Shown here: positions 1 through 64,000 of the stretch, piece after piece
Numbering within the stretch: the first letter of the stretch is position 1
Layout: each line of letters opens with the position of its first letter
From: Vulcanimicrobiota bacterium
GTDB taxonomy: Bacteria > Vulcanimicrobiota > Xenobia > Xenobiales > JADMJV01
Direction of reading: 5' to 3'
Assembly (NCBI GenBank): GCA_023447635.1
Contig: JAEXNA010000221.1
Span: forward strand, 4,063 to 68,062
DNA length: 64,000 nt
Notes under the pieces: model-generated
Databases searched by the model: none
Told to the model about the DNA's origin: nothing
Seen by the model: only the letters and a program-made list of their open reading frames with translations
Made by a program: the position numbers and the translations under genes

Positions 1-602
1 TGCCGATAGAGCGGGGTCATGAACTCCTGGCCCGGCCAAGCCTCTCCCACCAACAGGTAGCTCATGCACACCGCCAGGTAAGACCAAAAGAGCACCGACC
101 GTCGGAACGGAAGAAAATAAAGAAGAAAAACAAGATAGAACAGCATCTCGAAAACCAGCGTCCAGGCGTGCGGGACGACCGGCTTCTCGTAAGAAGGCCA
201 GAGAAGAAAAGAACTGACGATATCCCATGACCTGTCGCTTGCCGACACATTCGGCAGCAACGTGTACAGGAGCACCGTAAGCAAGGCGATGGGCCAATAG
301 GGCGTATAAATCCTTACAAACCGCTTCTTTATATAAGTCCAGGCGGCGGTGGTTGTTCTCGCGTCGTTCCGGTGAATGTAGTAGATGACGAACCCCGAGA
401 GAGGAAAGAAAAAATCAACCCTCAGATCGTTATTGAGAACGAAATCTAGCCAGCTTAGCTTTTGAGAGGGCTCGCCCACGAACGCCCGAGAGCTCACACT
501 AGAGTGATGCAAACAGACAAAAAGTGCCGCCAAGGCACGCCCGGCTTGCAGGGAATACAGCTTGCGCCTCTCCCCTTCTTGCACGTATGTCCCTGAACTC
601 AT
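1..602 (-). CDS. acyltransferase family 3 (integral-membrane O-acyltransferase), N-terminal ~200 aa; gene continues beyond window start
   Basis: Hand translation of the minus strand from ATG (revcomp of 600-602): MSSGTYVQEGERRKLYSLQAGRALAALFVCLHHS...YWPIALLTVLLYTLLP...HAWTLVFEMLFYLVFFFYFLPF.... Multi-TM protein. The 'RALAALFVxxHH' and 'WTLxxEMxFYLxF' stretches fit the acyltransferase_3 family pattern. Absent from the ORF track because its stop lies outside the window. Confidence 0.55.
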   Translation of the reverse strand, partial: MSSGTYVQEGERRKLYSLQAGRALAALFVCLHHSSVSSRAFVGEPSQKLSWLDFVLNNDLRVDFFFPLSGFVIYYIHRNDARTTTAAWTYIKKRFVRIYTPYWPIALLTVLLYTLLPNVSASDRSWDIVSSFLLWPSYEKPVVPHAWTLVFEMLFYLVFLLYFLPFRRSVLFWSYLAVCMSYLLVGEAWPGQEFMTPLYR

Positions 603-646
603 AGACCCAAAGCCTCCACCGCCCACAATAGGGCATCGAGAGAGCT

Positions 647-1798
647 TTAGCCTCTTTTCTGACTCGTCGGGGTCGGGGTTGTGGTTGGGGCTAGCAGATT
701 CTCCTCCAGGTAGGGCGAGTCGATTTTCGCCTTGCTCAGAATCCGGTGCATCACCTTGGCCCGCTCCGCCTCGACCAGGATGTTGTCGATGGCCGGCTGG
801 ACATCGTCGAACGACGCCTTCCGCTCCGCGATCTGATAAATCGCGAACCCGCCCGCGTTGGTCAGCGGCGGAGTGATCTGCCCCACCTCTAGTTGGGACA
901 GCGCCTCGGCCGTGGCCGGCCCGAACTGCTCGCGAATATCGCCCAGAGTCAGCGAACCCAGAGCCGACACCATCCCGCCGTCTTGGGAGAACTTCTTGCC
1001 CGCCTCAGCCGGGTTCACCCCGTTGCGCAGGGCGGCCACGAAGCCGTCGGCCTTGGCCCGGCTCTCGAAGCGCATGCCGCGCAGGGTGTAGATCGTCAGG
1101 TCCTTCTTGAAGGTCTCGAACACCTCGGTCTTGCGCGCCTTGTCCGTCTCCTTGCCGATGATCTGGCGCAGCAGAATCTCCGCCTCGGCCTCGGGCAGAT
1201 GAATGGCCCCTTGGGGATCGTTCTTGAACCGCTCTTTCAGCTCGATCCGCTCTTCCGGGCTCAGCGACAGCTTCAACCGCTCCGCCTCCTGACGGATCGC
1301 CTCCTGCTCGGTCAAACGCTGCAGCACGGCCGGACCGTGGGCCATCTCCAGCGACTGGATATAGAGCCCCATCGGGATCCGGCGCCCGTTGACCACCACC
1401 GCGGGCTCGTTGCCGCCCAGCGCCGGCCCACGCCCCCGTTTGGGACGGTAGGTCTCGCGGAACAGGAAGGCGGCAAACACCGCCATCAGCGCCAGGAAAA
1501 ACAGCGCGATGATCCAGCCCTGCTTCTTCTGCAGCCAGGCCAGCCATCCGTAGCGCTCGCGACGCCGGGCCCACTCGCGGGCGCTTTGCTCGGACCGCTT
1601 GTGGTTCCAGATCTGGAACCGCTGGTAGGCCAGTTTCAGCTTCGACTCGCCCGAAGCGGCCCGCTGGGCGCGCCGACGCTCGCCCGACAGCGTGCGCCGC
1701 TGCTCCCTGGCCAGCGCCCGACGAAGCCGGGCGTCCTGATACGATCTGGTAAACTGCAGGCGCTGCCGGCGCCACCACTGTGAAAACCCCATACCCAA
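647..1798 (-). CDS. membrane-anchored periplasmic chaperone / peptidyl-prolyl isomerase, SurA-N-like (EpsD-family-like of exosortase loci)
   Basis: 383 aa. Arg-rich N-terminus, one TM (WIIALFFLALMAVFAAFLF), then a SurA_N-like helical domain and a degenerate parvulin-like C-terminus. Same strand and operon as the exosortase. Confidence 0.45.
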   Translation of the reverse strand: MGMGFSQWWRRQRLQFTRSYQDARLRRALAREQRRTLSGERRRAQRAASGESKLKLAYQRFQIWNHKRSEQSAREWARRRERYGWLAWLQKKQGWIIALFFLALMAVFAAFLFRETYRPKRGRGPALGGNEPAVVVNGRRIPMGLYIQSLEMAHGPAVLQRLTEQEAIRQEAERLKLSLSPEERIELKERFKNDPQGAIHLPEAEAEILLRQIIGKETDKARKTEVFETFKKDLTIYTLRGMRFESRAKADGFVAALRNGVNPAEAGKKFSQDGGMVSALGSLTLGDIREQFGPATAEALSQLEVGQITPPLTNAGGFAIYQIAERKASFDDVQPAIDNILVEAERAKVMHRILSKAKIDSPYLEENLLAPTTTPTPTSQKRG

Positions 1799-1825
1799 TC
1801 CTAAATGCGATTTCGCCTGCTAGCC

Positions 1826-2356
1826 TTATCGGCCGTCAGGCAGCACTCGATAGTCTTGTTCTATTAAGCGGCACGACACTTGCCGCCAGCCTCGCTCGGT
1901 CCAGCGCCACCGGTCCTTGGAGCGAGTCGTCAGCTTCACCCTCTGAAGCTGCGTCTTTTGCACGTTGCTGAAAATCTCGGCCTCGATGGTGTCGACCACC
2001 TCGCACTCTGCCTCGTCCTCGGACAGCAGGCGAAAGTTACCGATCACGCCGCTCTCCCGAAGCGAGACCGCTTTGGCCAAAAAGTCGGCCAGCCATGTCT
2101 TTTCGTCGATCGGGTTCATCGGATAGCCGTCCAGGTCGTAGGCTTTGAAATCAGCCGACCGGTAGGCCATCATCCCCGCGCGATACTTCAGCGCAGCCGC
2201 CTTGTAGGTGCTGGCGTAAGCCGCCTCGATCTCGGCGCGCGGCACGGCCAGCGCTGGGGCCCAGAGGGCCAATAGTAAGAGAGTGGAGAGTGAGAGACGG
2301 AATATCGTCATAAGTGTCTCGATAAAGCAAAGATAGAAAGAGAAGGCCGCGGACAA
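1826..2356 (-). CDS. hypothetical secreted protein (signal peptide; start probably at internal Met ~2311)
   Basis: ORF with MTIFRLSLSTLLLLALWAPALA signal-like N-terminus; no recognisable catalytic motif. Confidence 0.35.
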   Translation of the reverse strand: MSAAFSFYLCFIETLMTIFRLSLSTLLLLALWAPALAVPRAEIEAAYASTYKAAALKYRAGMMAYRSADFKAYDLDGYPMNPIDEKTWLADFLAKAVSLRESGVIGNFRLLSEDEAECEVVDTIEAEIFSNVQKTQLQRVKLTTRSKDRWRWTERGWRQVSCRLIEQDYRVLPDGR

Positions 2357-2393
2357 GCCGGGCCTTCTCTCTCGTCAGTCCGAAGCAAAGGAG

Positions 2394-3227
2394 TTAGCCG
2401 ATAACGGCCGACTCCTTGCGTCCGCGACGGTCGGAAACCACGAAGAACAGCAGCATCGCGATAGCGATCGGCAGCCCCGCGGAAGCGGTGTCGATTTCGG
2501 GGACGAGTTGAACGTTGGTGACTGCGAATCCCCCATAGGTGCTATTCGTACCAACCACACCGTAGCCGAATCCAATGATCCAATTGCCAGCGGTGACGCC
2601 GGTCAATGTGTAGCTTGTTCCAGCAAGTCGGCCTGCAGCGGTGGCCGCACTACCCAACACCCGGTTCACACGGGAGTCCGGCCGCTGTGCAGTACCCAGA
2701 GCCAAACCCGAGTCTCCGTTCATCAGAGTAGGGCTTAGCTCGCTGTTCGCTTGACCACCACGAATAAGTGTACCCGTGTAATCGTCAGTATTGAACAGGA
2801 ACACGAAAGGGTCCCCAGTCTGTCCGTTTGAGTTCACGAACCCAACAGCATCGAAAACAATGCTACCGTTAGCTGAGGTCGTGAAGGCTTGATAGATCCC
2901 GGTGAGCTTCGCGTCGCTCATTGCGTTTCCAAAATTGGACGCAACTGCACCAATCGAAGTCGAGTTGAATACAACTTGGTTAAAGAAGCTCTGAGAGCTT
3001 GCACCCGCAGTCCCTCCGCGACCAACGACTAGCCCGTAGGTGTCGCCCCCAAGGATGTTCGAGTTGGTCTGTCCGAAAGCTACTGAAGCGCCTCCAGCAA
3101 CTCCCGCCGTCGACCAAGCCGACCCGTTCGAGAAATTTGAATTTTGGATAGCCGGAGCAGCAATTGCACCTTGGATCATGACCAAGGCTGCAAAAAGCGC
3201 GCCAACTATCCGACTTTTGACCTGCAA
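2394..3227 (-). CDS. VPEID-CTERM (PEP-CTERM variant) sorting-signal surface protein
   Basis: Signal peptide (IVGALFAALVMIQGAIA), Gly/Ser/Thr/Asn-rich body. C-terminus ...LVPEIDTASAGLPIAIAMLLFFVVSDRRGRK = VPEID motif + TM helix + Arg-rich tail, the tripartite exosortase sorting signal. Confidence 0.7.
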   Translation of the reverse strand: MQVKSRIVGALFAALVMIQGAIAAPAIQNSNFSNGSAWSTAGVAGGASVAFGQTNSNILGGDTYGLVVGRGGTAGASSQSFFNQVVFNSTSIGAVASNFGNAMSDAKLTGIYQAFTTSANGSIVFDAVGFVNSNGQTGDPFVFLFNTDDYTGTLIRGGQANSELSPTLMNGDSGLALGTAQRPDSRVNRVLGSAATAAGRLAGTSYTLTGVTAGNWIIGFGYGVVGTNSTYGGFAVTNVQLVPEIDTASAGLPIAIAMLLFFVVSDRRGRKESAVIG

Positions 3228-3351
3228 ATCGATTCCTCCCTAAATAATAGAGCACGCAAGATATCTCTCACGCACCGGCGCTGTTGACTACATAAGGGGA
3301 ACATCCTCTACAGAAAGGACCGATTGCGGAAATTCTGTCCAGGTGGCCGTT

Positions 3352-4914
3352 CTACACCCAAAGGTCCCAGCGCTGGAACACCACCACGTGCACCGCCACG
3401 CAAAGGTTGGCCACCGCATGCGCCACCACCGCGTCGCTCAGCCGGTTGCGGAACGTTCCTGCGTAGGCAAAGGCCACCCCCGCCACCAACCCCGCGAACC
3501 AGGCCTGATGCAGCAACCCGAAGGCCAGAGAGCTGACCGCCACGGCCTTGAGCGGCAGCGAGTCGAACCGCACCGCCGTAAAGTCCTCCGCCTGCAACCG
3601 GCGCAGCAGATAGCCGCGGAAGGCCAACTCCTCGACCACCGGCACCAGAAACACCGAACCGATCAGGCGGGCGAGTAGCCATATCGCCGCGATATTCTCC
3701 GGTAAGTGGTGCCTGGGATCGTCCGCCTCGCCCACCGGGACTAGCCCAATCCACAGAACGTAGACCAGCACCCCTAGCGGTAAGGTACGAAAGTCCGGCG
3801 CGCTCCACAGCCCAAGCCTGGCGTACCGCCTGGCAAACCCCAGCAGCAGCCCCGCCACCAGCAGGCTCCGCACCGGGTACAGCACGTCCACCTCGGACAC
3901 GAACGCCGCGAACAGCAGGGTCAAGAATAGCTGCAGCGCCAGCGGCGCCAGGAACGGCAGCGAGGGAAACTCGTGGGCCTGTCCGCGAGAGCGATGGAAC
4001 AGCTTGAACTTTTCGACCACCGCCAGAAAGCCGAAGCCCAGGAAGACGAAGGCGATCCAGCCGCCCCGCGAGTGAAACGCCTCCAGCGCGACCTCGGGAG
4101 AAACGTAGGCGCCAAGTAGCAGTAAGCAGGCCAGCCGCACCCCGTTCCCCACATAGCTCAGACCCGCTGCCAGCGGCAGCATCACCAGAGCTCCGGGAAA
4201 ACGTAGCTCCCGACGACGCACGACCATATAGATAGTCAAAAAGACCAGAATCAGCCCGATCCCCTCGAATCCGGAACAGTGGTAGCCCACCTGCACGACG
4301 AAGGACGATAGGCCCATGGTGCCTTTGGTCGCGTCCACCTGGGGATGAAAACCCAGGACCCCAAGAACTCCCGTGCAGATCTTGATCGACCCGTTGATCA
4401 GGGCGTCCGAGGTCAGCGGACTTCGACCTCGCTCGGCGGCAAGGATCAGCAGATACACCAGCATCCCGTACCCGCCGTAACGCCGGGCCAGCGGCCACCA
4501 GATGCCGGGCGGCAGCAAACAGCTCAGCCAGCTGAGCCCAAAGGCGCCCCCCAGCAGGGTCAGGGCGCCCAGCCCCAGCGCGACCGACTCGGTCAGGCAG
4601 AGGAGAAGTAATCCGCGAAAGCTCAGCGCTAGCACTCCTGCCGACAGAACGTGCAGCGCCAGCGCCCGCCCAAAGCCGGGCCGGGGCGGCAGCGTCGGCA
4701 GGCGGCGCCACACGGCGTAGGCCGCCACGCCCGTGGTGACCGCCAGCAGCGCCAGCTTTAGCAGCGGCAGCTTGATGGTACGGTAGACTAGCCAGCGCCC
4801 CTCGATAGAAAGCTCGCTGATCAGGCCCAACTCTAAAGCGAGCAGCAGAAAGCAGCCCGCCCAGCGCAGCCAGGCGCGGCGTTGGTCCGGATCAGGGGCA
4901 AAGAGGCGGGACAT
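3352..4914 (-). CDS. xrtE: exosortase fused to CPBP/CAAX-type intramembrane protease (exosortase E/XrtE-like)
   Basis: Start taken at ATG 4914 (MSRLFAPDP...). The 130-aa N-terminal extension in the ORF track overlaps the divergent phosphatase gene. Polytopic protein with exosortase-like Cys motif (VQVGYHCSGFEG) followed by CPBP motifs EELAFRGYL, FGLLHQ, HAVANL. Adjacent to a VPEID-CTERM gene. Confidence 0.7.
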   Translation of the reverse strand: MSRLFAPDPDQRRAWLRWAGCFLLLALELGLISELSIEGRWLVYRTIKLPLLKLALLAVTTGVAAYAVWRRLPTLPPRPGFGRALALHVLSAGVLALSFRGLLLLCLTESVALGLGALTLLGGAFGLSWLSCLLPPGIWWPLARRYGGYGMLVYLLILAAERGRSPLTSDALINGSIKICTGVLGVLGFHPQVDATKGTMGLSSFVVQVGYHCSGFEGIGLILVFLTIYMVVRRRELRFPGALVMLPLAAGLSYVGNGVRLACLLLLGAYVSPEVALEAFHSRGGWIAFVFLGFGFLAVVEKFKLFHRSRGQAHEFPSLPFLAPLALQLFLTLLFAAFVSEVDVLYPVRSLLVAGLLLGFARRYARLGLWSAPDFRTLPLGVLVYVLWIGLVPVGEADDPRHHLPENIAAIWLLARLIGSVFLVPVVEELAFRGYLLRRLQAEDFTAVRFDSLPLKAVAVSSLAFGLLHQAWFAGLVAGVAFAYAGTFRNRLSDAVVAHAVANLCVAVHVVVFQRWDLWV

Positions 4915-4971
4915 AGGCAACCCTTTTAGGCTCGGCCGATCCGCCGTCCTCCTGAAGCCCTTTCTCCACGG

Positions 4972-5469
4972 GTGCCGGTGGGCAAGTCCGTCCTGGCAGG
5001 TGTTCCCCGGGCCAACGCTAAGCCGCCCGCCATGCCTCGCTTTTTCCCAGCGCTGCAGGTCTCGCTCGAGCTGTTTCGCGGGCCCCAGCCCGATTTTGAA
5101 GACATGCTGCACCTGAAATCCCACGGGGTCCGGGCGCTGGTCAACCTTCGCCGCGAAGCCACCGAAAGCGAATTCTTCGCCCGCCAGGCCGGGCTGGAAT
5201 ATCTGCACCTGGCGGTGGAAGACTGGAATATTCCGCAGGAAGGCCAGATCCGCGAATTTTTGCAGTTCCTGAATATTCCGCAGAATCGACCCGCCCTGAT
5301 CCATTGCGCCATGGGCGTAGGCAGAACCGGAACCTTCGTCGCCTGTTACAGAGTGGCCAAAGGTATGACCGCCGACGACGCCATCCGCATGACCAACGAC
5401 GAATCGCCCCTGCGCGGCGTGACCATGAACCGACTCCAGCAGGACTTCGTCCGCAGCTTCCGGCCCTGA
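4972..5469 (+). CDS. protein tyrosine / dual-specificity phosphatase (CX5R)
   Basis: HCAMGVGRTG P-loop (CX5R) signature. GTG start at 4972 per the ORF track; ATG at 5032 (MPRFFPAL) is an alternative start. Confidence 0.7.
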   Translation: MPVGKSVLAGVPRANAKPPAMPRFFPALQVSLELFRGPQPDFEDMLHLKSHGVRALVNLRREATESEFFARQAGLEYLHLAVEDWNIPQEGQIREFLQFLNIPQNRPALIHCAMGVGRTGTFVACYRVAKGMTADDAIRMTNDESPLRGVTMNRLQQDFVRSFRP

Positions 5470-5516
5470 CGCACTCCCAGATAAAGACCGTTTCTGAACC
5501 TAACGCCCTTCCGCCC

Positions 5517-7925
5517 TTGTCTTCTCTCAATCGACCCCGCTTCTGGCTCCACCACATCGGCCTGCTGGCCCCGCTGCTCTGCCTGGCCGGGACGGTCGCC
5601 GTCTACTCCACCGCCCTGAACCCCGGCCTCCCGCTGCTCCTGGCCAACGCGCTGGCCGCCCTATTCTGCGCCTGGCGGCTGCTCTCGTCCCGCCGTCCGT
5701 TCTACCATCCCGGGCTCGATATTTTGCTGGCCCTGGCCCTCTGGGCCGCCCTCTCGGCCACCACCGCGCTCGACCCTTATCTGGCCCAGCGCAGCCTGGC
5801 TACCGGGGTCGGCGGCTGCGGGCTGACCCTGGGCCTGGTGGTCGCCATCCGCTCTTCCAGGGACTGGAAGCTCGCCGCCTACGGGCTGGTCGGCTTCACC
5901 GCCCTGGCCTCGATAGCCGCCTGGCCCGCCGCCTTCGCCGTGGCGCGCCAGACCGGCCACCTGCCCGCCCTGACCGGCACCTACAACAACCCCGACGCTT
6001 TCTCCATCCTGCCCCTGAGCGGCTTCTGCCTCGGTTTCGGCCTGCTGGCCCGGCGACGCGGCGCCGGGACCGGTCTGATGCTGGCCCTGCTCGGGGTGCT
6101 GGCCCTGTCGCTGGCCGCCACCGGATGCCGCTCTGCCCTGCTGGGCGCAACGCTGGGACTGGGCCTCTCCTTCGCGCTTATGGCGACCCACCGCAGCCGC
6201 CGTCTCGCCAAGGCCCGCCCTCTGATGATGGCGCTGCCGATCGTGGTCGTGATGGCGCTGCTGCCGCTCTCGAACTTTGGCCTCTCCGGCCTGGACAAAA
6301 TCTCCCGCACCTTCAACGACGCCGCCTTGCGCAACGAAGCGACCCGCCTGGAAGTGGCCTACTACGGATGGCGCGCGGTAGCCCAGCACGCCGTGCTGGG
6401 CGCCGGACCCGGCTGCTTCGGCCTGGCCTATCAAACCGTCCGTCCCGACCCTCACCCCGACGACTACATCAATCTGGCCCACAACGACCATATCGAAATG
6501 GCGGTCGAACTGGGCTTCCCCGGTCTGCTGCTATGGGCAGCCGCGCTGGCCGCCGCTGCCCACAAAGCTTACGACGGGCTCCTGCACGGACGCCGCCCCG
6601 CCGAAGCTGCCGGCCTGCTGGCCGCCCTGGCCGCGCTGATCGTCTTCGCCTTCTTCAACTTCATCGTGAGCGAGCGCCCCTCGTTCTGGGTCCAGTGCTA
6701 CCTTCTGGGGTTGGCCTACGCCTTCCCCAGCGAGCGCTCGGCCCGCCCCGAACCCAAGCTCGCCCGCCTGCTCTTGACCTTGCCGCTGCTCGCCCTGGCG
6801 CTCTGGGGGGTCACCTTCGCAGCCCGCCTCCTGCAGGCCGACAGCTACGCCGCCACGGCGCGCGGGCAGGCCGAAGGGCTGCTCTTCGAAAGCTCCGCCG
6901 GCGCCTGGGACCAGGCTATCGCCCTGCAGCCCGAGCGCGCCGCCTTCCGCCAGTCGCGCGCCGAAGTCGCCCGCAAACTGGCCACCCTGGGCGTTTATAG
7001 CGAGGCGCCGGTGGTCGAACGCCAACTCCGCTCCGCCCTGCTGGCCAGCCCCGCCAACACCGGGGTGATGGTGCAGCTGGCCCTCTGGTTAGCCCAGAGG
7101 GGGGAAACCAAAGAGGCCAAAGCGCTCCTCGACCAGGCCTCGCGCCTGGCGCCCGGCAGCCCCATGCTGAAACGCCGACGTCAGGAGCTAGCGGTCGGCC
7201 AGGGCCGCTGGGCCGAAGCCGCCGCCCAGGCCTGGGCGGCCTACAAGACCACGGGCCAGGGCCTCACCTCTCTGGCCGAACTGGTCATCGCCGCCGAACT
7301 TGCCAACCCCGGCGCGGGCTGTGCCTTGCTTCGAGAGTGGACCCGAACCCCCAACGAGCGGTCGAGCCTTCTCTGGCAAGAGCTGTTCCGGCAGACCGAG
7401 ACCCGAAAACTTGGCGCCCCCCGGCTGAGTTTTGCCCTGCTCAGGGTCGAACTGTCCCCTACCGATCTGTGCGCCAAGCTGGCTCTGGCCCAGGCAGCGG
7501 CCCAAGGCCCGGGCGGGGTCGAGCAGCAGTTTCAGATCCTGGGCAAAGCGCTGGCCGAAGCCTCCCTGACCACGGACCGCTCGCCCTGCCTGGAACCCGC
7601 GCTCCTGCTTTGGACCAGCCGGGCCGTCGATCGGGGGCAAGTGGCCGCCGCCCAAGAGCGGCTGGGCGGGATTCTGCAGGACCAGCCCCGGCTCCACCGG
7701 GTCCGTCTGCGCCTGGCCGACCTGCTGGCGGTCCAGGGTCAACGCGCCGAAGCCACCGCCCTGCTCAAAGACGGCCTGAGCTTCGACAACAGCTCCGTCG
7801 ATCTGCACCTGGGGCTCGCCCGCCTTTACCGCGCCGGCGGCTCGGCCGACCTGGCCCGAGCCTACGCCAGGGATGCCCTACGCCTGGACCCTACCAGTCA
7901 GGAAGCCAAATCGCTGCTTAAATAG
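5517..7925 (+). CDS. O-antigen ligase (Wzy_C)-like polytopic membrane protein with C-terminal TPR repeats
   Basis: YINLAHNDHIEMAVELGFPGLLLW O-antigen-ligase signature, >=10 TM helices, then ~350 aa TPR-like C-terminus. The 5304 start in the track overlaps the phosphatase gene; TTG at 5517 (in frame) proposed. Confidence 0.6.
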   Translation: MSSLNRPRFWLHHIGLLAPLLCLAGTVAVYSTALNPGLPLLLANALAALFCAWRLLSSRRPFYHPGLDILLALALWAALSATTALDPYLAQRSLATGVGGCGLTLGLVVAIRSSRDWKLAAYGLVGFTALASIAAWPAAFAVARQTGHLPALTGTYNNPDAFSILPLSGFCLGFGLLARRRGAGTGLMLALLGVLALSLAATGCRSALLGATLGLGLSFALMATHRSRRLAKARPLMMALPIVVVMALLPLSNFGLSGLDKISRTFNDAALRNEATRLEVAYYGWRAVAQHAVLGAGPGCFGLAYQTVRPDPHPDDYINLAHNDHIEMAVELGFPGLLLWAAALAAAAHKAYDGLLHGRRPAEAAGLLAALAALIVFAFFNFIVSERPSFWVQCYLLGLAYAFPSERSARPEPKLARLLLTLPLLALALWGVTFAARLLQADSYAATARGQAEGLLFESSAGAWDQAIALQPERAAFRQSRAEVARKLATLGVYSEAPVVERQLRSALLASPANTGVMVQLALWLAQRGETKEAKALLDQASRLAPGSPMLKRRRQELAVGQGRWAEAAAQAWAAYKTTGQGLTSLAELVIAAELANPGAGCALLREWTRTPNERSSLLWQELFRQTETRKLGAPRLSFALLRVELSPTDLCAKLALAQAAAQGPGGVEQQFQILGKALAEASLTTDRSPCLEPALLLWTSRAVDRGQVAAAQERLGGILQDQPRLHRVRLRLADLLAVQGQRAEATALLKDGLSFDNSSVDLHLGLARLYRAGGSADLARAYARDALRLDPTSQEAKSLLK

Positions 7926-8024
7926 TTCAACAAGACTTATTCAAGGATGTACAAGACGTACACACCCTGGCATAAGCCAACACTAGCCCAACTCGTCTAA
8001 AAAGCCGCATCTTCGCCGACCACA

Positions 8025-8648
8025 ATGCTCAGCATGAAGAAACTTCTCTTCTGGCTGGCCTTGTGTGGAGCCGCCGCTGCTCAACCTGTTGTCTCTTCCG
8101 CACAACTCGACCAACTGGTCCTCCCCGTCCCTGACGGATGGTACCGCGTGCAAGACCCCACTCACGGGGACAAACTGGTTCTGGCCAGCGACGGCCCGGC
8201 CGACCGCCAGGCCCTGCTCCTGATCACCCGGGCGCCTGCCCAGAACCGCACCCTCGACGGCGTCCTGAAAGCGGAAAAGACCTACGTGGTCACCCGCATG
8301 AACGGCGTCCTGGGCACTACCGGACGCACCACCGTCGGGGAACTGCCGGCCGTTCAACTCGACTACAGCGGCGCCTCGACCGTGGCCGGCAACGGCCCTC
8401 GCGACTTCCAGCGCACGGTGATCCAGAAGGGCGACGACTTCTACATCTTGCAAGCCGTCGCGCCGGCCGGGGTACTCTCCGACCACAGCGCGACGCTGCA
8501 GGGCGTCTACGACGACCTCTCCTGGTCCGAGGAGAGCCTGCAAGACGCCGGGTCCGAGGCCGCTTCGATGGAAGAATCCGCCGTCGACTCCCCCGCGCCG
8601 TTGCCGGAACAGCCCGCCGAACCTGGTGGGGAAAGCGTAGGTCCGTGA
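8025..8648 (+). CDS. hypothetical secreted protein
   Basis: MKKLLFWLALCGAAAAQP signal peptide, acidic C-terminus; stop overlaps the next start (GTGA). Confidence 0.4.
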   Translation: MLSMKKLLFWLALCGAAAAQPVVSSAQLDQLVLPVPDGWYRVQDPTHGDKLVLASDGPADRQALLLITRAPAQNRTLDGVLKAEKTYVVTRMNGVLGTTGRTTVGELPAVQLDYSGASTVAGNGPRDFQRTVIQKGDDFYILQAVAPAGVLSDHSATLQGVYDDLSWSEESLQDAGSEAASMEESAVDSPAPLPEQPAEPGGESVGP

Positions 8649-9592
8649 GGGCCCGGGGCATCGTGGGGGTCACATGTCTCGGCTTGCTTTGCTTCGCCTA
8701 TCCAACTTTTGCCAACTCCGGGCCGCCCGGGGCGGTTCGCCAGGAGGCGGCCAGCGGTCAGGTGCTGGCCAGCCGTGACGGCCAGGTCTGGGCCGCGCTG
8801 CAGGCCCCGACCCTGCAGCCGGGCGATCGGGTTCGCACCGGACCCGACGGCCAGACTGTCCTCCACTTCTCCAGCGGCGACCGGATTCGCCTGGCCCCTG
8901 GTTCGGAACTGGTCTGGCAGTCGACCCGCTCGGGCCGGACCGAACTCGAACTGCAGCGAGGCCAGCTGTACGGCCAGGCCGCCGGTAACCTGCGGGTCGA
9001 TACCGCCCGCTCGCGCACCACGGCCTCGCGAGGCGAATTCTTCCTGCAAACTCAGACCGCAGGGGCCCGCCTGCAGGTGCTCGGCGGCAACGCCAGGCTG
9101 GTGTCCAAGGACGGCGACGCACCGCGCTATCCGGACCTGGGCCGCCTGCCTCCCGGCGTCGACGGACAAAAACTGCTGGGGCGACAGAACGCCACCGATC
9201 AGATGGTGGGCGACTTCGATCCCTCCGAAGACACCAGGCTGGCCGGGGGTCCCAGCAAGGGCAAGGACGCCGGGCCGCGCAAAGCGACCTCTAGCGAGGC
9301 TGTAGGCAGCTTTCACGAACTGCGACCCGATGCCGACATCGTGGCGCCCACTCCCCCCGCTCCGCCCGTTGTCCAGGCCACGCCACCGGCCGTGGCCTCT
9401 CCTCCGCCCACCGTGGCGGTGGCACCCGCCGCGGCCGTGGGGGGAGGCACCTCTCCGTTCCTTTTTGGAGGGATCGGAGGGCTGGCGCTGGTGGGAGTGC
9501 TGACCGGAGTAACCCCCGGCGGGGACGACGACAACGAGGTCACGGTGCCGCCGGCCGAAAACCCGCCCGTGCCCTCGCCCTCGCGGTCTTAG
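8645..9592 (+). CDS. FecR-domain protein with Pro/Ala-rich linker and Gly-rich hydrophobic C-terminal segment
   Basis: GTG 8645 in frame with the 8138 ORF, whose N-terminal 169 aa look non-coding. Signal-like start (GIVGVTCLGLLCFAYPTFANS). FecR-like GDRVRTGPDGQTVLHFSSGDRIRLAPGSEL. C-terminal PTPPAPPVV...FLFGGIGGLALVGVLTGV. Confidence 0.5.
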   Translation: MRARGIVGVTCLGLLCFAYPTFANSGPPGAVRQEAASGQVLASRDGQVWAALQAPTLQPGDRVRTGPDGQTVLHFSSGDRIRLAPGSELVWQSTRSGRTELELQRGQLYGQAAGNLRVDTARSRTTASRGEFFLQTQTAGARLQVLGGNARLVSKDGDAPRYPDLGRLPPGVDGQKLLGRQNATDQMVGDFDPSEDTRLAGGPSKGKDAGPRKATSSEAVGSFHELRPDADIVAPTPPAPPVVQATPPAVASPPPTVAVAPAAAVGGGTSPFLFGGIGGLALVGVLTGVTPGGDDDNEVTVPPAENPPVPSPSRS

Positions 9593-9602
9593 AGGCGTCG
9601 CC

Positions 9603-10502
9603 ATGCAACGTCGACAGTTTCTCAGCGGCCTCCTCGGCCTGGCCGGATGGGCTCTGACCGCTCAGGGAAGGGCGTTCGCCGCCGCCCAGAGCCTTCCGGG
9701 GCTCTCCCGGGTCGTCGGTAGCGACCTCGACTATCAAGCCGTCGAAGGCGATAGCCTGCTTTCCATCGCCCAGAGCCACGGGTTGGCCATCGAACACCTG
9801 GCCTTTGCCAACGGCTTCGCAGTGTCGGCCGCCCAGGTCGTCCCCGGCACCACTCTGCGCCTACCCAGACGTCGCATTCTGCCGCTCGATCCGCCGGCGG
9901 ACGGACTGGTGCTCAACGTCCCCGAACGGGGCCTGTACCGCTTCTCTCAGGGTGGGTTCCAGGAGTTCCTCCCGGTTGCCGTGGGCGCCCCGCCCGACAC
10001 CCTGACCCCCCTGGGTCAGCACACCGTGGTGGAAAAGGTGGTCGATCCTACCTGGTACCCGCCGTCCTGGGCGGCCGACCGTCGGCCCGTGCCGCCCGGC
10101 CCCGACAACCCTCTGGGCGACCGCTGGCTGGGCCTGTCCGCTCCCCGGGTCGGCATTCACGGCACGAACAACCCGATCAACGTCGGCGGGTCGGTCACCC
10201 ACGGCTGCATCCGCTGCTACCCCGACGACATCCGCCGCCTGTTCACCAACACCGCCGTCGGGACGACCGTCCGCATCGAATACGAAACGGCCAAATGGGG
10301 ACGGGACAGCAGTGGGACCCTCTATCTGGCCAACTTCCCGGACCTTTACGGCCGCTCGGACTCGGTAGCTCGAGCGGGCAAACTGCTGAAGGGAGGCCCC
10401 GCCCAGGCCCTTCTGAGCGACCCGAACTTCCGGACCAAGCTGCAGATGACCCTGGGCTTAGCCCTCGATCTCGACGCGGAACTAGGGCGAGTTCAGGGGT
10501 AA
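9603..10502 (+). CDS. L,D-transpeptidase (YkuD) with LysM domain, Tat-type signal
   Basis: RRQFLSGLLGLAG twin-arginine signal; LysM-like EGDSLLSIAQSHGLAIEHLAFANG; YkuD catalytic HGTNNP...GSVTHGCIRC. Confidence 0.8.
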   Translation: MQRRQFLSGLLGLAGWALTAQGRAFAAAQSLPGLSRVVGSDLDYQAVEGDSLLSIAQSHGLAIEHLAFANGFAVSAAQVVPGTTLRLPRRRILPLDPPADGLVLNVPERGLYRFSQGGFQEFLPVAVGAPPDTLTPLGQHTVVEKVVDPTWYPPSWAADRRPVPPGPDNPLGDRWLGLSAPRVGIHGTNNPINVGGSVTHGCIRCYPDDIRRLFTNTAVGTTVRIEYETAKWGRDSSGTLYLANFPDLYGRSDSVARAGKLLKGGPAQALLSDPNFRTKLQMTLGLALDLDAELGRVQG

Positions 10503-10780
10503 AAAGGCTTGACCAAAAGATGACCCTTCAGGCTAAAACTACGAACTATACCCTGCCCTTCCCTGGACACCAACCTGGACAAAACCGGATTCCGACCTGG
10601 AAATCTCCCAAATGGAGAAGCCCGGTCGACCCAGCGCCAACATCTACCCTGGTAGTAGTTGGGATAGGATCCAGCCGAGGGGTACCTCCCCGAGGATGTT
10701 CCGACCGCCCCCCAGGGACGGTGGGATACCGGACCGACGTTCCGTTGAATAGGGTGGGGAAGGACGGGGGGACCGGCACG

Positions 10781-11230
10781 CTAGGTGTCCTGGCTCCAAG
10801 AATAACTGGAAAGAATCTGAAAGGTATGTTGCTCCGCTTCCCCCGTCACGAACATCTCGCCCACCCTCAGCCAGGCGTGGGCCTCCAACCCTTCCTCGCT
10901 AGGATGGCGACGGACGCCCAGCGACAAGGTATGCGGCACGCCCTCCCGCTTCAGCAACGAGGCGGCCGCCAGGGCGCGATTCAGGCAGTTGGCGTTCCAG
11001 GGCACCCGGTCCGCCAACCCGTTCACCACCCTGGCGACCCGCTGCACCGCGACCGGATCGCTCGCGTCCGGCGCCGCCGGACCGCCCAGAACTCCCAGCC
11101 GACCGGACCAAAACCGGAACGGTAAGCTCAGCACCACAGCCCGCCACACCGCCAGCAGCAGCAGCGCCCGCAGCGCCATCGCTCGCTCGGGTCGGGGCAA
11201 AGCCCAAAATCTCTTCAAGGAACTCCCCAT
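10781..11230 (-). CDS. lasso-peptide B2-like transglutaminase-fold cysteine protease (cassette 1)
   Basis: NCLNRALAAASLLKREGVPHTLSLGVRR...EAHAWLRVGEMFVTGE: Cys...His(AHAW) pattern of lasso B2 / transglutaminase-like proteins. Start at ATG 11230 (MGSSLKRF) rather than 11299. Confidence 0.55.
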   Translation of the reverse strand: MGSSLKRFWALPRPERAMALRALLLLAVWRAVVLSLPFRFWSGRLGVLGGPAAPDASDPVAVQRVARVVNGLADRVPWNANCLNRALAAASLLKREGVPHTLSLGVRRHPSEEGLEAHAWLRVGEMFVTGEAEQHTFQILSSYSWSQDT

Positions 11231-12384
11231 TGAACCACCTTCTTCCCCAGGCGACGCCGGCCGACACCGCCACCGAGAACCTTCTCGCCGTACTGTCACG
11301 CCACGCCCCTGACCGCTCGTTCTCGTCCGCCGATTGGCGGGGGATAGAGCAGGCGGCTCGGCGCTATCGGGTAGCCGGGCTCACCCTCGAGCGGCTTCGC
11401 CGGCACGGCCTATCGGCCCCGGCCGAAATCGACGCCGCCCTGCGCGACGAAGGCCGCGCCCTGGCTGCTCGGGCCGCGGGCAACTGGTGGCTATTCGACG
11501 GGATAGCTGCCGCGCTCACCGCGGCGGACATCCCCTTCATCCGCCTCAAGGGGTCCCACCTGGCTCGCTGCGTCTACGAAAGCCCCAGCCACCGCTTCCA
11601 GCGCGATTTCGATATTCTGGTGCACAAAAAACATCTGAACCAAGCTCAGAGCCAGATCGAGGCCTTAGGGTTCTATCGCAGTCAGGATTTCGAAGGCTAC
11701 AACCTGACCTTCAAACGAGACGGCGTGCCTTTCAGCCTAGAGCTCCATTGGGACGTCCAGCGTCGGCCCTGGCTGTTCGACATAAAGGTCTCCGACCTGT
11801 GGCAACGAGCCGAGCCGGCTCCGGATGGCCAGGGACTGCGCCTTTCCCTGGAGGATGAGATCGCCTACCTTTGCCTGCACCTGTCCAAACATCGCTTTTG
11901 GAACGAAGTCATTCCGATGCTAGATATTTTAGAGCGGCTCCACGTCCAGGGAGAAAGAGTCTGCTACTCCTCTCTCAAGCGTCGGTTCGAAGATTGGCAC
12001 GCACGGAAACCCGCCGCGCTGGTCCTCTCGGTGCTCACGAAGCTTTTCCCTCGAGATACTCCGACCGAGCTTTCCCGGCTGCTCCCGCATCCTCCGTCGG
12101 CTCTCACGAACTACGCCTGCTGGCGTGTCAGCGCCCCGGACGATAGAAACTTAGAAGACCGCAAGCGCATGGTCCGAATCGCGACCTATCGCAAGCATCA
12201 GCGCCTTTGGTCCTCACTCCTGGACAGCGAACCAGGGAAGCCTCGGCGCTCTCGAGGAGAGAAAGTGGCACTGTTATTCGGCAAACTTGGGCGCCTGGGC
12301 CGCTCATTGACCCTGGCAGTTACCGGCGGCCGCCTCGAACGGACGCGCCTGTCGCTGGAAAAGGAGCTCTGCGAATGGTGCTAG
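11230..12384 (+). CDS. uncharacterised nucleotidyltransferase family protein (NTP_transf_5-like) of HprK-related cassettes
   Basis: TTG start in track. FDILVHKKHL (DxD-like) and a paralogue at 26961..28127 with GDLDLWL. Stop overlaps the kinase gene start by 10 nt. Confidence 0.5.
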   Translation: MNHLLPQATPADTATENLLAVLSRHAPDRSFSSADWRGIEQAARRYRVAGLTLERLRRHGLSAPAEIDAALRDEGRALAARAAGNWWLFDGIAAALTAADIPFIRLKGSHLARCVYESPSHRFQRDFDILVHKKHLNQAQSQIEALGFYRSQDFEGYNLTFKRDGVPFSLELHWDVQRRPWLFDIKVSDLWQRAEPAPDGQGLRLSLEDEIAYLCLHLSKHRFWNEVIPMLDILERLHVQGERVCYSSLKRRFEDWHARKPAALVLSVLTKLFPRDTPTELSRLLPHPPSALTNYACWRVSAPDDRNLEDRKRMVRIATYRKHQRLWSSLLDSEPGKPRRSRGEKVALLFGKLGRLGRSLTLAVTGGRLERTRLSLEKELCEWC

Positions 12385-13316
12385 TCACGCGTTCCACCTA
12401 TCGCGCCTTCGGGCGGAATATCTCCAGCGACCTCGACCTCCCCGAACTTCAGCCCTCCGAGGCGTCCCGGGCCTCGACCGACCTCACCATCAGCCTGGCC
12501 TCGCTCGGCGCCCCCGGGCCCCAGGCGGGCGAACCGGGGCTGCTTTACCCCTGCGGCCCCGACGCCTATCGCCTGGACGTGGCCGATGTCGGCAGCTACC
12601 TGATTCGGCAGAGCGGCCGGGAGATTCTGGTCGATCCGCTGCCCGGGGCAGCACCCGAAGTCGTCCGTATCTTTTTGCTCGGCTCGGCGCTGGGCACAGC
12701 GCTGCATCTTTCCGAAGGTCTGGCGCTGCACGCCAGCGCGGTCGAAATCGACGGTCGGGCCGTCCTTTTTGTGGGCGACTGCGGCGCCGGCAAATCGACC
12801 ACCGCCGCCGCCTTCGTCCAGCGCGGCTACCGAATGGTGGCCGACGACGTGGCCTATCTCACCCTCGAGTCGGGCCGCCCTCTGGTCCACCAGGGTGTGA
12901 AACGGATCAAGCTCTGGCAGACCTCGGTCGACGCCCTGGACCTGGAAGGGGCCGACCTGACGGGCGTGCACCCCGACTACCCTCAGCGTCGCTCGCTGGC
13001 CGTGGCCGACCGCCAGACCAGCGCGGTCCTGCTCGGCGCCGTCGTCGTCCTGACGCCCGGCCCGGAGAGGTCGGTTCGCCTCGAAAGGCTGCACGGATTA
13101 GCCGCGCTGTCGGCCCTGGTGCAGAACACCTATCGCCCCTCCTTTGTCGCCACCCTGGGGCAAGGCGCCGCCCATATGGCCAAGGTGGCCACCATGGCCC
13201 AGGGCCTGGCCGTCTACCGACTTCACCGCCCGGACCAGACCATGTCCATCGACCCCGTCGTCCAGGCCACCATCACCCAATTCAGACACAGCCCAGAAAA
13301 GCGAGGAACCCGATGA
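12375..13316 (+). CDS. HPr kinase/phosphorylase-related P-loop kinase (HprK-like RiPP kinase), cassette 1
   Basis: ATG 12375 preceded by AAGGAG. P-loop HASAVEIDGRAVLFVGDCGAGKSTTAAAF, typical of HprK C-terminal-domain homologues. Confidence 0.65.
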   Translation: MVLVTRSTYRAFGRNISSDLDLPELQPSEASRASTDLTISLASLGAPGPQAGEPGLLYPCGPDAYRLDVADVGSYLIRQSGREILVDPLPGAAPEVVRIFLLGSALGTALHLSEGLALHASAVEIDGRAVLFVGDCGAGKSTTAAAFVQRGYRMVADDVAYLTLESGRPLVHQGVKRIKLWQTSVDALDLEGADLTGVHPDYPQRRSLAVADRQTSAVLLGAVVVLTPGPERSVRLERLHGLAALSALVQNTYRPSFVATLGQGAAHMAKVATMAQGLAVYRLHRPDQTMSIDPVVQATITQFRHSPEKRGTR

Positions 13317-13591
13317 ACGCCACTGCCAACACCTTGACCTTGACCCGAACCGAAGTCCCCCGCTGCGACCTGGACGGCGAAACCGTCCTGTTCAGCCCGC
13401 TCGACGGCTCCTACTTCGGCCTCAACGCCGTCAGTTCGCGCATCTGGGACCTGCTGGAAACCCCCACCACCCTGACCGCCATCTGCGCAGCCCTGGGCAA
13501 AGAGTTCGATGTCGACCCCACCGTCTGCGAAGAACAGACCGTTGCCTTCCTCAGCCGCCTCGAAGCCGCCGGTCTTCTGCGCCGCGCCTAG
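13313..13591 (+). CDS. PqqD-family peptide chaperone (RiPP recognition element / lasso B1-like), cassette 1
   Basis: 92 aa; ...GETVLFSPLDGSYFGLNAVSSRIWDLLETPTTLTAICAAL...AFLSRLEAAGLL matches the PqqD/RRE pattern; start overlaps kinase stop (ATGA). Confidence 0.6.
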   Translation: MNATANTLTLTRTEVPRCDLDGETVLFSPLDGSYFGLNAVSSRIWDLLETPTTLTAICAALGKEFDVDPTVCEEQTVAFLSRLEAAGLLRRA

Positions 13592-13674
13592 CGCCGCACT
13601 CACCGCCTCAAAATCTCGAAACTCTCCGTGGAAAAAAGAAAGGAAACGCGCCGGACCCGGCGCTGGAAATAACC

Positions 13675-13752
13675 ATGAAACGCACCTGGATCACCCCCGA
13701 AATCACCAAACTCGAAATCAAAGAGACCGCCACTCACCCGATCGGCTCCTAG
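13675..13752 (+). CDS. candidate small peptide (25 aa) with lasso-leader-like motif, ends in Ser
   Basis: MKRTWITPEITKLEIKETATHPIGS. W-x-x-P-x-I resembles the YxxPxL leader motif; C-terminal Ser; only 6 residues after the putative T(-2)A site. Weak RBS. Confidence 0.2.
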   Translation: MKRTWITPEITKLEIKETATHPIGS

Positions 13753-13766
13753 ATGACGAGAAAAAG

Positions 13767-13797
13767 AATAAGGACGGCTGACTCAGCCGTCCTTATT
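13767..13797 (-). terminator. rho-independent terminator (14-bp perfect stem, 3-nt loop); T-tract on minus strand, terminates the FecR-like gene; may act bidirectionally
   Basis: AATAAGGACGGCTG-act-CAGCCGTCCTTATT; minus strand continues CTTTTTCTCGTC; 21 nt after the stop of 13819..14655(-). Confidence 0.5.
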
Positions 13798-13818
13798 CTG
13801 CGAGCAAGGTTCGTAGGG

Positions 13819-14655
13819 CTAGTTGTGAGCCGAACAGCAAGCGTCGCGACGCAGGATGCTATTCGGCGAATAGATAGCGGCGTCGACGTCCTGGATCGTT
13901 GCGCCGGCCAGGGTCTCGCCGGTCACGGTGCCGCTGCTATCACCGCCGCCACCCGCCAGAAGGGCCAGCAGACCGGCTCCGAACGAACCGCCCAGCGCCG
14001 GGAACAAGGAAAAGCCGGAACCGCTCGAGGCCGCGCTCGACGAAGAAGCGGACTTCTTCTTGGGCGCTTTGCCCTTGGCACCAGAGGTGGCCTTGTCAGC
14101 GGCCGGCACATGCTGCTCGGTCGAGGCATAGGCCAGGGCCAGCGAAGCGCCGTCAACGCCGGCCGGCAGTTCGCCGGCCAGCGGGTACTCGGCGGACGAA
14201 CCGTCCAGTCCCACCATCTTCGGCTTCCCCTCGATCACGCTCAGCGAGGCGCCATCGCGGTCGGTCGAGACGATGAACTCTCCGCTCTCGGCAACCGTGC
14301 TAGAGCCCGTCGTATGAATCTCGACCGGGGCGGTGGCTCGCGCCATCACGCGACCGCGGTGCAACAAGACTTCGGCGCTTTGCGAACGACCGACGACCAA
14401 CTCGCTGTTCGGGGCCATGCGTACCATGTTGCCGTTGTCGAAGGCCAGGGTCAGTCCACCCTCTCCGGTGCGCAGGGTGCTGCCTTCGGCGATCGGGCCA
14501 GCCTGCAAGCGGCTCCACGAGCCTTCCCCGGTCTGCCGCAGCGCCTGTCCGCTAACCGACTGGGCCACACAGCCGTGAGCCTCGTCGGCCGCAAACGAGA
14601 TCTGGCCCGCACAGAAGGTGGCGATGGCGATTCCTGCGATAATTCTACGATTCAT
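13819..14655 (-). CDS. FecR-domain secreted protein with Lys/Ser-rich linker and Gly-rich hydrophobic C-terminal segment (paralogue of 8645..9592)
   Basis: Signal peptide MNRRIIAGIAIATFCAGQISFA; FecR-like GSTLRTGEGGLTLAFDNGNMVRMAPNSEL; C-terminus ...SGFSLFPALGGSFGAGLLALLAGGGGDSSG.... Confidence 0.5.
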   Translation of the reverse strand: MNRRIIAGIAIATFCAGQISFAADEAHGCVAQSVSGQALRQTGEGSWSRLQAGPIAEGSTLRTGEGGLTLAFDNGNMVRMAPNSELVVGRSQSAEVLLHRGRVMARATAPVEIHTTGSSTVAESGEFIVSTDRDGASLSVIEGKPKMVGLDGSSAEYPLAGELPAGVDGASLALAYASTEQHVPAADKATSGAKGKAPKKKSASSSSAASSGSGFSLFPALGGSFGAGLLALLAGGGGDSSGTVTGETLAGATIQDVDAAIYSPNSILRRDACCSAHN

Positions 14656-14742
14656 GGTGTTCTCCCCAGGTAGCGGTACAAAGTCGTTCCGGTCGCATTC
14701 TTGTGCTCGCGAGACGCTCCTGCAGAAATAAGAGCTTCAAGC

Positions 14743-17220
14743 TTATTTCGTCGCCTTCTTGCCGGCTTTCAGCAGTCGAAGCCGCGACGCCGCCGTTCGG
14801 TTCTGCGGCTCCAGACGCAGCGTCGTCCGGTAATAGTTCAGCGCCAGCTCGCGAGAACCCAGCGACTCGTACACCTCGGCCAGCGCTTGATTTAGCTCGA
14901 CCGCGTCCGGGTTGCTCGCCAGCCCCTCCCGCAGCACCGAGATGGCGTCGGCCCCACGCTCTTCCTTCAGGTAAAGCTTGGCAAGCTCGGCGCGAACCAG
15001 CGTGTCGCCGGGATGCTCCTCGACGTGCATGGCCAGGCGGTCTCGCACTCGCCCAGCCTTGCCAGCGCTTATCCCCAGCGCCGCCCAACGCACCAGCAGC
15101 CGGTCCTCGCAATAAGAATGGTCCGCCGTCGAAGTCTGCGCCTGCGAAACCAGCAAGTCCAGAGCGGAATATTCCGCGCTCTCCCCAGAAAGCTGGCCTT
15201 TGGCCGCCGCCAAGTCGACCTTGGCGCAAAGGTCCTCTGGCACCAGACGAACTTTCAGCCCTAGAAGCGACGCCGCAGGCTCCCAGAGCTTGCGTTCCTG
15301 GGCCAGCGCGACGCCTTCGTCCAGGACGACCGAGAAGTCTTCGGCTGACCGGCCCGAGAGCCCCAGAGCGTAGCGCGCTGTGCTTCCCGGCTCTTTGATT
15401 TCGGCCGCCACCAACAGCTGGGCCAGAGTCATCTTGCGGCGGCGGTCGTTCCCAGGCGACTCCAGAAGCGCAACCGCGCGGGCGAAATCCCCCTCTTGCA
15501 TCGCCACCGCCGCCTGACGTTGGGCAACCAGCGCGCTGCCGGGGGCGACCGCCTTGGCCCGCTCCAGCCATGGCGTCGCCTCCCCCGGGCGGCCGGCCCG
15601 GGCCAGAATATCGGCCAGCTGCAGATACACCGCCAGATTTTCCGGGCTATGCTCCAGCCCGGCCTCCAGCTGAAGTAGCGCCCGATCGATGTAGTCTTTG
15701 TCTTCCGTGAAAGCGGCCAGCTTCCGATAGTTCTCCGCCGCCTGCTGCCGGGTCAACGTTCGTTCCGGCATCCAGCGCACCGAAGACTCCATCATCGTCG
15801 CCGCTTGGTCCAGATCCAGCGCCTCGATCTGCACTAACGCCTGGGCTCGAAACCCCTCGCTGACCAGCGCCCTCACCCCGAAGACGGCCGTCCATCCTCC
15901 AAGGATCAGCGCGACCACGCCCATCCCAACCGCTTGATATCGTCGGACCGCTGCCGGCTCCCGCGGGGGAAGCGCCCAGATCAGGCTGAACAAGGCCACT
16001 TCCCACCACAAGGTCGGCAGCTTGCTCACGATAAAATTAAAGCAGCTAAAGACCGCGGTCGCCACCAGCGCCATAGCCATCCCGCAGGCCTCGAACGAGC
16101 GCGAGCGGTCGCGGTAGCACTGAGTCAGACGATGGCAGGCGCTCACCCAGAGGGCCAGCCACAGCAACGCTCCTACTATCCCGGTCTCGACCGCCGTTTC
16201 GATAAAATCGTTATGAGCCAGGTCGAAATGGTCGTTAAAACCGGGCTGGCGCACCTTCTGGTAGGCCATCCCAAACGCCGCCGGGCCGCAGCCGAACACG
16301 GGGTAGAGCAAGGCTCCTTTGGGGCCGTCGCGCAGCAACTGCAGGCGCTGGGTTTCCTGGCTGATAATGTCGGTGTTCAGGCTGCGCAAGATGCGCTCGA
16401 GCCCCATCAGTTCGAACTGGGTTAGTAAGACCAGACCAAAGAGCACCGACATTCCCGCCCCGGCTAGAAGAAGCTGGTCTCGGCGCGAGTTCTTTCTGGC
16501 CACCAGCAAGGCCGCAAAGACGACGGACCCGACGGCGACCCCTAAAAAAGCCGCTCGGCAGCCCGTGGCCACCAGGGTCGCAGCGAGAACGACACCTTCG
16601 ACCAGCAGCAGGCGCCACAAAGCCTTCGACCGCTCTTTCAGCAGAGCGCAGGCCACGGTCAAACCGAACATCGGAATCACCGAGAACAGGTCACGATTCT
16701 CGAAAACGCCGGAAACGTAGCGAAAGCGGCCGTAGTCCGCCGCCTCGCGAAACGCCTCCGGCCAGGCCGCCAAACTGATCATGGTCGCCAGGAGCACGAA
16801 CAGATGGGCGCAGCGCCGCCACTCCCGACCGCTGACGATGCAGCTTCGCGCGACCAGAACAAAAGCACCGGCCGCACACAGCGAAGCCACAGCGCGCTCA
16901 CTAAGGTAGGCGTCCAGACTCTGCAGCCCGCTGACCGCGCACCAGACCAGGTAGAGAAAGAACAACGGCTGACCGGGGTGAAAGGCCCGAGCGTTCCCTG
17001 CACCACGAAAGGTGGCGATCGCTGCCAGCATGGACAAGACTCCGCCCGCCATCAGCGGCAGGCCCGGAACCAGATGGGTACTGTGAATCGTGATCGGCAG
17101 CGCCAAGAGCGCCAGGCAGACCCACCAGGTCTTCGGCGCTCGAAGCCGGTCCCAGAAGCCTTCCCCTCCCTCGCCGCCGCGGGGGCTACGGCTTCGGCGC
17201 GAGCGGGTCACGGGGCCCAC
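14743..17220 (-). CDS. O-antigen ligase (Wzy_C)-like membrane protein with C-terminal TPR repeats (paralogue of 5517..7925)
   Basis: FDLAHNDFIETAVETGIVGALLWL signature, polytopic N-terminal half, TPR-like C-terminal half. Confidence 0.6.
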   Translation of the reverse strand: MGPVTRSRRSRSPRGGEGGEGFWDRLRAPKTWWVCLALLALPITIHSTHLVPGLPLMAGGVLSMLAAIATFRGAGNARAFHPGQPLFFLYLVWCAVSGLQSLDAYLSERAVASLCAAGAFVLVARSCIVSGREWRRCAHLFVLLATMISLAAWPEAFREAADYGRFRYVSGVFENRDLFSVIPMFGLTVACALLKERSKALWRLLLVEGVVLAATLVATGCRAAFLGVAVGSVVFAALLVARKNSRRDQLLLAGAGMSVLFGLVLLTQFELMGLERILRSLNTDIISQETQRLQLLRDGPKGALLYPVFGCGPAAFGMAYQKVRQPGFNDHFDLAHNDFIETAVETGIVGALLWLALWVSACHRLTQCYRDRSRSFEACGMAMALVATAVFSCFNFIVSKLPTLWWEVALFSLIWALPPREPAAVRRYQAVGMGVVALILGGWTAVFGVRALVSEGFRAQALVQIEALDLDQAATMMESSVRWMPERTLTRQQAAENYRKLAAFTEDKDYIDRALLQLEAGLEHSPENLAVYLQLADILARAGRPGEATPWLERAKAVAPGSALVAQRQAAVAMQEGDFARAVALLESPGNDRRRKMTLAQLLVAAEIKEPGSTARYALGLSGRSAEDFSVVLDEGVALAQERKLWEPAASLLGLKVRLVPEDLCAKVDLAAAKGQLSGESAEYSALDLLVSQAQTSTADHSYCEDRLLVRWAALGISAGKAGRVRDRLAMHVEEHPGDTLVRAELAKLYLKEERGADAISVLREGLASNPDAVELNQALAEVYESLGSRELALNYYRTTLRLEPQNRTAASRLRLLKAGKKATK

Positions 17221-18161
17221 CGGTAGTCAGCCACCAGGGCGCGATGGTCCGATCCGACATCCACCGTCCAGGCTCGCAAAGGGCGAAGCTCGGATGGCGA
17301 CATCAGATGGTCGATTTTCAGAATCGGGAACGCCGCGGGATAAGTGTAGCCGTACCCCACACCCGCCGTGTCGTACGCTTCTGCTCTTCCCGAAAGAAGA
17401 TATTGGGCCAGCGGGGTACCCAGCGGCGCGTTGAAATCGCCGCCGACCAGGGCGGGCACGGAATACGATTTTAGCAGCTTCAGGATCGTCTCGCCTTGCC
17501 TTTGCTGTTCGGACACGGTGGCTTCCAGGTCGACCGGGCGAAATCCGAACTGTTTCAGGCCGTGCAGGTTCGCGACCACAAGCCGACGCCCTTTCCCTTC
17601 CACGGTGACCATCTGCACGCAGCCTTCTCGAGAGTTTTGCTGGTCCACCACCGGCAGCTTCGTTGCCACGAAAAGGGACATGCTATAATGCTTGGCGTGT
17701 TCCGTCTCGGGCGGCTCGCCGGACACGAAAAGATAGCCATCCAAGGCGCCCTGGATCTGCTCCAGATGCCCCTTGGCCCACACTTCCTGAAGGAGGATGA
17801 CATCAGCGTTCAGGTCGGCCAGGCCGTGACCGACCTTATTCAGGTTGCTTTTCCACGACCCCACGTTGACCGTCACGACCCTTAATGACGCCATCTCGCC
17901 TTTCTCGCCCCCCCAACGAAAGCCCATCAGCGGCCCTACGGTCACGGCCAGCAGCAAAAGCGACAGCCATCCTATTTTGGGGCTCCGAAAGACCAGGGCG
18001 ACGACGGCCCCTGCAATGGGGCCAGACAAAAAGAGGAAGCCGGGCAGGTAGACCACCGCCAGGACGGGCCAGGGCCCCTCGATAGGCCAGGCCCGCACGG
18101 ACCAGGCAGCAAGGTAGAAAAGGAGCATCGAAAGGGCCCACCCGTTTCCCCGCCTTCTCAC
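17208..18161 (-). CDS. endonuclease/exonuclease/phosphatase (EEP) family protein, membrane-anchored
   Basis: N-terminal TM helices; VVTVNVGSW..., GGDFNA..., GSDHRAL EEP motifs. Confidence 0.55.
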   Translation of the reverse strand: MRRRGNGWALSMLLFYLAAWSVRAWPIEGPWPVLAVVYLPGFLFLSGPIAGAVVALVFRSPKIGWLSLLLLAVTVGPLMGFRWGGEKGEMASLRVVTVNVGSWKSNLNKVGHGLADLNADVILLQEVWAKGHLEQIQGALDGYLFVSGEPPETEHAKHYSMSLFVATKLPVVDQQNSREGCVQMVTVEGKGRRLVVANLHGLKQFGFRPVDLEATVSEQQRQGETILKLLKSYSVPALVGGDFNAPLGTPLAQYLLSGRAEAYDTAGVGYGYTYPAAFPILKIDHLMSPSELRPLRAWTVDVGSDHRALVADYRWAP

Positions 18162-18275
18162 CTTACGCGAAGCGCTCCATTCCTACACGGGGTCGGGATA
18201 GCTCTTACCATCTCCTTCCCAAAGGATATCGCGCGGCTCATCGGAACAAATGGACTACCGAGGGTTCGGGGATTT

Positions 18276-19283
18276 TTGGGATGGAGGAAATTGGGCGTGG
18301 CACTTCGCGTTCTGGTCACGGGGGCTGCTGGATTTATCGGCAGTCACACCTGTCAAAAACTTTTACGTCGGGGTCATCAGGTGGTCGGCATCGACAACCT
18401 CAACGACTATTACGATCCGGCGCGCAAACAGGCCAACCTGGTCGAGATCGGCGCGACGCCGGGGGCCGACCGCTTCCGCTTCGAGCGTGTCGACCTGCGC
18501 GACCGCAGCGGCCTGGCCGACCTGTTCCGCCGGGAAAAGTTCGATGCGGTCGTCAACCTGGCGGCGATGGCCGGGGTCCGCGTCTCCATCGAGGATCCCC
18601 ATCTTTACGTCGATGTGAACCTCACCGGGACGCTGAACCTGCTCTTGCTCTGTAAAGAGCACGCGGTGGGCAACTTCGTGCTGGCCTCGACCTCGTCCGC
18701 CTACGGCGCCACCGAAGTGTTTCCGTTTGTCGAAACCGACGTCTGCGATCGCCCGCTGGCCCCCTACGCCACCTCGAAGCGCGCGGCCGAGATGATGGCC
18801 TTCACCTACTACCACCTGTTCGGGGTCAACTCGACCGTGCTTCGTTTCTTCACCGTGTACGGCCCTCGAGGGCGGCCCGACATGATGGCCTACAAAGTGC
18901 TGGACAATATCTTCTTCGACGAACCGCTGCAACTGTTCAACGGCGGCGAGATGTGGCGCGACTGGACCTACGTCGACGACATCACCGAAGGGGTCTGCAA
19001 CGCCGCCGAACGCCCCCTGGGCTATGAGATCATCAACCTGGGCCGGGGCGAAATGGTCAAACTGGCCGACTTTGTCGGTATCATCGAAGAGCTCAGCGGG
19101 CGCCCCTGCAAGGCGACCTACGCCCCCAAGATGGACGCCGACATCGACCGCAGCTTTGCCGACATCAGCAAAGCGCGTCGCCTGCTCGACTACGATCCTA
19201 AGGTCAGCGTCCGTGAGGGGATCGAGAACTTCTGGAACTGGTACCGGGGGGCCGTGCTGCAGCCCAGCCAAGCTCCAGCCTAA
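18276..19283 (+). CDS. NAD-dependent nucleotide-sugar epimerase (UDP-glucuronate 4-epimerase-like)
   Basis: VLVTGAAGFIGSH Rossmann motif, YxxxK-family SDR; strong overall match to UDP-GlcA/GalA 4-epimerases. Confidence 0.75.
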   Translation: MGWRKLGVALRVLVTGAAGFIGSHTCQKLLRRGHQVVGIDNLNDYYDPARKQANLVEIGATPGADRFRFERVDLRDRSGLADLFRREKFDAVVNLAAMAGVRVSIEDPHLYVDVNLTGTLNLLLLCKEHAVGNFVLASTSSAYGATEVFPFVETDVCDRPLAPYATSKRAAEMMAFTYYHLFGVNSTVLRFFTVYGPRGRPDMMAYKVLDNIFFDEPLQLFNGGEMWRDWTYVDDITEGVCNAAERPLGYEIINLGRGEMVKLADFVGIIEELSGRPCKATYAPKMDADIDRSFADISKARRLLDYDPKVSVREGIENFWNWYRGAVLQPSQAPA

Positions 19284-19336
19284 AAGCGCCGCGAGGCCTT
19301 AAAAGGAATTCAAGCCAGCGAGAGGAACCGGGCGAC

Positions 19337-20326
19337 ATGAACGTCGGCTTGGTTGGCTGTGGCTATTGGGGGAAAAACCTCCTCAGGAACTTCTACGAAC
19401 TGGGAAGGCTCTCGCTGATCTGCGAGCCTTCCCCCGATCACCAGACGGTGGCCCGCGCCATGGCGCCCGACATCCCGATCGTTTCCGATTTCCAGCAGGC
19501 GCTGGACTCGGATGTCGCCGCGCTGGTCATCGCGACCCCGGCGGTCACCCACTTCGACCTCGTGCGTCGCGCCCTCGAAGCGGGCAAAGACGTCATGGTC
19601 GAAAAGCCGCTCGCGGTCAACCTGGCCGACGGCCAGGCCCTGGTCCAGTTGGCCCAGCAGCACGGTCGTATCCTGATGGTGGGGCACATCATGGAATATC
19701 ACCCCGCCTGCGTCAAACTCGTGCAGATGGTGCGGGAAGGCGAACTCGGCCGCCTGTGCTACGTCTATTCCAACCGGCTCAGCCTGGGCAAGGTCCGTCG
19801 CGAAGAGAATATTCTCTGGAGCTTCGCCCCCCACGACGTCGCCCTGATGAACCGCATCGTGGGCGAAATGCCGCAGTCCGTGGCCGCCTTTGGCGGCAAC
19901 TACGTGCAGTCCGAAGTGGCTGACGTCACCGTCACCAACCTGAACTACCCCAGCGGCATCCGGGGGCACATTCACGTCTCCTGGCTTCACCCATTCAAGG
20001 AGCAGCGCCTGGTCGTCGTAGGCACCGAAGGGATGGCCACCTTCAACGGGGTCAAGGACGAACTCAAGGTCTACGACCAGCGCGTCGAATGGCAAAAGGG
20101 CGAACCGGTCCCCGTCAAGGGCGAAGGCCGCCTGGTCGACTTCGTCCCCGGCGAACCGCTTCGCCTGGAATGTCAGGCCTTTCTGCAGGCGATGGAAACC
20201 CGGCAGCAACCGCTGACCGACGGACAGAACGGCCTGCAGGTGCTGTCCGTACTCGAAGCCGCTCAGACGTCGCTGGAAAGCCGGGGCGCCGTCATCCCGG
20301 TGCCGACCCTCCAGCCGGTCAGATAA
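19337..20326 (+). CDS. Gfo/Idh/MocA-family NAD(P) oxidoreductase (UDP-sugar oxidase, WbpB-like)
   Basis: MNVGLVGCGYWGKNLLRNF N-terminal Rossmann; family-typical length. Confidence 0.7.
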   Translation: MNVGLVGCGYWGKNLLRNFYELGRLSLICEPSPDHQTVARAMAPDIPIVSDFQQALDSDVAALVIATPAVTHFDLVRRALEAGKDVMVEKPLAVNLADGQALVQLAQQHGRILMVGHIMEYHPACVKLVQMVREGELGRLCYVYSNRLSLGKVRREENILWSFAPHDVALMNRIVGEMPQSVAAFGGNYVQSEVADVTVTNLNYPSGIRGHIHVSWLHPFKEQRLVVVGTEGMATFNGVKDELKVYDQRVEWQKGEPVPVKGEGRLVDFVPGEPLRLECQAFLQAMETRQQPLTDGQNGLQVLSVLEAAQTSLESRGAVIPVPTLQPVR

Positions 20327-22034
20327 GCGGAAAAAAACCGGGGCGCTCGGTCGAGACCGCCCACAGCGCGACCTGCGCCTCGCGCAGGGCCATCAGAACC
20401 TCGGACTCCTGGGGCGTCCAGGGTTCGGGGAAGCGGCTCAAGCACAGCACGGCATCGATATTCGGCAGCACCAGGTGCAGCGGAGAATCGAAGCTAGCGT
20501 CGATCAGCACAATCTCTCTGGCGCGAACCTCGGTCAGGCGGGCCATCACCGGATGACCGACTCCCTGCTCGGGAACCGCCCCCTGGCCCGCCGGGGCAAA
20601 CTGCAAGTCCGGTCCGTCGACCGAGCACAAGAACTCCTCTACCGGGCCGCCGTGCCGCATCAAGTCGGCCAGCCCCGGCAGGGTCGGGTCGGCCAACTGT
20701 CGGCTCAGATACTTTTTCCGCAGGTCCAGGTCCAGCAGGCGCACCCTGTGGCCGGAAGCGCGCAGCCCCCTGGCCAGGTGCAGCGACAACGACGCCCTCA
20801 ACTCGGTCTCGTCGCTCCCCAGCACCAACAATCGGGACGGCAGAAGGCCCATAGCGCCAACCAGCCCCTGCTGGATCTGCTCGGAAAGACGGTAGGAAGC
20901 GACACTCAGAGCCGCCTGCTTCAGCGGGCTTGGCAGCGGCAAAGCCTGGACCTCGGCCCCCTCGGACGGTGGACGGCGTCGCCGCTGACCCGGGGCGTCT
21001 CTCAGAGCCCAGAAAAGCGCCAGCAAGGCCGCTAACCATAGCGCCAGTCGTCCATACTCTGACGAAGAAGGGGGGGGCAGCACCTCGACAGCGCCGACCC
21101 GCACCAATTTGGCGTCGTGGCTCAAGCTGTCTTGCTGACGCTCGAGTTTGGCCAACTCGTCGGGAAGCCAGCGGCCGTCTAACGTTTCGGGTCCCGGATC
21201 CGTCCTCTTCCTGGCCAACTGCCGATCGAAATCGCCCCTATTCTGGGCGACGACCTCCCGAGCGCTCTCTTCCAGACCGCGCTGCTCCTTCTTTAGCGCG
21301 GCCAGATAAGATTCGGCTTCATAGCGCTCCAAAGCGCGCAACTCGGCCGCCACATTCCGGACTAGCGCTTTCTGCTCGCGCAGAATATCGCGCTGCGAGC
21401 GGTAGACCTGGGTTAGCTTCTCTAACTGGCGCTGCTCGGCTGCCAGCTTCCCTTCCAAACTCCGCAAGGCCGGCCCGCGAAAAAGCGCCTTGAGTCCCGG
21501 CGGTAACTTGCCGCCCTGCAGGTATCGCTGCAGGTCAGCGATCTGGCGCTGAACTCGGACGGCCTGATGAGCCTGGTCCTCAGGGATCGCCGCCGTCGAC
21601 AGCCCGGCCGCCCCCGGGCCCGCCTCGTCTGGCGCCTGAATCGCCTCCAGGGAACGGCGCAGGTAGCCGATGCGGGTCTCTAACTGCTCTCTGGCCTCGG
21701 CGGCCATCTCTCGCTGCAGCAGGTCCACGGATTTGGCCAGAGCCCCTCGAGCCTCGGCTTCGCTGGGTCCGGGAGCCTGGATCCGCACGCCCCGGGCCAG
21801 CCCGGCGGGTCGGTCGACGACGACGTCCCGCCCCACCGTCTGGGCAAAATCTTCGCGGACGGCGATCGCCTGCAGACGCAGCGGCGAAAAGGACTGCTCG
21901 GCCAACGCGCCCTGGTAAACCGCGCTGACCCGGTAACGCCCCCCGTCGGCGGGACCGTAGACATAGGGAAGGGCTAGGGCGGCCGCCGCGAAGGCGCCCG
22001 AAGCCCAGAGCCCGATCGCGCGAGACGACGGCAC
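20319..22034 (-). CDS. polysaccharide co-polymerase (Wzc/GumC-like) with degenerate cytoplasmic BY-kinase-like domain (Walker A lost)
   Basis: TM - long periplasmic coiled coil - TM - cytoplasmic domain with LVLGSDETELRASLSLHLARGL in place of a Walker A; architecture of PCP-2a proteins. Confidence 0.45.
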   Translation of the reverse strand: MPSSRAIGLWASGAFAAAALALPYVYGPADGGRYRVSAVYQGALAEQSFSPLRLQAIAVREDFAQTVGRDVVVDRPAGLARGVRIQAPGPSEAEARGALAKSVDLLQREMAAEAREQLETRIGYLRRSLEAIQAPDEAGPGAAGLSTAAIPEDQAHQAVRVQRQIADLQRYLQGGKLPPGLKALFRGPALRSLEGKLAAEQRQLEKLTQVYRSQRDILREQKALVRNVAAELRALERYEAESYLAALKKEQRGLEESAREVVAQNRGDFDRQLARKRTDPGPETLDGRWLPDELAKLERQQDSLSHDAKLVRVGAVEVLPPPSSSEYGRLALWLAALLALFWALRDAPGQRRRRPPSEGAEVQALPLPSPLKQAALSVASYRLSEQIQQGLVGAMGLLPSRLLVLGSDETELRASLSLHLARGLRASGHRVRLLDLDLRKKYLSRQLADPTLPGLADLMRHGGPVEEFLCSVDGPDLQFAPAGQGAVPEQGVGHPVMARLTEVRAREIVLIDASFDSPLHLVLPNIDAVLCLSRFPEPWTPQESEVLMALREAQVALWAVSTERPGFFPLI

Positions 22035-22039
22035 CGGAA

Positions 22040-23191
22040 TTAAGCGGTGATCCCCAGGGTAGAATACACCCTCATCGTGTCTTGAACGACCTTCTCGACG
22101 CTGAACTCTGCCGCCACTTTGGTGCGTCCGTTCATCCCCATAGCCATAGCTCGCTCCCGGTTTTCCACCAGGTCGGTGATCGCCTGCGCCAGGGCCCGAG
22201 CATCCCGTAGCGGCACCAGGTGGCCGTTAAAACCGTCCTCGACCACCTCGCGGCAGCCGGGGACATCGGTCGCGATCAGCGGTTTCCCCATCGCCGCCGC
22301 CTCTAACAGGCTACGCGGGGTCCCTTCGCGATACGACGGCAAAACCATGATGTCCGACAGAGCAATCACGTCATCGATCCGGTCCACGTGGCCCAGGAGG
22401 TCCACCGCGCCTTCCCTCCGCCAGCCTTCCAACGTCGCAAGGTCGACCGAAGACGGATTGCCCGGGTCGGGATCGCCCGCCACCTGAAAACAGACGTCGT
22501 GCTGGGCCTTCACCATACGGGCCGCTTCGACGAAATCATGGATCCCTTTCTCCGCGATAAGCCGCCCCACGAACAAGACCGTGGGCACTCGCCCCGCCGG
22601 GTCGTCCGGACCGCCCGGACGGGGAGAAAAGCGCTGCAGGCAAACTCCCGAACTGCGGATCAGCACCGTCTTCTCCGGACTGACCAGCCCCGCCTGGATA
22701 AAGGCATCCAGGTCGTCGGGGTTCTGGAACACCACGTGACCTCGCCGAGCCTTCAGAATATTGCGATACAGCCAGCGCACCGGCGGCCGCAGCATCCGCG
22801 TCACCAGACGCTGTCCCAGAAAGATGTGGCCCAGTCCGGTGACCGCGTTCACCACCGACTTCACCCCGGCAAGCTTAGCCGCGATGGTCCCGTACAGAAC
22901 GCACTTGATAGTGAAATGATGAACCGCCCTCGGCCCCATCGCCCAGTACAGACGAACCAATTCCCAAAGGGCAAAAAGTTCAAAAACGGGGTTAACACTC
23001 CGGCGTTCCAGCCGAAGAAGAGCGTGATGCTCGAACCCTTCCGCCCGCAGGCGGTCGACGTAGGTGTCGTAAGGCGAAACCAGGGTGACGTCGAACCCTT
23101 CATCCCGCAGCCGCCGGGCTAGCGGCAGACGAAAATTGTACAGATACCAGCCAGTATTGGCTACTAACAGAATCTTAGCAGATCCCACCAT
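22040..23191 (-). CDS. glycosyltransferase family 4 (GT-B)
   Basis: PSYREGTPRSLLEAAAMGKPLIATDVPG E-x7-E-type motif. Confidence 0.8.
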   Translation of the reverse strand: MVGSAKILLVANTGWYLYNFRLPLARRLRDEGFDVTLVSPYDTYVDRLRAEGFEHHALLRLERRSVNPVFELFALWELVRLYWAMGPRAVHHFTIKCVLYGTIAAKLAGVKSVVNAVTGLGHIFLGQRLVTRMLRPPVRWLYRNILKARRGHVVFQNPDDLDAFIQAGLVSPEKTVLIRSSGVCLQRFSPRPGGPDDPAGRVPTVLFVGRLIAEKGIHDFVEAARMVKAQHDVCFQVAGDPDPGNPSSVDLATLEGWRREGAVDLLGHVDRIDDVIALSDIMVLPSYREGTPRSLLEAAAMGKPLIATDVPGCREVVEDGFNGHLVPLRDARALAQAITDLVENRERAMAMGMNGRTKVAAEFSVEKVVQDTMRVYSTLGITA

Positions 23192-23378
23192 GGCGCCCCC
23201 TCTTTGCGCGTAGATTCCCGAACACAGGGGCTCGCCTTCCTTTCACTGTAGGAATAGCCTTCGCTACGGTCCATATTCCGTGGACTCGCTGATTCTGGAG
23301 CGGAATAGTCTTTCTCAGGGACATACTTTGGGATTGAAAGGCAGGAGTCGGGTATACCATCCGAAACATCGTTGCCTG

Positions 23379-26048
23379 ATGCGAAACTACCAGAACCAAG
23401 CACGCAGATTACTCTGCCTCTTGGCTCTCCTTTTCCTTATTGGGGGATGCGGGGACAGCCAGAACTATGTTTTCACCGGGACGGTCATCGAGCCGCCCCC
23501 TACTCCGGGCACCATCCGTGTTAGCCTGGACGTAGCCGACGTCAACGCGCAGATCGTCCCCGAAGCGAATAGCTTCGACGTGACCCTGTACGCGGCCGAC
23601 CTGACCGAAGTTGCCGGGGTCGACGACAGCACCCAGCGCACTTACGACTTCACCAACCTGGCTGCGGGCAGCTACCTGATCCGGGTCGAAGCGTTCGACG
23701 CGGCGGATAGCCGGGTCGGCTACTTCGACCGGGTCGTGTTCTTCGACGGCACCAGCCAGACGCTGGTCTTCGACACCCTGCGCTACAGCACGGCGACACC
23801 TCCCGCCCCGGCCTTCCCTACCGCGACCACGCCGGACTTTCTGGCCTTCGCGTCCATCCCGGCCGAACTGGGCAGCGGACAGAACTTCAGCCTGACCGTA
23901 CTCGCCTTCAACGCGGACGGCAGTCGCGATACCGCCGCCACCGGAACGGTGACCCTGAGCGCTCTGGCCGGCACCTTCCAGTCGGCGCCGGCCTCCGTGG
24001 CCCTGAGCAACGGCAGCGCCACCTTCAGCAATCTGGCGCTGGCCATCACGCCCGGCCAGACCTTCGTGCAGTTCCGCGCCAGCGCCACGGGCTTTGACGC
24101 GGCAGACACTCCAGCCATCGATTTCACCAACATTCCCGTGCCCAGTGTGGCCGTGGTCTCGACCCCTAACGCCCCCGTGGTCGGTCAACCGTTCACCATC
24201 CAGGTAGAACTGCTCGACGCCGATGGCGACCGGGTCGTCACTGCCACCGACAACGTGACCATCGCCGTAGCCAGCGCTCCGGCGGGCGGCACTCTCAGCG
24301 GCACCGCTACCGTGGCGGCCGTGAACGGCCTGGCCACCTTCAGCAATCTCAGCGTGAACACCGCCGGCGCCTACACCTTCACCGTCAGCGCCCCCGGCTA
24401 CGCGGCCATCACCACGGCTCCCGTCAACGTGGTGGTCAACCCTAACGTGCTGGGCTTCATCGCCCCTCCGAACAACGTGGTGGTAGCCACCCCGTTCTCC
24501 ATCCAGGTCGAAGCTTTGAACGGCGCCGACCGCTCGACCGCCGTCGTGCCGGTCACCGTCGCCATCGCCTCCGGCCCCGCCGGTGCCACCCTGGGCGGCA
24601 CCACCACGGTCAACACCGTGGACGGCCTGGCTACCTTCAGCAACCTGACGGTAAGCGCGGCGGGCACCTATACCTTGGCGGCCTCGTCCCCGACCTTCGA
24701 TGGCGCCACCTCGCCCTCGTTCGTGGTCACCGCAACTCCGATTCCGCGCCTCGAGTTTGGCACGGCTCCGACCAACCTGTACAACGAAGACAACTTCACC
24801 CTCACCGTGAACGTTCTCGAGGGCAACGGAACTCCGGAAACCGACCCGGTCAGCGTCACTCTCGCTCTCTACAGCGGCCCGCAGGGCGGAACCCTATCCG
24901 GCACGACCACCGTAGTCAGCACGGGTGGCGTCGCCACCTTCAGCAACCTGCAGGTGAGTGAGCCGGGCAACTACGTTTTCAGCGCCGCCGCGACGTCGTA
25001 CCAGACCGTCACCTCGACCTCTCTGACCTTCCAGGAAAACTTCAACATCGTGGTCGGACATCTCAGCGCCGACCCGCTGTTCTCGAACCCTGCCCTGGGA
25101 ATCTTCCGTCTCAGCCAACTGGCCATGGGCGCCAACGACGTCGTTCCTGCAGCCCAGTTCGGCCCAGTCGGCAATACGGCCGGCGCTTACGACCTGGAAA
25201 TCAACGCTGACGGCAGCCTGATCTGGGTCACCGCCAACGAAAGCGACACCATCGAACTGTACGCCAACGTCGCTTCGGGCGGTATCACCGCCGCGATCAA
25301 AACCCTGACCACTGGCGCCGACCGCCTCTTCTATACCACCGCCTACAACGCCACCGACGACCTGCTGGTCGCTGACGTTTACGATGTCAATATGGCAACC
25401 ACCGACATCGTCATCTATGACGACGCCACGGCCACCGCCACCGTCAACCCCACCGGGACTCTTCTTGGGCTCGGCGACTTTGACGACAATGATGGCGACG
25501 AATACGACGCCTACGTCTATGGAATCGACTTTGACGAAACCCGTGGCTACCTGTACGTAGCCCAGGCGCACCTCAATATCGACTTCGATCCGGAAGCGAT
25601 CCGCCTTCTCCGCTTCAACGTGGCCGATCTTCCTACCGGCGGCGCTTCGGTGGCCTATCAGACGCTGAACCCTGTGCAGATCGACCTGACGACTTCGACG
25701 CCGTTCGTTCGCAACATCGACTATGTGCCCAGCCAGGACCGCCTCTACCTGACTGGGGAAGGTGGACTGCAGTTCCTCGATAGCGTCTCGACGCTGACCA
25801 CCACGGGAACCACGACGACGCTCAATTCTACCACCGTCCCTATGGTCAACACCTGGGACGTCGCCTACGATGTCCTTCATGACCGCCTGTACGTGACCGA
25901 CTTTGGTCAAAACCGCGTGCTGCTCTTCGAAGGGTCGTCCACCTGGACGGCAGCGACCACCACGGCAGAACCGGTGAGAACCCTCGGCAACCCCACCTCG
26001 ACTCTGACGGAGATGATCCAGCCCTCGGGCATCGTGATCTTCCCGTAG
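23379..26048 (+). CDS. large surface lipoprotein with tandem Ig-like (Big/invasin-like) domains and C-terminal beta-propeller-like region
   Basis: Start at internal ATG 23379: MRNYQNQARRLLCLLALLFLIGGCG lipobox; repeated ~90-aa units (...ATFSNL.V...G.YTFTVSAPGYAAITTAPVNVVV); Thr-rich C-terminus. Confidence 0.5.
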   Translation: MRNYQNQARRLLCLLALLFLIGGCGDSQNYVFTGTVIEPPPTPGTIRVSLDVADVNAQIVPEANSFDVTLYAADLTEVAGVDDSTQRTYDFTNLAAGSYLIRVEAFDAADSRVGYFDRVVFFDGTSQTLVFDTLRYSTATPPAPAFPTATTPDFLAFASIPAELGSGQNFSLTVLAFNADGSRDTAATGTVTLSALAGTFQSAPASVALSNGSATFSNLALAITPGQTFVQFRASATGFDAADTPAIDFTNIPVPSVAVVSTPNAPVVGQPFTIQVELLDADGDRVVTATDNVTIAVASAPAGGTLSGTATVAAVNGLATFSNLSVNTAGAYTFTVSAPGYAAITTAPVNVVVNPNVLGFIAPPNNVVVATPFSIQVEALNGADRSTAVVPVTVAIASGPAGATLGGTTTVNTVDGLATFSNLTVSAAGTYTLAASSPTFDGATSPSFVVTATPIPRLEFGTAPTNLYNEDNFTLTVNVLEGNGTPETDPVSVTLALYSGPQGGTLSGTTTVVSTGGVATFSNLQVSEPGNYVFSAAATSYQTVTSTSLTFQENFNIVVGHLSADPLFSNPALGIFRLSQLAMGANDVVPAAQFGPVGNTAGAYDLEINADGSLIWVTANESDTIELYANVASGGITAAIKTLTTGADRLFYTTAYNATDDLLVADVYDVNMATTDIVIYDDATATATVNPTGTLLGLGDFDDNDGDEYDAYVYGIDFDETRGYLYVAQAHLNIDFDPEAIRLLRFNVADLPTGGASVAYQTLNPVQIDLTTSTPFVRNIDYVPSQDRLYLTGEGGLQFLDSVSTLTTTGTTTTLNSTTVPMVNTWDVAYDVLHDRLYVTDFGQNRVLLFEGSSTWTAATTTAEPVRTLGNPTSTLTEMIQPSGIVIFP

Positions 26049-26064
26049 TCGTTTCAACCTGACC

Positions 26065-26098
26065 GAAGCAGCCTGATCCGCCAGGGTCAGGCTGCTTC
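26065..26098 (+). terminator. stem-loop (12-bp stem) after lipoprotein gene; weak T-tract
   Basis: GAAGCAGCCTGA-tccgccaggg-TCAGGCTGCTTC then ATTTCC. Confidence 0.3.
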
Positions 26099-26109
26099 AT
26101 TTCCGGAAT

Positions 26110-26961
26110 ATGAGTCTCGTCTCCGTCCTCATACCTTGCTACGGCCACCAGTCCACCCTGCCGCGGGCGCTGTTCTCGTTGGTCTTGCAAGACTTTGCCC
26201 AGTGGGAAGCCATTGTGGTCGACGACGGGTCCGAGCCCCCTATCGATCGGGAACGGCTCCCCTCCGACCCCCGAATCCGCCTGCTACGTCTGCCCACCAA
26301 TCAAGGGCGGGGCAAAGCCAGTCAGGTCGCTCTGCAAGCCTCGGTGGGGCGCTACGTAGCCTTTCTCGACGCCGACGACTGGTATCTGCCGGACAAACTT
26401 TCTCGGCAGGTGGCCTTTCTGGATTCCAACCCCGACGTCGACTGCGTTGCCGGAACCCTCGGCTGTGTCTCCCGAGACGGCGGGGACCTTCGCGAAATGC
26501 TCGGCCCCCGCCCCGGGATCCATCACCACACTCCGACCGGGTCCATCAGGCTTCCCTTCGCCGCCTGCCTGGTCCGCGGAAAAAGAGCTCGACAGGTGGG
26601 ATTCGACCCCGCCTTCCGGCGGGGCCAGGACCGCGACTTCCTTCACCGCCTGCTGGTCGGTCGCTCTTACGCCGTCGTACCCGGGATAGAATATGTCTAT
26701 CACACCGGGGTCAGCTTTGCCCTCAGTTCCGTCCAGGAAGGGCTGCGTTATCGACTGCAGTTTTATCGGCGCCACCTGCGGAACAACCCGGGCTGGGCCT
26801 TGCTCCAGATCGGGGCCACCGTGGCTCGGCTGGTCCTCTATCCTATCTTCCATCGGCTCGGACGGTGGCAAGGTCACGTCGAAAGAAACCTTCGCCCCGC
26901 GCCTACCGAGGTCCAACAGCAATACCGGGCAGCCCTGGCGGCCCTAGAGCGGCACTTGTGA
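26110..26961 (+). CDS. glycosyltransferase family 2
   Basis: VSVLIPCYG...VDDGS...FLDADD DxD-type GT-A motifs. Confidence 0.75.
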   Translation: MSLVSVLIPCYGHQSTLPRALFSLVLQDFAQWEAIVVDDGSEPPIDRERLPSDPRIRLLRLPTNQGRGKASQVALQASVGRYVAFLDADDWYLPDKLSRQVAFLDSNPDVDCVAGTLGCVSRDGGDLREMLGPRPGIHHHTPTGSIRLPFAACLVRGKRARQVGFDPAFRRGQDRDFLHRLLVGRSYAVVPGIEYVYHTGVSFALSSVQEGLRYRLQFYRRHLRNNPGWALLQIGATVARLVLYPIFHRLGRWQGHVERNLRPAPTEVQQQYRAALAALERHL

Positions 26962-28127
26962 TGCAGCCCGACCTGCCCTCCCTCGAGCGCCCCATCCTGG
27001 AACTCACCGGCCTGGAAGAAGACTCTCTTCACCTTCCCGAAGCCGTTTCCCAGCAAGGGTTGCTGCTACTCTGGTTACAAGGCACAGGCTTCCCGAGCTG
27101 GCCACTGCCGGCAGGGGCCCGCCAAGCAGCCCTGCTCCAACTGGCCACCTCAATGAAGCTTCAGCGGACCCTCGAGGACGTGGCCAATGTCTTGAACAGC
27201 TCCGCTATTCCGTTCTTGTGCTATAAGGGCCCGGCGCTTTCCCAGGCTGCCTACGGGTCGGCCCACCTGCGCCCCTCGGGCGACCTCGACCTGTGGCTTG
27301 ATCGTCGCGATATAGCGAGGGCTATCGGGGCGCTCGAAAGGCTGGACTTTTGGCCTCGTCGTCCTCATCCGCCCCTCGAGGTCCATCTGCGCTTCGCTTA
27401 TGAGTACGCTTTGGAACAGGCGGAAACCGGCGTCGTGCTCGAGCTTCACTGGCAAGTTCTGCCTCATCGCTACGGCGGCTCTGCGTCCTACTCCGCGGCT
27501 CTGGCCCGCGCCCACACCGTGCAACTCGAAGGCCAGCTCCTTCCCACCCTGTCGCTCGAGGACTCCCTCGTCATTCTGGCTGCTCACGGGGCGAAACATC
27601 TTTGGTACCGCCTGCTCTGGCTCTACGACCTGGCCGGTCTCCTCCAGGGGGCAAAGCCGGACTGGTCCCTGGTAGCCCAAATCGCCCGGAGAAGTGGGAA
27701 CCACACCCGGGTCAGCGTGGCACTTCTTCTGCTGCAGCGTATCTTCGAAAAGCCCCTTCCCCTAGAATGGCGAGTGAGCTGGAAGGCTCGGCGGCTAGCG
27801 GCTCTTCTTCTGCGGCTCAGATTTCTGCCCCAGAGTCAGCTCCTCGCTTATCTCATCTTGCTCGGGCTCGAAGACGGAATAGGGGGAAGCCTGCGCTCGC
27901 TCCTTAGCCTGGCGCTGCATCCCAGTATCGCTGACATCAGCTATCCTCAGCGACCTCTGCGGCCCCACGCTCTCTACTATGCCACTCGCCCCTGGCGATA
28001 TCTGATGTCGCGGCTAAAACGCCGTCCCGAAGGGTCAGAACCTGGTCGACCCGCTCCAGCCAGCCCGCCTGATGGCTCACCACCAGAACGATCATCTGAC
28101 CGCGGTACGCCTCCAACGCCTGCATGA
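26961..28127 (+). CDS. uncharacterised nucleotidyltransferase family protein (paralogue of 11230..12384), cassette 2
   Basis: ATG 26961 overlaps GT2 stop (TGATG). GDLDLWLDRRD motif. The C-terminal ~60 aa are low-complexity and overlap the convergent ABC gene. Confidence 0.5.
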   Translation: MQPDLPSLERPILELTGLEEDSLHLPEAVSQQGLLLLWLQGTGFPSWPLPAGARQAALLQLATSMKLQRTLEDVANVLNSSAIPFLCYKGPALSQAAYGSAHLRPSGDLDLWLDRRDIARAIGALERLDFWPRRPHPPLEVHLRFAYEYALEQAETGVVLELHWQVLPHRYGGSASYSAALARAHTVQLEGQLLPTLSLEDSLVILAAHGAKHLWYRLLWLYDLAGLLQGAKPDWSLVAQIARRSGNHTRVSVALLLLQRIFEKPLPLEWRVSWKARRLAALLLRLRFLPQSQLLAYLILLGLEDGIGGSLRSLLSLALHPSIADISYPQRPLRPHALYYATRPWRYLMSRLKRRPEGSEPGRPAPASPPDGSPPERSSDRGTPPTPA

Positions 28128-29679
28128 CCAGGCGCTCCGAAGCCAGGTCCAGGTTCGCGGTAGGCTCATCGAGCACCAGAAGGCGCGGCTTCCTCAGGAG
28201 CGCTCGAACCAGTCCCAGTCGCTGACGCTCGCCGATGGAAAAATCCTGACCGGCGTCCAACAGAACCGTATCCAGGCCTTCAGGCATCGCTCGGCATCGC
28301 TCTTCGAGCCCCAGCAGCCTCAGCTGGCGCCAGGCCTCCTCATCATCCCGATCTCCCTGATAGCCCAGCCACAGATTATTCCGTAGCGAGGTGCCGAATA
28401 AGAAAGCTTGCTGGGGCACGTAGGCTAGCGATCGACGCCACTCCTTACCTTTCGGAAAGACCTGCTCTCCCATCACGACCCGTCCGGAATCCGGCGAGAG
28501 TAGGCCCAGTAAGATATCTGTCAGCGTCGACTTCCCCGATCCCGACGGTCCGCTCAGGCAGCTCCAGCTGCCGCTAGGTAGCTGGAAGGCGACTCGGGAC
28601 AAGCCGCGTCCGCTGGGATAGCGAAAGTCGACGTCCTGGACTAGCACTCCATCCCCGTCCCCCCAGGAGATATGAAGCGGGGGCCCTTCCTGAACTTGAT
28701 GGCCCTCGAGCTCCCGGAGAAGCCGCTCGACTTTCAGCACAGCGGGCGCCAGGAAGAAAAGTTGGGTCAGCAGCGACGCCAACGACTGCGCTGCCGGGGT
28801 CAACCTGGCCATGGCATAAAGCAGCACCAGAAGCTCGGCGGCCGGCATATGGCGCACCGTTACCGCCCACCAGACGAATCCGGCCAGGACCAGCAGCGAA
28901 GCCACCCGGGTCCAGGCGCTCTGGCCGGCCTCGTCCCTGGCAACCTCGATAGCAACCTGCCGGCGCCGGTCGGTCAGGCGGCACAACTCGGCCAGGTAAA
29001 CCTCTTCAGCGCCGCAGCTCCGAAACGATTTGTAGCCGACCAGAAAGTTCGCCAGCTGGTGCGCCTGCTCCTGATAGACGGTGTCGAACTCCTCTCCCTG
29101 GTGGGTCGCTCGGGCCAGCCTTCTCATCGTGAGCCGAAGGAGAACGGCTCCGAGGGGCACCAGAACCAGAAAGACCGGTCCCACCAGAACCGAGGCTGTC
29201 ACCAGGTACACCGCAGCAAGAGTGGCTTGGCCCAGGCACGCCAGCAGAACTTGTGCCCCGCCAGACACGCGCTCGATATCGACCTGCATCGCCTGAACCA
29301 GGTCGCTGGAGCGATGCCGCAGCAGCCATTCCCATTGCACGCCCCTTAGCGCTACCGTCAATCGTAGGACCAGCCGGTGAACCGTAGTTTCCCGAAAATC
29401 CACCGCAACCAGGCTCTGATAGCGAACCCACCAGGACTGCAGCAGCCCCAGGAGCAGAAATAAGCCCAGCGCCTGGCCCAAGCCAAGCCCTGCTGCGACC
29501 GGGGGATTCGAAGAAACGCCCGCAGCTTCCAGCAGCGGTAAAAGCAGCGCCACGAACCCCAGGGTCGTGACGAAGCCGCTCAGGGTCAACGCCAGGATGT
29601 GCCACAGGCGGGCTCCATGCAGGGCGAAAAAGAACCGCCAGACCGCGCGTATCGTAGTTCGACCGCTCAAAAGTTCCAA
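27937..29679 (-). CDS. ABC transporter, fused permease/ATP-binding (lasso D / McjD-like exporter)
   Basis: 6-TM N-terminal half; Walker A LSGPSGSGKST, signature LSIGERQRLGLVRAL, Walker B LLVLDEPT. Start set to TTG ~29679/29670, overlapping the B2 stop; the track's 30090 start overlaps B2. Confidence 0.7.
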   Translation of the reverse strand: MELLSGRTTIRAVWRFFFALHGARLWHILALTLSGFVTTLGFVALLLPLLEAAGVSSNPPVAAGLGLGQALGLFLLLGLLQSWWVRYQSLVAVDFRETTVHRLVLRLTVALRGVQWEWLLRHRSSDLVQAMQVDIERVSGGAQVLLACLGQATLAAVYLVTASVLVGPVFLVLVPLGAVLLRLTMRRLARATHQGEEFDTVYQEQAHQLANFLVGYKSFRSCGAEEVYLAELCRLTDRRRQVAIEVARDEAGQSAWTRVASLLVLAGFVWWAVTVRHMPAAELLVLLYAMARLTPAAQSLASLLTQLFFLAPAVLKVERLLRELEGHQVQEGPPLHISWGDGDGVLVQDVDFRYPSGRGLSRVAFQLPSGSWSCLSGPSGSGKSTLTDILLGLLSPDSGRVVMGEQVFPKGKEWRRSLAYVPQQAFLFGTSLRNNLWLGYQGDRDDEEAWRQLRLLGLEERCRAMPEGLDTVLLDAGQDFSIGERQRLGLVRALLRKPRLLVLDEPTANLDLASERLVMQALEAYRGQMIVLVVSHQAGWLERVDQVLTLRDGVLAATSDIARGEWHSRERGAAEVAEDS

Positions 29680-30075
29680 AACGTCAGCTCCTGAAAGGCG
29701 GCCTGCTCCGCCCGACCCACCACCGCCCGACCATGAACCTCCAACCAGGCGTGGGCTCCAAACGCCTCCCCCGCTTTGACACCCAGGACCAAACGACAGG
29801 GGATGGCACGAACGCGCAAGAGCAGCGCGGCGGTCAGGGCCCGTTCCAGACATCGGGGCGACCAGGGGGCCCATCGTCCCGCCCGCTCTGTTGCCCGTCC
29901 AACCCGATCGGCCAGTTGCAGCAAGGCGGGGCTTAGACCCGTGGCGGCTCTCTCGGGGACCGTCAGGCGACGGACCTGCGACTGCCAGGGCGTGGCTCGG
30001 AACCACAGGCACACACCAAGTCCGACGAGGAACGCCTCGAAGGTCAAAAGTAGGTCCGAAAGAGAGGGCAGCCGA
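29667..30075 (-). CDS. lasso-peptide B2-like transglutaminase-fold protease, cassette 2
   Basis: RCLERALTAALLLRVRAIPCRLVLGVKAGEAFGAHAWLEVHGRAVVG; probable GTG start ~30075 (VSRLPSLSDLLLTFEAF...). Divergent from the cyclase gene. Confidence 0.55.
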
Positions 30076-30161
30076 GACACTTCTCTCCATTTGTCCTTGC
30101 CCGAGACTTCACCCTTCCCTCCGGGCAGGCGTCGGCATAGGGACAGCCCGAATCGGCGCTT

Positions 30162-31871
30162 ATGTCCGCGATCTTCGCTGTCCTCTGCCAGGGGGCGCCT
30201 CTTGGCGACGGTGACCTGCAAAGAGTTCTCGCCGCTGTTCGGCCCGGGCTATCGCCCTGGACCAGCGAGGGCCAGGTCTATCATCGTCGGCTGCCTGGTG
30301 GCTTCCTGGTCTCGACCAGGCCGATCGAAGGGCGGGACTTTGTCTACAGCGGGGCGCTTTCTGAAGCGGCTCTGGCCACCCTTGCCGACCTGGATCCGCG
30401 GCAAACAGAGAAGGAACTGGAACGGATCGATGGCGAGTTCGCCTGGGTCAAAGTCTGCCCGACATCGGGCCGGGCCGCTATCGCTCGCGACCGGTTCGGT
30501 GTCTGCCCGCTCTATTGGGCTCGGCTTGACCAGAACGTGGTCGTGTCGTCGAGCCTGACGGCCCTCAGCAGTGTATCCGGGGTGTCGCGCCAGCTCGACG
30601 ACTCGTCGGTTCTCGATTTCCTGATCTCCGGTATGCAGCGGCGCACGGAAGCCACGATATTCCGGGACATCTGGCGATTTCCGCCCGCATTCTACGCTAC
30701 CGTCGACAGCGACCAGGTTCGGCTTGCTCGCTACTGGCAGCTCCCGATCGAAGAGCCGCTCTGGTCTCTAACGGCACAGCAGTGCCGGGAGCAGCTCCTC
30801 GAAAGGCTGGACCGCGCGGTGACACGCCAGGCTTGCCCCCAGCACACCGGCCTCATGCTCAGCGGCGGTCTCGACTCGGCGCTGATCGCCGCCTCCCTGA
30901 CCGGCCATCTGGGTCCGCGCCAGCTCAGCCGGAAGACGACCGCCTTTACTCTGGGTTATCACGGCGACCGGGAAGTCCAACTAGCCGCCCTCAGCGCTAG
31001 CACGCTGGGGCTGGCCCACCTCGTGACCCTTGACGATTTCCAAGCCAGACCAGGGGGGGAAGCGCGGCGCTCTACCCCGCAGCCCGACCCGGAACCTTAC
31101 AGAGCCGCCCAGCAAAAGATCAACCGAGCCGTCCAGGAGCAGAATATTTCGGTAGTCCTGATGGGCGAAGACGGCGACGCCTTGTTCCGCCCCCCCACCG
31201 TCCTCGAACTGCTGCTCTCGGCCGGACCTATCAGGACAGCGGTCGAGGCAATCCGCAACGCGCGTCACCCCTGGCGGCAACGCCCCGATCTTGGTTTGCG
31301 ACGCCAGCTCCGAAGGTCGGCCCTAACGCCCGCGCCGACCCCGCCTTTCCCCCGATGGATACGGCCCGAGGCGCCCACTTTGGACTCGGCCCTGGCCCGC
31401 TGGGAATCCGCCTGGCAAGACCCAGTCGTGCACCCCTGGCGACCGCGCAGCTACGCCGACCTGACGGACTCGGCCGCGCTCGGCAACTTCTTCGAAAGCC
31501 TCTCGCCAGAATGGACCGGGACCCCGACAACCTACAAGCTCCCTCTGTTCGATCTCGACCTGGTCCAGTGGGCCCTGCGCCTACCGCCCTGGCCGTGGTG
31601 CCTGGACAAACGGCTCCTTCGCGAAATTCTCCGGCCCATTCTGCCATCAGCGATCGTCGACCGAGGCAAAACGGGATTCACCGTCGCCTCGAGCCAATGG
31701 TCTCCGGCGCCCGAAATCCTCGAGGCCCTTCATCCCGGCCTAAACCGCTGGGTCGACCTAGCAGGGATAAGAAAGGAGAAAAACAATCTCATGCATGACG
31801 ACAGCCTCGAGGTTCGCTATCGAATCCTGGGATTATCGCGATGGATGAAAGATATCGAGGGAGCACGATGA
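30162..31871 (+). CDS. asparagine-synthetase-like lasso cyclase (lasso C)
   Basis: N-terminal MSAIFAVL (Ntn-amidotransferase-like start without the catalytic Cys, as in lasso cyclases); PP-loop LMLSGGLDSALIAASL. Confidence 0.7.
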   Translation: MSAIFAVLCQGAPLGDGDLQRVLAAVRPGLSPWTSEGQVYHRRLPGGFLVSTRPIEGRDFVYSGALSEAALATLADLDPRQTEKELERIDGEFAWVKVCPTSGRAAIARDRFGVCPLYWARLDQNVVVSSSLTALSSVSGVSRQLDDSSVLDFLISGMQRRTEATIFRDIWRFPPAFYATVDSDQVRLARYWQLPIEEPLWSLTAQQCREQLLERLDRAVTRQACPQHTGLMLSGGLDSALIAASLTGHLGPRQLSRKTTAFTLGYHGDREVQLAALSASTLGLAHLVTLDDFQARPGGEARRSTPQPDPEPYRAAQQKINRAVQEQNISVVLMGEDGDALFRPPTVLELLLSAGPIRTAVEAIRNARHPWRQRPDLGLRRQLRRSALTPAPTPPFPRWIRPEAPTLDSALARWESAWQDPVVHPWRPRSYADLTDSAALGNFFESLSPEWTGTPTTYKLPLFDLDLVQWALRLPPWPWCLDKRLLREILRPILPSAIVDRGKTGFTVASSQWSPAPEILEALHPGLNRWVDLAGIRKEKNNLMHDDSLEVRYRILGLSRWMKDIEGAR

Positions 31872-31999
31872 CCGACCCTAACTACAAAAAACCCGTCCTC
31901 AAAGCCTACGGGAGCCTCAAAGAGCAGACTCTGGCCGTACGAAACGGTGTCGGCATCCGCGACAGCTCGAAGGGCAACCCGAACAACAAAACCGGGTAA
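31868..31999 (+). CDS. candidate lasso-peptide precursor (43 aa)
   Basis: MTDPNYKKPVLKAYGSLKEQTLAVRNGVGIRDSSKGNPNNKTG. Leader matches Y-x2-P-x-L-x3-G-x5-T-x exactly (Y6,P9,L11,G15,T21). Strong RBS GAGGGAG 4 nt upstream; start overlaps cyclase stop (ATGA). Confidence 0.45.
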   Translation: MTDPNYKKPVLKAYGSLKEQTLAVRNGVGIRDSSKGNPNNKTG

Positions 32000-32008
32000 A
32001 CCCGCGAC

Positions 32009-32983
32009 TTGCATCACTATTCCGTCCGCGACTACCTCGCGATGCTGGCCGACCAGCCGCGCTGGGACGCGCATCTTAAGGCCCTTTCCCAGGCTCTCCA
32101 ACCGGGCATGCAGGTAGTCGAACTCGGGTCGGGCCTCAGCACCCTGGCCGTCGCAGCGCTACGCCAGGGCGCTGCTTTGGTGCACTGCATCGAACCCAAC
32201 AACGTGATCCATACGGCCAGGCAACTCGTTGCCGGACTGGGCCTGTCGGATCGCGTCGTCTTTCACCAGAAGCTGTCCCAGGACGTCTCGCTCCCAGAGC
32301 GGGCCGATCTGATTATCGGCGACACTCGTGGTATTACGCCGCTCTACGAAAGCCATCTCAGAATCATGATCGATGTCCGAGAGCGGCTGCTCAAACCGGG
32401 GGGCGCCCTGATCCCGGGACGGGACCGCCTCTGGGCCGCCCCCATCGCCAGCCCTCCCCTCTGGGCGGACGCCACCGGAATCCTCAGCAGGCTGCCGAGG
32501 CAGTTTGGCCTGGAGGGACTTGCCCGGCATACCTGTTCCAAGCCGGTTCGCATCGGTCCAGAGTACCCAGTTCAGATGCTGGCCTCTCCTTGTCCGTGGT
32601 CGGACATCGACTACCGCACCGTCACCACCGCCGACGTCAGCGGCCGTTGCCTGTTCCGGGCCAACCAGGCGGGGGAATGTCACGGGTTCGCCGTCTGGTT
32701 CTCCGCCGAACTGCTTCCCGGCATCGGATACGACAACTCACCCGACCGTCACGACAGCATCTACGGGCAACTCTACTTTCCGCTGGGCGAAGCCGTGTCG
32801 CTTCAGGCCGATGACGAAGTCGCGCTCGAAATCAAAGCCAACCCGCTGGGCCAGGGCTATTTCTGGCGCTGGGCAACCACAGTCTGCCGAAACGGAAATA
32901 CGGTGCTACGGCTGAACCAGCAAAGCATGATTGAAAACCTTCCGCCGCTTCGAGAGCTAAATCTCGAGCATCGAGAACAATAA
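32009..32983 (+). CDS. SAM-dependent methyltransferase (class I, PRMT-like)
   Basis: VVELGSGLSTLAVAA glycine-rich SAM motif, followed by acidic motif-II region. Confidence 0.55.
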   Translation: MHHYSVRDYLAMLADQPRWDAHLKALSQALQPGMQVVELGSGLSTLAVAALRQGAALVHCIEPNNVIHTARQLVAGLGLSDRVVFHQKLSQDVSLPERADLIIGDTRGITPLYESHLRIMIDVRERLLKPGGALIPGRDRLWAAPIASPPLWADATGILSRLPRQFGLEGLARHTCSKPVRIGPEYPVQMLASPCPWSDIDYRTVTTADVSGRCLFRANQAGECHGFAVWFSAELLPGIGYDNSPDRHDSIYGQLYFPLGEAVSLQADDEVALEIKANPLGQGYFWRWATTVCRNGNTVLRLNQQSMIENLPPLRELNLEHREQ

Positions 32984-32996
32984 GGAACAGCACTGC

Positions 32997-33257
32997 ATGA
33001 CACTCAAGCCGCATCCTGACGTCGTGGTTCAGGAGGTCCAGGACGAACTGGTCCTCCTGCACCTGGGAACGGAGCAGTATTTCGGACTGGAAAAGGTCGG
33101 CATGCTCATCTGGGGCCTTCTGGGCCAGGGACTGCAGCGCGATGCCATTCTGGATCATCTGGCCCAGGAATATTCCGTCCCCAGACCCCAACTTGCCGAC
33201 GACCTGGACGACCTGTTGCAAAGCCTGCAGCAGCGCGGGTTGCTTCAGCAGGTCTGA
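32997..33257 (+). CDS. PqqD-family peptide chaperone (RRE / lasso B1), cassette 2
   Basis: 86 aa; VVQEVQDELVLLHLGTEQYFGLEKVGMLIWGLL...LQQRGLL. Confidence 0.6.
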   Translation: MTLKPHPDVVVQEVQDELVLLHLGTEQYFGLEKVGMLIWGLLGQGLQRDAILDHLAQEYSVPRPQLADDLDDLLQSLQQRGLLQQV

Positions 33258-33263
33258 ACGCCG

Positions 33264-34175
33264 GTGCCGCGCTACGATCTGCTCGGGCTTTCCGTGGAAA
33301 GCTCGCGGGCCTTCCCCGACTTCCCGCAGGCAGAATCCGCAGCGCCCCCGGACCTCCGATTACACTGGGCTCCCTCTCTCGCCTCGCTGGACCAGTTTTA
33401 CCGCGAGCGCCGGCCCGACCCATCGGCCCCCGCGACCCTGACCCTAACGAAAAGCGACCACGCGTACCATTTCGCTTACGAAGACGGAACGCGATTTCTC
33501 TTATCGGGGGATGGGGCGCAAGTCAGCGCCGTCATCGCTCCCCATCAGTCTATCGAAGACACCCTGACCTATTTTACCGGCCCCATTATGGGATTTATCC
33601 TGGCCCTTCGCGGAATATTCTGCCTGCACGCCAGCGCCGTTCTGCTCGACGGCGCGGCGGTCGCCTTTGTCGGGCCCGCCGGCGCGGGCAAATCTACCAC
33701 GGCAGCCCTGCTAAACCAGGCAGGTCTGCCCGTCATCTCTGATGACGCGCTCCCATGCCTGCCCTGCGACGGCCAGCTCCAGGTTCATTCCAGCTACCCC
33801 AGAGTGCGTCTTTGGGAAGACTCCGTTTTCAAACTCAAAGGCACACCCGACGCTTTGCCCCTGCTCACGCCAAACTGGTCGAAGCGCTATCTGCCGTTAG
33901 ACGAAGCGGGCTTCGCCTGCGGCCTTTTCCCGCTTCAGCTGATCGTCTTTCTGGGGGCCGACCCCCCCTCATTACCCACGGTGCTGCGGTTGGCTCACTC
34001 GACCTACATCGGCGACCTGCTCCCCCCAGAACGCGCCGCCCAGCATTTTGCCCACATGGCCGAACTCGCCCGGTCGGTTCCCGTAGTAAATTTCGACCGC
34101 CCGCAGAATAGCCAGGAATACCTTGCCCTACTGCGCAACACCCTTAACGCAACGCGTAGAGTGACGATGGGTTAG
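33264..34175 (+). CDS. HPr kinase/phosphorylase-related P-loop kinase, cassette 2
   Basis: CLHASAVLLDGAAVAFVGPAGAGKSTTAALL P-loop; paralogue of 12375..13316. Confidence 0.65.
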   Translation: MPRYDLLGLSVESSRAFPDFPQAESAAPPDLRLHWAPSLASLDQFYRERRPDPSAPATLTLTKSDHAYHFAYEDGTRFLLSGDGAQVSAVIAPHQSIEDTLTYFTGPIMGFILALRGIFCLHASAVLLDGAAVAFVGPAGAGKSTTAALLNQAGLPVISDDALPCLPCDGQLQVHSSYPRVRLWEDSVFKLKGTPDALPLLTPNWSKRYLPLDEAGFACGLFPLQLIVFLGADPPSLPTVLRLAHSTYIGDLLPPERAAQHFAHMAELARSVPVVNFDRPQNSQEYLALLRNTLNATRRVTMG

Positions 34176-34200
34176 CCATCCTTATCTCGAGAGATGACCC

Positions 34201-35004
34201 ATGGGCCTTGAAGACCGCTTGATACTCCTAAAAGAGCCGAACTCGCCGGTGGCAGAAAGCTACCGCTCGCTTCGTGCCGCCCTGTCGCGCAACCTGACCG
34301 AAGGCAAACGCACCTTCACCGTCGTCAGCTCCTGGGGCGGCGAAGGCAAGTCGATGGTCTCAGCCAACCTGGCCGTGGCGTTTTCCCAGCTTCTGATGGA
34401 CGTCGTGCTGGTCGACGGCGACCTTCGTCGCCCGACCATCAGCCGTGTCTTCGAGTGCGAAGACAAGCCGGGGCTGCTCAACCTTCTGCAAAAGGGTGGT
34501 CTCGCTGGCGAACACGTCCTTCCCACCGGCATCCCCCGCCTCAGCATCCTGCCGGCCGGCTCCTCTATGGAGAACCCCGGCGACTTGCTGGGCAAAGGCG
34601 GCTTCAAACAGCTCCTGGCCGATCTCCGCGGCTCGGCTGACCGCTGTGTGGTGATCGACACCTCTCCGCTGTCCGCCTGCAGCGACGCCTTGCTGATGGC
34701 GCCGCATTCCGATGGGGCCATTATGGTGGTCAACCCGGAAAAGTGGCAGGGCGAAGCCGAAGCGCACTTTGCTCAGGACCTGGAAGACCATGGAGTCGCC
34801 ATATTTGGGGCAGTCCTGAACAACGCCGACGCCAAGGAGCAGACTTCCACCTACGGAAGCGGCTACGGCTACGGCTACGGATACGGATATGGGTACGGAT
34901 ACGGGTCCCCTTCGCGTCCCGGATCGCCCACCGCGGCCGAAGCGACGGTCGAAGCCAAGGGGTCGTCCTGGAGAGACTTCTTCAAACGGGATAAGCAGAA
35001 ATAG
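34201..35004 (+). CDS. BY-kinase (CpsD/CapB-type tyrosine autokinase ATPase) with C-terminal (Y-G)n tyrosine cluster
   Basis: Walker A-like SSWGGEGKSMVSANLA, A' VLVDGDLRRP, Walker B CVVIDTSP; tail YGSGYGYGYGYGYGYGYG. Confidence 0.75.
   Translation: MGLEDRLILLKEPNSPVAESYRSLRAALSRNLTEGKRTFTVVSSWGGEGKSMVSANLAVAFSQLLMDVVLVDGDLRRPTISRVFECEDKPGLLNLLQKGGLAGEHVLPTGIPRLSILPAGSSMENPGDLLGKGGFKQLLADLRGSADRCVVIDTSPLSACSDALLMAPHSDGAIMVVNPEKWQGEAEAHFAQDLEDHGVAIFGAVLNNADAKEQTSTYGSGYGYGYGYGYGYGYGSPSRPGSPTAAEATVEAKGSSWRDFFKRDKQK
34852..34906 (+). repeat. in-frame hexanucleotide (GGCTAC/GGATAC)n microsatellite encoding the (GY)n tail of the BY-kinase
   Basis: tacggaagcggctacggctacggctacggatacggatatgggtacggatacggg. 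Confidence 0.6.
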
Positions 35005-35046
35005 GGGTAGGCGGGTACAACAACTCGCACGACAGGGGAACCGGAT

Positions 35047-36522
35047 ATGGATTTTTGGAAGAGCATCAAAGTACTCAAGCGCCGCCGCTGGACGGTGATC
35101 CTCGTCTCGTTGGCCGCCCTGGGCGCCCTGCTGGCCGCCCCCCAAACCAGGGAGACCCCGCCGCCGGTCTACCTCTCCCAAGCCAAAATTCTACTGACTC
35201 CTCCGACCGGAACCGTGAACGCCTACGGCGGCAGCGAGGCCCAGGGCGGCGTCAGCCTTTCCGATAGCTGGTTCGCCGACCAGGTGGTCCTGAACGAACT
35301 CATCTCCAGCGAAGAGCTACTTAGTCGCGTTCTGACCAAGATGCAGTCGCCCATGCCGTGGTGGGAACTGACCGAACACATCAAGGTCCGGCACATGAGC
35401 GCCGACAAAAAGGTAACCAGGCTCTTCGAACTGGCGGTCGACTCGACCGACCCCAAAGAGTCGCAAAAACTCGCCCGTCTGATCACGGACGAATTTGTCG
35501 CCTACGTGCAAGAGATCTCGGCCCGCGAGTTCGCCAACACCCGCCGCTTCATCGAAGAGCTGGTCGTCGAAGCCGAACAACGCCGAACCGAGGCCGATGT
35601 ATCGCTCCAAGATGTGCGCGAGAAGTATGCCGACTCGCTGCCGGACGACGCTATCCAGACCGAGCAGGCTTCCCTGGAACAGGTTCGCCAGCAGGCTCAG
35701 CGCGAAGCCACCGAAATCCAGGGCCAGCTCTCGTCCATCAAGTCCTACCTGGACGGGCAAACCGCCAACCCCCCCTGGTCGATCTTGGAAAACCGCGACG
35801 GCTCCCTGGGCGCCCTCGAGGCCAACGTCGCGAACCTGCGACTCGAAATCGAAAAGCTTCGCACCACCTACACGGACGAAAACGAAAAGGTCGTCACCGC
35901 CAAACAGCAACTGGCCAAAGCCGAAGAGTTGTATAAGAACAACGTCGACGCCTACGTCACCTCGCTATTCAACGACAAAAGCAGCCAACTGCAGCAGAAG
36001 CTCAATCAGAACCGAGTCGCCACCACGCAGCTCAACGACATCATGCGCAGCCGGATGACGCCGCAAGACCGCCGCGCCGTCGCCAAGCTCGAGCGAGAGA
36101 TCACGCTCTGGGAAGAAAACCACCTGAACCTGCTGCAGCAGCTGTACCAGGCCCGCGTCGTCGAGCAAAGCAGCCGCCGGCAGGGCGCGGTAACAGTACT
36201 CGAAAAGCCCCGACCGGGTGAAATTGACGAGAAAAGTATTCGCTGGAGCGCAGCAGCCAAACTCGTGATAGCCCTGCCTTTCTGTCTGGCCCTGGGCGTC
36301 GGCGCCGCCCTCCTGCGCGAGCAACTGTCCAGCTCCATGAAGCTCCGCCCCCGCATCGAAGAGATGCTCGAAGTGCCGGTCATCGCCGTCATCCCCTCTT
36401 GCCGAGACTCGTTGGTCCTGGAGTGGGAAACCTTCAAACGCGCCCCCCTTACGCCGTTGCTCAAGGAGCCTCTCCGTACCAACGGGCCCTCGAGCGCCGA
36501 ATCGTACTCTCGCAAAGAGTAG
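35047..36522 (+). CDS. polysaccharide chain-length determinant (Wzz/GumC-type, PCP N-terminal domain)
   Basis: MDFWKSIKVLKRRRWTVILVSLAALGALLAA N-terminal TM, long coiled-coil periplasmic region, C-terminal TM (LVIALPFCLALGVGAALL). Confidence 0.7.
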   Translation: MDFWKSIKVLKRRRWTVILVSLAALGALLAAPQTRETPPPVYLSQAKILLTPPTGTVNAYGGSEAQGGVSLSDSWFADQVVLNELISSEELLSRVLTKMQSPMPWWELTEHIKVRHMSADKKVTRLFELAVDSTDPKESQKLARLITDEFVAYVQEISAREFANTRRFIEELVVEAEQRRTEADVSLQDVREKYADSLPDDAIQTEQASLEQVRQQAQREATEIQGQLSSIKSYLDGQTANPPWSILENRDGSLGALEANVANLRLEIEKLRTTYTDENEKVVTAKQQLAKAEELYKNNVDAYVTSLFNDKSSQLQQKLNQNRVATTQLNDIMRSRMTPQDRRAVAKLEREITLWEENHLNLLQQLYQARVVEQSSRRQGAVTVLEKPRPGEIDEKSIRWSAAAKLVIALPFCLALGVGAALLREQLSSSMKLRPRIEEMLEVPVIAVIPSCRDSLVLEWETFKRAPLTPLLKEPLRTNGPSSAESYSRKE

Positions 36523-36586
36523 ACTGGCCGGCGCATCTCCCGAACCGGACGGGCCATTGCTTGTCCACCACCAGTAGAAAGACACT

Positions 36587-37357
36587 ATGAAAACTGTCAT
36601 CTTAGCCGGCGGGCTTGGCACGCGTATCAGCGAAGAGACTGTCTCACGGCCCAAGCCTATGGTCGAAGTCGGCGGACGACCTCTGCTCTGGCATATCATG
36701 AAGCTATACGCTCATCACGGCCTCACCGACTTCGTGGTTTGCCTGGGCTACAAAGGCTATGTCATCAAAGAGTACTTTGCGAACTACTTCCTTCACAACT
36801 CTGACGTAACGTTCCACTTGGCCGAAGACCGCATCGAGGTCCACAACACCGTCTCGGAGCCGTGGTCAGTGACGCTCGTTGACACCGGGCAGAACACCAT
36901 GACCGGCGGCAGACTAAAAAGGGTCAGGTCGTATCTCGATGGGGATCAACCCTTCTGTATGACCTACGGCGACGGGCTATCTGACGTCAACATCAGCGAC
37001 CTGGTGCGCTTCGCCAAAGACCAAGCCACCCTGGCGACGGTCACTGCGGTTCAACCGGCAGGACGCTTTGGTGCGCTCGAAACAAACGGTTCCCTGGTGA
37101 CGGCCTTCCGCGAAAAGCCGGCCGGTGCGTCCCGGATGAGCGGGGGGTTCTTCGTACTCCAACCTGCCGTCCTCGACCTGATCGAGGGCGATGAAACCCA
37201 CTGGGAACATCGACCGATGGAGACCCTGGCCGCCCAGGGCCAACTCTCTTTTTATCAGCACGACGGCTTCTGGCAGCCGATCGACACCCTGCGCGATAAG
37301 CAGCACATGGAGCAACTCTGGAGCAGCGGGAACCCTCCGTGGAACGTGTGGACCTGA
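36587..37357 (+). CDS. rfbF: glucose-1-phosphate cytidylyltransferase
   Basis: MKTVILAGGLGTRISEETVSRPKPMVEVGGRPLLWHIMKLYAHHGLTDFVVCLGYKGYVIKEYFANYFL: near-canonical RfbF N-terminus. Confidence 0.85.
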   Translation: MKTVILAGGLGTRISEETVSRPKPMVEVGGRPLLWHIMKLYAHHGLTDFVVCLGYKGYVIKEYFANYFLHNSDVTFHLAEDRIEVHNTVSEPWSVTLVDTGQNTMTGGRLKRVRSYLDGDQPFCMTYGDGLSDVNISDLVRFAKDQATLATVTAVQPAGRFGALETNGSLVTAFREKPAGASRMSGGFFVLQPAVLDLIEGDETHWEHRPMETLAAQGQLSFYQHDGFWQPIDTLRDKQHMEQLWSSGNPPWNVWT

Positions 37358-38430
37358 CCCTCCCCCTGGCGAGCACGCTTGTCGGGCCCATCGGATACTG
37401 TCCTTATCAGGCCTCGGTTCAATCCCCGGGCGACCGACGGCGCTTCCCGACGGTGGCCCGAAAGCTGGGACTGGAATGGCAGGTCTTCCAAGAGGGAACT
37501 CAATATCGCACCATCTACGTCACCAGCAACGCCGACCTCACTCGATTTAGCCGATGGCCGCAAGACGGAACGAAGATCGTCTTCGAGATGGTGGATTCCT
37601 ACCTCGAGGCCCCAACCTGGCACCCGAAGACGATGATCAGGGGGGTCGGCAAGTGGGCACTTGGACACCACCGGCACCTTGAGCTGTCCTACTCCAAAAC
37701 TATTGAGGCGATGTGCCGTCGGGCCGACCTGGTCGTCTGCAGCACCCCCGAACAGCGAGACCGTATGTCGGGATGGAATGGGAATATCCACTGCATCCTC
37801 GACCTCCACGAAGAACTCGGCGCGGCAAGGACCAACGGACGTCCAGACACCGGAACCATCAACATCTTCTGGGAAGGCCTGGGTCAGACTACCGCCCACT
37901 TTGCGGAAATCGCTCGACCCCTTCAAGCCCTGGCCTCAGAACGGCCCATCCGGCTTCACCTGGTGACCGACCTTAGCTACAAAGCTCTGAACGTCCCGGG
38001 GCTGGCCTGGGACACCAAAAAGCGAATGCGCAAACTCCTCGCCGGGGTCAACTTCTTCCTGGCGGAGTGGAATCCAACTGCGATAGAGGCGCTGGCCGCA
38101 ACTTGCGACTTTGCTGTGCTTCCTATCAACCGCTCGGACCGCATGGCTCGTAGCAAGCCCGAAAACCGGCTCCTCATCGCCTGGCACCTCGGCCTACCAG
38201 CCATCGTCTCCGACACCCCAGCCCATACCCGCCTGATGACCGACTACGGCGGCCCGCGCTGGCTCTGCCGCGGTGAAGGGGACTGGTTATCGTCGCTGCG
38301 TGACGCTTGCGACAGCGCTACCGCCAGAGAAAGAGCGAGCCAGGCCGGCCTAGCCTACGCGACCCGCGAGCACTCCACCGAGGTGCTGCTGGGCAAATGG
38401 CAGTCCGCCCTCGCTACCATCAGCAGCTAA
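37339..38430 (+). CDS. hypothetical protein, possibly glycosyltransferase-like (GT-B C-terminal-like)
   Basis: ORF overlapping rfbF end by 19 nt; no clear motif. Confidence 0.3.
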   Translation: MERVDLTLPLASTLVGPIGYCPYQASVQSPGDRRRFPTVARKLGLEWQVFQEGTQYRTIYVTSNADLTRFSRWPQDGTKIVFEMVDSYLEAPTWHPKTMIRGVGKWALGHHRHLELSYSKTIEAMCRRADLVVCSTPEQRDRMSGWNGNIHCILDLHEELGAARTNGRPDTGTINIFWEGLGQTTAHFAEIARPLQALASERPIRLHLVTDLSYKALNVPGLAWDTKKRMRKLLAGVNFFLAEWNPTAIEALAATCDFAVLPINRSDRMARSKPENRLLIAWHLGLPAIVSDTPAHTRLMTDYGGPRWLCRGEGDWLSSLRDACDSATARERASQAGLAYATREHSTEVLLGKWQSALATISS

Positions 38431-39692
38431 CCCCGACCCGACCGCCTCTCCCTCAAGGCACGACGGCGCTCTCTGACCGACATGCGCTGATGCGCCACGG
38501 GGATCGCTCCCCTCTCCCCCTCCTGCCCCAGATTTCCGAGGATAACGAGCAACCCCCAGGCTACGACTCGATGCCGGAAGGCAGTACCCCAATTTGCCGT
38601 TCCCGCCGCCCACACAAGCTCCATCGACAGAAACATTCCAAATAGAAAAAGTGCGTCACCCACGTGACCCCGACGCTTCACGAGAGTCCTGATGAAACAC
38701 CCAAACAGAAAGAGGCGCAAAAAGGACTCTAGCAGGCCATATACATCGAATACTCCTCTTACGTTCCAAGGGAACGGAGCGAACAGGTAATTTACCGCAA
38801 CTATGGGCCCAGTTTTTAGGAAGCCGCGTGTCGACGACGTATCAAGCGCCGTCGAGAAGGCAGAACGACCTTCGCTAACTTTGCCCTGGTATGAGCCGAT
38901 ATATTCTAGTCCCCGGCCATCGAGGGCTTTGTCCACGACCTCCGAGTGCTGCGCGAAAAAATCAAGGACTTTGGGACCGGTGAAAATTATCGAAACGGAG
39001 CCAATGAGCACGGCCAGACCCATGACCCAGGGACGACTCCTCATCGCCCATAACAGGCTTACGGGCAGTACCAGAGCCAAATAGCCGCCGAATCCGTTGT
39101 GCAGATAGGTCAGGCTCAATCCGGACAACAAACAGAGTATTAAACCCTGAAGCAGCTGACCGGTCCTTATCCACAATAGACTACAAACCAGACACAGGAA
39201 GAAACCAACCTGTAACCCCTCACGTAAGACTACAGAGGTGTTCAATAAGACTGATGGGGGCAGGCCGAAGAGAAGAACCAGCCGAGCCGCGGATGCGTTA
39301 ACTTCGAGCAGATAGTGAATTTCTACAAACGCAACTATACCGATCGAGAAACCTAGCTGTGAGATTTCACAGCCCAGTAAGTGGGAACCGCCAAGAGCAT
39401 CATAGATTCCTCGCAGGAACGACGCATACGAGTTTCGCAGAAATAACTCGTACCCTGTACCCATTGCAGCGTGGTTGAAGGCAATGGGATCTCCATTCAC
39501 TGTTGGCAGCGGCCCTACCACAACCTGCAGTAGACTTACCGTCTGCCTCAAGACTAAAAGAACCCAGACGACCTTAGCTAATGCTACGTCATTCCTAATC
39601 CTGTTCGACAGAAAAGGCAGTGCGATGGCGACGAAGCCGAGCCCTATAGCTGAAAGCGAAAACAGCGGCCTACCCTTTGTCCGCCTCAACAA
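38427..39692 (-). CDS. polytopic membrane protein, putative polysaccharide polymerase (Wzy/EpsG-like)
   Basis: ~10 predicted TM segments; located in the glycosylation cassette; no catalytic motif recognised. Confidence 0.35.
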   Translation of the reverse strand: MLRRTKGRPLFSLSAIGLGFVAIALPFLSNRIRNDVALAKVVWVLLVLRQTVSLLQVVVGPLPTVNGDPIAFNHAAMGTGYELFLRNSYASFLRGIYDALGGSHLLGCEISQLGFSIGIVAFVEIHYLLEVNASAARLVLLFGLPPSVLLNTSVVLREGLQVGFFLCLVCSLLWIRTGQLLQGLILCLLSGLSLTYLHNGFGGYLALVLPVSLLWAMRSRPWVMGLAVLIGSVSIIFTGPKVLDFFAQHSEVVDKALDGRGLEYIGSYQGKVSEGRSAFSTALDTSSTRGFLKTGPIVAVNYLFAPFPWNVRGVFDVYGLLESFLRLFLFGCFIRTLVKRRGHVGDALFLFGMFLSMELVWAAGTANWGTAFRHRVVAWGLLVILGNLGQEGERGAIPVAHQRMSVRERRRALRERRSGRG

Positions 39693-41478
39693 GCGCCTTA
39701 AAAAAGGGGCTACTCAGCACCAGATCGTCAAAAGTCCCCTGGTTTTCGATAGCCCCGTTCGCCATAACCACTATGCTGTCGCAATCTCTTAGCAGAGAGA
39801 TTCGGTGAGCAATGACGAGGACAGTCAAATCCTTATCCTCCATCAGGCCACTAACGACCCTACGCTCCGTCTCAGCGTCCAACGCGTTGCTGGCCTCGTC
39901 GAGGACCAGCAGCTCTGGGTTAAGATAGAGCGCCCTTGCGATACCAATTCTCTGCCTCTGACCTCCAGACAGTTTCACTCCCTGCTCACCTAAGTCCGAA
40001 TCATAGGATTTAGCCATAGCTATTACGTGGTCGTGAATCCTAGCTCTCATTGCGGCCGCCACTATCTTTTCAGTATTCCGAAGCTCCGGCTTCACTCCGA
40101 GCGCAATATTCGCTGCAACCGTATCATCGGAGAAGTGCAAAGTCTGAGGGACATACGCCAAACCCTCTGAGGCGTGGACCGCCCGCCTGGTCACAGTTCC
40201 ACTCGTGGGAGTTAGCAGACCTAGTACGATGTCAATTAGCGTCGTCTTCCCGGCTCCTGTGGTTCCCACGACTCCGACCTTCTCTCCCCGAAAAACCTGA
40301 AGGCTCACACCTTTTAGCGATTCGGTGTCTGAATTTGGATACCGATATCTGACCGCCCTCAGTTCTAAAATCGGCTCGGACACCTGACTGTTTGCGATGA
40401 CAGCAGGCCGTGAGTTGAGACTCTCCTTGGGCTCCATGGCGCTTACGATGTTCTCCAGAGCAGCCTTGGAGCCGGCCAGAACCGCCGCGGACGCGAAAAT
40501 CTGCTGCGCTGCAGGCAGCATTCTCACGGCGGCAGCCCCAAATAAAGCAAGGACAGATACGCTTTGCTCGCTATCCCAGCCACCTGTGCTAGCCACCACC
40601 ATAAAAATGACGAGGCCGCTGAAAAGGAAACCTTCGACGAGATATTTTGGCATCAAACTGATATATTGGATACGAGACTGGGCATCACCAAGCAGTCCGG
40701 CTGCGCGCCCAAACCTATCCAGAAAGAATTCGCCATTCCTCGCGACTTTAATCGCCTTAATTCCGGTTAGCGCCTCGTAAACCGCCTTCTGGCGTTCGGT
40801 ATTCTGTAACACAACGACGCTGCCATGATGCACCATTGATTCGTGCTTCAGAAAAAATAGCAACCCATACGCCAAGGAGAATGAGATAGAGGACGCCGCA
40901 GCGATCAAAGGGTGAGATACCAGGAGGAGAAGCAGTATGCATATTATCTCCGACCCCCGGACGCATATCAGAACAAGCTGCTGCAGCACATTCATTACAA
41001 CGGCATTTGCTTCTAAAATGACGGTCTTCGCCAGATTCGCAGTGCTTTGGCCAAGGTGCCATTCATAAGAATTCTCGAGAAACTGGTTAAGCAACCGTGA
41101 GGCGATATGATGATACTGCTTCCACGACAGTCTGATTCCAAAATATGTCGCTAACGCAGACGACGCTGTACCACTTAGACTGCATACCAGGACCAAGATA
41201 CCAAGCGTTCCAGGAGTCGTTACCGGCAGCTTCGCTGCAATACTCTCCGGCAGCTGGCCCCCCAGCACCACGGTAAAAAACAATGAAATCGATGCTACAC
41301 CTAGCGTCTGTAGCAGGCTCGAGCAAACAGAGAGAACGGCGAGTGCGCAGTACTGTCTCTTGCTCTTCGGGTCAAGCAATGAACTTACAGCCCGTAGAAG
41401 CTGGCCATAGCCACCCCCCTCACCACTCTTCACCTCTTCAGTCTCCAACGTCGGGCAATACCAGGACCTGGAGACCAT
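39670..41478 (-). CDS. ABC transporter, fused permease/ATPase (MsbA/exporter type)
   Basis: Walker A GTTGAGKTTLIDIVLGLL, signature LSGGQRQRIGIARAL, Walker B LLVLDEASNALD. Confidence 0.8.
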   Translation of the reverse strand: MVSRSWYCPTLETEEVKSGEGGGYGQLLRAVSSLLDPKSKRQYCALAVLSVCSSLLQTLGVASISLFFTVVLGGQLPESIAAKLPVTTPGTLGILVLVCSLSGTASSALATYFGIRLSWKQYHHIASRLLNQFLENSYEWHLGQSTANLAKTVILEANAVVMNVLQQLVLICVRGSEIICILLLLLVSHPLIAAASSISFSLAYGLLFFLKHESMVHHGSVVVLQNTERQKAVYEALTGIKAIKVARNGEFFLDRFGRAAGLLGDAQSRIQYISLMPKYLVEGFLFSGLVIFMVVASTGGWDSEQSVSVLALFGAAAVRMLPAAQQIFASAAVLAGSKAALENIVSAMEPKESLNSRPAVIANSQVSEPILELRAVRYRYPNSDTESLKGVSLQVFRGEKVGVVGTTGAGKTTLIDIVLGLLTPTSGTVTRRAVHASEGLAYVPQTLHFSDDTVAANIALGVKPELRNTEKIVAAAMRARIHDHVIAMAKSYDSDLGEQGVKLSGGQRQRIGIARALYLNPELLVLDEASNALDAETERRVVSGLMEDKDLTVLVIAHRISLLRDCDSIVVMANGAIENQGTFDDLVLSSPFFKALVEADKG

Positions 41479-41495
41479 AGCCGCTGACGCATGTG

Positions 41496-42611
41496 CTAGT
41501 TCTCCAGCAAACTTTCGTACAATGAGTTTAAGCTGCTCGAGAACTCTTGCCTATTGAACAACTGTTCAACTCTATTTCGCCCCTTGGTACCCAGTTCGAT
41601 TCTTCTCGACGGCGATTTGCACAGGTCTACAATAGCTTTAGCGGCCTCGACTTGATCTCCAGGAGCGACTAGCACTCCGCCGACGCCGTGTTCAAAGAGT
41701 TCACGAATGCCTCCTGAGTCGTATACCACGACCGGCAGGCCAGCTTGCAATGCTTCAAGTGTCGTTCTCGAAAACGACTCTGACTTAGAAAAGTTCAGAA
41801 AGATGTCAGAGGAAACTAGGGATTTCCAAACATCCTCACTTGGACCCTCAAAGCTGATGCGGCTCAAAATTCCGTAACCTTGAGCAAGTCCCAAAAGCTC
41901 CTCACAGAATCTAGGGTCTATCTTTTCACCAATGAACCGCATTGATGCTTCACACCCGGACCCTATGACCTGATGGAATATAGCAAGAGCCTCTTCGTGG
42001 CCCTTTCCGCGTGAGTAATTAGCGAGGTAAAGCAACTCGGGTGAAGCTGATGACGGCGCCATCCTTGGAGTGGATGTCCGAGACCCTTCCAACGTGACGC
42101 AGTCATAAATAACTCGTCCGGAGGCCACAGGCCCAAAATCTCTACTTGCTGCCCTGGAGACAAAGATTACGGCGTCTGCGCTACGCTTCACTATGGCACT
42201 AAACAGTCCATATGCAGGACGGATGTAAGAGTTCCGCATAAGCCGCACGTGATAAATGAGTGTTATGCTCGGACGGACAAGCTTCACCAACGCACCCGTC
42301 ATGTTATACATGTCGTTGCAATGCAACACGCTCACGTTCTTTTTGCTAAGTATAGAGAGAAGATACCAAGTGCTTCGCAGCAGTAAAGGTAGATAAAGTA
42401 AAATCGACCTCCAGCTCCTCTTAAGCTCTCGAAAAGGAACCTCCTCGACCTCGTATCCGGCTTTCATGACAAAATCTATCGCTCCTGAGCGATTTGGCAG
42501 ACAGAACACAATTCGGTAGTTCACCGCTAATACGTCGGCAGTCGCCACCGCTGACCTCAATGCGCCCGTCAATACCAAGGAGTTATCGATCACGGCTACG
42601 CCAGGCTTCAT
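41496..42611 (-). CDS. glycosyltransferase family 4
   Basis: FSKSESFSRTTLEALQAGLPVVVYDSGG (E-x7-E). Confidence 0.75.
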   Translation of the reverse strand: MKPGVAVIDNSLVLTGALRSAVATADVLAVNYRIVFCLPNRSGAIDFVMKAGYEVEEVPFRELKRSWRSILLYLPLLLRSTWYLLSILSKKNVSVLHCNDMYNMTGALVKLVRPSITLIYHVRLMRNSYIRPAYGLFSAIVKRSADAVIFVSRAASRDFGPVASGRVIYDCVTLEGSRTSTPRMAPSSASPELLYLANYSRGKGHEEALAIFHQVIGSGCEASMRFIGEKIDPRFCEELLGLAQGYGILSRISFEGPSEDVWKSLVSSDIFLNFSKSESFSRTTLEALQAGLPVVVYDSGGIRELFEHGVGGVLVAPGDQVEAAKAIVDLCKSPSRRIELGTKGRNRVEQLFNRQEFSSSLNSLYESLLEN

Positions 42612-43528
42612 CGTCGCTTCAACTCAGACCAGAGTTCATCTAGTCTTGTCCTGAAAGAGCACGTCAACACGGCCAAAAAGCGCCGACTTAGGATAGATGT
42701 AGCCCTCAAACTAACAGCGTGGCGCAAAGCAGTCATAACCTGCGTTGCTGGTGCCTTCTGTTCCGCAAGTTTCAACGCTGCCTGCAAATAACGATTGCAG
42801 AGAATACGTTTTGCCGTGGGTCCATACGAAGTCGTAAAGACTTTATCAGCCCTAAGGACACTGACGAACTCCTGAGCACTCTTGAAGAAGTTTGCGGCGT
42901 CTTGACGATTCACGCTCCTGGACGAATGAGAGACGACAGCTGACGAGATATGGGGGGAAAAGACAAATCGGTAACGCGAGCTCAGGATTAGCCATAAACA
43001 ATAGTCTTCGCCATGGACCAAAGTCGCCGAGGGAATAAACATGTGCTTCTCAATAACATCGCGCCGCACGAAGATTGCATTCATCGAAAGACAGTTCTTT
43101 TCGGCGAGGAGACTTTTCACGCAAGTCCTTTGGGGAAATACAAATCGCTCCAATGCGTATCCGGTTGTGTCTACGATTTCGTAACCAAGGTGGACTATCG
43201 GGGGACTACTTGCGGATGAAATCAGCTCCTCCGCAATCTGTAGATGATTGGAATAATAGTAATCGTCCGAGTCCAAGAAACAAATGTAGTCCCCCCTGGA
43301 GCGTTCGATACCGAAGTTTCTTGCAAGATTCCGCTCGCCGTGAGGCTTCCAGAAGTAGGCGAACCTGGGTTCGTCAAATGACTCCAAAACAGCTCGTGAA
43401 TCATCATCGCCCCCATCATCGACGACGATAAGCTCGAAATCCCGGCAGGTCTGACCACGTACTGACTCTAGCGCTCTTGATAGCAAGTGCGCCCTGTTGC
43501 GAGTTGCTATGATTATGGAGAAAAACAC
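42608..43528 (-). CDS. glycosyltransferase family 2
   Basis: MFFSIIIATRNRAHLL...VVDDGGDD...FLDSDD. Confidence 0.8.
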   Translation of the reverse strand: MFFSIIIATRNRAHLLSRALESVRGQTCRDFELIVVDDGGDDDSRAVLESFDEPRFAYFWKPHGERNLARNFGIERSRGDYICFLDSDDYYYSNHLQIAEELISSASSPPIVHLGYEIVDTTGYALERFVFPQRTCVKSLLAEKNCLSMNAIFVRRDVIEKHMFIPSATLVHGEDYCLWLILSSRYRFVFSPHISSAVVSHSSRSVNRQDAANFFKSAQEFVSVLRADKVFTTSYGPTAKRILCNRYLQAALKLAEQKAPATQVMTALRHAVSLRATSILSRRFLAVLTCSFRTRLDELWSELKRR

Positions 43529-43555
43529 AGGTCGAGAAGAAACCTCACCTTCTGA

Positions 43556-44839
43556 TCAGACTGTCGAGTTCTCGACGATCGATAGCCAGCGTTCCATGAC
43601 CCCATTCCCGTGCTTATCTGCAAACGAGTCTGACGTGGCTTGAGACAACGGACCACTATCTAGGGTCTTCAAAATAGCTGTGGCCCATAGTCCCACAAGA
43701 TCCGGAGTAGGCTCGTCACCCAGGAGTGGAAGCAAAGTCCCAAACTTACCATCCAAGGGCAGTAACGGGTGAGATAGTTCAGGGTGAAGAATCTCGCGCG
43801 GACCTGTAGGACAATCAGCGCTGACACATCTAACGCCTAGGATGATGGCTTCTGCAAGAACGTTTGGGAACCCCTCGTACTGCGACGGGAGAACGAATAT
43901 GTCGCTCCGAGCTACAAACCGAAAGGGATTATTCTGTCTGCCTAAGAGAATTACGTCGACAGAATCAGGCCGATTCTCCGCATCCCCAGCTTCAAAGACC
44001 GTGAGGGATAGTGCTCTACATTCCTCGATCAACCTACTTCTCAGCTCCCCGTCACCAAGAATACAAGCGCGCACTGGCCGAGTTCGCTTTAGTTCCTGAA
44101 TCACCCGAAGAAATGGGATGAAACCCTTCTGTGGGTGAAGTCGACCGGATAGGGTCAGGGTCGGCCTTTCGCGAAAATTCTCGTACCAGTCAGGAACTGA
44201 GGCCCTAGCCAAATTCCGTATCTTGGCGCCCTCATAAAAATTAGGAATCGTGACCACACGGCTCCTTGGAAGCCCGAGCTCTTCTATTAGCTCCGTCGCC
44301 AAATCTGTCGACACAGAGACAATCAGGTTCGCGAACCGGTAGAACAAGGGCATTAGCACGTTTAGTCGGATCCAACCTTTGATTCCGGAGATCTCCGTGT
44401 CGTGGAGTTTACTTCCCCTAACACTTGCGATGCGACGCTCACCGTGCAAGAACGTAAGTATATTGGCGTAGTCAGGTCCTTCTAGGAAGCTGATTGAAAC
44501 TGTAGGGCGAAAGCTTAACTTAAGTTTCTGCAGCTTATAGATGCGCTCTAACCAAGCAAGCAGCTTTCCGAACATCCCCGCCCGTCGCTTTGGGGCTAGG
44601 GCGCGTACATCTTGACAGGTAGGATAGGGACTATCAGCTCCCTCAGGTCCGGACAAAACGCATAGACACGTAGGGTAACGCTCCTCAAGAAAGCGGCTTA
44701 GCAATGCCACGGAGCGCTCCGCGCCGCCACCGCCCAGCTCCGACGTTATGAGAAGTACTCGCACCAAAATCTCATCTTGAGGAAGAACTCGACTTGGGCA
44801 GCTCGTCGTCCTGCGCAAAAGACCGAAGAGAAAGCTCAA
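43556..44839 (-). CDS. glycosyltransferase family 4 (true start probably GTG ~44764)
   Basis: VLLITSELGGGGAERS N-terminal motif; VLPSQYEGFPNVLAEAIILGVRCVSADCPTGPREIL. Confidence 0.7.
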   Translation of the reverse strand: MSFLFGLLRRTTSCPSRVLPQDEILVRVLLITSELGGGGAERSVALLSRFLEERYPTCLCVLSGPEGADSPYPTCQDVRALAPKRRAGMFGKLLAWLERIYKLQKLKLSFRPTVSISFLEGPDYANILTFLHGERRIASVRGSKLHDTEISGIKGWIRLNVLMPLFYRFANLIVSVSTDLATELIEELGLPRSRVVTIPNFYEGAKIRNLARASVPDWYENFRERPTLTLSGRLHPQKGFIPFLRVIQELKRTRPVRACILGDGELRSRLIEECRALSLTVFEAGDAENRPDSVDVILLGRQNNPFRFVARSDIFVLPSQYEGFPNVLAEAIILGVRCVSADCPTGPREILHPELSHPLLPLDGKFGTLLPLLGDEPTPDLVGLWATAILKTLDSGPLSQATSDSFADKHGNGVMERWLSIVENSTV

Positions 44840-45980
44840 CGTCCCTTTTCATCTCTTCGGCACTAGACATCTGCAAACCGACCTCAGCAATCAAGTCGGG
44901 CCTTCGTGAGGCAGCCCTGCGTAATTCCTGTTCCACGAACGCGTACATCTCGGCGACGGACAACGTCGGCTCCATCAAACTGCATCCCTTCGGCATCATC
45001 TCCGCGATCTCACGTAACTTTCTATTCCAGGCAACACAGATCGATGAAATGCCGAGGACCCCCCCCACGATAGCGCCGTGAGCGCGAGTGGTTAGTAGCA
45101 AAGAATGTTCTCTAAACTGGTCCGTAAAGCGTCTCAGATCATCCGTAATCGGGCTCCAGACCCGAAGCCGGTTCCCCCATCGGCGTGAAACCTCTTGGTC
45201 ATAGTGCTCCTCGAAGCTATAGACGGCAACATCGTAGCCCCCGTGCTCCAACAGGACACACAGCTCGAGTAGACGATCTAGCAAGTCACCCTGAGAAATT
45301 GGCAGGTCCATCAGCACGACGCCAATGCTTGTCTCTTTCCCCGGGAATCTATGCTCTGTAGGTCCTGCCCAGAGGTCGGTAAGGAATGCTAGGTCTGTAC
45401 CCAGCCGTTGTTCGCCTCGAAATCGAATTCTGCGGAGAAACGATTCGCTCCGGATGTCGCGGGGATATATCGCATCGTAGCTGCCTAATTCGGAAACAGC
45501 ACGTAGATACTTGCTTGAACTTTGGGTATATGGACCCAGCCCAATTCCTACGCCCAGACGTCGATGAAATCTCAGATTGAGCTCCTTACGACTTCTCCTC
45601 CGAATCCAGCTTTCGAGACAGTACGCCTGATCCGGAGTTAGCATTCGAGACAGTAAGTTCAGAGCGAACGAAACCGGGGAGCCTTGATCTGAATCCTTGT
45701 ACAGTCCCCCACCCCCATTAAATACGAGATCATAGTAGTGCCTGTGAGTCCAGTCGACTATTCGAACCTCACTCCCCAACAGGCGACTAATGTAACGGTG
45801 ATAGTCTGCCGGTGCTCTGCAATCTGCGTTGCTAGATGTGTTCCCCGAGTAAACGTCAACGACTGCACCTGGAAGACAAGATGATATTAAACGAAAAGCA
45901 ACCAGGCAGAGGATGTCATCACCAAGGTTCCCAAATCCATAATAACCCTTCAGTAGGACACTTCGAGGCGCGATATTCAT
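44772..45980 (-). CDS. polysaccharide pyruvyl transferase (CsaB/WcaK family)
   Basis: N-terminal LLKGYYGFGNLGDDILCLVAF matches the GYYGxxNxGDD signature. Confidence 0.65.
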   Translation of the reverse strand: MNIAPRSVLLKGYYGFGNLGDDILCLVAFRLISSCLPGAVVDVYSGNTSSNADCRAPADYHRYISRLLGSEVRIVDWTHRHYYDLVFNGGGGLYKDSDQGSPVSFALNLLSRMLTPDQAYCLESWIRRRSRKELNLRFHRRLGVGIGLGPYTQSSSKYLRAVSELGSYDAIYPRDIRSESFLRRIRFRGEQRLGTDLAFLTDLWAGPTEHRFPGKETSIGVVLMDLPISQGDLLDRLLELCVLLEHGGYDVAVYSFEEHYDQEVSRRWGNRLRVWSPITDDLRRFTDQFREHSLLLTTRAHGAIVGGVLGISSICVAWNRKLREIAEMMPKGCSLMEPTLSVAEMYAFVEQELRRAASRRPDLIAEVGLQMSSAEEMKRDVELSLRSFAQDDELPKSSSSSR

Positions 45981-46073
45981 CTCTTGCTCTCCAAATGGGC
46001 TTGGCTTTCACGAAAGACTTGAAGCCCTGTACGACAAAGTGCGCTCGGCCAGACGTGCTAAGCACGCTTAGCC

Positions 46074-47426
46074 CTAGACGCTAACGTGGCCGGAGCCTCG
46101 GCCAAGGACTAAAATCTCGGCGTCGAAATCCCGGCCTCGGGTAACTCCACGCGTGTCGACTACTCGCGTTGCGAGATGGCACAAGACGGTCAAGTCCATG
46201 ACATCGTGGACGGTCAATAACACTACTACGTCGTAGTGCTCGTGCCCAAGTGCACTCGAGGTCACGCTCTGGACCTTTCTGCCATCACGGAGCTTTATTT
46301 CAGGAGCCAGGGGATCGAAGTAGGAGACCACTGCTCCTCGGGCGTCTAGATAGTCAAAAACCCTTAAGCTTGGTGATTCGCGATAGTCCCCAATATTCGG
46401 TTTGTAAGCTGCCCCTACGAGCAAGACTTGCGCGCCGCGCAGTCCCTTTTCTCCCAGAATCTCTCCCACTAGGTCTACTACGTGGCGTGGCATCCGGTCA
46501 TTCAACTCGCCGGCCAACTCGATAAACCGGGTGCGGAAATCAAACTCTCTAGCCTTCCAGGTTAGATAAAACGGATCCAACGGAATGCAGTGCCCACCGA
46601 TTCCCGGACCTGGATAAAAGGGCATAAAACCGTACGGCTTTGTGCTTGCCAACTCGATGATCTCCCAGACATCCAAGTCCATCGCCCGACACAGCAAAGA
46701 GAGTTCATTCACCAAGGCAATATTTACTGATCGAAAGATATTCTCGAAGAGTTTCTCCATCTCTGCCGCCCGTGTCGAAGACGCGACCTTCACCAGATTG
46801 GCATCTCCCAAAAGGTTCTCGTAGACTAGGCGGGTCACCGCCGCGCTGCGCCCGTCCGCACCACCAAGGACTTTAGTTGTATTCGACGTGTTGTAGTGCG
46901 GGTTCCCCGGATCAACTCGCTCGGGAGAGAATGCTAGAAAATAGTCTCCGCCCACTTCGGAGACGCGACCGCCCGCTTCGAGAGCGGGTAGCACGATTTC
47001 ATTCGTCGTCCCGGGGTAGGTCGTACTCTCAAGAATCACTAGGCTTCCCGGGCGGATGTGCTGACCAATAATATAGCTTACTTTTTCCACATATGAGACG
47101 TCGGGCTCTAAATTGCGTGACAAGGGCGTCGGGACGCAAATCACAATTACGTCGCTCGACCCGATAACGGCAAAATCGGTGGTCGGACTCAGCTTGTTAA
47201 GCAATCCTGCAAGGTCCTGAAGGGCTGGTTCGACGTAGTCCCTACCTGCAAGTAGTGCGTCGACCTTGTCCTGCTGCTCTTCGATGCCGTATACAGCATA
47301 ACCACGGCTAGCAAACCCCTTGGCTAACGGAAGTCCGACGTAGCCAAGTCCAATGACGGCGATCACGGCCGTCTTCGTGGTGATCTTCTCCTGGAGCGCG
47401 TTAAAATATCCGTCAGTCTCAAGCAT
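46074..47426 (-). CDS. nucleotide-sugar dehydrogenase (UDP-GlcNAc/ManNAc 6-dehydrogenase, WecC/TviB-like)
   Basis: VIGLGYVGLPLAKGFA Rossmann motif; ...VICVPTP...; central and C-terminal UDPG_MGDP_dh-like regions. Confidence 0.75.
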   Translation of the reverse strand: MLETDGYFNALQEKITTKTAVIAVIGLGYVGLPLAKGFASRGYAVYGIEEQQDKVDALLAGRDYVEPALQDLAGLLNKLSPTTDFAVIGSSDVIVICVPTPLSRNLEPDVSYVEKVSYIIGQHIRPGSLVILESTTYPGTTNEIVLPALEAGGRVSEVGGDYFLAFSPERVDPGNPHYNTSNTTKVLGGADGRSAAVTRLVYENLLGDANLVKVASSTRAAEMEKLFENIFRSVNIALVNELSLLCRAMDLDVWEIIELASTKPYGFMPFYPGPGIGGHCIPLDPFYLTWKAREFDFRTRFIELAGELNDRMPRHVVDLVGEILGEKGLRGAQVLLVGAAYKPNIGDYRESPSLRVFDYLDARGAVVSYFDPLAPEIKLRDGRKVQSVTSSALGHEHYDVVVLLTVHDVMDLTVLCHLATRVVDTRGVTRGRDFDAEILVLGRGSGHVSV

Positions 47427-47527
47427 ACCGGGCAGTTCTCGGCACCGACGAAGCGCCCTCCAAGGGTTTAAGAAACCATAATGTTCTCCCGACAGGCGTC
47501 ATTACCACGAATTGATTGCAGAATGAC

Positions 47528-48847
47528 TTAGGTGGGAACCTGACTCACAGCACGACCTACACTGTGGTATTGAAAGCCCCGCTCAGCCATGACTTTCGGC
47601 TCAAACAAGTTCCTTCCATCGATAATCAATGGTGCCCTCAACTCCGTACGAACCCTCTCAAAGCTAGGACGCCTAAATTCATTCCATTCTGTCATAATCA
47701 GCAGGGCGTCCGAACCCTTACACGCTTCATAGCTATCCGAGCAAAGGGTGACGCTGCTCCCATACAGTCGGCGAAAGTTGTCCATTGCCTTGGGATCAAA
47801 TGCCCGCACCTCTCCCCCCCTCTCGAGAAGACCATCTATCAAGCGAAGGGCGGGGGCTTCTCTTAAGTCATCCGTTCGCGGCTTAAAGGCGAGTCCCCAC
47901 ACCGAAAAGATCCGCCCAGTGAGGTCCTCTCCGAAGCATGAGACGATCTTGTTCCAGTAGAATTCGAACTGTTTCCTGTTCCCGTCCCAAGCACTTTCCA
48001 CCACCGGCATGTCGCAGCGTGCTTGTTTGGCCGTCCGAAGGAGAGCCCTTACATCCTTCGGCAAGCAGGACCCACCAAACCCCACACCAGGAAAAAGGAA
48101 ACTGCCCCCAATTCTTGGGTCTCGTGAAATCCCAGTCCTCACCTGGTCCACATCAGCACCAACAGCTTCACACAATCTCCCGATCTCGTTTATGAAGCTG
48201 ATCTTCACTGCTAGGAATGCATTCGCGGCGTACTTTGTCATTTCAGCCGAGGGGACATCCATCTCAATCACACGATTGCCCGTTCTCATAAACGGGGCGT
48301 AGAGATCCCTCATTTCATCACGAGCCCTTGAATCTGAAGTTCCGATGACCACGCGATCCGGCTTCAAGAAATCATTGACGGCGTCTCCCTGTTTTAGAAA
48401 CTCCGGATTCGAAACGACCGAAAAGGCGTGGGAAGTCGCACCCGCAATGACTTCAGTCAATTTCGCTCCTGTCCCGACCGGAACCGTACTTTTAGTCGCT
48501 ATTATCCGATACCCGTCCATGGACTCCGCGATCTCTTTCGCCACCGCAAATACACCGGAGAGGTCTGCGGCACCGTCTGCGTCTGCCGGGGTACCGACAG
48601 CGATGAAGCAGATCTTTGAATTCTTTACAGCAGCCTTGAGGTCCCCTGTAAAAGAGAGCCTGCCTTCTCGCACGTTGCTCTCGACGATCTCCTCTAAGCC
48701 AGGCTCATAGAAAGGCATCACCCCGTCCTTCAAGGCAGCTATCCGCCCTGTATCCCTATCGCAACATCTTACAACATTACCCATTTCTGCCAGGCACGCC
48801 CCCGTAACTAAACCAACATACCCTGTGCCGACGATACAAATGTCCAT
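47528..48847 (-). CDS. ugd: UDP-glucose 6-dehydrogenase
   Basis: Start at internal ATG (MDICIVGTGYVGLVTGACLAEMG); catalytic-region GGSCLPKD motif. Confidence 0.8.
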   Translation of the reverse strand: MDICIVGTGYVGLVTGACLAEMGNVVRCCDRDTGRIAALKDGVMPFYEPGLEEIVESNVREGRLSFTGDLKAAVKNSKICFIAVGTPADADGAADLSGVFAVAKEIAESMDGYRIIATKSTVPVGTGAKLTEVIAGATSHAFSVVSNPEFLKQGDAVNDFLKPDRVVIGTSDSRARDEMRDLYAPFMRTGNRVIEMDVPSAEMTKYAANAFLAVKISFINEIGRLCEAVGADVDQVRTGISRDPRIGGSFLFPGVGFGGSCLPKDVRALLRTAKQARCDMPVVESAWDGNRKQFEFYWNKIVSCFGEDLTGRIFSVWGLAFKPRTDDLREAPALRLIDGLLERGGEVRAFDPKAMDNFRRLYGSSVTLCSDSYEACKGSDALLIMTEWNEFRRPSFERVRTELRAPLIIDGRNLFEPKVMAERGFQYHSVGRAVSQVPT

Positions 48848-49055
48848 TCCGGGGGTTGTGAAATAGGCCCAGGAATTACCTTCCTTGAAGAGATGATTAC
48901 CATCCTTGCTAGGAGCGACCCGAACAATGCGTCTGAGCTCGGTTGCTAGCTTGGCGGGTCTGCAGGAAATGTCGAGAACTGCGCCCACATCTACACGAAG
49001 AAATGAGCTTCAAACTTGGCTTTAGCTAAGCCCATCACTCCACGTAGGTTTTCGA

Positions 49056-50924
49056 ATGACGTATCGCCCTGACATCGACGGCTTAAGAGCTATCGCTGTT
49101 CTTTCTGTCCTGTTCTACCACGCCCACCTGTCGTTTCCAGGTGGGTACGTTGGTGTAGACATCTTCTTTGCGATATCGGGGTACCTCATCACCTCACGAA
49201 CTATACCTAGACTTCGCGATGGCGGGTTCTCGGTGATGGATTTTTGGGCACAAAGAATTCGCCGTCTCCTCCCTGCGCTCTCCTTTGTTACTCTTGCCAC
49301 GATAGTTCCAGCTCTTTTTTTTCACCTGCCACAGCACCTGGTGGACCTAGGTGGTGCTCTGATAACGCTGCCTTTGATGTTAGTCAACTGCTATTATTGG
49401 CGAGTGGTAAAGGCAGGGTACTTCGGTGACCCTCCCGAGATAAGACCGCTTTTACATACTTGGTCACTGGGAGTGGAGGAGCAGTTTTACATCCTTTTTC
49501 CACTGTTCCTAGTCTTGGCCTGGAGACGAGGTGGTGAAAGGACCGTATTCAAGGCGGCAGGATTCATTACCGTTATTTCGCTCCTCCTATCGGTCCCGCT
49601 GACCTATTATAAACCTGTCGCCACGTTTTTTACATTGCCGACCCGTGCTTGGGAGTTCACCCTTGGTGGACTTGTTGCACTGCTCCCCAGCCCCCAAGGA
49701 CCCAGGCTCTTGCGAGAGCTTTCCGTTTTAGGCGGCCTCGGTCTTTTGATATACTGTATGTTTTACTTTGATCACTTCACACCGTTTCCCGGAGCTTGGG
49801 CCCTCGTGCCCGTGATAGGGTCTCTCTTGATTATGAAAGGATGCGAAGGCGGAGCCACCAGTGTCGGGACCATCCTCTCCAGCAAACTGCCCGTACATAT
49901 TGGACTAATCTCGTATTCACTATACCTGTGGCACTGGCCCATTCTCGCCTATGCAGACTACTTGTTCTTCTTTCAGAATCCAGGAGGTCGGCTATTGCTG
50001 GTCACTGCGAGTATAATCGCCGGACATCTCTCTTGGCTCTACTTGGAGACCCCGCTGAGGTCTGGACGTCTCTTGCGTTCAAATGCACGGGCTCTCTCTT
50101 TCATGCTGGTCAACGCCGTTACGTTGATCGCAATCGGGTTGGTATTTACAAGCCAGGAGGGCTTTCCGGGTCGCTGGGACCCTGAGACCCTGAAGCAAAG
50201 CAACTTCAAAAATGACACCAGGACTGCACGGTCCGAACCAATCGGGGCCCTCGACGTCAATGAGTATTCGTTTATGCTTTGGGGTGATAGCCACGCCGCG
50301 CATTTCGTTCGGGCACTCGACGACGCGGCAAAACTTCAGGGCATAAAAGGTTATGTCATGACGAATGCGAGTACAGCCCCGCTTCGGCGCTGGAATAGGG
50401 TTGAAGGAACAGTACCTGACAAAGAGTGGCAAGCAACGTGGTTTGAGCAGGGAATAGCAGAAGCTAAGTCCCGGGGTATTAAGCTCATTATTCTATCCGC
50501 CTTTTGGAATAACTACGGATACTCTGACCTTGGGACGAACCTTCGTTCCGCCGTCAAGGAACTCAATGAACACGGGATGACGGTCTACGTTGTGACCGAC
50601 ATCCCTCATTTCGAGCGGCACGTTCACCGCGCTTTACTCCTCGCGAAGTTGAAGGGCGAAGACCACCTCGCGGGAGATGATGTTCTTATGACTCCTATGG
50701 AAACAACCATCGATATCAGAAAAATCGATTTCCAGGGGCTCAACGCTGAACTCATCGACACCCGTAGCATACTCGAACACGGGCCGGGCTCAGCCGTCGT
50801 GAAGGCCAGGGGCGAGATTCTCTACCGAGATGCTGACCATCTGACAGTCGAAGGCGCCCAGCACTGCCTCCCTGCCTTCCAAGGTCTATTTGACGCTCTA
50901 CTTAGGGAAAAAAAATCGAAGTGA
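49056..50924 (+). CDS. acyltransferase family 3 with C-terminal SGNH domain (OafA/OatA-like O-acetyltransferase)
   Basis: MTYRPDIDGLRAIAVLSVLFYHAHLSFPGGYVGVDIFFAISGYLITS; 10-TM N-terminal half plus ~250 aa extracytoplasmic C-terminal domain. Confidence 0.8.
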   Translation: MTYRPDIDGLRAIAVLSVLFYHAHLSFPGGYVGVDIFFAISGYLITSRTIPRLRDGGFSVMDFWAQRIRRLLPALSFVTLATIVPALFFHLPQHLVDLGGALITLPLMLVNCYYWRVVKAGYFGDPPEIRPLLHTWSLGVEEQFYILFPLFLVLAWRRGGERTVFKAAGFITVISLLLSVPLTYYKPVATFFTLPTRAWEFTLGGLVALLPSPQGPRLLRELSVLGGLGLLIYCMFYFDHFTPFPGAWALVPVIGSLLIMKGCEGGATSVGTILSSKLPVHIGLISYSLYLWHWPILAYADYLFFFQNPGGRLLLVTASIIAGHLSWLYLETPLRSGRLLRSNARALSFMLVNAVTLIAIGLVFTSQEGFPGRWDPETLKQSNFKNDTRTARSEPIGALDVNEYSFMLWGDSHAAHFVRALDDAAKLQGIKGYVMTNASTAPLRRWNRVEGTVPDKEWQATWFEQGIAEAKSRGIKLIILSAFWNNYGYSDLGTNLRSAVKELNEHGMTVYVVTDIPHFERHVHRALLLAKLKGEDHLAGDDVLMTPMETTIDIRKIDFQGLNAELIDTRSILEHGPGSAVVKARGEILYRDADHLTVEGAQHCLPAFQGLFDALLREKKSK

Positions 50925-51130
50925 TTGTAGCAAAACTAGAGCCTTCTAGGCATCGACCCTGTCGCGTACTTGGTCGACGTGCTTCAGCGCGTTTCGACGC
51001 CCCCCGCCAGCGAGACCGAGCTCGTGGCTTGGCGTCTACGGAAACTAACCTTTGCTCACCGATCCAACGGGGTCGGCTCTCTCGAAGCCCTAGATGCCAG
51101 CGGCCTGGGCTCTAGCAGCACAGCGTTAGA

Positions 51131-52318
51131 CTAAAAGAACCAGCGGGCCAAGCTCAGGAGATTAAATATGCCCATGCCACCCAAGAATCCGTTTTGTTGC
51201 TCTTTGGTCGGAACATACACCAGATCGCCATCGTAAACAGGAACGGCCGCATCAGCTTTACCCTTCTCGAAGTACTCTTTCAGATTGTACTCCTCTACCT
51301 TGTCACGGTTTGCGGTAACATCAGCAGCGCGAACAACGATGACCTTCTCGATCTTCGACCCGGCAGCAATCCTTGGGGGCAAGATATCAATAAGAGTCTC
51401 GTTTCCTCTAAGCGGCACCGGGCCCGGCTGACTTACAGCACCAAGAACGACGGCCTGCCGAGCAGGTACGACCAAGATATCTCCTTCTTTCAGGTTCTGA
51501 GCCTCCTCCGGCAGCGGCTTTGACGGGGTAGCACTGAGGTCCAGAATCAACGGCTCTGGTAGGGTTGCTCGGATCAGCCGGACCCGGGTCAACGAGGCCT
51601 CCTCCTTCGCACCACCGGCCGCCAGCAGCGCCTGGCGTGGGTCGCCATGAACTCTGCTCACAGCATAAACTCCAGGCTTGGTAACTTCGCCAGTGACACT
51701 GACAGGGGAGCCTGGAAGGACGTACAGCACATCGCCAGACTTCACTTCAGTCAGACCGCCACCAGCTGAAGCCTGAAGGGACACTTCCGTGCGCTCACTG
51801 CCACGCAGCAGCATCGCGGTATCCTTATCGGCTTTCTCGGTAAGTCCACCTGCACGAGCAATTACATCTAGCACCGTCGCTCCCAGTCCCACCTCGAAGG
51901 TGCCTTGCTGGTTAGCCTCTCCGAGAACTGCGACCTGGTGTCTCGCGACCTGGCGCAGACCTAACTTGAACTCTGGCTTCTTCAGTTCTTTGGCTAACCG
52001 CTTCTTAAGATCGGCTCGCAAGTCGCCCAGGGTCCGGTTCGAGGCCTTGACCTCGCCGACCAACGGATGGAAGAAAAAGCCATCTACACGCACCGTGTAA
52101 AGACTCTCCATCTCTGGCAAGGACGAAATATGAAATACTATCTCGTCACCAGCTCTGAGAATATGCTCTTCGCTAAGCAGCGGAACCAGAGCGCCACCAC
52201 TACCGGGAGACGCTGGCGGCGCCACCGGGGGCGAGGCTGGGGCCTGATTCTGAGCCATGGCTTGCGCCCCAAGAAGCAGAATCAAGAACGCGTGAAAGAG
52301 AAGCCGTGCGGTAGACAT
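51131..52318 (-). CDS. polysaccharide export protein (Wza/GumB family)
   Basis: Signal peptide, PES-like region (LRAGDEIVFHISSLPEMESLYTVRVDGFFFHPLVGEVKASNRTLGDLRADL) followed by SLBB-like repeats. Confidence 0.7.
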   Translation of the reverse strand: MSTARLLFHAFLILLLGAQAMAQNQAPASPPVAPPASPGSGGALVPLLSEEHILRAGDEIVFHISSLPEMESLYTVRVDGFFFHPLVGEVKASNRTLGDLRADLKKRLAKELKKPEFKLGLRQVARHQVAVLGEANQQGTFEVGLGATVLDVIARAGGLTEKADKDTAMLLRGSERTEVSLQASAGGGLTEVKSGDVLYVLPGSPVSVTGEVTKPGVYAVSRVHGDPRQALLAAGGAKEEASLTRVRLIRATLPEPLILDLSATPSKPLPEEAQNLKEGDILVVPARQAVVLGAVSQPGPVPLRGNETLIDILPPRIAAGSKIEKVIVVRAADVTANRDKVEEYNLKEYFEKGKADAAVPVYDGDLVYVPTKEQQNGFLGGMGIFNLLSLARWFF

Positions 52319-52461
52319 ATCCAGCTAAAATCCCCCGCGATAATGCCAATGTCCTGCAAATCGCGGTGCGGTCCAGGGGCTGCGAAAATAACCATCCTCA
52401 GCCCACCGTCAGATGCGACCAACCAGGAGAGCGCCACGAAGACGCTAACCACCTCGCGACC

Positions 52462-53142
52462 ATGAATCGGAACAAGGTAAGCCCTCTTCTCTCCATCTCT
52501 ACAGCCCTCGCTCTGACCCTGTCGCTGGAGGGCTGCGGCGATTCCTTCCCGGATCAGGTCTCCGGCCAGCCCGCCGGTGCCGTTCAGGCCATCTCCGACC
52601 CCATCGTCGACATCCTTCGCGACGGGGTCGATGAGTCGCTCGAAGGTGCTGCTCCCGCGGTCGCGGCAGAATATCTCCTAACCTTCAGCGAAACGAGCAA
52701 CGCGGCCACGACTCGCTTCACCCGTAAGCCCTCCAGCGAAATTATCGCCATTCTGCAGCCGAACGCTGCCACCCGCACGTCGTTTCGCCTGAACATCCTC
52801 AACAAGAGTCGGGCCGGCGCCGCCGACTTCCCGTTCCTGGACCTGCAGTTCGGACAAGGCAACTCCCAGCCCCTCGCCGTGGGAACGCGGCTGTCGGCGA
52901 ACTCTAACAGCAGCGGACCGCGAGCCCAGCTGGTCTACGGCGAAACGTTCCAGCCGCCCAGACTCAAGCTGTTCGTCTCCCAGTCAGGCCAGATCACAGT
53001 CACAGGACTCACACCCGGCGCGGGCCAGTCCGGGTCGATCCGGCTGCGCTTCGACAACGTGGTGATGACTCCCCGGGCCAGCGGACCCAACACCGCAAGC
53101 GGCAGCTTTACCGTGAACGGCGAGGCCAGCTTCACCTTCTAG
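52462..53142 (+). CDS. hypothetical lipoprotein
   Basis: MNRNKVSPLLSISTALALTLSLEGCG lipobox. Confidence 0.4.
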   Translation: MNRNKVSPLLSISTALALTLSLEGCGDSFPDQVSGQPAGAVQAISDPIVDILRDGVDESLEGAAPAVAAEYLLTFSETSNAATTRFTRKPSSEIIAILQPNAATRTSFRLNILNKSRAGAADFPFLDLQFGQGNSQPLAVGTRLSANSNSSGPRAQLVYGETFQPPRLKLFVSQSGQITVTGLTPGAGQSGSIRLRFDNVVMTPRASGPNTASGSFTVNGEASFTF

Positions 53143-53170
53143 CCATCCGACCCCGTTCTTGCAGAGAAAA

Positions 53171-53207
53171 GTTTCAGCGCGATCACCTGTAACGCTGCCA
53201 GCTTTTC
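53171..53207 (-). CRISPR. isolated degenerate copy of the 37-bp CRISPR-like repeat
   Basis: GTTTCAGCGCGATCACCTGTAACGCTGCCAGCTTTTC vs consensus GTTTCAACGCGATCACCTGCAACATTGCACCCACTCC: first 24 nt nearly identical, then diverges. Confidence 0.3.
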
Positions 53208-53358
53208 AGGCACAACCGCATCCGCAATGTCATTTGACTCCACGACAACCGCCTCAGGCTCCCAGACGGAGCGACACGAAATACTCTACAGAGACAACTA
53301 AATACTCCACAGCCAGCAGGATGGGTACCTCTTTTAGCGACACTCCCAGTAATCTTTT

Positions 53359-54129
53359 GTGGGGGTATGCATGGCATTACGATCTTTTCTTTTGACTTTT
53401 CTCCTGGGTGTGTCCGCGCTGGCGGCGCCTCTTTCCAACGGGAATTTTGAGCAAGGCAACCTGTCTGGCTGGCAATCAGTGGGAAGGACTGTTGTCGCAT
53501 TTTCAACGGCGGTCTCTAATCCGGGTCTATACTCGGCCGTGCTCTCGACGGACGAAACGATGGGTAACGTACAGGGCGTAGACTTCGACGACATCGAGAC
53601 GGCCCTGGGCCTGACGCCAGGAACCGTCCTAAGCCTGGGCGGCTACAATGCGACGTTCGGGTCAGCGATCTACCGGTCGGTGACCGTCTTGGCCGGCGAG
53701 GCCATCACGTTCGATTCTAGATTTGTGTCGGACGAGCCGGATGGCCCTACAACGCCATATAATGACTTCTCCTTCTTCAGCGTTTCCGGAGGCGGGGCCC
53801 CTGCTCATGTGCAGTTCCTCGGTGACGCCCAGGCGGCATCTTCGATCAACGGGCCAGCATTCCACGGATTTGATCGCAGTACCAACTCTGCCAACGCCTC
53901 CTACACCTTCGCCAACAGCGGGACGTACACGATCGGGTTTGGAGTCTCGAACGTAGAGGACAACTCCGTCGGCTCGGCCCTCGTGGTGGACAACATCGCG
54001 CTCAACGTCCAAAACCCGCAATCCGTGCCCGAGATCGACGCGAGCAGCGCGACGCTGCCTCTCGCGCTCATCTGCTTGATGATGCTTGTCGTTTCCGACC
54101 GCAAGCACAGGGCGACTCGTCTGGCCTAG
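53359..54129 (+). CDS. VPEID-CTERM sorting-signal surface protein (paralogue of 2394..3227)
   Basis: Signal peptide (MALRSFLLTFLLGVSALA); N-terminal NGNFEQGNLSGWQ motif shared with 2394..3227; C-terminus SVPEIDASSATLPLALICLMMLVVSDRKHR. Confidence 0.7.
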   Translation: MGVCMALRSFLLTFLLGVSALAAPLSNGNFEQGNLSGWQSVGRTVVAFSTAVSNPGLYSAVLSTDETMGNVQGVDFDDIETALGLTPGTVLSLGGYNATFGSAIYRSVTVLAGEAITFDSRFVSDEPDGPTTPYNDFSFFSVSGGGAPAHVQFLGDAQAASSINGPAFHGFDRSTNSANASYTFANSGTYTIGFGVSNVEDNSVGSALVVDNIALNVQNPQSVPEIDASSATLPLALICLMMLVVSDRKHRATRLA

Positions 54130-54166
54130 AGCCCCGAACCGCTACCAATTTTTTGAGACAGAACGC

Positions 54167-54201
54167 AAATCGACGTGCCCCAAGGCACGTCGATTTCTTT
54201 T
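54167..54201 (+). terminator. rho-independent terminator (13-bp perfect stem, 4-nt loop, T-tract)
   Basis: AAATCGACGTGCC-ccaa-GGCACGTCGATTT-CTTTT, 38 nt after the VPEID-protein stop. Confidence 0.6.
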
Positions 54202-54282
54202 AGGAACCTATCAAGCGCTTCCACCCGAGACCTTCTCGAGCACCAGAGAGTCGGCCCTGGCCTCGGCTCCGAGGTGCACAGC

Positions 54283-54774
54283 CTACCAGCTTCCGTAGCC
54301 TTCCTGATAGCCGTCGAGCTCGAAGTTGCTATTCTGATAGCCGCCGAAGCCGTCTCCGCCAAAGAACACCTGGCTCGCTCCCCAGTTGGCGTTCCGCCCC
54401 TGCGACACATTCACGAAGGGGTCGAAGCTCGGCGCGAACGTGGCCGGCCCCATCGAGCGTCCCAGCTGGGAAAGCCTTGAGATGTCCGAATCCATCGGAA
54501 ACGCCGGCCCGAAGGCGTCGGCTCCAGCCTGCATCAGTCGCATCTGCGCCGTCAGCTGCTCGAACTGCTGCTGCTGCACCGCCAACATGGTGCACATCTG
54601 ACCCGTGCGCATCTGCTCTTGCTGCGCCGTCAGCCGCTCCATGGTCTGGCGCTGAATGGCCATCTGCAGACGGAAATCCTGAACGGTGGGGGCGGTGGTG
54701 GTCTTCATATCTGTGAACTCTCCTCGTGCGATTTCCCCCATTCTACTCGCCTCCGCGACCACAATCAGTGACAC
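54283..54774 (-). CDS. hypothetical Gln-rich protein (start possibly at MKTTT, ~54708)
   Basis: ORF only; Gln/Met-rich helical region, Gly/aromatic-rich C-terminus; no known motif. Confidence 0.3.
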   Translation of the reverse strand: MSLIVVAEASRMGEIARGEFTDMKTTTAPTVQDFRLQMAIQRQTMERLTAQQEQMRTGQMCTMLAVQQQQFEQLTAQMRLMQAGADAFGPAFPMDSDISRLSQLGRSMGPATFAPSFDPFVNVSQGRNANWGASQVFFGGDGFGGYQNSNFELDGYQEGYGSW

Positions 54775-54819
54775 CTGGCACCGAATCAGGAGACCCTCGT
54801 CACCCGCGCCAACACCAAA

Positions 54820-54980
54820 GTTTCAACGCGATCACCTGCAACATTACACCCATTCCCGCCGCAACGCCTCGCCGGGCCAATGTTTCAACGCGATCACCTG
54901 CAACATTGCACCCACTCCCGCCGCAACGCCTCGCCGAGCCAATGTTTCAACGCGATCACCTGCAACATTGCACCCACTCC
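54820..54980 (-). CRISPR. CRISPR-like mini-array A: 3 x 37-bp repeats with two 25-nt near-identical pseudo-spacers
   Basis: Repeats at 54820-54856, 54882-54918, 54944-54980. Spacers cgccgcaacgcctcgccgGgccaat / ...cgAgccaat differ by 1 nt. On the minus strand the repeat reads GGAGTGGGTGCAATGTTGCAGGTGATCGCGTTGAAAC (ends GTTGAAAC like type I-C/I-G repeats). Confidence 0.55.
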
Positions 54981-55048
54981 AACCGCAGCCCCGCCGGCCG
55001 TCCCTCAACCGGCAACTAGGCCGGGCTCGCCTCGCCCTCCGATAACAG

Positions 55049-55965
55049 ATGGTCTATAATGACGGCATGTCCTCGCACGGTCTTCTCAACGACGTTCTAT
55101 TCAAGATCGTCTTCGGTGGTCGCCAGAGCGAGCCCGTGCTCACGGCGCTCCTCAACGCTCTGCTCGGCTACACGGGCGACGAAAGCATCGTCTCGCTGAC
55201 TATCGCCAACCCCAATCTCGAACGCGAGCACCTAACGGATAAAGGAGCCGTGCTTGACCTTAAGGCGGTCGACGCCGCGGGACGGTGTTCAACATCGAGG
55301 TCCAGCTCGAGCCCGGCGGTCCCCTCGACTATCACCCCAAGCGAACGATCTTCTACACCGCTAAACTGCTCTCCGCACAGATGGAACAAGGTGTCAGCTA
55401 TGCGAATCTGGCCAAGACTGTGCACATCTCGCTGCTCGACTTTCTCCTGTTCAAAGATTCCGAAAAGCTACACAGCGTCTTCGCACTTCGCGAGGCCGAA
55501 CTCGGGTTTCTTCTTTCGGACGTGCTCGAGCTGCACTACATCGAGCTGCCAAAATTCTCTCTGACGAAGCCCCAGGAGCTTCACACCCCATTCGAGCGGT
55601 GGCTTCACATCCTCCGATTCTCCGTTCTCTATCTCGCCCCCGACTCCGACCCCCTGCCCGCTACACTCCAACAGGAAGAAGGTATCTCCATGGCCATAGA
55701 ATCTCTACGGAAAGCTTACGCCCGCGACGATGTCCGCGAGCTGATCGAAGCCCGCGAAAAAGCTCGAATGGATTACGGCAGTGCCATCGCTGAAGCGACC
55801 AGACAGGGCCGCCAAGAGGGCCGTCAAGAGGGACGTCAAGAGGGACGCCAAGAAGGCCACGTCGATGTGGCCCGCAAGATGCTGGCGCTGGGCCTTGACC
55901 GCGCAACCATCCTCCAAACCACCGGGCTAACCGAAGCCCAGCTGGCCGAACTCGCCAAAGGGTAA
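55049..55965 (+). pseudogene. Rpn/YhgA-like PD-(D/E)XK nuclease ('transposase_31' family), disrupted by a -1 frameshift near 55280
   Basis: Frame 1 HGLLNDVLFKIVFG...LDLKAVDAAGR | frame 2 VFNIEVQLEPGGPLDYHPKRTIFYTAKLL...HYIELPKF...QGRQEGRQEGRQEGRQEG...ILQTTGLTEAQLAELAKG. The two halves together form a complete family member; the junction falls in the conserved D..G..NIE(M/V)Q motif. Confidence 0.7.
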
Positions 55966-56149
55966 CTCCCGACGACCGCCCTCTAAAAGGGAAGCCTCGA
56001 GCGGCACAAAGCTTGCTCGAGGCTTCCAGGAGTGGTAGCCAGAGGCGCACCTCTTCAACGGGGCCACATGCTCGCAGAGCACGGGAACGTGGGCGACGAA
56101 CACCCGGGTGGACACCAGGCCACAACCCGATTTTCTCTCCTATCCCTCT

Positions 56150-57934
56150 TCACGCCTGCGCCCCCGTCGCCGCCCTCGGCAGCGGAAACAGCATCGCCGC
56201 CGCCAGCCGACGCGGCTCTAACCCGTCCAGCCCGTCGGCCTCGAGCTTGTCTCCGCGCCCAGCCAAATCGGCCTCGACCAGCTTCAAAGCGAGCTCCCCC
56301 TCGCCGCGACAGAGCGCCTCGACCACCGGCAACGGGGCCGGTCGCCGGTCTCGGCGCCTGTTTCCAAAGGCCGCCTTCAGCTTACGATAGCTCGCCGGCA
56401 AGAAGGCAAACTGGGGCGGAGGCGGCGCTGGCGACGCCGCCTGGTCGACAACCAGACACAGGGCGTGCAGCAGATCCTCCATCCGCCCTTCGTCCACCTC
56501 GCCCCGCAGAAAGGCCAGCAGATGCTCGGGCTTAGCTGTGTGACAGCCCCAGAACGGGTCGTTGAAAAGCACGATCCCCGCCCGGTTCGGTCGGCGGGGC
56601 ACCTTCCCGCTGCTCCACATCCGATAGCGCAACAGCCGCACCATCTTTTCGCACAGGTCGCGCCCCTGAAAACTCTCCATCTGCGGCCTCAGCCACAGCG
56701 CTCTGTGCAGCCGCGTTCCTAGCGAGGCCAGCGAGAGCGCCAGGTCGAATTCGGCGTTCCCGTCCCGCGGCTCGACCCCCCAGCGAGAACTCAACCCCGG
56801 AGCCTCCGTCGCATGAAGCCTGAGCTTCCCGATCTCTTCCAGCACTCGGCTGCCCGAAGGCCCAGACCCCCAGGACTCTGCTGTCCGTAGCCAGCGAAAA
56901 AACTCCACCCGCTCATCCTCTAGCCAGCCTCCCAGCCGCCCCAGGTCGAACTGCGACTCGGCGGTCACCGAAGCGAGCGCCAGCGTCAGGTCGCCGTGCC
57001 TCACGGCCAGGGCAAAACGTTGATGACCCGCCCCCTGTCCAGCTTCCGCGAACGTCTTGGGCTCACTCCACAGCGGAACCACCACGTCGTACTTCGCCTC
57101 TCCGGGCAGCAGAGCGTTCCGATGCCCTTCCAGGCTAGAACGAACCCGAGGCAGGCCCGACACCAAACCCTCCATGGCCAGCACTAGACCCCAGGGGTTA
57201 GAACGCGCCATCACCTTCCCGTCGTCAGCCCCGGCATAAGAGCTCGCCGCTCGAGGATCGAAAAAGCCTTGCACAGCGTCTCTCATCTGGTCCGTCTCTT
57301 CCTCGAAAAGGGCGGCTCTCAGCAGCTCGGCGGCCCGTCTTTCTGGACGTCGCTCGGCCAGCAGCAGCCATCGCAGCGACTCCATGAAGATGGAGGAAAA
57401 CTCCATTTTCCCGTCCATCCCGCCGGCCAGCGCCAGAGGAGAGAACAGGACCTCGCCATCCATCTCGTCGGCCACGGTGGCCAGCCACGGGTCGTGGGGC
57501 CATTGCTCCAGCAGGCGCCGGACCAGGTCTCTCTTCTCCCACCCCTCCGGCTTCTCGTCCACCACCGCCTGGGCCAGGGCGAACCGCTGCCGGTAGGGCT
57601 CGAAACGCAGCTCTTCACTCGCCTCGATAGCGTAACGAGGATGCTCCACCAGCCGCCGCTGAAACCCGCTGGTCTTGTTCCACGGACTGACGATCGGCGT
57701 CGGCACATACTCCTCGACCAGAAAGCGCACCAACGCCTGTTGGTCCAGCGTCGAGCTCAACCAGAAATGCCTGTTCCGCCACCAGCCCCGCGCCTCCGGG
57801 TCTCGCTGCTCCGCCACCAGCCGCAACAGCCCCAGCCCGCCCAGAGCACAGGCATAAGGCTCGACCCGCAGCCCGACCAGCGCTATTTTAGCCGGCTCAG
57901 AGAGCACCAATCCCCCCTCGCCAGCCGCGCCCAC
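56150..57934 (-). CDS. csx17: type I-G (I-U) CRISPR-associated large subunit Csx17/Cas8u-like
   Basis: N-terminal ...LGGLGLLRLVAEQRDPEARGWW...VEEYVPTPIVSPWNKTSGF recalled as Csx17 N-terminal signature; ~590 aa; flanked by repeats. Confidence 0.55.
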   Translation of the reverse strand: MGAAGEGGLVLSEPAKIALVGLRVEPYACALGGLGLLRLVAEQRDPEARGWWRNRHFWLSSTLDQQALVRFLVEEYVPTPIVSPWNKTSGFQRRLVEHPRYAIEASEELRFEPYRQRFALAQAVVDEKPEGWEKRDLVRRLLEQWPHDPWLATVADEMDGEVLFSPLALAGGMDGKMEFSSIFMESLRWLLLAERRPERRAAELLRAALFEEETDQMRDAVQGFFDPRAASSYAGADDGKVMARSNPWGLVLAMEGLVSGLPRVRSSLEGHRNALLPGEAKYDVVVPLWSEPKTFAEAGQGAGHQRFALAVRHGDLTLALASVTAESQFDLGRLGGWLEDERVEFFRWLRTAESWGSGPSGSRVLEEIGKLRLHATEAPGLSSRWGVEPRDGNAEFDLALSLASLGTRLHRALWLRPQMESFQGRDLCEKMVRLLRYRMWSSGKVPRRPNRAGIVLFNDPFWGCHTAKPEHLLAFLRGEVDEGRMEDLLHALCLVVDQAASPAPPPPQFAFLPASYRKLKAAFGNRRRDRRPAPLPVVEALCRGEGELALKLVEADLAGRGDKLEADGLDGLEPRRLAAAMLFPLPRAATGAQA

Positions 57935-57940
57935 ACCAAA

Positions 57941-58039
57941 GTTTCAACGCGATCACCTGCAACGTTGCACCCACTCCAGCTGCAACACCCACCCAACCCA
58001 AAGTTTCAACGGGATCACCTGCAACGTTACACCCATTCC
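57941..58039 (-). CRISPR. CRISPR-like mini-array B: 2 x 37-bp repeats with one 25-nt pseudo-spacer
   Basis: Repeats 57941-57977 and 58003-58039 (variants ...CAACGTTGCACCCACTCC / ...CAACGGGATC...); spacer agctgcaacacccacccaacccaaa resembles the repeat core (CTGCAAC...ACCCAC). Confidence 0.5.
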
Positions 58040-58099
58040 GGCTGCAACACCCACTTCCGGTAGCTCCCGCAGCGAGCGCAAGACCTTCCCGGCCGGACA

Positions 58100-58966
58100 T
58101 TATACGGTGCCTAGCCGTGGCAATAGAGAGGTGAAAAAACCTGGCGACCACATCGCCGTCGCATCCAGGTCTTTTAAGAACGGCACCACGTCCTCCCGAG
58201 CCGCGTCGACATTGAGACTTTCGAACCGCTCTGCCAGAGCTGCCTTCAGGTCGTTCTCGGACATCGTCTCTTTACTGGTCCACCAACCCGATTGCCTTAA
58301 TCGCATCTCGAGGTGAGACAGATGACACGGGACACCTCGACCCACGTACCAGACGAAATCGAAGTAATCTCTCCCTTTCACTCGTGTCTTCCAGCCTCGA
58401 TGAAGAATGGCGTGCAGTTTCCCGGCAAAAAGGTCGGGCAGTCGATAGGTCAGCACGCCGAAGGGAAGTGGCTGCAGCAGAGTTTTGACCTCTGTCTCAA
58501 AGCCTGGCGGTGGGTCCGAGTCGACCTCGACCTTGACGGTCATTACGCGGGTCCGTGGAACTCGCCTGGCGATCTCGGGAGGAATGGCGATTTTGACGAG
58601 ATGTGTCAAAGTGCCCGCTTTGATAAAGGCGGACTCGATCGGTGTCGCAACCTTCTTGGACTTCATCTCGACAGAAACCTCGAAGCCGAAGGAGCTAAGC
58701 TCCTCGGCAATAGCCTTGAGATAGGCCGCTAATTTGAAATCCTGATCGGCTTGAAGCAATGAGAAGTCGAGATCCTCAGAGAAGCGCTGAAGACCGTAAA
58801 GGATGCGAAGAGCGCTTCCGCCGTAGAAAGCGGCGTGCTCGAAGAACTTCGCTCGCCAGAGAGCCAGCAAGGCCATCTCCTGGATAATCTCCTTAAGCGC
58901 ATTTTCGTGGTCCTGAGCCGTGCGGCAGTTATAGGTCGACAGCATCTGCAGTATCGCGGGGTTCAT
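58100..58966 (-). CDS. abiEii: AbiEii/AbiGii-family nucleotidyltransferase toxin (type IV TA)
   Basis: ALKEIIQEMALLALWRAKFFEHAAFYGGSALRILYGLQRFSEDLDFSL: canonical DUF1814/AbiEii N-terminus. Confidence 0.8.
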   Translation of the reverse strand: MNPAILQMLSTYNCRTAQDHENALKEIIQEMALLALWRAKFFEHAAFYGGSALRILYGLQRFSEDLDFSLLQADQDFKLAAYLKAIAEELSSFGFEVSVEMKSKKVATPIESAFIKAGTLTHLVKIAIPPEIARRVPRTRVMTVKVEVDSDPPPGFETEVKTLLQPLPFGVLTYRLPDLFAGKLHAILHRGWKTRVKGRDYFDFVWYVGRGVPCHLSHLEMRLRQSGWWTSKETMSENDLKAALAERFESLNVDAAREDVVPFLKDLDATAMWSPGFFTSLLPRLGTV

Positions 58967-59595
58967 AGCGCCAACCTCAAGACATCCAATCGAGCGTCCT
59001 TATAAGCCGCCACAAGCTTTGATAACATCTTCTTGCTGAGACCTTTCCATTGCTCTGGCTCCATCCTCAGGTCGTCAGATAGGAACTGGTGCACCGAGCG
59101 TCGGTCCGTCAGCGTGATCGCGGGACGAAGGACAATGTAGTCGCACAAAGCTTTCTCGGGCGTGGCCATTAGCACAGGATGACGTGGGTCGAGCATCACC
59201 CTGTCGACTCCGTGGGGATATCGGGTGGGGGACAGGTAACGGTAGCGAAAACGGCCCACCGGGGTCGAAAAAAGCTTGTTCCTCTTCGGCGTAACGCTCG
59301 TCAACTCTACCACGCGCTCCGGAATGAGGCCGTAATAGCTCAAGGCGTATTCCAGAGACAAGCAGGATGGACCATAGATCAGGTTGGCTAGCACCTCCAG
59401 GCAAACCGGCTCTCGGTTTAGCATAGGCGGGAAGACGTACAGGCCTTTCTTGACCCGGGTGATCGTACCAGCCTTGATAAGCTCGTGAATCTTCTGTCGA
59501 GGCGCCTTGTGCCTCGATAAAGCGTGCCGCAGAGTCAAGTAGTCGAACTCCTCGCTCGGTATAGCTTGGCGTAAAGTCAATGCATCCGTTATCAC
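58963..59595 (-). CDS. abiEi: AbiEi-family antitoxin / transcriptional regulator
   Basis: 210 aa, N-terminal wHTH-like (LIKAGTITRVKKGLYVF); 4-nt overlap with abiEii, the typical operon arrangement. Confidence 0.7.
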   Translation of the reverse strand: MITDALTLRQAIPSEEFDYLTLRHALSRHKAPRQKIHELIKAGTITRVKKGLYVFPPMLNREPVCLEVLANLIYGPSCLSLEYALSYYGLIPERVVELTSVTPKRNKLFSTPVGRFRYRYLSPTRYPHGVDRVMLDPRHPVLMATPEKALCDYIVLRPAITLTDRRSVHQFLSDDLRMEPEQWKGLSKKMLSKLVAAYKDARLDVLRLAL

Positions 59596-59627
59596 ACTCT
59601 TATTCTAAGGGAAAACGAAAACCTGGA

Positions 59628-59658
59628 CCAGTATGTAAGATTTTTTCTAACATACTGG
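59628..59658 (-). promoter_or_regulatory. inverted repeat in abiEi upstream region (candidate AbiEi autoregulatory operator)
   Basis: CCAGTATGT-aagattttttcta-ACATACTGG, 33-63 nt upstream of the abiEi start. Confidence 0.3.
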
Positions 59659-59700
59659 TCACTCCCACCCCGACTGCACCACGAACCGACTCAGCCCAAA

Positions 59701-59737
59701 GTTTCAACGCGATCATCTGCAACATTGCACCCACTCC
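59701..59737 (-). CRISPR. single 37-bp CRISPR-like repeat C between abiE module and csb2
   Basis: GTTTCAACGCGATCATCTGCAACATTGCACCCACTCC (1 mismatch to consensus). Confidence 0.5.
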
Positions 59738-59745
59738 CCCCACAA

Positions 59746-61002
59746 CTAGCCCGGCTCCGGCACGAACCGGCCCATCCCAAAGTGACAGCTCGCCCCCAAA
59801 CACAGCGGACCCGAAATCTCATAAGGGAAACTCAGCCGAAGCCAGCTCGCCAGCCCTGGCGGCGCCTCCCCCTGCCCTCTCCGCACCTGGAACTTCCGCC
59901 CCTCGACCAACTCCACCTCAGGCTCCGGCAGCCCCCGCAGCAAGCACTCCCGGCGCACCTGGTCCTCCACCCCGTCCTTCCCCCGCCGGGGATGGCGCGA
60001 GCACAGAAACGGCGTCAGCGAGCGCCACACCCTTCCCCGCCCCAGCCCGCCGGGCGAGCTATCCGCGGGCTTCAGCTCCGTCCCGCCCACCCAACGCAAG
60101 GTCGACAGCAGCGCCAGGTCCGAAGGGCAGAACCCCTCCTCCGCCCACAGCAACAGCCGCGAAGGCCTGGACCGAGAGGCACAGCCGTCGGGCAGCACGT
60201 GCAGATGTCGATGCCCGTCCGCCCGCGCCTCCCCCTCCACCTTCCCCAGCAGTGTCGCCGAGACATCGCCCAACCCCAGCACCGCCCGCCGCACCTCGTG
60301 CGCCAGCGTCAAAGCCTCTTCCCAGCGCGGAACCTTCCCGCCCAGCCGATAGACCAAAAGCCTCGTACGCACGGGCTTCACCATCGTCACCGGCTCCGCC
60401 AACCAGCGATAGATCACCCAGCGCGAACCCGGAGGGCGATTGCGGCGCTCCTTGCGCATCTGCCCCGTCCCCAGCATCAACTGCTCGACCGTCACCGAAG
60501 GCAGCGGGCAGAACACGGCCGCGACCTCATCGCACTCCTCCCCTGCCGCCAGCGGACGCGCCTGCACTGAAAACTCTCCCGGCACCCGCCGCACCCGGGC
60601 CAGCGACTCTGACCGGCCAAAGTACGCCAGCCCCTCTAGCAGGCCGTCCAGCAAGCGCACCTCCTCCGAGCCCAGCTCGAGCTCCGGCCACAGGAACACT
60701 AGCGGCTCGTCCACCGCCACGAAGCTGTCCAGCCCCAGCTTCAGCTCATCCTCCACGGGCAGATAGCGACGCAGATGCCCCACCGTCGAAGGCGGCAGAT
60801 GAAAACAGGGCAGACTCTCGGCCAAGCGCAGGACCAGCTCCTCGAACCCGGCCGGCTCCCCTTGCAGCATCCAACTCGCGCACAGCGCCCGCAGCAGACG
60901 CCAGGGCGAAGGCGGCCACTCGACCTGACCCTCGTTGACGTGCCGACCCCAGGGCGTCGCGTGGTAGCGCCCCAGGGGGAGCCTAACCTCGATGGCCAGC
61001 AT
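59746..61002 (-). CDS. csb2: type I-G (I-U) Cas5/Cas6 fusion protein Csb2-like
   Basis: N-terminus MLAIEVRLPLGRYHATPWGRHVNEGQVEWPPSPWRLLRAL matches the recalled Csb2 signature (GRYHATPWG...EWPPSPWRL). Confidence 0.6.
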   Translation of the reverse strand: MLAIEVRLPLGRYHATPWGRHVNEGQVEWPPSPWRLLRALCASWMLQGEPAGFEELVLRLAESLPCFHLPPSTVGHLRRYLPVEDELKLGLDSFVAVDEPLVFLWPELELGSEEVRLLDGLLEGLAYFGRSESLARVRRVPGEFSVQARPLAAGEECDEVAAVFCPLPSVTVEQLMLGTGQMRKERRNRPPGSRWVIYRWLAEPVTMVKPVRTRLLVYRLGGKVPRWEEALTLAHEVRRAVLGLGDVSATLLGKVEGEARADGHRHLHVLPDGCASRSRPSRLLLWAEEGFCPSDLALLSTLRWVGGTELKPADSSPGGLGRGRVWRSLTPFLCSRHPRRGKDGVEDQVRRECLLRGLPEPEVELVEGRKFQVRRGQGEAPPGLASWLRLSFPYEISGPLCLGASCHFGMGRFVPEPG

Positions 61003-61004
61003 AG

Positions 61005-61883
61005 CTACATCTTCAGCACGGTGCGCTCGCCCAGTTCGCCCGTCTCTCGAAGGTGGCGAATGCTCCCACGCAGGCGCTCTTCGAGGGCCGGAAGGTCAGG
61101 CAAAGGTTCACTGGTCCCCACCACCTTCAGGTCGCAACCCGCGCGCAGGTGCAGCCCATCGCGTAGAAACCGCAGGACCTTCAGCACGGCCAGGTCGGTC
61201 AGCATCTGCTGGGCGGGGTTGGAGAAACCGTAGCGGCGCAGCCGATACAGGTCCAGATGAAAGTAGGCTGTGATCTGGTTGGAGACATACTCGCGCCGCC
61301 CATACAGGATCGCCCCTTTCCCCTCCTCGGCAGAGCCGCTCTCGTCGAGCGGGTCGAAACGAACGCCCTTGCTATCCACCGCGCTCACGTCGCGAGCGTC
61401 GATCGACGCCGTCAGCAGTCGGGGCAGCCCCGGAGCCGCCCGAAACGACGGCATAAACACCCCGTGCAGCACGCTGTTCGGATCAAGCCTCAACAGCGCG
61501 CCGGCCAGAGCGTTCCGCGCCTTCTGCCCCTTGAGCTTCCCGACCGCCTTCTCGAACGTCTTCACCAGCAGAGGGTACAGATAGGGACTCCCCGCCCGGG
61601 CCGGCTGGGTCACCGAGTCGACCAGCCCGTGCTCGGGATGCTCCAGAGCCAGGAACGGCAACTCCTCCAGCGGAGGCAGATAGCGATCGGCCGCCTCGTC
61701 CCACACCACCGCCTCCAACCGATTGGCCATCGAAGGCACGCTGTCGACGATCAGATTCGTCCGCCCCTCGGGGGAGAAATACTCCGCCGGCCCAACGTCA
61801 GCAAACCTCGCCGGCGCGAAGCGATCGCCCAACAAAGGCTGCAGAGCCACCTCCAACATCCAACGCGCAGGTCCAGCATCCAT
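61005..61883 (-). CDS. csb1: type I-G (I-U) Cas7-like Csb1
   Basis: N-terminus ...LQPLLGDRFAPARFADVGPAEY matches the recalled Csb1 pattern (L.PL.GDRFQPTGF.DLGPA.Y); directly upstream of csb2 with 4-nt overlap. Confidence 0.55.
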   Translation of the reverse strand: MDAGPARWMLEVALQPLLGDRFAPARFADVGPAEYFSPEGRTNLIVDSVPSMANRLEAVVWDEAADRYLPPLEELPFLALEHPEHGLVDSVTQPARAGSPYLYPLLVKTFEKAVGKLKGQKARNALAGALLRLDPNSVLHGVFMPSFRAAPGLPRLLTASIDARDVSAVDSKGVRFDPLDESGSAEEGKGAILYGRREYVSNQITAYFHLDLYRLRRYGFSNPAQQMLTDLAVLKVLRFLRDGLHLRAGCDLKVVGTSEPLPDLPALEERLRGSIRHLRETGELGERTVLKM

Positions 61884-61928
61884 CCCCGACCGTTCGCCCC
61901 CGACTCCTCGCGACCCCGCCGGGGAAGT

Positions 61929-63986
61929 CTAAGGAATCACCGCGTAAGCGGAAGCAGCCTCCTGCGTAGCGAGTTCCTCGACGAAGGTCAGCCTTCCTGA
62001 AGTCTCGCGCCGGTAGATTTTGATGCCCCTTCCTGCCCCATCCTGTCTCGTCGCGTAGTAGAACCGACCCGACGACTCGAGAACCCCCTCTTCGCCCGTA
62101 GTGCCCGTGAGTTCGTTATCGATCTGGGTCCCGCTGGTGCCGTCCGAGCTCAACTCGACGGCGAAGACACGAGCGAGACCGACGGTGTAGAGATATCGGA
62201 AGTCCGGACTGAAGTCTAACCTCTGCTGGTAGAATGAGGATATCGCCGCGCTGCCGTAGGGCGTCAGTTGCCCACCCGGGCCGATCGCCCACCATCGAAT
62301 CATCCTGTCGTCCGAAGCAATGGCGAAAAGCTGATCCAGTTTGGGATGAGCGCGTGGCGCCATAGCGCCGTTCAGGGTTATGCCACTCTCGTCACTGACT
62401 CGGCTCAATCGCCCCTCAGAATCGATAGCTAGAGTATGAAGCTTACTGTTCGTTCGGTCGGTGACAAACAAGAACCGGCCATCTCTAGAAACATCCAGGT
62501 CTCTCGGCCGTCCTCCCACATTGATAGGCCCCCTGCTTGGGTTGTTCGCGGTCAGACGACCGTTGGCTCCGATAATAAACGATCCTATTGTCGCGGTCTG
62601 GCTGTTGGCGACGAACAGATAGCGGCCCGTCGGGTCGATCGTCAGATGGTCGGGTAAGGTGTCAGATCTTATGCCTTGTTGCAGGTTGAGTGTTCCTCCC
62701 GGTTCGATCCGAAAAGTCACGATCCGATGAAGTATGGGGTCAGGAACGTAGATGTAACGCCCTGAGGGATGAACCGCGAGATCGTGGGGCGAATCTGCCG
62801 ACGCGTGCGACGTCAACAGAGTGAGTCGCCCGGTCCCATCATAGCTGTAAACCGTCAGGTCGCCACTTTGTCCTGACTGTGCCGGAGTCCGCGTGTCGCC
62901 AGCGAACAAGTAGGCGCCAGCGTAGAGAGTGGTCGAAGTGTTCATGGCGCCCAGCGCTGCCGAGACGGTAATCCTGCTGTTGTAGCCCGTTGGAGTATCC
63001 GTCGCCAGCCTCGCTACGCCGGGATCCTCTGCAAACCCGACCTTGGCGCTCGACGAACTCCAGCTCACCCTGTCAGTAAGGTCTACCTCCGAACCGTCGG
63101 TCTGGATCCCCATCGCCGTGTACTGTCGGAACGAGCCAGGCGCGGACATCGCATCCTGGGGCAGAATCTTCAGGCTCACCAGCCTCGCCGGCTCGACCAC
63201 TACAGCGACTTCTTGCGAGAACCCGCCGTAGGAAACCGTCACCGTGGCGTTCCCCTCGGCCACTCCCGTCAACACGCCACGAACACTTCCCGTAGTCGAA
63301 ACCGTAAGCACGCTGGTGTCTGACGAAAGGTAAGACGCCTCGTTGGTCACCTCCAGAATCGTGTCCGGCCCGTGCAGAGCGTAGACGGTAAGCTGCCCCG
63401 AGACACCCTTGGGAAACGACAACGTCACATCCGACGAAGGGGACAGCTCCAGCCCGGTCTGCGGCTCGATTCCCACCTCGACAGGCAGCACAACCATCCG
63501 TCCCTGGAACGTCCCCTGCACCGAAGTCGACCCCTCGGCCACACCCGTCACCTTGCCCAAAGCGTCGATCTCGGCGATCTCCGAATCCAGCGAAGTCCAG
63601 GTCACGTCGGATGTCACGTTATAGAAACTTCCATCGCTGTAAGCCGCCGTGGCAACCAGAGTCTGGCTGGTCCCCTTTGGCAGTTCCAGCTGCACCATAC
63701 CCACGGTCAGCCCGGTCACCGTCGCGTCCCCCACCCCAACCTCCACCGTGGTCTCCTGCCCTCCGAAGCTCACGGTGATCGTGGTGTTACCCGCCGCGAG
63801 GGCCCGAATCTGCCCACGCTCTCCCAGGGTGGTGACAGTGGCGACCGAGGGGGCGCTGGACTCGTAGAGCGCCTGGTCGGTCACCTCAAGCTCGGAATCA
63901 TCGCTATAGGTGGCCGTCACGACCAGGGAACGCCTCAGCCCTGGCAGCAGCCGCAGCTCGGTGACATCCACCGAGAGCTCCGTCAC
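61929..63986 (-). CDS. large secreted protein: N-terminal Big_2-like Ig domains plus C-terminal lactonase-type 7-bladed beta-propeller; may extend beyond window end
   Basis: Repeated ...SSDTSVLTVSTTGSVRGVLTGVAEGNATVTVSYGG... Ig-like units; C-terminal ...HDLAVHPSGRYIYVPD...IDPTGRYLFVANSQTATIGSF... (3-carboxymuconate cyclase / 6-phosphogluconolactonase-like). Confidence 0.45.
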   Translation of the reverse strand: MTELSVDVTELRLLPGLRRSLVVTATYSDDSELEVTDQALYESSAPSVATVTTLGERGQIRALAAGNTTITVSFGGQETTVEVGVGDATVTGLTVGMVQLELPKGTSQTLVATAAYSDGSFYNVTSDVTWTSLDSEIAEIDALGKVTGVAEGSTSVQGTFQGRMVVLPVEVGIEPQTGLELSPSSDVTLSFPKGVSGQLTVYALHGPDTILEVTNEASYLSSDTSVLTVSTTGSVRGVLTGVAEGNATVTVSYGGFSQEVAVVVEPARLVSLKILPQDAMSAPGSFRQYTAMGIQTDGSEVDLTDRVSWSSSSAKVGFAEDPGVARLATDTPTGYNSRITVSAALGAMNTSTTLYAGAYLFAGDTRTPAQSGQSGDLTVYSYDGTGRLTLLTSHASADSPHDLAVHPSGRYIYVPDPILHRIVTFRIEPGGTLNLQQGIRSDTLPDHLTIDPTGRYLFVANSQTATIGSFIIGANGRLTANNPSRGPINVGGRPRDLDVSRDGRFLFVTDRTNSKLHTLAIDSEGRLSRVSDESGITLNGAMAPRAHPKLDQLFAIASDDRMIRWWAIGPGGQLTPYGSAAISSFYQQRLDFSPDFRYLYTVGLARVFAVELSSDGTSGTQIDNELTGTTGEEGVLESSGRFYYATRQDGAGRGIKIYRRETSGRLTFVEELATQEAASAYAVIP

Positions 63987-64000
63987 AACCGCGTCGACGA

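Follow-up and report, generated by a model that had tools for sequence, protein, structure and literature searches.

The window, i.e., the whole 64-kb stretch of DNA that was analysed, carries the type I-G effector genes csb1, csb2 and csx17 together with cargo genes and copies of a 37-nt repeat (Table 1). Repeat copies, all oriented like the cas genes, flank every gene block, these being a response regulator/Big_2 protein/csb1/csb2 block, AbiE, csx17 with an Rpn gene, and a Gln-rich ORF with a VPEID protein. The identities of Csb1, Csb2 and Csx17 proposed in an earlier note on this DNA are borne out by Pfam, TIGR/NCBIfam and PADLOC profile matches, and the unusual gene order also holds, being csb1-csb2-...-csx17 versus the canonical cas3-csx17-csb1-csb2. 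The claimed lack of cas3, cas1, cas2 and cas4 holds as well, as tblastn with canonical I-G queries found no Cas3, Cas4-Cas1 or Cas2 homologues in the 67.8-kb contig stretch, in which the remaining large ORFs belong to an exosortase/exopolysaccharide cluster according to Pfam scans. No Tn7-type genes were found in the contig, which argues against the suggested analogy to transposon-recruited (CAST-like) systems.

Table 1. Genes, repeat copies and further features of the island, in window coordinates.
Feature	Position	Strand	Evidence or remark
csb1 / cas7g, 292 aa	61005..61883	-	PF09617 E 3e-25; TIGR02570 E 6e-18; PADLOC Cas7g E 2e-28
csb2 / cas5-cas6 fusion, 418 aa, short-clade form	59746..61002	-	TIGR02165 E 1e-42; PADLOC Cas56g PDLC01778 E 2e-97
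csb2 tail: last 36 coding nt (HFGMGRFVPEPG + stop) + 8 nt before R7	59738..59781	-	apparent 'spacer' source
R7, lone repeat	59701..59737	-	9 nt past csb2 stop codon
Hairpin, perfect 11-bp stem, then T-rich run	59625..59662	-	~40 nt after R7, upstream of abiEi
abiEi antitoxin (cargo)	58963..59595	-	PADLOC AbiEi E 5e-63; NF047376 E 2e-12
abiEii toxin (cargo)	58100..58966	-	PF08843 E 3e-30; PADLOC AbiEii E 5e-105
Array B: R6 (58003-58039), 25-nt interval, R5 (57941-57977)	57941..58039	-	ends ~30 nt upstream of csx17 start
csx17 / cas8g, ~586 aa, short form	56150..57910, ORF open to 57934	-	TIGR04113 E 5e-67; PADLOC Cas8g E 1e-67
Rpn-family PD-(D/E)XK nuclease gene	55049..55965	+	one apparent frameshift near 55285
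Array A leader, with CATTATAG/TATAAT box	54981..55075	-	homologous to relative's csx17-proximal array leader
Array A: R4, R3, R2 + two 25-nt intervals	54820..54980	-	intervals differ at one base
Gln-rich ORF, 142 aa from ATG (163 aa from upstream GTG)	54283..54711	-	downstream of array A; ORF list and translation
Secreted protein, weak VPEID-CTERM-like tail	53359..54129	+	TIGR04161 E 6e-4, below cut-off; Pfam VPEID-CTERM weak
R1, degenerate copy	53171..53207	-	27/37; 3' 23 nt 21/23; island edge

Among the cargo genes, profile matches confirm the AbiEi/AbiEii pair and the broken Rpn gene recognized earlier; PF12784 matches the latter in two overlapping ORFs (profile positions 2-66 and 69-229), consistent with a single apparent frameshift. 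The Gln-rich hypothetical stands as described, having no Pfam, NCBIfam or PADLOC match, whereas the VPEID assignment of its neighbour is weak. The hairpin upstream of abiEi (fold z-score -3.1, equalled by 0 of 200 shuffles) is a candidate terminator or AbiEi operator.

The genes csb1, csb2 and csx17 are intact and under purifying selection. Against a close relative, whose Csb2 is 87% identical, dN/dS amounts to 0.17 for csb1, 0.28 for csb2 and 0.40 for csx17 (the latter with mosaic dS), at a dS of 0.24-0.29 for csb1 and csb2 and of 0.90 for csx17. The histidine of the Csb2 CHFGxG motif (H407) is invariant in 14 short and canonical Csb2 proteins, and Csx17 has N- and C-terminal motifs common to the canonical proteins. 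A C-terminal catalytic histidine (H503) has been reported for Csb2 (PMC9638904). As the three genes are full length, evolve under purifying selection and retain the C-terminal histidine motif of Csb2, the locus does not look like one in decay, in contrast to one explanation offered earlier.

Judged by sequence comparison, the effector belongs to a recurring short-Csb2 clade of Cas3-less, adaptation-less I-G-like systems. Csb2 matches of 415-461 aa (41-87% identity) rank before nearly all canonical-length ones, and four other loci of this clade (L026, L028, L031, and L032), compared with ~3-10 kb of flank per side, contain csx17, csb1 and csb2 and lack cas3 and cas1/2/4 within these distances. 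Defence-type genes are found among the neighbours in three of the four (L028, L031, and L032), and each has no CRISPR element except a solitary canonical I-G repeat after csb2, in the position of R7; all other clade loci examined downstream of csb2 have a post-csb2 repeat. In the close relatives L027 and L030, csb1-csb2-csx17 are contiguous and no repeat lies between csb2 and csx17; the canonical control L023 reads cas3-csx17-csb1-csb2-cas4/1-cas2 and has 19 repeats. Comparative evidence strongly supports the suggestion of a derived, interference-deficient effector, since the window, the relative and the four loci all lack cas3 and adaptation genes and the effector genes are under purifying selection.

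The window contains seven repeat copies, spanning 53171-59737, and an eighth copy, R8 (36/37), lies ~1.9 kb past its end. R8 adjoins an IS-type DDE transposase on one side and is convergent to a response-regulator gene on the other, i.e., it is not upstream of a same-strand gene, a placement that counts against a regulatory reading. The eight copies fall within 12.8 kb; the remaining 55 kb of the 67.8-kb stretch contain none, and the search for further 37-mers there added R8 and nothing away from the island. In the 64-kb window the 37-mer occurs with 0-2 mismatches at 54820, 54882, 54944, 57941, and 59701 (shuffled sequence gave 0 matches), and a degenerate 23-nt core adds 53171 (27/37 identical) and 58003 and no further site. 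Tandem Repeats Finder reports a 62-nt period at 54815-54987 (2.8 copies, 94%) and at 57936-58054 (1.9 copies, 92%). The arrays were rightly called non-canonical before, their 25-nt intervals being mostly conserved and the array A pair differing at one base, and two details of that description are amended: the CCAAA preceding each repeat is present on the plus strand of some copies, others having CCAAT or GAAAA, and the conserved unit includes the 37 bp but extends by ~10 nt (GTTGYRGSN) on the upstream and 5 nt (WTTGG) on the downstream side in 12/12 copies from two genomes. About 52 of each 62 nt are conserved, and variation within the 25-nt 'spacers' is confined to ~10 bases.

Aligned with each other, these 12 copies show a nearly invariant 3' 23-nt part (8 differences in 276 positions) and a 5' 14-nt part that is ~5 times more variable. 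Conservation is highest at the 3' ...GATCGCGTTGAAAC, an ending like that of I-G repeats (...ATTGAAGC/A), and the repeat shares the orientation of the cas genes. In 93% of the alignment cells a 6-bp stem is preserved, its variation passing wholly via G-U pairs that are possible on the cas-sense strand only, and no compensatory double changes underlie this proposed stem. Since the repeat lacks the canonical geometry (hairpin, 4 nt, 8-nt handle) and folds no better than shuffles, its recognition by Csb2 is a putative one. The repeat contains a 12-bp palindrome-like core. No array of the repeat core turned up among 185,579 species genomes, in 241 million metagenome records or in viral contigs.

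The relative shares the repeat layout: its cas genes are surrounded by four copies, and both the repeat pair immediately upstream of csx17 and the repeats directly behind csb2 are kept. The csb2-csx17 slot holds AbiE in the window and PDC-M02A/B in the relative (E 2e-76 and 1e-143), i.e., differing defence cassettes in two relatives, and together with the duplicated junction sequence this supports the earlier view that the repeats bracket mobile cassettes. One nucleotide is missing from a T run in the relative's csb2, a gap that may reflect genuine decay or an error in the assembly.

The 25-nt 'spacers' are no spacers at all; they look like duplicated junction sequence, consisting of csb2 tail and repeat, and like a product of duplication, not of spacer capture. 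Behind R7, 23 nt match the csb2 tail with 87% identity, which is not significant alone; in the relative, a 59-nt csb2-tail copy after its cargo is significant (91.5%, E 2e-17), and an 81-nt direct repeat family involves the csb2 tail region. Moreover, the 26 nt after R2 and after R5 are identical at 23/26 positions, the array B interval and the interval preceding csx17 in the relative at 21/25, and the array A leader aligns to its counterpart in the relative with a local score of 55 (shuffle maximum 25). The initial picture of a CRISPR array with pseudo-spacers is replaced by one of apparently paralogous copies, resembling the csb2 3' coding end and largely conserved between genomes. In this lineage the single post-csb2 repeat seems to have diverged, its 3' end remaining ...GTTGAAAC and its classical hairpin being lost, and then to have been duplicated along with the csb2 tail, as an 81-nt unit first and as a 62-nt unit following a ~19-nt deletion.

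The reading we favour, with about even chances of being right, is a binding-only derivative of type I-G; its repeat modules would yield constant crRNA-like RNAs and supply homology for cassette exchange. The repeats would be transcribed together with the cas genes, Csb2 with its retained histidine motif would bind or cut the repeat RNAs, and the resulting RNAs with short constant guides would load a binding-only Cascade-like complex. This complex might regulate nearby genes without DNA cutting, like CreR/CreTA and cargo-regulating mini-arrays, and cassette gain and exchange at the DNA level might draw on homology between the repeated modules. CreA of CreTA, reportedly described by Li et al. 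(2021), is a regulatory crRNA-like RNA. Some cas loci contain regulatory mini-arrays that combine short spacers with variable TA/defence cargo (10.1101/2023.03.03.530964), and creA-like elements were noted for I-U (10.1101/2023.03.10.532045). The guide-like segments have no TTN-flanked seed match and no match of at least 10 nt in any promoter within the contig and no match in viral contigs, and no sigma-70-type promoter passes the scan. Because no target was found for the supposed pseudo-spacers, the function of the system is one that we infer.

It is unlikely that the repeats are recombination scars, i.e., junction duplications from successive defence-cassette insertions by homologous or Rpn/IS-promoted recombination, which have no RNA or regulatory role and leave the cas genes perhaps working with RNA encoded elsewhere or with none. 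Intervals and flanks that duplicate csb2-tail and csx17 5'-UTR sequence, the contiguous genes of L027 and L030, the lack of a guide target in the contig and the Rpn gene and IS transposase adjoining repeat copies agree with such scars, but the repeat 3' end stays almost invariant while the 5' part and flanks drift, the relative keeps the layout at the dS values given above, and the post-csb2 repeat recurs throughout the examined clade loci. We regard as quite improbable a DNA-level element unrelated to crRNA, a ~52-nt operator or recombination site marking cassette boundaries like integron attC, e.g., through a dimeric regulator or recombinase that binds the near-palindrome TGCAAYGTTGCA. The single orientation of copies bracketing variable cassettes, the palindrome-like core and the missing canonical hairpin would suit it; however, the island has no integron integrase or site-specific recombinase, only the IS-type transposase and the frameshifted Rpn gene, the unit by inspection misfits the attC core sites RYYYAAC/GTTRRRY and their imperfect-palindrome architecture, and both the I-G-like 3' end facing the cas direction and the strand-specific G-U pairs argue against it. 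A decaying remnant, or an ordinary I-G effector for which other parts of the genome supply cas3, cas1-cas2-cas4 and a normal array in trans, is very doubtful: the cas3/adaptation search covered the 67.8-kb part of the genome, the operon is split by insertions and frameshifts affect the Rpn gene and the relative's csb2, but the three full-length, selected cas genes, the four further clade loci without cas3/adaptation genes within ~3-10 kb, the clade's own shortened Csb2 and Csx17 forms and the absence of a repeat-core array from the searched species genomes, metagenome records and viral contigs stand against it.

Compared with canonical type I-G (formerly I-U; Thioalkalivibrio sulfidiphilus, Geobacter sulfurreducens GSU0051-0058), the window has homologous Cas7g/Csb1 and Cas8g/Csx17, a Csb2 that fuses Cas5 and Cas6 and retains the conserved C-terminal histidine motif, and a repeat of ~36-37 nt ending ...TTGAA(A/G)C in cas-gene direction. 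It differs by the absence of Cas3, Cas4-Cas1 and Cas2, by its gene order, by a Csb2 that is ~80 aa and a Csx17 that is ~110-130 aa shorter, and by lacking the GC-rich hairpin 4 nt before the 8-nt handle and variable 36-nt spacers. With integron cassette arrays (attC) it shares same-orientation 50-60-nt elements between small cassettes, including toxin-antitoxin pairs, that differ between relatives, but it has no IntI integrase, R''/R' core sites or attC-type imperfect palindrome, its element resembles a CRISPR repeat and is linked to cas genes, and its cassettes hold genes on both strands. Nuclease-less class 1 derivatives comprise type IV, Tn7-associated I-F3/I-B and Cas3-less I-E variants. 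Like these, the window system has kept the effector, lost nuclease and adaptation module and has few or atypical guides, which implies a repurposed, binding-only activity; unlike them, it originates from subtype I-G, is without DinG, Tn7 (TnsABC/TniQ) or plasmid hallmarks, and is chromosomal, the relatives lying among defence-type genes and the window locus beside a polysaccharide cluster. The regulatory mini-arrays of CreA/CreTA, CreR and type I-D (10.1101/2023.03.10.532045; 10.1101/2023.03.03.530964) go with complete systems (Cas3, adaptation genes, normal arrays), of which the 67.8-kb contig stretch has none, and their spacers match a PAM-adjacent nearby promoter, unlike any segment in the window's contig, whereas the window units are multiplied and also bracket cas genes. 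Common to both are one to three degenerate repeats in a cas locus, a short, conserved intervening segment, a kept position whose neighbouring cargo (toxin-antitoxin, other defence genes) varies between relatives, and a function that needs Cascade only, not Cas3.

Cas7g (Csb1), the Cas5-Cas6 fusion (Csb2) and Cas8g (Csx17) are all encoded in the window, as the earlier note had proposed and as profile searches uphold (PF09617, E 3e-25; TIGR02165, E 1e-42; TIGR04113, E 5e-67; PADLOC Cas7g, Cas56g, and Cas8g). Its claim that cas3, cas1, cas2, and cas4 are missing was likewise borne out: in the 67.8 kb read of the 77,289-bp metagenome contig that contains the window (ENA ERZ27269162 k141_5220), tblastn gave no match to the Cas3 of the canonical type I-G control locus L023, nor to the proteins of a canonical I-G adaptation module, the Cas4-Cas1 fusion and Cas2, and no helicase or HD domain was present in the scanned ORFs or in the gene table of the contig. 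The control is ordered cas3-csx17-csb1-csb2-cas4/1-cas2 and carries an array of 19 repeats with 71–77 nt spacing. Built from type I-G parts, the window locus nevertheless falls outside the definition of that subtype in four respects: Cas3, adaptation genes, array, and gene order.

Features of the locus in minus-strand order (R1–R7, copies of the 37-nt repeat)
Feature	Coordinates	Strand	Order
csb1/cas7g	61883-61005	minus	1st
csb2/cas5-6g	61002-59746	minus	2nd
R7	59737-59701	minus	3rd
abiEi, abiEii	59595-58100	minus	4th
R6, R5	58039-57941	minus	5th
csx17/cas8g	57910-56150	minus	6th
Rpn gene, frameshifted	55049-55965	+	7th
R4, R3, R2	54980-54820	minus	8th
Gln-rich ORF	54711-54283	minus	9th
Weak VPEID-like gene	53359-54129	+	10th
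R1, degenerate	53207-53171	minus	11th

An exosortase/exopolysaccharide cluster fills the remainder of the window and includes a 650-aa fusion of exosortase (EpsH) and CAAX-protease (Rce1-like) domains (3352-5304, minus) 48 kb from the weak VPEID-CTERM-like protein. A 1051-aa Big_2/lactonase beta-propeller protein (61929-63986 and beyond; L001:2723-5878) ends approximately 70 nt upstream of csb1 as called, and a gene lies at the equivalent position (L029:3-1079) in the relative, a related genome represented by two overlapping contigs, L029 and L022 (29-nt overlap, one sample). Two tandem repeats of other kinds are present, a 12-nt unit (AGGGCCGCCAAG) repeated 4.5 times at 55805-55858, within the region of the Rpn gene that encodes the C-terminal part, and a hexamer (TACGGA) repeated 8.8 times at 34852-34904. 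In a search with a housekeeping gene, the metagenome relatives reached at most 73% identity; the closest entries with a name were 'bacterium' and Armatimonadetes MAGs, at approximately 50–58%.

The 37-mer, GTTTCAACGCGATCACCTGCAACATTGCACCCACTCC on the + strand, occurs with 0–2 mismatches at 54820, 54882, 54944, 57941, and 59701, shuffled sequences giving none, and two more sites, 53171 and 58003, appear with a degenerate 23-nt core, which has no further match in the 64 kb. This confirms the copies that had been listed (three at 54820-54980, two at 57941-58039, one at 59701, and a degenerate one at 53171). Read on the minus strand, the sequence from 8 nt before the repeat end onward begins GUUGAAAC... 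An eighth copy, R8 (36/37), lies past the end of the window, flanked by an IS-type transposase gene on one side and a response-regulator gene on the other, and the eight copies in the 67.8 kb are confined to 12.8 kb around the cas genes; the relative has four copies in 7.3 kb around its own. Searches with the repeat core returned 2 matches in 185,579 species genomes and 17 in 241 million metagenome records, which we treat as chance since only the searched core matched (21–25/37) and cas genes were absent. Over 52000-64000, an Rfam scan gave only two sub-threshold chance matches. L002, an independent assembly of the locus (Logan SRR13366722 contig, 8005 nt), ends exactly inside R8 and inside R5/R6; such breakpoints are expected of short-k assembly at repeats, and strain-level cassette variation at these junctions would give the same.

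The repeats stand in groups of one, two, and three units and do not form a canonical I-G array of identical hairpin repeats of approximately 36 nt separated by unique spacers of approximately 36 nt, which agrees with the earlier doubt about the array. Tandem Repeats Finder reports a 62-nt period at 54815-54987 and 57936-58054, the 25-nt intervals are near-identical and also conserved across genomes (in the one before csx17, window and relative agree at 21/25 positions), and the 37-mer folds no better than shuffles and lacks the canonical hairpin. In an alignment of the 12 copies of both genomes, conservation extends past the 37-mer by about 10 nt on its upstream and 5 nt on its downstream side, leaving only about 10 variable positions per 62-nt unit. 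The 44 nt from the HFG codons of csb2 to R7 recur after R7 in an 81-nt direct repeat (87% over 23 nt, not significant alone), in the relative the csb2 tail recurs as a 59-nt copy downstream of the cargo (91.5%, E 2e-17), and by inspection the 25-nt intervals correspond to the 44-nt csb2-tail segment minus approximately 19 nt. Furthermore, the csx17 5' UTR, formed by the 26 nt that follow R5, agrees at 23/26 positions with the 26 nt that follow R2, and the leader of the three-repeat array R4–R2 is homologous to that of the csx17-proximal array of the relative. These duplicated interval, tail, and leader sequences indicate that the arrays grew by duplication and recombination and not by Cas1-Cas2 integration.

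That the repeats are functionless scars is an explanation we regard as unlikely, and their sequence constraint speaks against it. Across the same alignment, the 3' 23 nt of the repeat (GTTGCAGGTGATCGCGTTGAAAC) are nearly invariant (8 differences in 276 positions), compared with about fivefold greater variability in the 5' 14 nt. A 6-bp stem across the 5' edge of the repeat is paired in 93% of cells and varies entirely through G-U pairs, which are possible on the cas-sense strand only; the stem is suggestive only, because two candidate stems contain no compensatory double changes. A strong hairpin with a T-rich tail follows R7 by approximately 40 nt. The 3' constraint, the cas-sense stem, and this hairpin hint that the repeats are not mere scars. 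That the repeat acts instead as a site at the DNA level is improbable; against it, the G-U pairs through which the stem varies exist in the cas sense alone. Targets and signals for an RNA were sought as well. Allowing one mismatch at most, the guide-like segments had no seed match beside a TTN in the contig, except for one coding-region match 50 kb away, and no match of a 10-mer or longer in the intergenic regions of the locus or in promoters of the contig. Viral contigs matched neither the repeat core nor either interval with every sixth base masked, a sigma-70 promoter scan of the locus found 0 sites, and a terminator scan of the locus showed no enrichment. As target, canonical hairpin, and sigma-70 promoter were not detected, we infer an RNA function of the repeats from their orientation, their conservation, and precedent.

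A decaying or trans-complemented system, the former being among the explanations first offered, is quite improbable, and decay is opposed by the effector genes themselves. Between window and relative, protein identity is 93% for csb1, 87% for csb2, and 58% for csx17, with dN/dS values of 0.17, 0.28, and 0.40, and the motifs at both termini of the canonical proteins are retained in Csx17. The C-terminal CHFGxG histidine (H407 in the Csb2 of the window) does not vary among 14 aligned Csb2 proteins, short and canonical. For Csb2, a catalytic histidine near the C terminus has been reported, H503 in T. sulfidiphilus (PMC9638904); judging from its position, H407 may be its equivalent. Decay is also at odds with the wider distribution of this gene set. 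The best matches of Csb2 are short proteins of 415–461 aa with 41–87% identity, compared with approximately 470–550 aa for canonical Csb2, and all four loci of this short-Csb2 clade with usable flanks (L026, L028, L031, and L032; approximately 3–10 kb each side) encode csx17, csb1, and csb2 without cas3 or cas1/2/4. Among viral sequences the Csb2 search found only one distant relative (26%), among phages none, and among plasmids one distant match.

The gene csx17 has a history separate from that of csb1 and csb2: its dS is 0.90 compared with 0.24–0.29 for the other two, and along the gene (window 56150-57910 against L022:2185-3957) dS is 0.37 over the first 120 codons, the only part resembling its neighbours, and 0.75–1.6 beyond, a mosaic that suggests a recombination breakpoint within csx17. 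In the relative, csb2 is broken into parts of 328 aa and 71 aa where a T run has lost 1 nt (GTTTGG to GTTGG, L029:2940-2970), which could be an assembly error or a true frameshift.

In the four Cas3-less loci, a single repeat with canonical I-G features (CTTCC, a variable stem, and GGCCCCATTGAAG(A/C)) is located downstream of csb2, the same position as R7 in the window. A long stem (GACGCGGCGGA ... TCCGCCGCGTC; L032:11364-11458, L028:11325-11422, L031:11395-11480, L026:4305-4415) closes around this repeat and the next approximately 40 nt and is followed in L032 by a U run, with fold z-scores of -4.1 (L032) and -1.8 (L028); the element looks like a structured 3'-UTR RNA and not like a two-repeat mini-array. 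Three of the loci (L028, L031, L032) have defence-type neighbours, namely an OLD-like ATPase with UvrD helicase, GmrSD, SNF2 helicases, a STAND NTPase, and a HIT-helicase fusion. The same three, one sub-branch of the clade, encode directly upstream of csx17 a protein of approximately 101–110 aa with a C-terminal CxxC...CxxC (L028:7208-7513, L031:6941-7273, L032:6946-7251; 59–65% identical), of which the L028 copy matches no NCBIfam or PADLOC profile and tblastn finds no copy in the contig of the window, the relative, L026, L027, or L030. In L031 a second solitary I-G repeat (…CACCGGCCCCATTGAAGC; 3801-3842) lies approximately 7.6 kb upstream of the post-csb2 repeat in identical orientation, and the pair encloses SMI1_KNR4, Peptidase_C11, the small CxxC protein, csx17, csb1, and csb2, a bracket that resembles the one from R8 to R7. 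To our knowledge I-G has received the least study of all type I subtypes, and the searchable literature contains no account of a recurring I-G branch without Cas3 and adaptation genes that retains one repeat and effector genes under constraint.

Between csb2 and csx17, the window holds R7, AbiEi/AbiEii, R6, and R5, and the relative two repeats 25 nt apart, PDC-M02A/B (PADLOC E 2e-76 and 1e-143), the csb2-tail fragment, a leader, and again two repeats 25 nt apart; in two further loci, L027 and L030, csb1-csb2-csx17 are contiguous, the gene order of the window minus the insertions. Equivalent repeats in a fixed position enclose AbiEi/AbiEii in one genome and PDC-M02A/B in the other, cargo that varies as it does in the type I-D hot spots. 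From the earlier interpretation, the derived effector and the bracketing of cassettes remain, and decay, the analogy to CRISPR-associated transposons, and the 25-nt pseudo-spacers, here a duplicated csb2-tail junction, are given up. We give about even credence to a binding-only I-G derivative whose repeat-derived modules would supply constant crRNA-like RNAs and would offer the homology by which cassettes are swapped. A bolder reading, which we consider a long shot, takes the short-Csb2 clade as an undescribed CRISPR-derived system in which a Cas3-less, adaptation-less I-G effector would use a single structured repeat RNA as fixed guide or scaffold, the repeat having become in the window lineage a module by which the effector, or recombination at the repeat, captures and exchanges whole defence-gene cassettes; if true, genes would occupy the usual places of spacers, and the cas genes would count among the cassettes. 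The locus also shows that ordinary duplication can multiply CRISPR-derived repeat modules and leave them flanking exchangeable defence cassettes and even cas genes, which connects crRNA-like regulatory elements with the assembly of defence islands.

Integrons combine an IntI tyrosine recombinase with attC sites, imperfect palindromes with RYYYAAC...GTTRRRY cores; the contig gene table and scans contain no integrase, GTTTCAAC/GTTGAAAC and GTTGCAG of the unit do not fit these cores, and no inverted repeat spans the unit. REP/MITE elements are usually palindromic and dispersed in many genomic copies without ties to particular genes, and this reading was set aside provisionally on the 67.8 kb, in which the copies lie close to the cas genes. 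Tn7-like CRISPR-associated transposons place TnsA/B/C and TniQ beside a nuclease-less effector within transposon ends; TnsA/B/C and TniQ domains are absent from the annotated neighbours, and the only transposase is of the DDE_Tnp_1/DUF772 IS type. More generally, nuclease-less class 1 derivatives (for example type IV and the transposon-associated I-F3 and I-B) have repeatedly taken roles outside adaptive immunity, and some are now tools.

The closest functional analogues of the locus are regulatory mini-arrays (CreA, CreR), with which it shares one to three degenerate repeats and a short conserved spacer-like segment in or beside cas genes. It differs from them in that no complete system lies alongside, the units also bracket cas genes, and no target is detectable, a mini-array spacer being in part complementary to a nearby promoter with a PAM (TTN for I-G) and the window having no such match. 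CreA-like elements have been noted for I-U (10.1101/2023.03.10.532045), and in type I-D loci the mini-array position is fixed and the toxin-antitoxin or defence cargo variable (10.1101/2023.03.03.530964). These type I-D loci are especially close to the window, in which the position of the repeats is likewise kept while the cargo varies.

Follow-up and report, generated by a model that had tools for sequence, protein, structure and literature searches.

Why should a two-gene toxin-antitoxin module stand inside the operon of a CRISPR effector complex, with repeats on either side? The question arose from the window, the whole 64-kb stretch of DNA analysed here, in which an AbiEi/AbiEii pair had been predicted between CRISPR-like repeats inside a string of cas genes. 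Two readings were offered by the original prediction: an abortive-infection or addiction module that stabilises a defence island, or a cassette captured at a repeat. The genes of the pair, the repeats, the surrounding cas genes and the corresponding loci of related lineages were analysed, and the possible origins of the arrangement were weighed against one another.

An AbiE operon inside a reduced I-G locus

Family-model searches with Pfam and PADLOC matched both genes, and the predicted toxin and antitoxin are therefore real. The gene abiEii (58100..58966, minus strand) encodes an intact nucleotidyltransferase toxin of 288 aa that contains FYGGSALRILYGLQRFSEDLDF. It matched Pfam PF08843 over profile positions 3-229 of 238 (E 2.7e-30, 106.5 bits, cut-off 22.5) and the PADLOC AbiEii model (5e-105). 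The gene abiEi (58963..59595, minus strand) encodes the antitoxin and transcriptional regulator, with a length of 210 aa, or of 191 aa as also given by gene callers. The product matched the PADLOC AbiEi model, which covered residues 16-207 (4.5e-63), and Pfam AbiEi_4 with 28.1 bits (cut-off 25); the match to NCBIfam TAA_AbiEi (1.5e-12, 47.6 bits) lay under that model's cut-off of 150. A 4-nt overlap (ATGA) joins the abiEi stop to the abiEii start. All columns that are invariant among 14 AbiEii homologues were retained in the window protein, including G49 G50, S63 E64 D65 and K183 R190 K197 G198 R199 D200 D203, and the near-invariant D67 was retained as well. We take the invariant columns to be the published family motifs GG[ST]...SxDxD and K...R...KGRDxxD. 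Thousands of AbiEii homologues are at least 60% identical to the window protein, the closest non-identical one at 71%, and single-sequence searches of the PDB with AbiEii and AbiEi matched nothing meaningful. The AbiE module itself is ordinary, and its proteins add nothing new. Its base composition is foreign, with a GC content of 0.54-0.57 compared to 0.64-0.71 for csb2 and cas8g, in a region (52-64 kb of the window) where GC ranges over 0.53-0.71.

An inverted repeat with 15-nt arms and a 5-nt spacer (59626..59660, minus strand) probably represents the operator of AbiEi and the left part of the cassette. It sits 30-65 nt upstream of abiEi, and its arms are 93% complementary, with a hairpin z-score of -4.9. 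The motif CCAGTAtGTtAGA-N5-7-TCTaACaTACTGG also precedes abiEi in two unrelated contexts, L054, in which AbiEii is 71% identical, and L055, in which AbiEii is 67% identical and the motif is present in two copies. Autoregulation by AbiEi at its operator is documented for the AbiE family (PMC7725324). The inverted repeat narrowly missed the terminator rule in a terminator scan of 54600-62000, and it could also terminate csb1-csb2 transcripts. That it is kept in other AbiE loci argues for an operator over a terminator. A sigma-70 scan of 54600-62000 returned no promoter-like sites, and terminator-like sites occurred there only at chance level.

The AbiE pair had been predicted to share its strand with the flanking cas genes, and gene coordinates confirmed this for the I-G genes on both sides. 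The upstream neighbour of the insert is csb2 (59746..61002, minus strand), a cas5/cas6 fusion (cas5/6g) whose 418-aa product matched NCBIfam TIGR02165 (1.2e-42, 147 bits, cut-off 45) and PADLOC Cas56g (1.7e-97). The csb1 gene (cas7g; 61005..61883, minus strand) encodes 292 aa that matched Pfam Cas_GSU0053 (3.4e-25) and NCBIfam TIGR02570 (65 bits, cut-off 38). The downstream neighbour is cas8g/csx17 (56150..57934, minus strand, with its start at 57934 or 57907), which encodes a short form of 585-594 aa matching NCBIfam TIGR04113 (4.6e-67, 227 bits, cut-off 150) and PADLOC Cas8g (1.2e-67). The C-terminal His of Csb2 (H407 in CHFGMGRF) was invariant when aligned with canonical Csb2 proteins. The dN/dS values of the cas genes were 0.18-0.40, and such purifying selection indicates a live locus rather than debris.

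The string of cas genes was thus correctly recognised to the extent that I-G csb1, csb2 and cas8g flank AbiE, but the locus is a re-ordered I-G derivative that lacks Cas3 and Cas1/2 and has the gene order csb1-csb2-cas8g. Open reading frames of nine canonical I-G loci were searched against the 64-kb window and against L001, a 19.7-kb locus that extends beyond the window end, and cas3g was absent from both. The same set, which included the verified Cas3g of the canonical locus L010, matched only cas8g, csb1 and csb2. No Cas4/Cas1 homologue was found in the window or L001, and Cas2 (96 aa) fell below the query length cut-off. The window contained no canonical CRISPR array, only seven copies of the unit described below. 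Three more distant relatives (L034, L036 and L057) carry an intact cas8g-csb1-csb2 set without cas3, cas1, cas2 or arrays. The Cas3-less state is therefore an established variant, not the product of recent decay. A scan of the genome collection with Csb2 returned only relatives of about 30% identity (best local segments at most 49%), all in canonical I-G loci; they were rejected as orthologues and kept as the reference for canonical repeats and for cas3/cas1.

The 62-nt units and the duplicated csb2 tail

The repeats are copies of a 62-nt unit, of which seven lie in the window in a single orientation, all within 53155-59746; no copies are expected by chance, and none was found in 1-53000. AbiE lies between repeats as originally described, with unit C on one side and units B2 and B1 on the other. 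Unit C (59685..59746, minus strand) is a single unit; it begins with the last nucleotide of csb2's stop codon, and its end lies 89 nt ahead of abiEi. Units B2 and B1 (57925..58048, minus strand) are in tandem between the abiEii stop and the cas8g start, beginning 51 nt past the former and ending 17 nt ahead of the likely position of the latter (TRF period 62, 92% matches). Three further tandem units, A3, A2 and A1 (54804..54989, minus strand), lie between a frameshifted PDDEXK_2/Rpn gene and orf163, and show that the unit bounds other gene blocks of the region too. A degenerate copy occupies 53155..53216 (minus strand), and past the window end L001 contains a further full copy and another that is truncated at its 5' end. 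The only transposase near the array belongs to an IS at the contig end.

Each unit consists of a 46-nt core, which ends in GTTGAAAC, and a further 16 nt that duplicate the csb2 3' end; from the final 8 nt of the core onward, the sequence begins GUUGAAAC. The GTTGAAAC end resembles the I-G repeat ending TTGAAGC, and only these last 8 nt are alike when it is compared with the canonical I-G handle ATTGAAGC/GTTGAAGC on the same strand. The 25 nt between cores share WTTGG...GTTGCRGC, and variation is limited to about 11 nt; each inter-core stretch includes 16-32 nt that duplicate the csb2 3' end. Identity among units is 79-93%, or 79-85% when those on either side of AbiE are compared. A canonical I-G repeat comprises 36 nt, with a 7-bp hairpin, 4 nt and an 8-nt handle (PMC9638904). 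The I-G 7-bp hairpin was absent from the units, whose predicted RNA folds on both strands were no better than those of shuffled sequences (z about -1), and an Rfam search of 52500-62000 with E up to 5 returned nothing relevant and no CRISPR-DR family. The units are not a CRISPR array, because they enclose no unique spacer and part of each derives from the csb2 3' end. Their description as CRISPR-like therefore holds for the I-G-like last 8 nt, but not for the spacers, the hairpin or the csb2-derived part.

A check for boundaries resembling a target-site duplication had also been proposed, and the flanking units did not reveal one. At 79-85% identity they do not represent a recent duplication of a target site, and when the cassette junctions were aligned locally with the unit, the scores were too low for such a claim. 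In JGI metagenome contigs, a degenerate 22-mer of the unit core gave 17 single matches, which were rejected as further units; they showed no similarity beyond the 22-mer, and so reflect coincidence or some conserved gene that is not related to the unit. In JGI viral contigs it gave 0 matches.

A copy of the csb2 tail (the last 32 nt, from the FGMGRF codons) lies at 59661..59700 (minus strand); it spans the 3' tail of unit C plus ~16 nt beyond it, after which a degenerate unit start follows. It matches the csb2 3' end at 25 of 32 nt, and 0 of 2000 shuffles reached this score; the copy also turned up as a family (D5) in the repeat search. Similar copies were found in L035 beside an inserted block (a 46-nt match) and in L036, where the copy is 57 nt long, lies 7.4 kb downstream and marks the edge of a block of defence genes. 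The copies in the window and in L036 begin at identical FGMG codons. The locus suggests that defence genes are repeatedly inserted with the conserved csb2 3' end as the junction.

Empty and differently filled relatives, and what explains them

Related loci on short metagenomic contigs were compared with the window, and orthologous loci without the insert were found among them. In L031 (Csb2 71%, Cas8g 56% identical) csb2 and cas8g are contiguous with a 4-nt overlap, and in L033 (Csb2 58%, Cas8g 48% identical) they abut, with no repeat between the two genes in either locus; a unit is present in L031 at 70 nt upstream of csb1. In L032 (Csb1 93%, Csb2 87% identical) two units directly follow the csb2 stop, matching unit C in type and place. 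L035 carries, in order, a unit, PDC-M02A (1.8e-76), PDC-M02B (9.9e-144), a csb2-tail remnant, a PDDEXK_2 5' remnant, two units and cas8g. The first 37 nt of B1 are identical to the second unit of L032, and B1 is also the window unit closest to X2, the L035 unit that precedes cas8g (52/62 nt). The link between L032 and L035 is only a 29-nt overlap within a repeat, and the dS values disagree (0.25 for csb1/csb2 between the window and L032, 0.89 for cas8g between the window and L035). The arrangement of the window itself recurred in independent assemblies from three samples (ENA ERZ27269162, ENA ERZ24927784 and Logan SRR13366722), and is therefore not an assembly artefact. Given the empty site in L031 and L033 and the different filling in L035, AbiE is an insertion. 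Of the two readings first offered, capture of a cassette at a repeat is favoured, since L035 carries another defence pair in the same repeat-flanked slot.

We consider it probable (at roughly 0.7) that AbiE is autonomous, horizontally acquired type IV toxin-antitoxin or abortive-infection cargo in a hypervariable, repeat-bounded slot between csb2 and cas8g of a Cas3-less, adaptation-less I-G-like operon. The cassette would comprise the operator-like inverted repeat, abiEi and abiEii, and the units and the duplicated csb2 tail would be substrates or scars of recombination. Exchange between units, or exchange anchored on the conserved csb2 3' end, may shuttle two-gene defence cassettes in and out. 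Judging from characterised relatives, AbiEii would be a nucleotidyltransferase that blocks translation, probably via tRNA, and AbiEi, as in the rest of its family, would restrain AbiEii and repress the operon at the inverted repeat. Defence would then operate through growth arrest of infected cells, and any stabilisation of the surrounding locus would be a by-product of the toxin-antitoxin pair, with no designed link to Cascade. No evidence for functional coupling of AbiE and Cascade was obtained, and the idea of an addiction module that stabilises the island drew no specific support: no repeat-derived pseudo-spacer matched the abiE promoter above chance. Pfam annotation of the genes called in L001 identified no recombinase or integrase, the only candidate being the frameshifted PDDEXK_2/Rpn gene. 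A second copy of this AbiE cassette with units was not found, and the nearest AbiEii, at 71% identity, occurs in other contexts.

An unlikely alternative is that the cargo is regulated by CRISPR components, as in CreTA or type I-D loci. The units would yield cr-like RNAs with which a Cas3-less Cascade represses abiE or cas8g, and loss or inhibition of Cascade would free the toxin, resulting in an addictive cas locus or an anti-anti-CRISPR abortive response. The GTTGAAAC end of the unit is like the 8-nt I-G handle ATTGAAGC/GTTGAAGC (PMC9638904), units keep their position by csb2 and cas8g in L032 and L035, and the invariant Csb2 His is kept, which likely equals the experimentally defined catalytic H503 (PMC9638904). 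Without Cas3, Cascade is limited to binding, a mode of action suited to regulation, and toxin-antitoxin genes beside mini-arrays upstream of a large-subunit gene are a published pattern (PMC10120712). However, the 25-nt 'spacers' belong to the conserved unit sequence and are not distinct guides, and the best matches of these pseudo-spacers in the locus were the csb2 tail and other units. Matches to the abiE and cas8g promoters were at chance level, as 8-21 of 100 shuffles equalled the best pseudo-spacers and 71-90 of 100 equalled the others, in a computation that does not reach short seeds. Next to the candidate targets stands AAC or CAC instead of TTN, the PAM reported for I-G. The units also lack the Csb2-recognised 7-bp hairpin 4 nt before the handle, in addition to any Rfam CRISPR-DR match, and AbiE carries a conserved operator of its own, as predicted above.

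It is quite unlikely in general that the 62-nt units are working parts, whether as guides for Cascade control of AbiE and PDC-M02 cargo or as attachment sites that swap cassettes at the csb2 3' end. If the units were guides, the locus would parallel CreTA at the protein level, addictive or abortive when Cascade is inhibited. If they were transcribed and used by the Cas3-less Cascade, it would offer a tractable model for CRISPR-controlled protein toxins and also for the role of Cas3-less I-G effectors.

Very unlikely is a site-specific, integron-like array, in which the units, or the csb2 tail together with a unit, would be attachment sites for a dedicated recombinase. The units are co-oriented and bound successive gene blocks over ~13 kb, and the same slot holds different cassettes in different relatives. 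In three loci the inserted blocks have a csb2-tail copy at their border, which resembles attL/attR duplication at a gene 3' end, and in the window as well as in L035 a PDDEXK_2/Rpn 'recombination-promoting nuclease' gene or remnant adjoins a unit cluster. However, the array has no integrase or transposase tied to it, and the Rpn-family gene is frameshifted. The units show neither attC-like symmetry nor a stable single-strand fold, and the scan of JGI metagenome and viral contigs yielded no unit, only chance 22-mer matches. Genes within blocks are of mixed orientation, junctions contain 1-3 units, and unit identity falls to 79-93%, a combination better suited to homologous recombination and decay than to an active site-specific system.

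Highly improbable, finally, is a decayed I-G CRISPR array in a degenerating system, with the units as remnants broken up by insertions including AbiE. In its favour, the locus lacks cas1, cas2, cas3 and cas4, a pseudogene and an IS lie nearby, the unit 3' end is I-G-like and one pair in L001 is spaced 73 nt as in I-G arrays. Against it, unique spacers are missing between all pairs of units, the 'spacers' of the 73-nt pair being homologous too; part of the unit derives from csb2 coding sequence, csb1, csb2 and cas8g remain intact under purifying selection, and L034, L036 and L057 equally lack cas3, cas1, cas2 and arrays.

Comparison with known systems

The pair closely resembles the AbiE systems of Streptococcus agalactiae and Serratia and their MenAT relatives in Mycobacterium. 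It shares with them an antitoxin-first overlapping two-gene operon, a DUF1814/AbiEii nucleotidyltransferase with the invariant motif residues, and an AbiEi N-terminal winged-helix domain (AbiEi_4) with an upstream inverted-repeat operator, the last predicted here; the family properties used in this comparison were taken from PMC7725324. It differs from known AbiE, as far as its sequence tells, by location only, since it lies between two subunit genes of a Cascade operon. Compared to canonical I-G loci such as L010 (cas3g-cas8g-csb1-csb2-cas2-cas4/1 and an array of 36-nt repeats), the locus has homologous Cas8g, Csb1 and Csb2 and keeps the Csb2 C-terminal His and the repeat ending. In contrast, cas3, cas4/1, cas2 and the array are absent, the order is csb1-csb2-cas8g, Cas8g has 585 aa rather than 720-810 aa, the repeat period is 62 nt rather than 72-73 nt, and the hairpin is missing. 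Integrons, with IntI and attC, differ in that no integrase family is represented among the L001 genes and the units have no stable fold; integron RYYYAAC/GTTRRRY core sites in the units were inspected by eye only.

CreTA modules of type I-B and I-F cas operons likewise place a toxin-antitoxin pair between cas genes with degenerate repeats in the flanks, and the present pair could similarly hinder cas loss. CreT and CreA are small RNAs, the antitoxin being a cr-like guide, whereas the pair described here consists of two proteins with their own predicted operator, and no guide-target relation was found for it. The closest published analogue is toxin-antitoxin cargo in shuffling hot spots by type I-D mini-arrays. 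In type I-D loci, such cargo occupies gene-shuffling hot spots between mini-arrays and cas10d, and empty relatives exist (Shmakov et al. 2023, PMC10120712). Both cases have toxin-antitoxin cargo in a type I cas operon, just upstream of the large-subunit gene and by repeat-like elements, and in both there are swapped or empty relatives and a conserved unit position (units in L032 and L035, empty sites in L031 and L033). The present locus differs in being derived from I-G and in having no cas3, adaptation genes or array, and its units lie on both sides of the cargo, are 62 nt long, and have conserved, csb2-derived 'spacers' with no detectable match to the cargo promoter. Related lineages offer the site empty, AbiE-filled and PDC-M02-filled, and the locus is a natural example of defence-cargo swapping inside a cas operon at repeat-like elements. 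A pattern known mainly from type I-D is now extended to an I-G derivative without Cas3 and adaptation genes.

An AbiE module between csb2 and cas8g

An intact AbiE pair with an operator-like element was found inserted between Cascade genes, in a variable slot bounded by copies of a 62-nt direct repeat (the unit). The HMM searches (Pfam, PADLOC) confirmed the original prediction of an AbiEii toxin and an AbiEi antitoxin. On the minus strand, abiEii (58100-58966) encodes a 288-aa protein that contains FYGGSALRILYGLQRFSEDLDF and matches Pfam PF08843 (E = 2.7e-30, 229 of 238 profile positions covered) and the PADLOC AbiEii model (5e-105). Directly upstream on the same strand, and overlapping abiEii by 4 nt, abiEi (58963-59595) encodes a 210-aa protein that matches PADLOC AbiEi (4.5e-63, residues 16-207) and Pfam AbiEi_4 (28.1 bits, cut-off 25); its match to the NCBIfam AbiEi equivalog falls under that model's cut-off. 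All residues invariant in 14 homologues (59-70% identity) are kept in AbiEii, including GG...SED(L)D and K...R...KGRD...D. The AbiEii family is very large, with about 8000 hits scoring E 1e-30 or lower, and the nearest non-identical relative is 71% identical. By these matches, both proteins are standard family members without unusual features.

An inverted repeat with 15-nt arms (59626-59660, hairpin z -4.9) lies 30-65 nt upstream of abiEi. It also precedes abiEi in two loci of unrelated genomic context, once in L054 (AbiEii 71% identical) and in two copies in L055 (AbiEii 67% identical). Because it recurs there, the AbiE cassette appears to carry its own putative operator, which would fit the known autoregulation by AbiEi (PMC7725324).

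Three minus-strand cas genes were identified by profile matches: csb1/cas7g (61883-61005), csb2/cas5-6g (61002-59746) and cas8g/csx17 (57934, or 57907, to 56150). These flank AbiE on its own strand and place it between csb2 and cas8g, inside the cas string as had been proposed. Orthologous I-G loci were compared at this junction. In the metagenomic relative L031 (Csb1 73%, Csb2 71%, Cas8g 56% identical) the csb2 stop overlaps the cas8g start, and in L033 (Csb2 58%) the two genes abut; neither locus has AbiE or a unit between them. The ancestral order in the window lineage is thus csb1-csb2-cas8g, with the 1.8 kb that span units C to B1 as an addition. GC content is 0.54-0.57 in AbiE versus 0.64-0.71 in csb2 and cas8g. 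Assemblies of three samples share this arrangement, two of them differing by 4 mismatches over 11.7 kb, so it is no assembly artefact. Judged from the related loci, AbiE is an insertion between csb2 and cas8g.

A Cas3-less type I-G derivative

The window and the extended source contig were searched with the ORFs of nine canonical I-G loci, including verified Cas3g, Cas4 and Cas1 from the canonical locus L010; Cas2 (96 aa) fell below the length cut-off of the query set. Only csb1, csb2 and cas8g were matched in the 64-kb window and the extended contig, so the cas module lacks Cas3 and the adaptation genes. Its gene order, csb1-csb2-cas8g, differs from the canonical cas8g-csb1-csb2, which the Cas3-less relatives L034, L036 and L057 retain, unlike the window lineage. 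Cas8g is short in these I-G derivatives without Cas3 and Cas1/Cas2/Cas4 (window 56150-61883; L034, L036, L057), at 573-617 aa versus 720-810 aa in canonical I-G, and no array was found within 10 kb of their cas modules. The window cas genes are under purifying selection (dN/dS 0.18-0.40), and Csb2 retains an invariant C-terminal His that is probably the equivalent of catalytic H503; the Cas effector is for these reasons probably still functional. In L032 (1982-3240), csb2 (87% identical) is split into two frames (residues 1-316 and 323-418), which reflects a frameshift or else an error in the assembly.

By gene content, the Cas3-less cas trios reside in defence islands. Gabija-like, GmrSD, PDC-M38 and AbiEii-like genes surround them, and the L057 trio lies between Gabija-like genes and GmrSD. 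Upstream of csb1, the window has a large Big_2/lactonase-repeat protein gene (61929-63986, minus strand); its counterpart in L032 (3-1079) is only about 30% identical, though csb1 is 93% identical, and in L031 this position has no gene but a unit, 70 nt ahead of csb1. Variability thus extends to the cas flank on this side. On the far side, 49056-54129 resembles an exopolysaccharide/PEP-CTERM-type cluster, with an acyltransferase_3-SGNH protein, a polysaccharide export protein and a protein with a weak VPEID-CTERM sorting-domain match under the cut-off, and the defence region thus borders housekeeping-type surface genes.

Repeat units and a variable slot

Seven copies of the unit, all in cas orientation, are confined to 53155-59746, where chance predicts none; the first 53 kb of the window have no copy. 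The first base of unit C, upstream of AbiE, is the final base of the csb2 stop codon, and units B2 and B1 lie downstream of AbiE, ending 17 nt short of the likely start of cas8g, which agrees with the location of AbiE first noted, between repeat group B and repeat C. Units A3-A1 lie between an Rpn pseudogene and the next ORF (54283-54774, minus strand; 163 aa, Gln-rich, no family match), which starts 29 nt downstream of A1. The pseudogene, a frameshifted PDDEXK_2/Rpn-family (recombination-promoting nuclease) gene downstream of cas8g (55049-55965, plus strand; ORFs 55049-55564 and 55285-55965), holds a 12-nt tandem repeat (55805-55858) coding for (QEGR)n. Just past the window end, the source contig has one more full unit and a 5'-truncated unit beside an IS. 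This IS (L001 183-1840, approximately window-equivalent 65970-67620), whose DUF772/DDE_Tnp_1 transposase contains an inserted HTH, adjoins the unit without its 5' half and probably landed in a unit cluster.

The slot holds different cargo in a relative. In L032 (Csb1 93%, Csb2 87% identical), two units directly follow the csb2 stop, where the contig ends. L035, from the same sample, starts inside a unit, overlaps the L032 end by 29 nt, and continues with PDC-M02A, PDC-M02B, a csb2-tail remnant, an Rpn 5' remnant (1960-2000), two units and cas8g. PDC-M02A, a DUF4365 protein (PADLOC 1.8e-76), and PDC-M02B (9.9e-144) form a PADLOC candidate phage-defence pair (148-1829), so a different two-gene defence candidate occupies the unit-bounded position upstream of cas8g. 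This lends weight to the earlier suggestion of a cassette captured at a repeat. The Rpn remnant beside units implies that this adjacency predates the split of the two lineages. The first unit past csb2 in the window (C) shares its type with units L032a and L035-X1, and the unit before cas8g (B1) matches the second unit of L032 and X2 of L035. This positional homology suggests an ancestral csb2-U1-U2-cas8g layout into which cargo was placed. The dS to the window is 0.89 for L035 cas8g versus 0.25 for L032 csb1/csb2; either these contigs represent different strains or cas8g has a separate recombination history. The first 50 residues of L035 Cas8g are 92% identical to the window protein, the remainder 40-65%.

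Nature and origin of the units

The description of the units as CRISPR-like held in part. They are direct repeats adjoining cas genes, lie on the cas strand, and have a 46-nt core with the 3' end GTTGAAAC; canonical I-G repeats of related loci terminate in ATTGAAGC or GTTGAAGC, the 8-nt crRNA handle (PMC9638904). Their period, however, is 62 nt rather than the 72-73 nt of I-G arrays, the 25-nt stretch that separates the cores is conserved (about 11 positions vary), no I-G-type hairpin was found and predicted folds were no better than shuffles, and Rfam gave no CRISPR-DR family match. On sequence, the units fail the defining tests of a CRISPR array.

The 16 nt following the core, TTTGGGnTGGGnCGGT, replicate the csb2 3' end TTTGGGATGGGCCGGT (coding FGMGR), and after unit C the copy extends to 32 nt (25 of 32 matching; 0 of 2000 shuffles as good). 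Part of every unit therefore descends from csb2 coding sequence. The L035 remnant between PDC-M02B and Rpn comprises 46 nt of the csb2 3' end, and in the more distant Cas3-less L036 (Csb2 42%) the last 57 nt of csb2 (13859-13915) are duplicated 7.4 kb downstream (21330-21386, 77% identity); like the csb2-tail copy in the window, this duplicate begins with the FGMG codons. The csb2 3' end thus appears as a recurrent junction in these loci. The L036 block bounded by this duplicate holds a histidine kinase, PDC-M38A/B fragments, a 398-aa unknown and an AbiEii-like gene.

In a published pattern, Cascade is directed by mini-arrays within type I loci to repress cas8 or TA genes carried as cargo (PMC10120712; cf. 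CreTA). Such a role is unlikely for the units: the layout does fit, with TA cargo upstream of the large-subunit gene, repeat-like elements at conserved positions and relatives with an empty site, but the targets returned for the pseudo-spacers were the csb2 tail and further units alone, no match upstream of abiE or cas8g exceeded chance, and candidate target flanks differ from the TTN PAM. An integron-like site-specific system is less likely still, as the L001 annotation contains no recombinase and the units have no attC-like structure. A functional role for the units, as guides or as attachment sites, is improbable but would, if true, be considerably more interesting. A decayed genuine CRISPR array is the least probable, given the lack of any unique spacer, the csb2 origin of part of every unit, and the same reduced yet intact cas state in more distant relatives.

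We favour the reading of a cargo slot instead. From their anatomy, the units and duplicated csb2 tails would be substrates or scars of cargo-shuffling recombination, either from unit to unit or anchored by homology to the conserved 3' end of csb2. By analogy with its family (PMC7725324), AbiEii would be a nucleotidyltransferase whose activity disables translation, probably by way of tRNA, and so halts growth; AbiEi would neutralize it and repress the operon, and infection could upset their balance and lead to an abortive outcome.

The AbiE pair itself is of standard type, and its placement adds an example of TA cargo in a cas-operon hot spot, described mainly for type I-D. The example in the window differs in its host, a Cas3-less, re-ordered I-G derivative, and in units that carry a piece of csb2.
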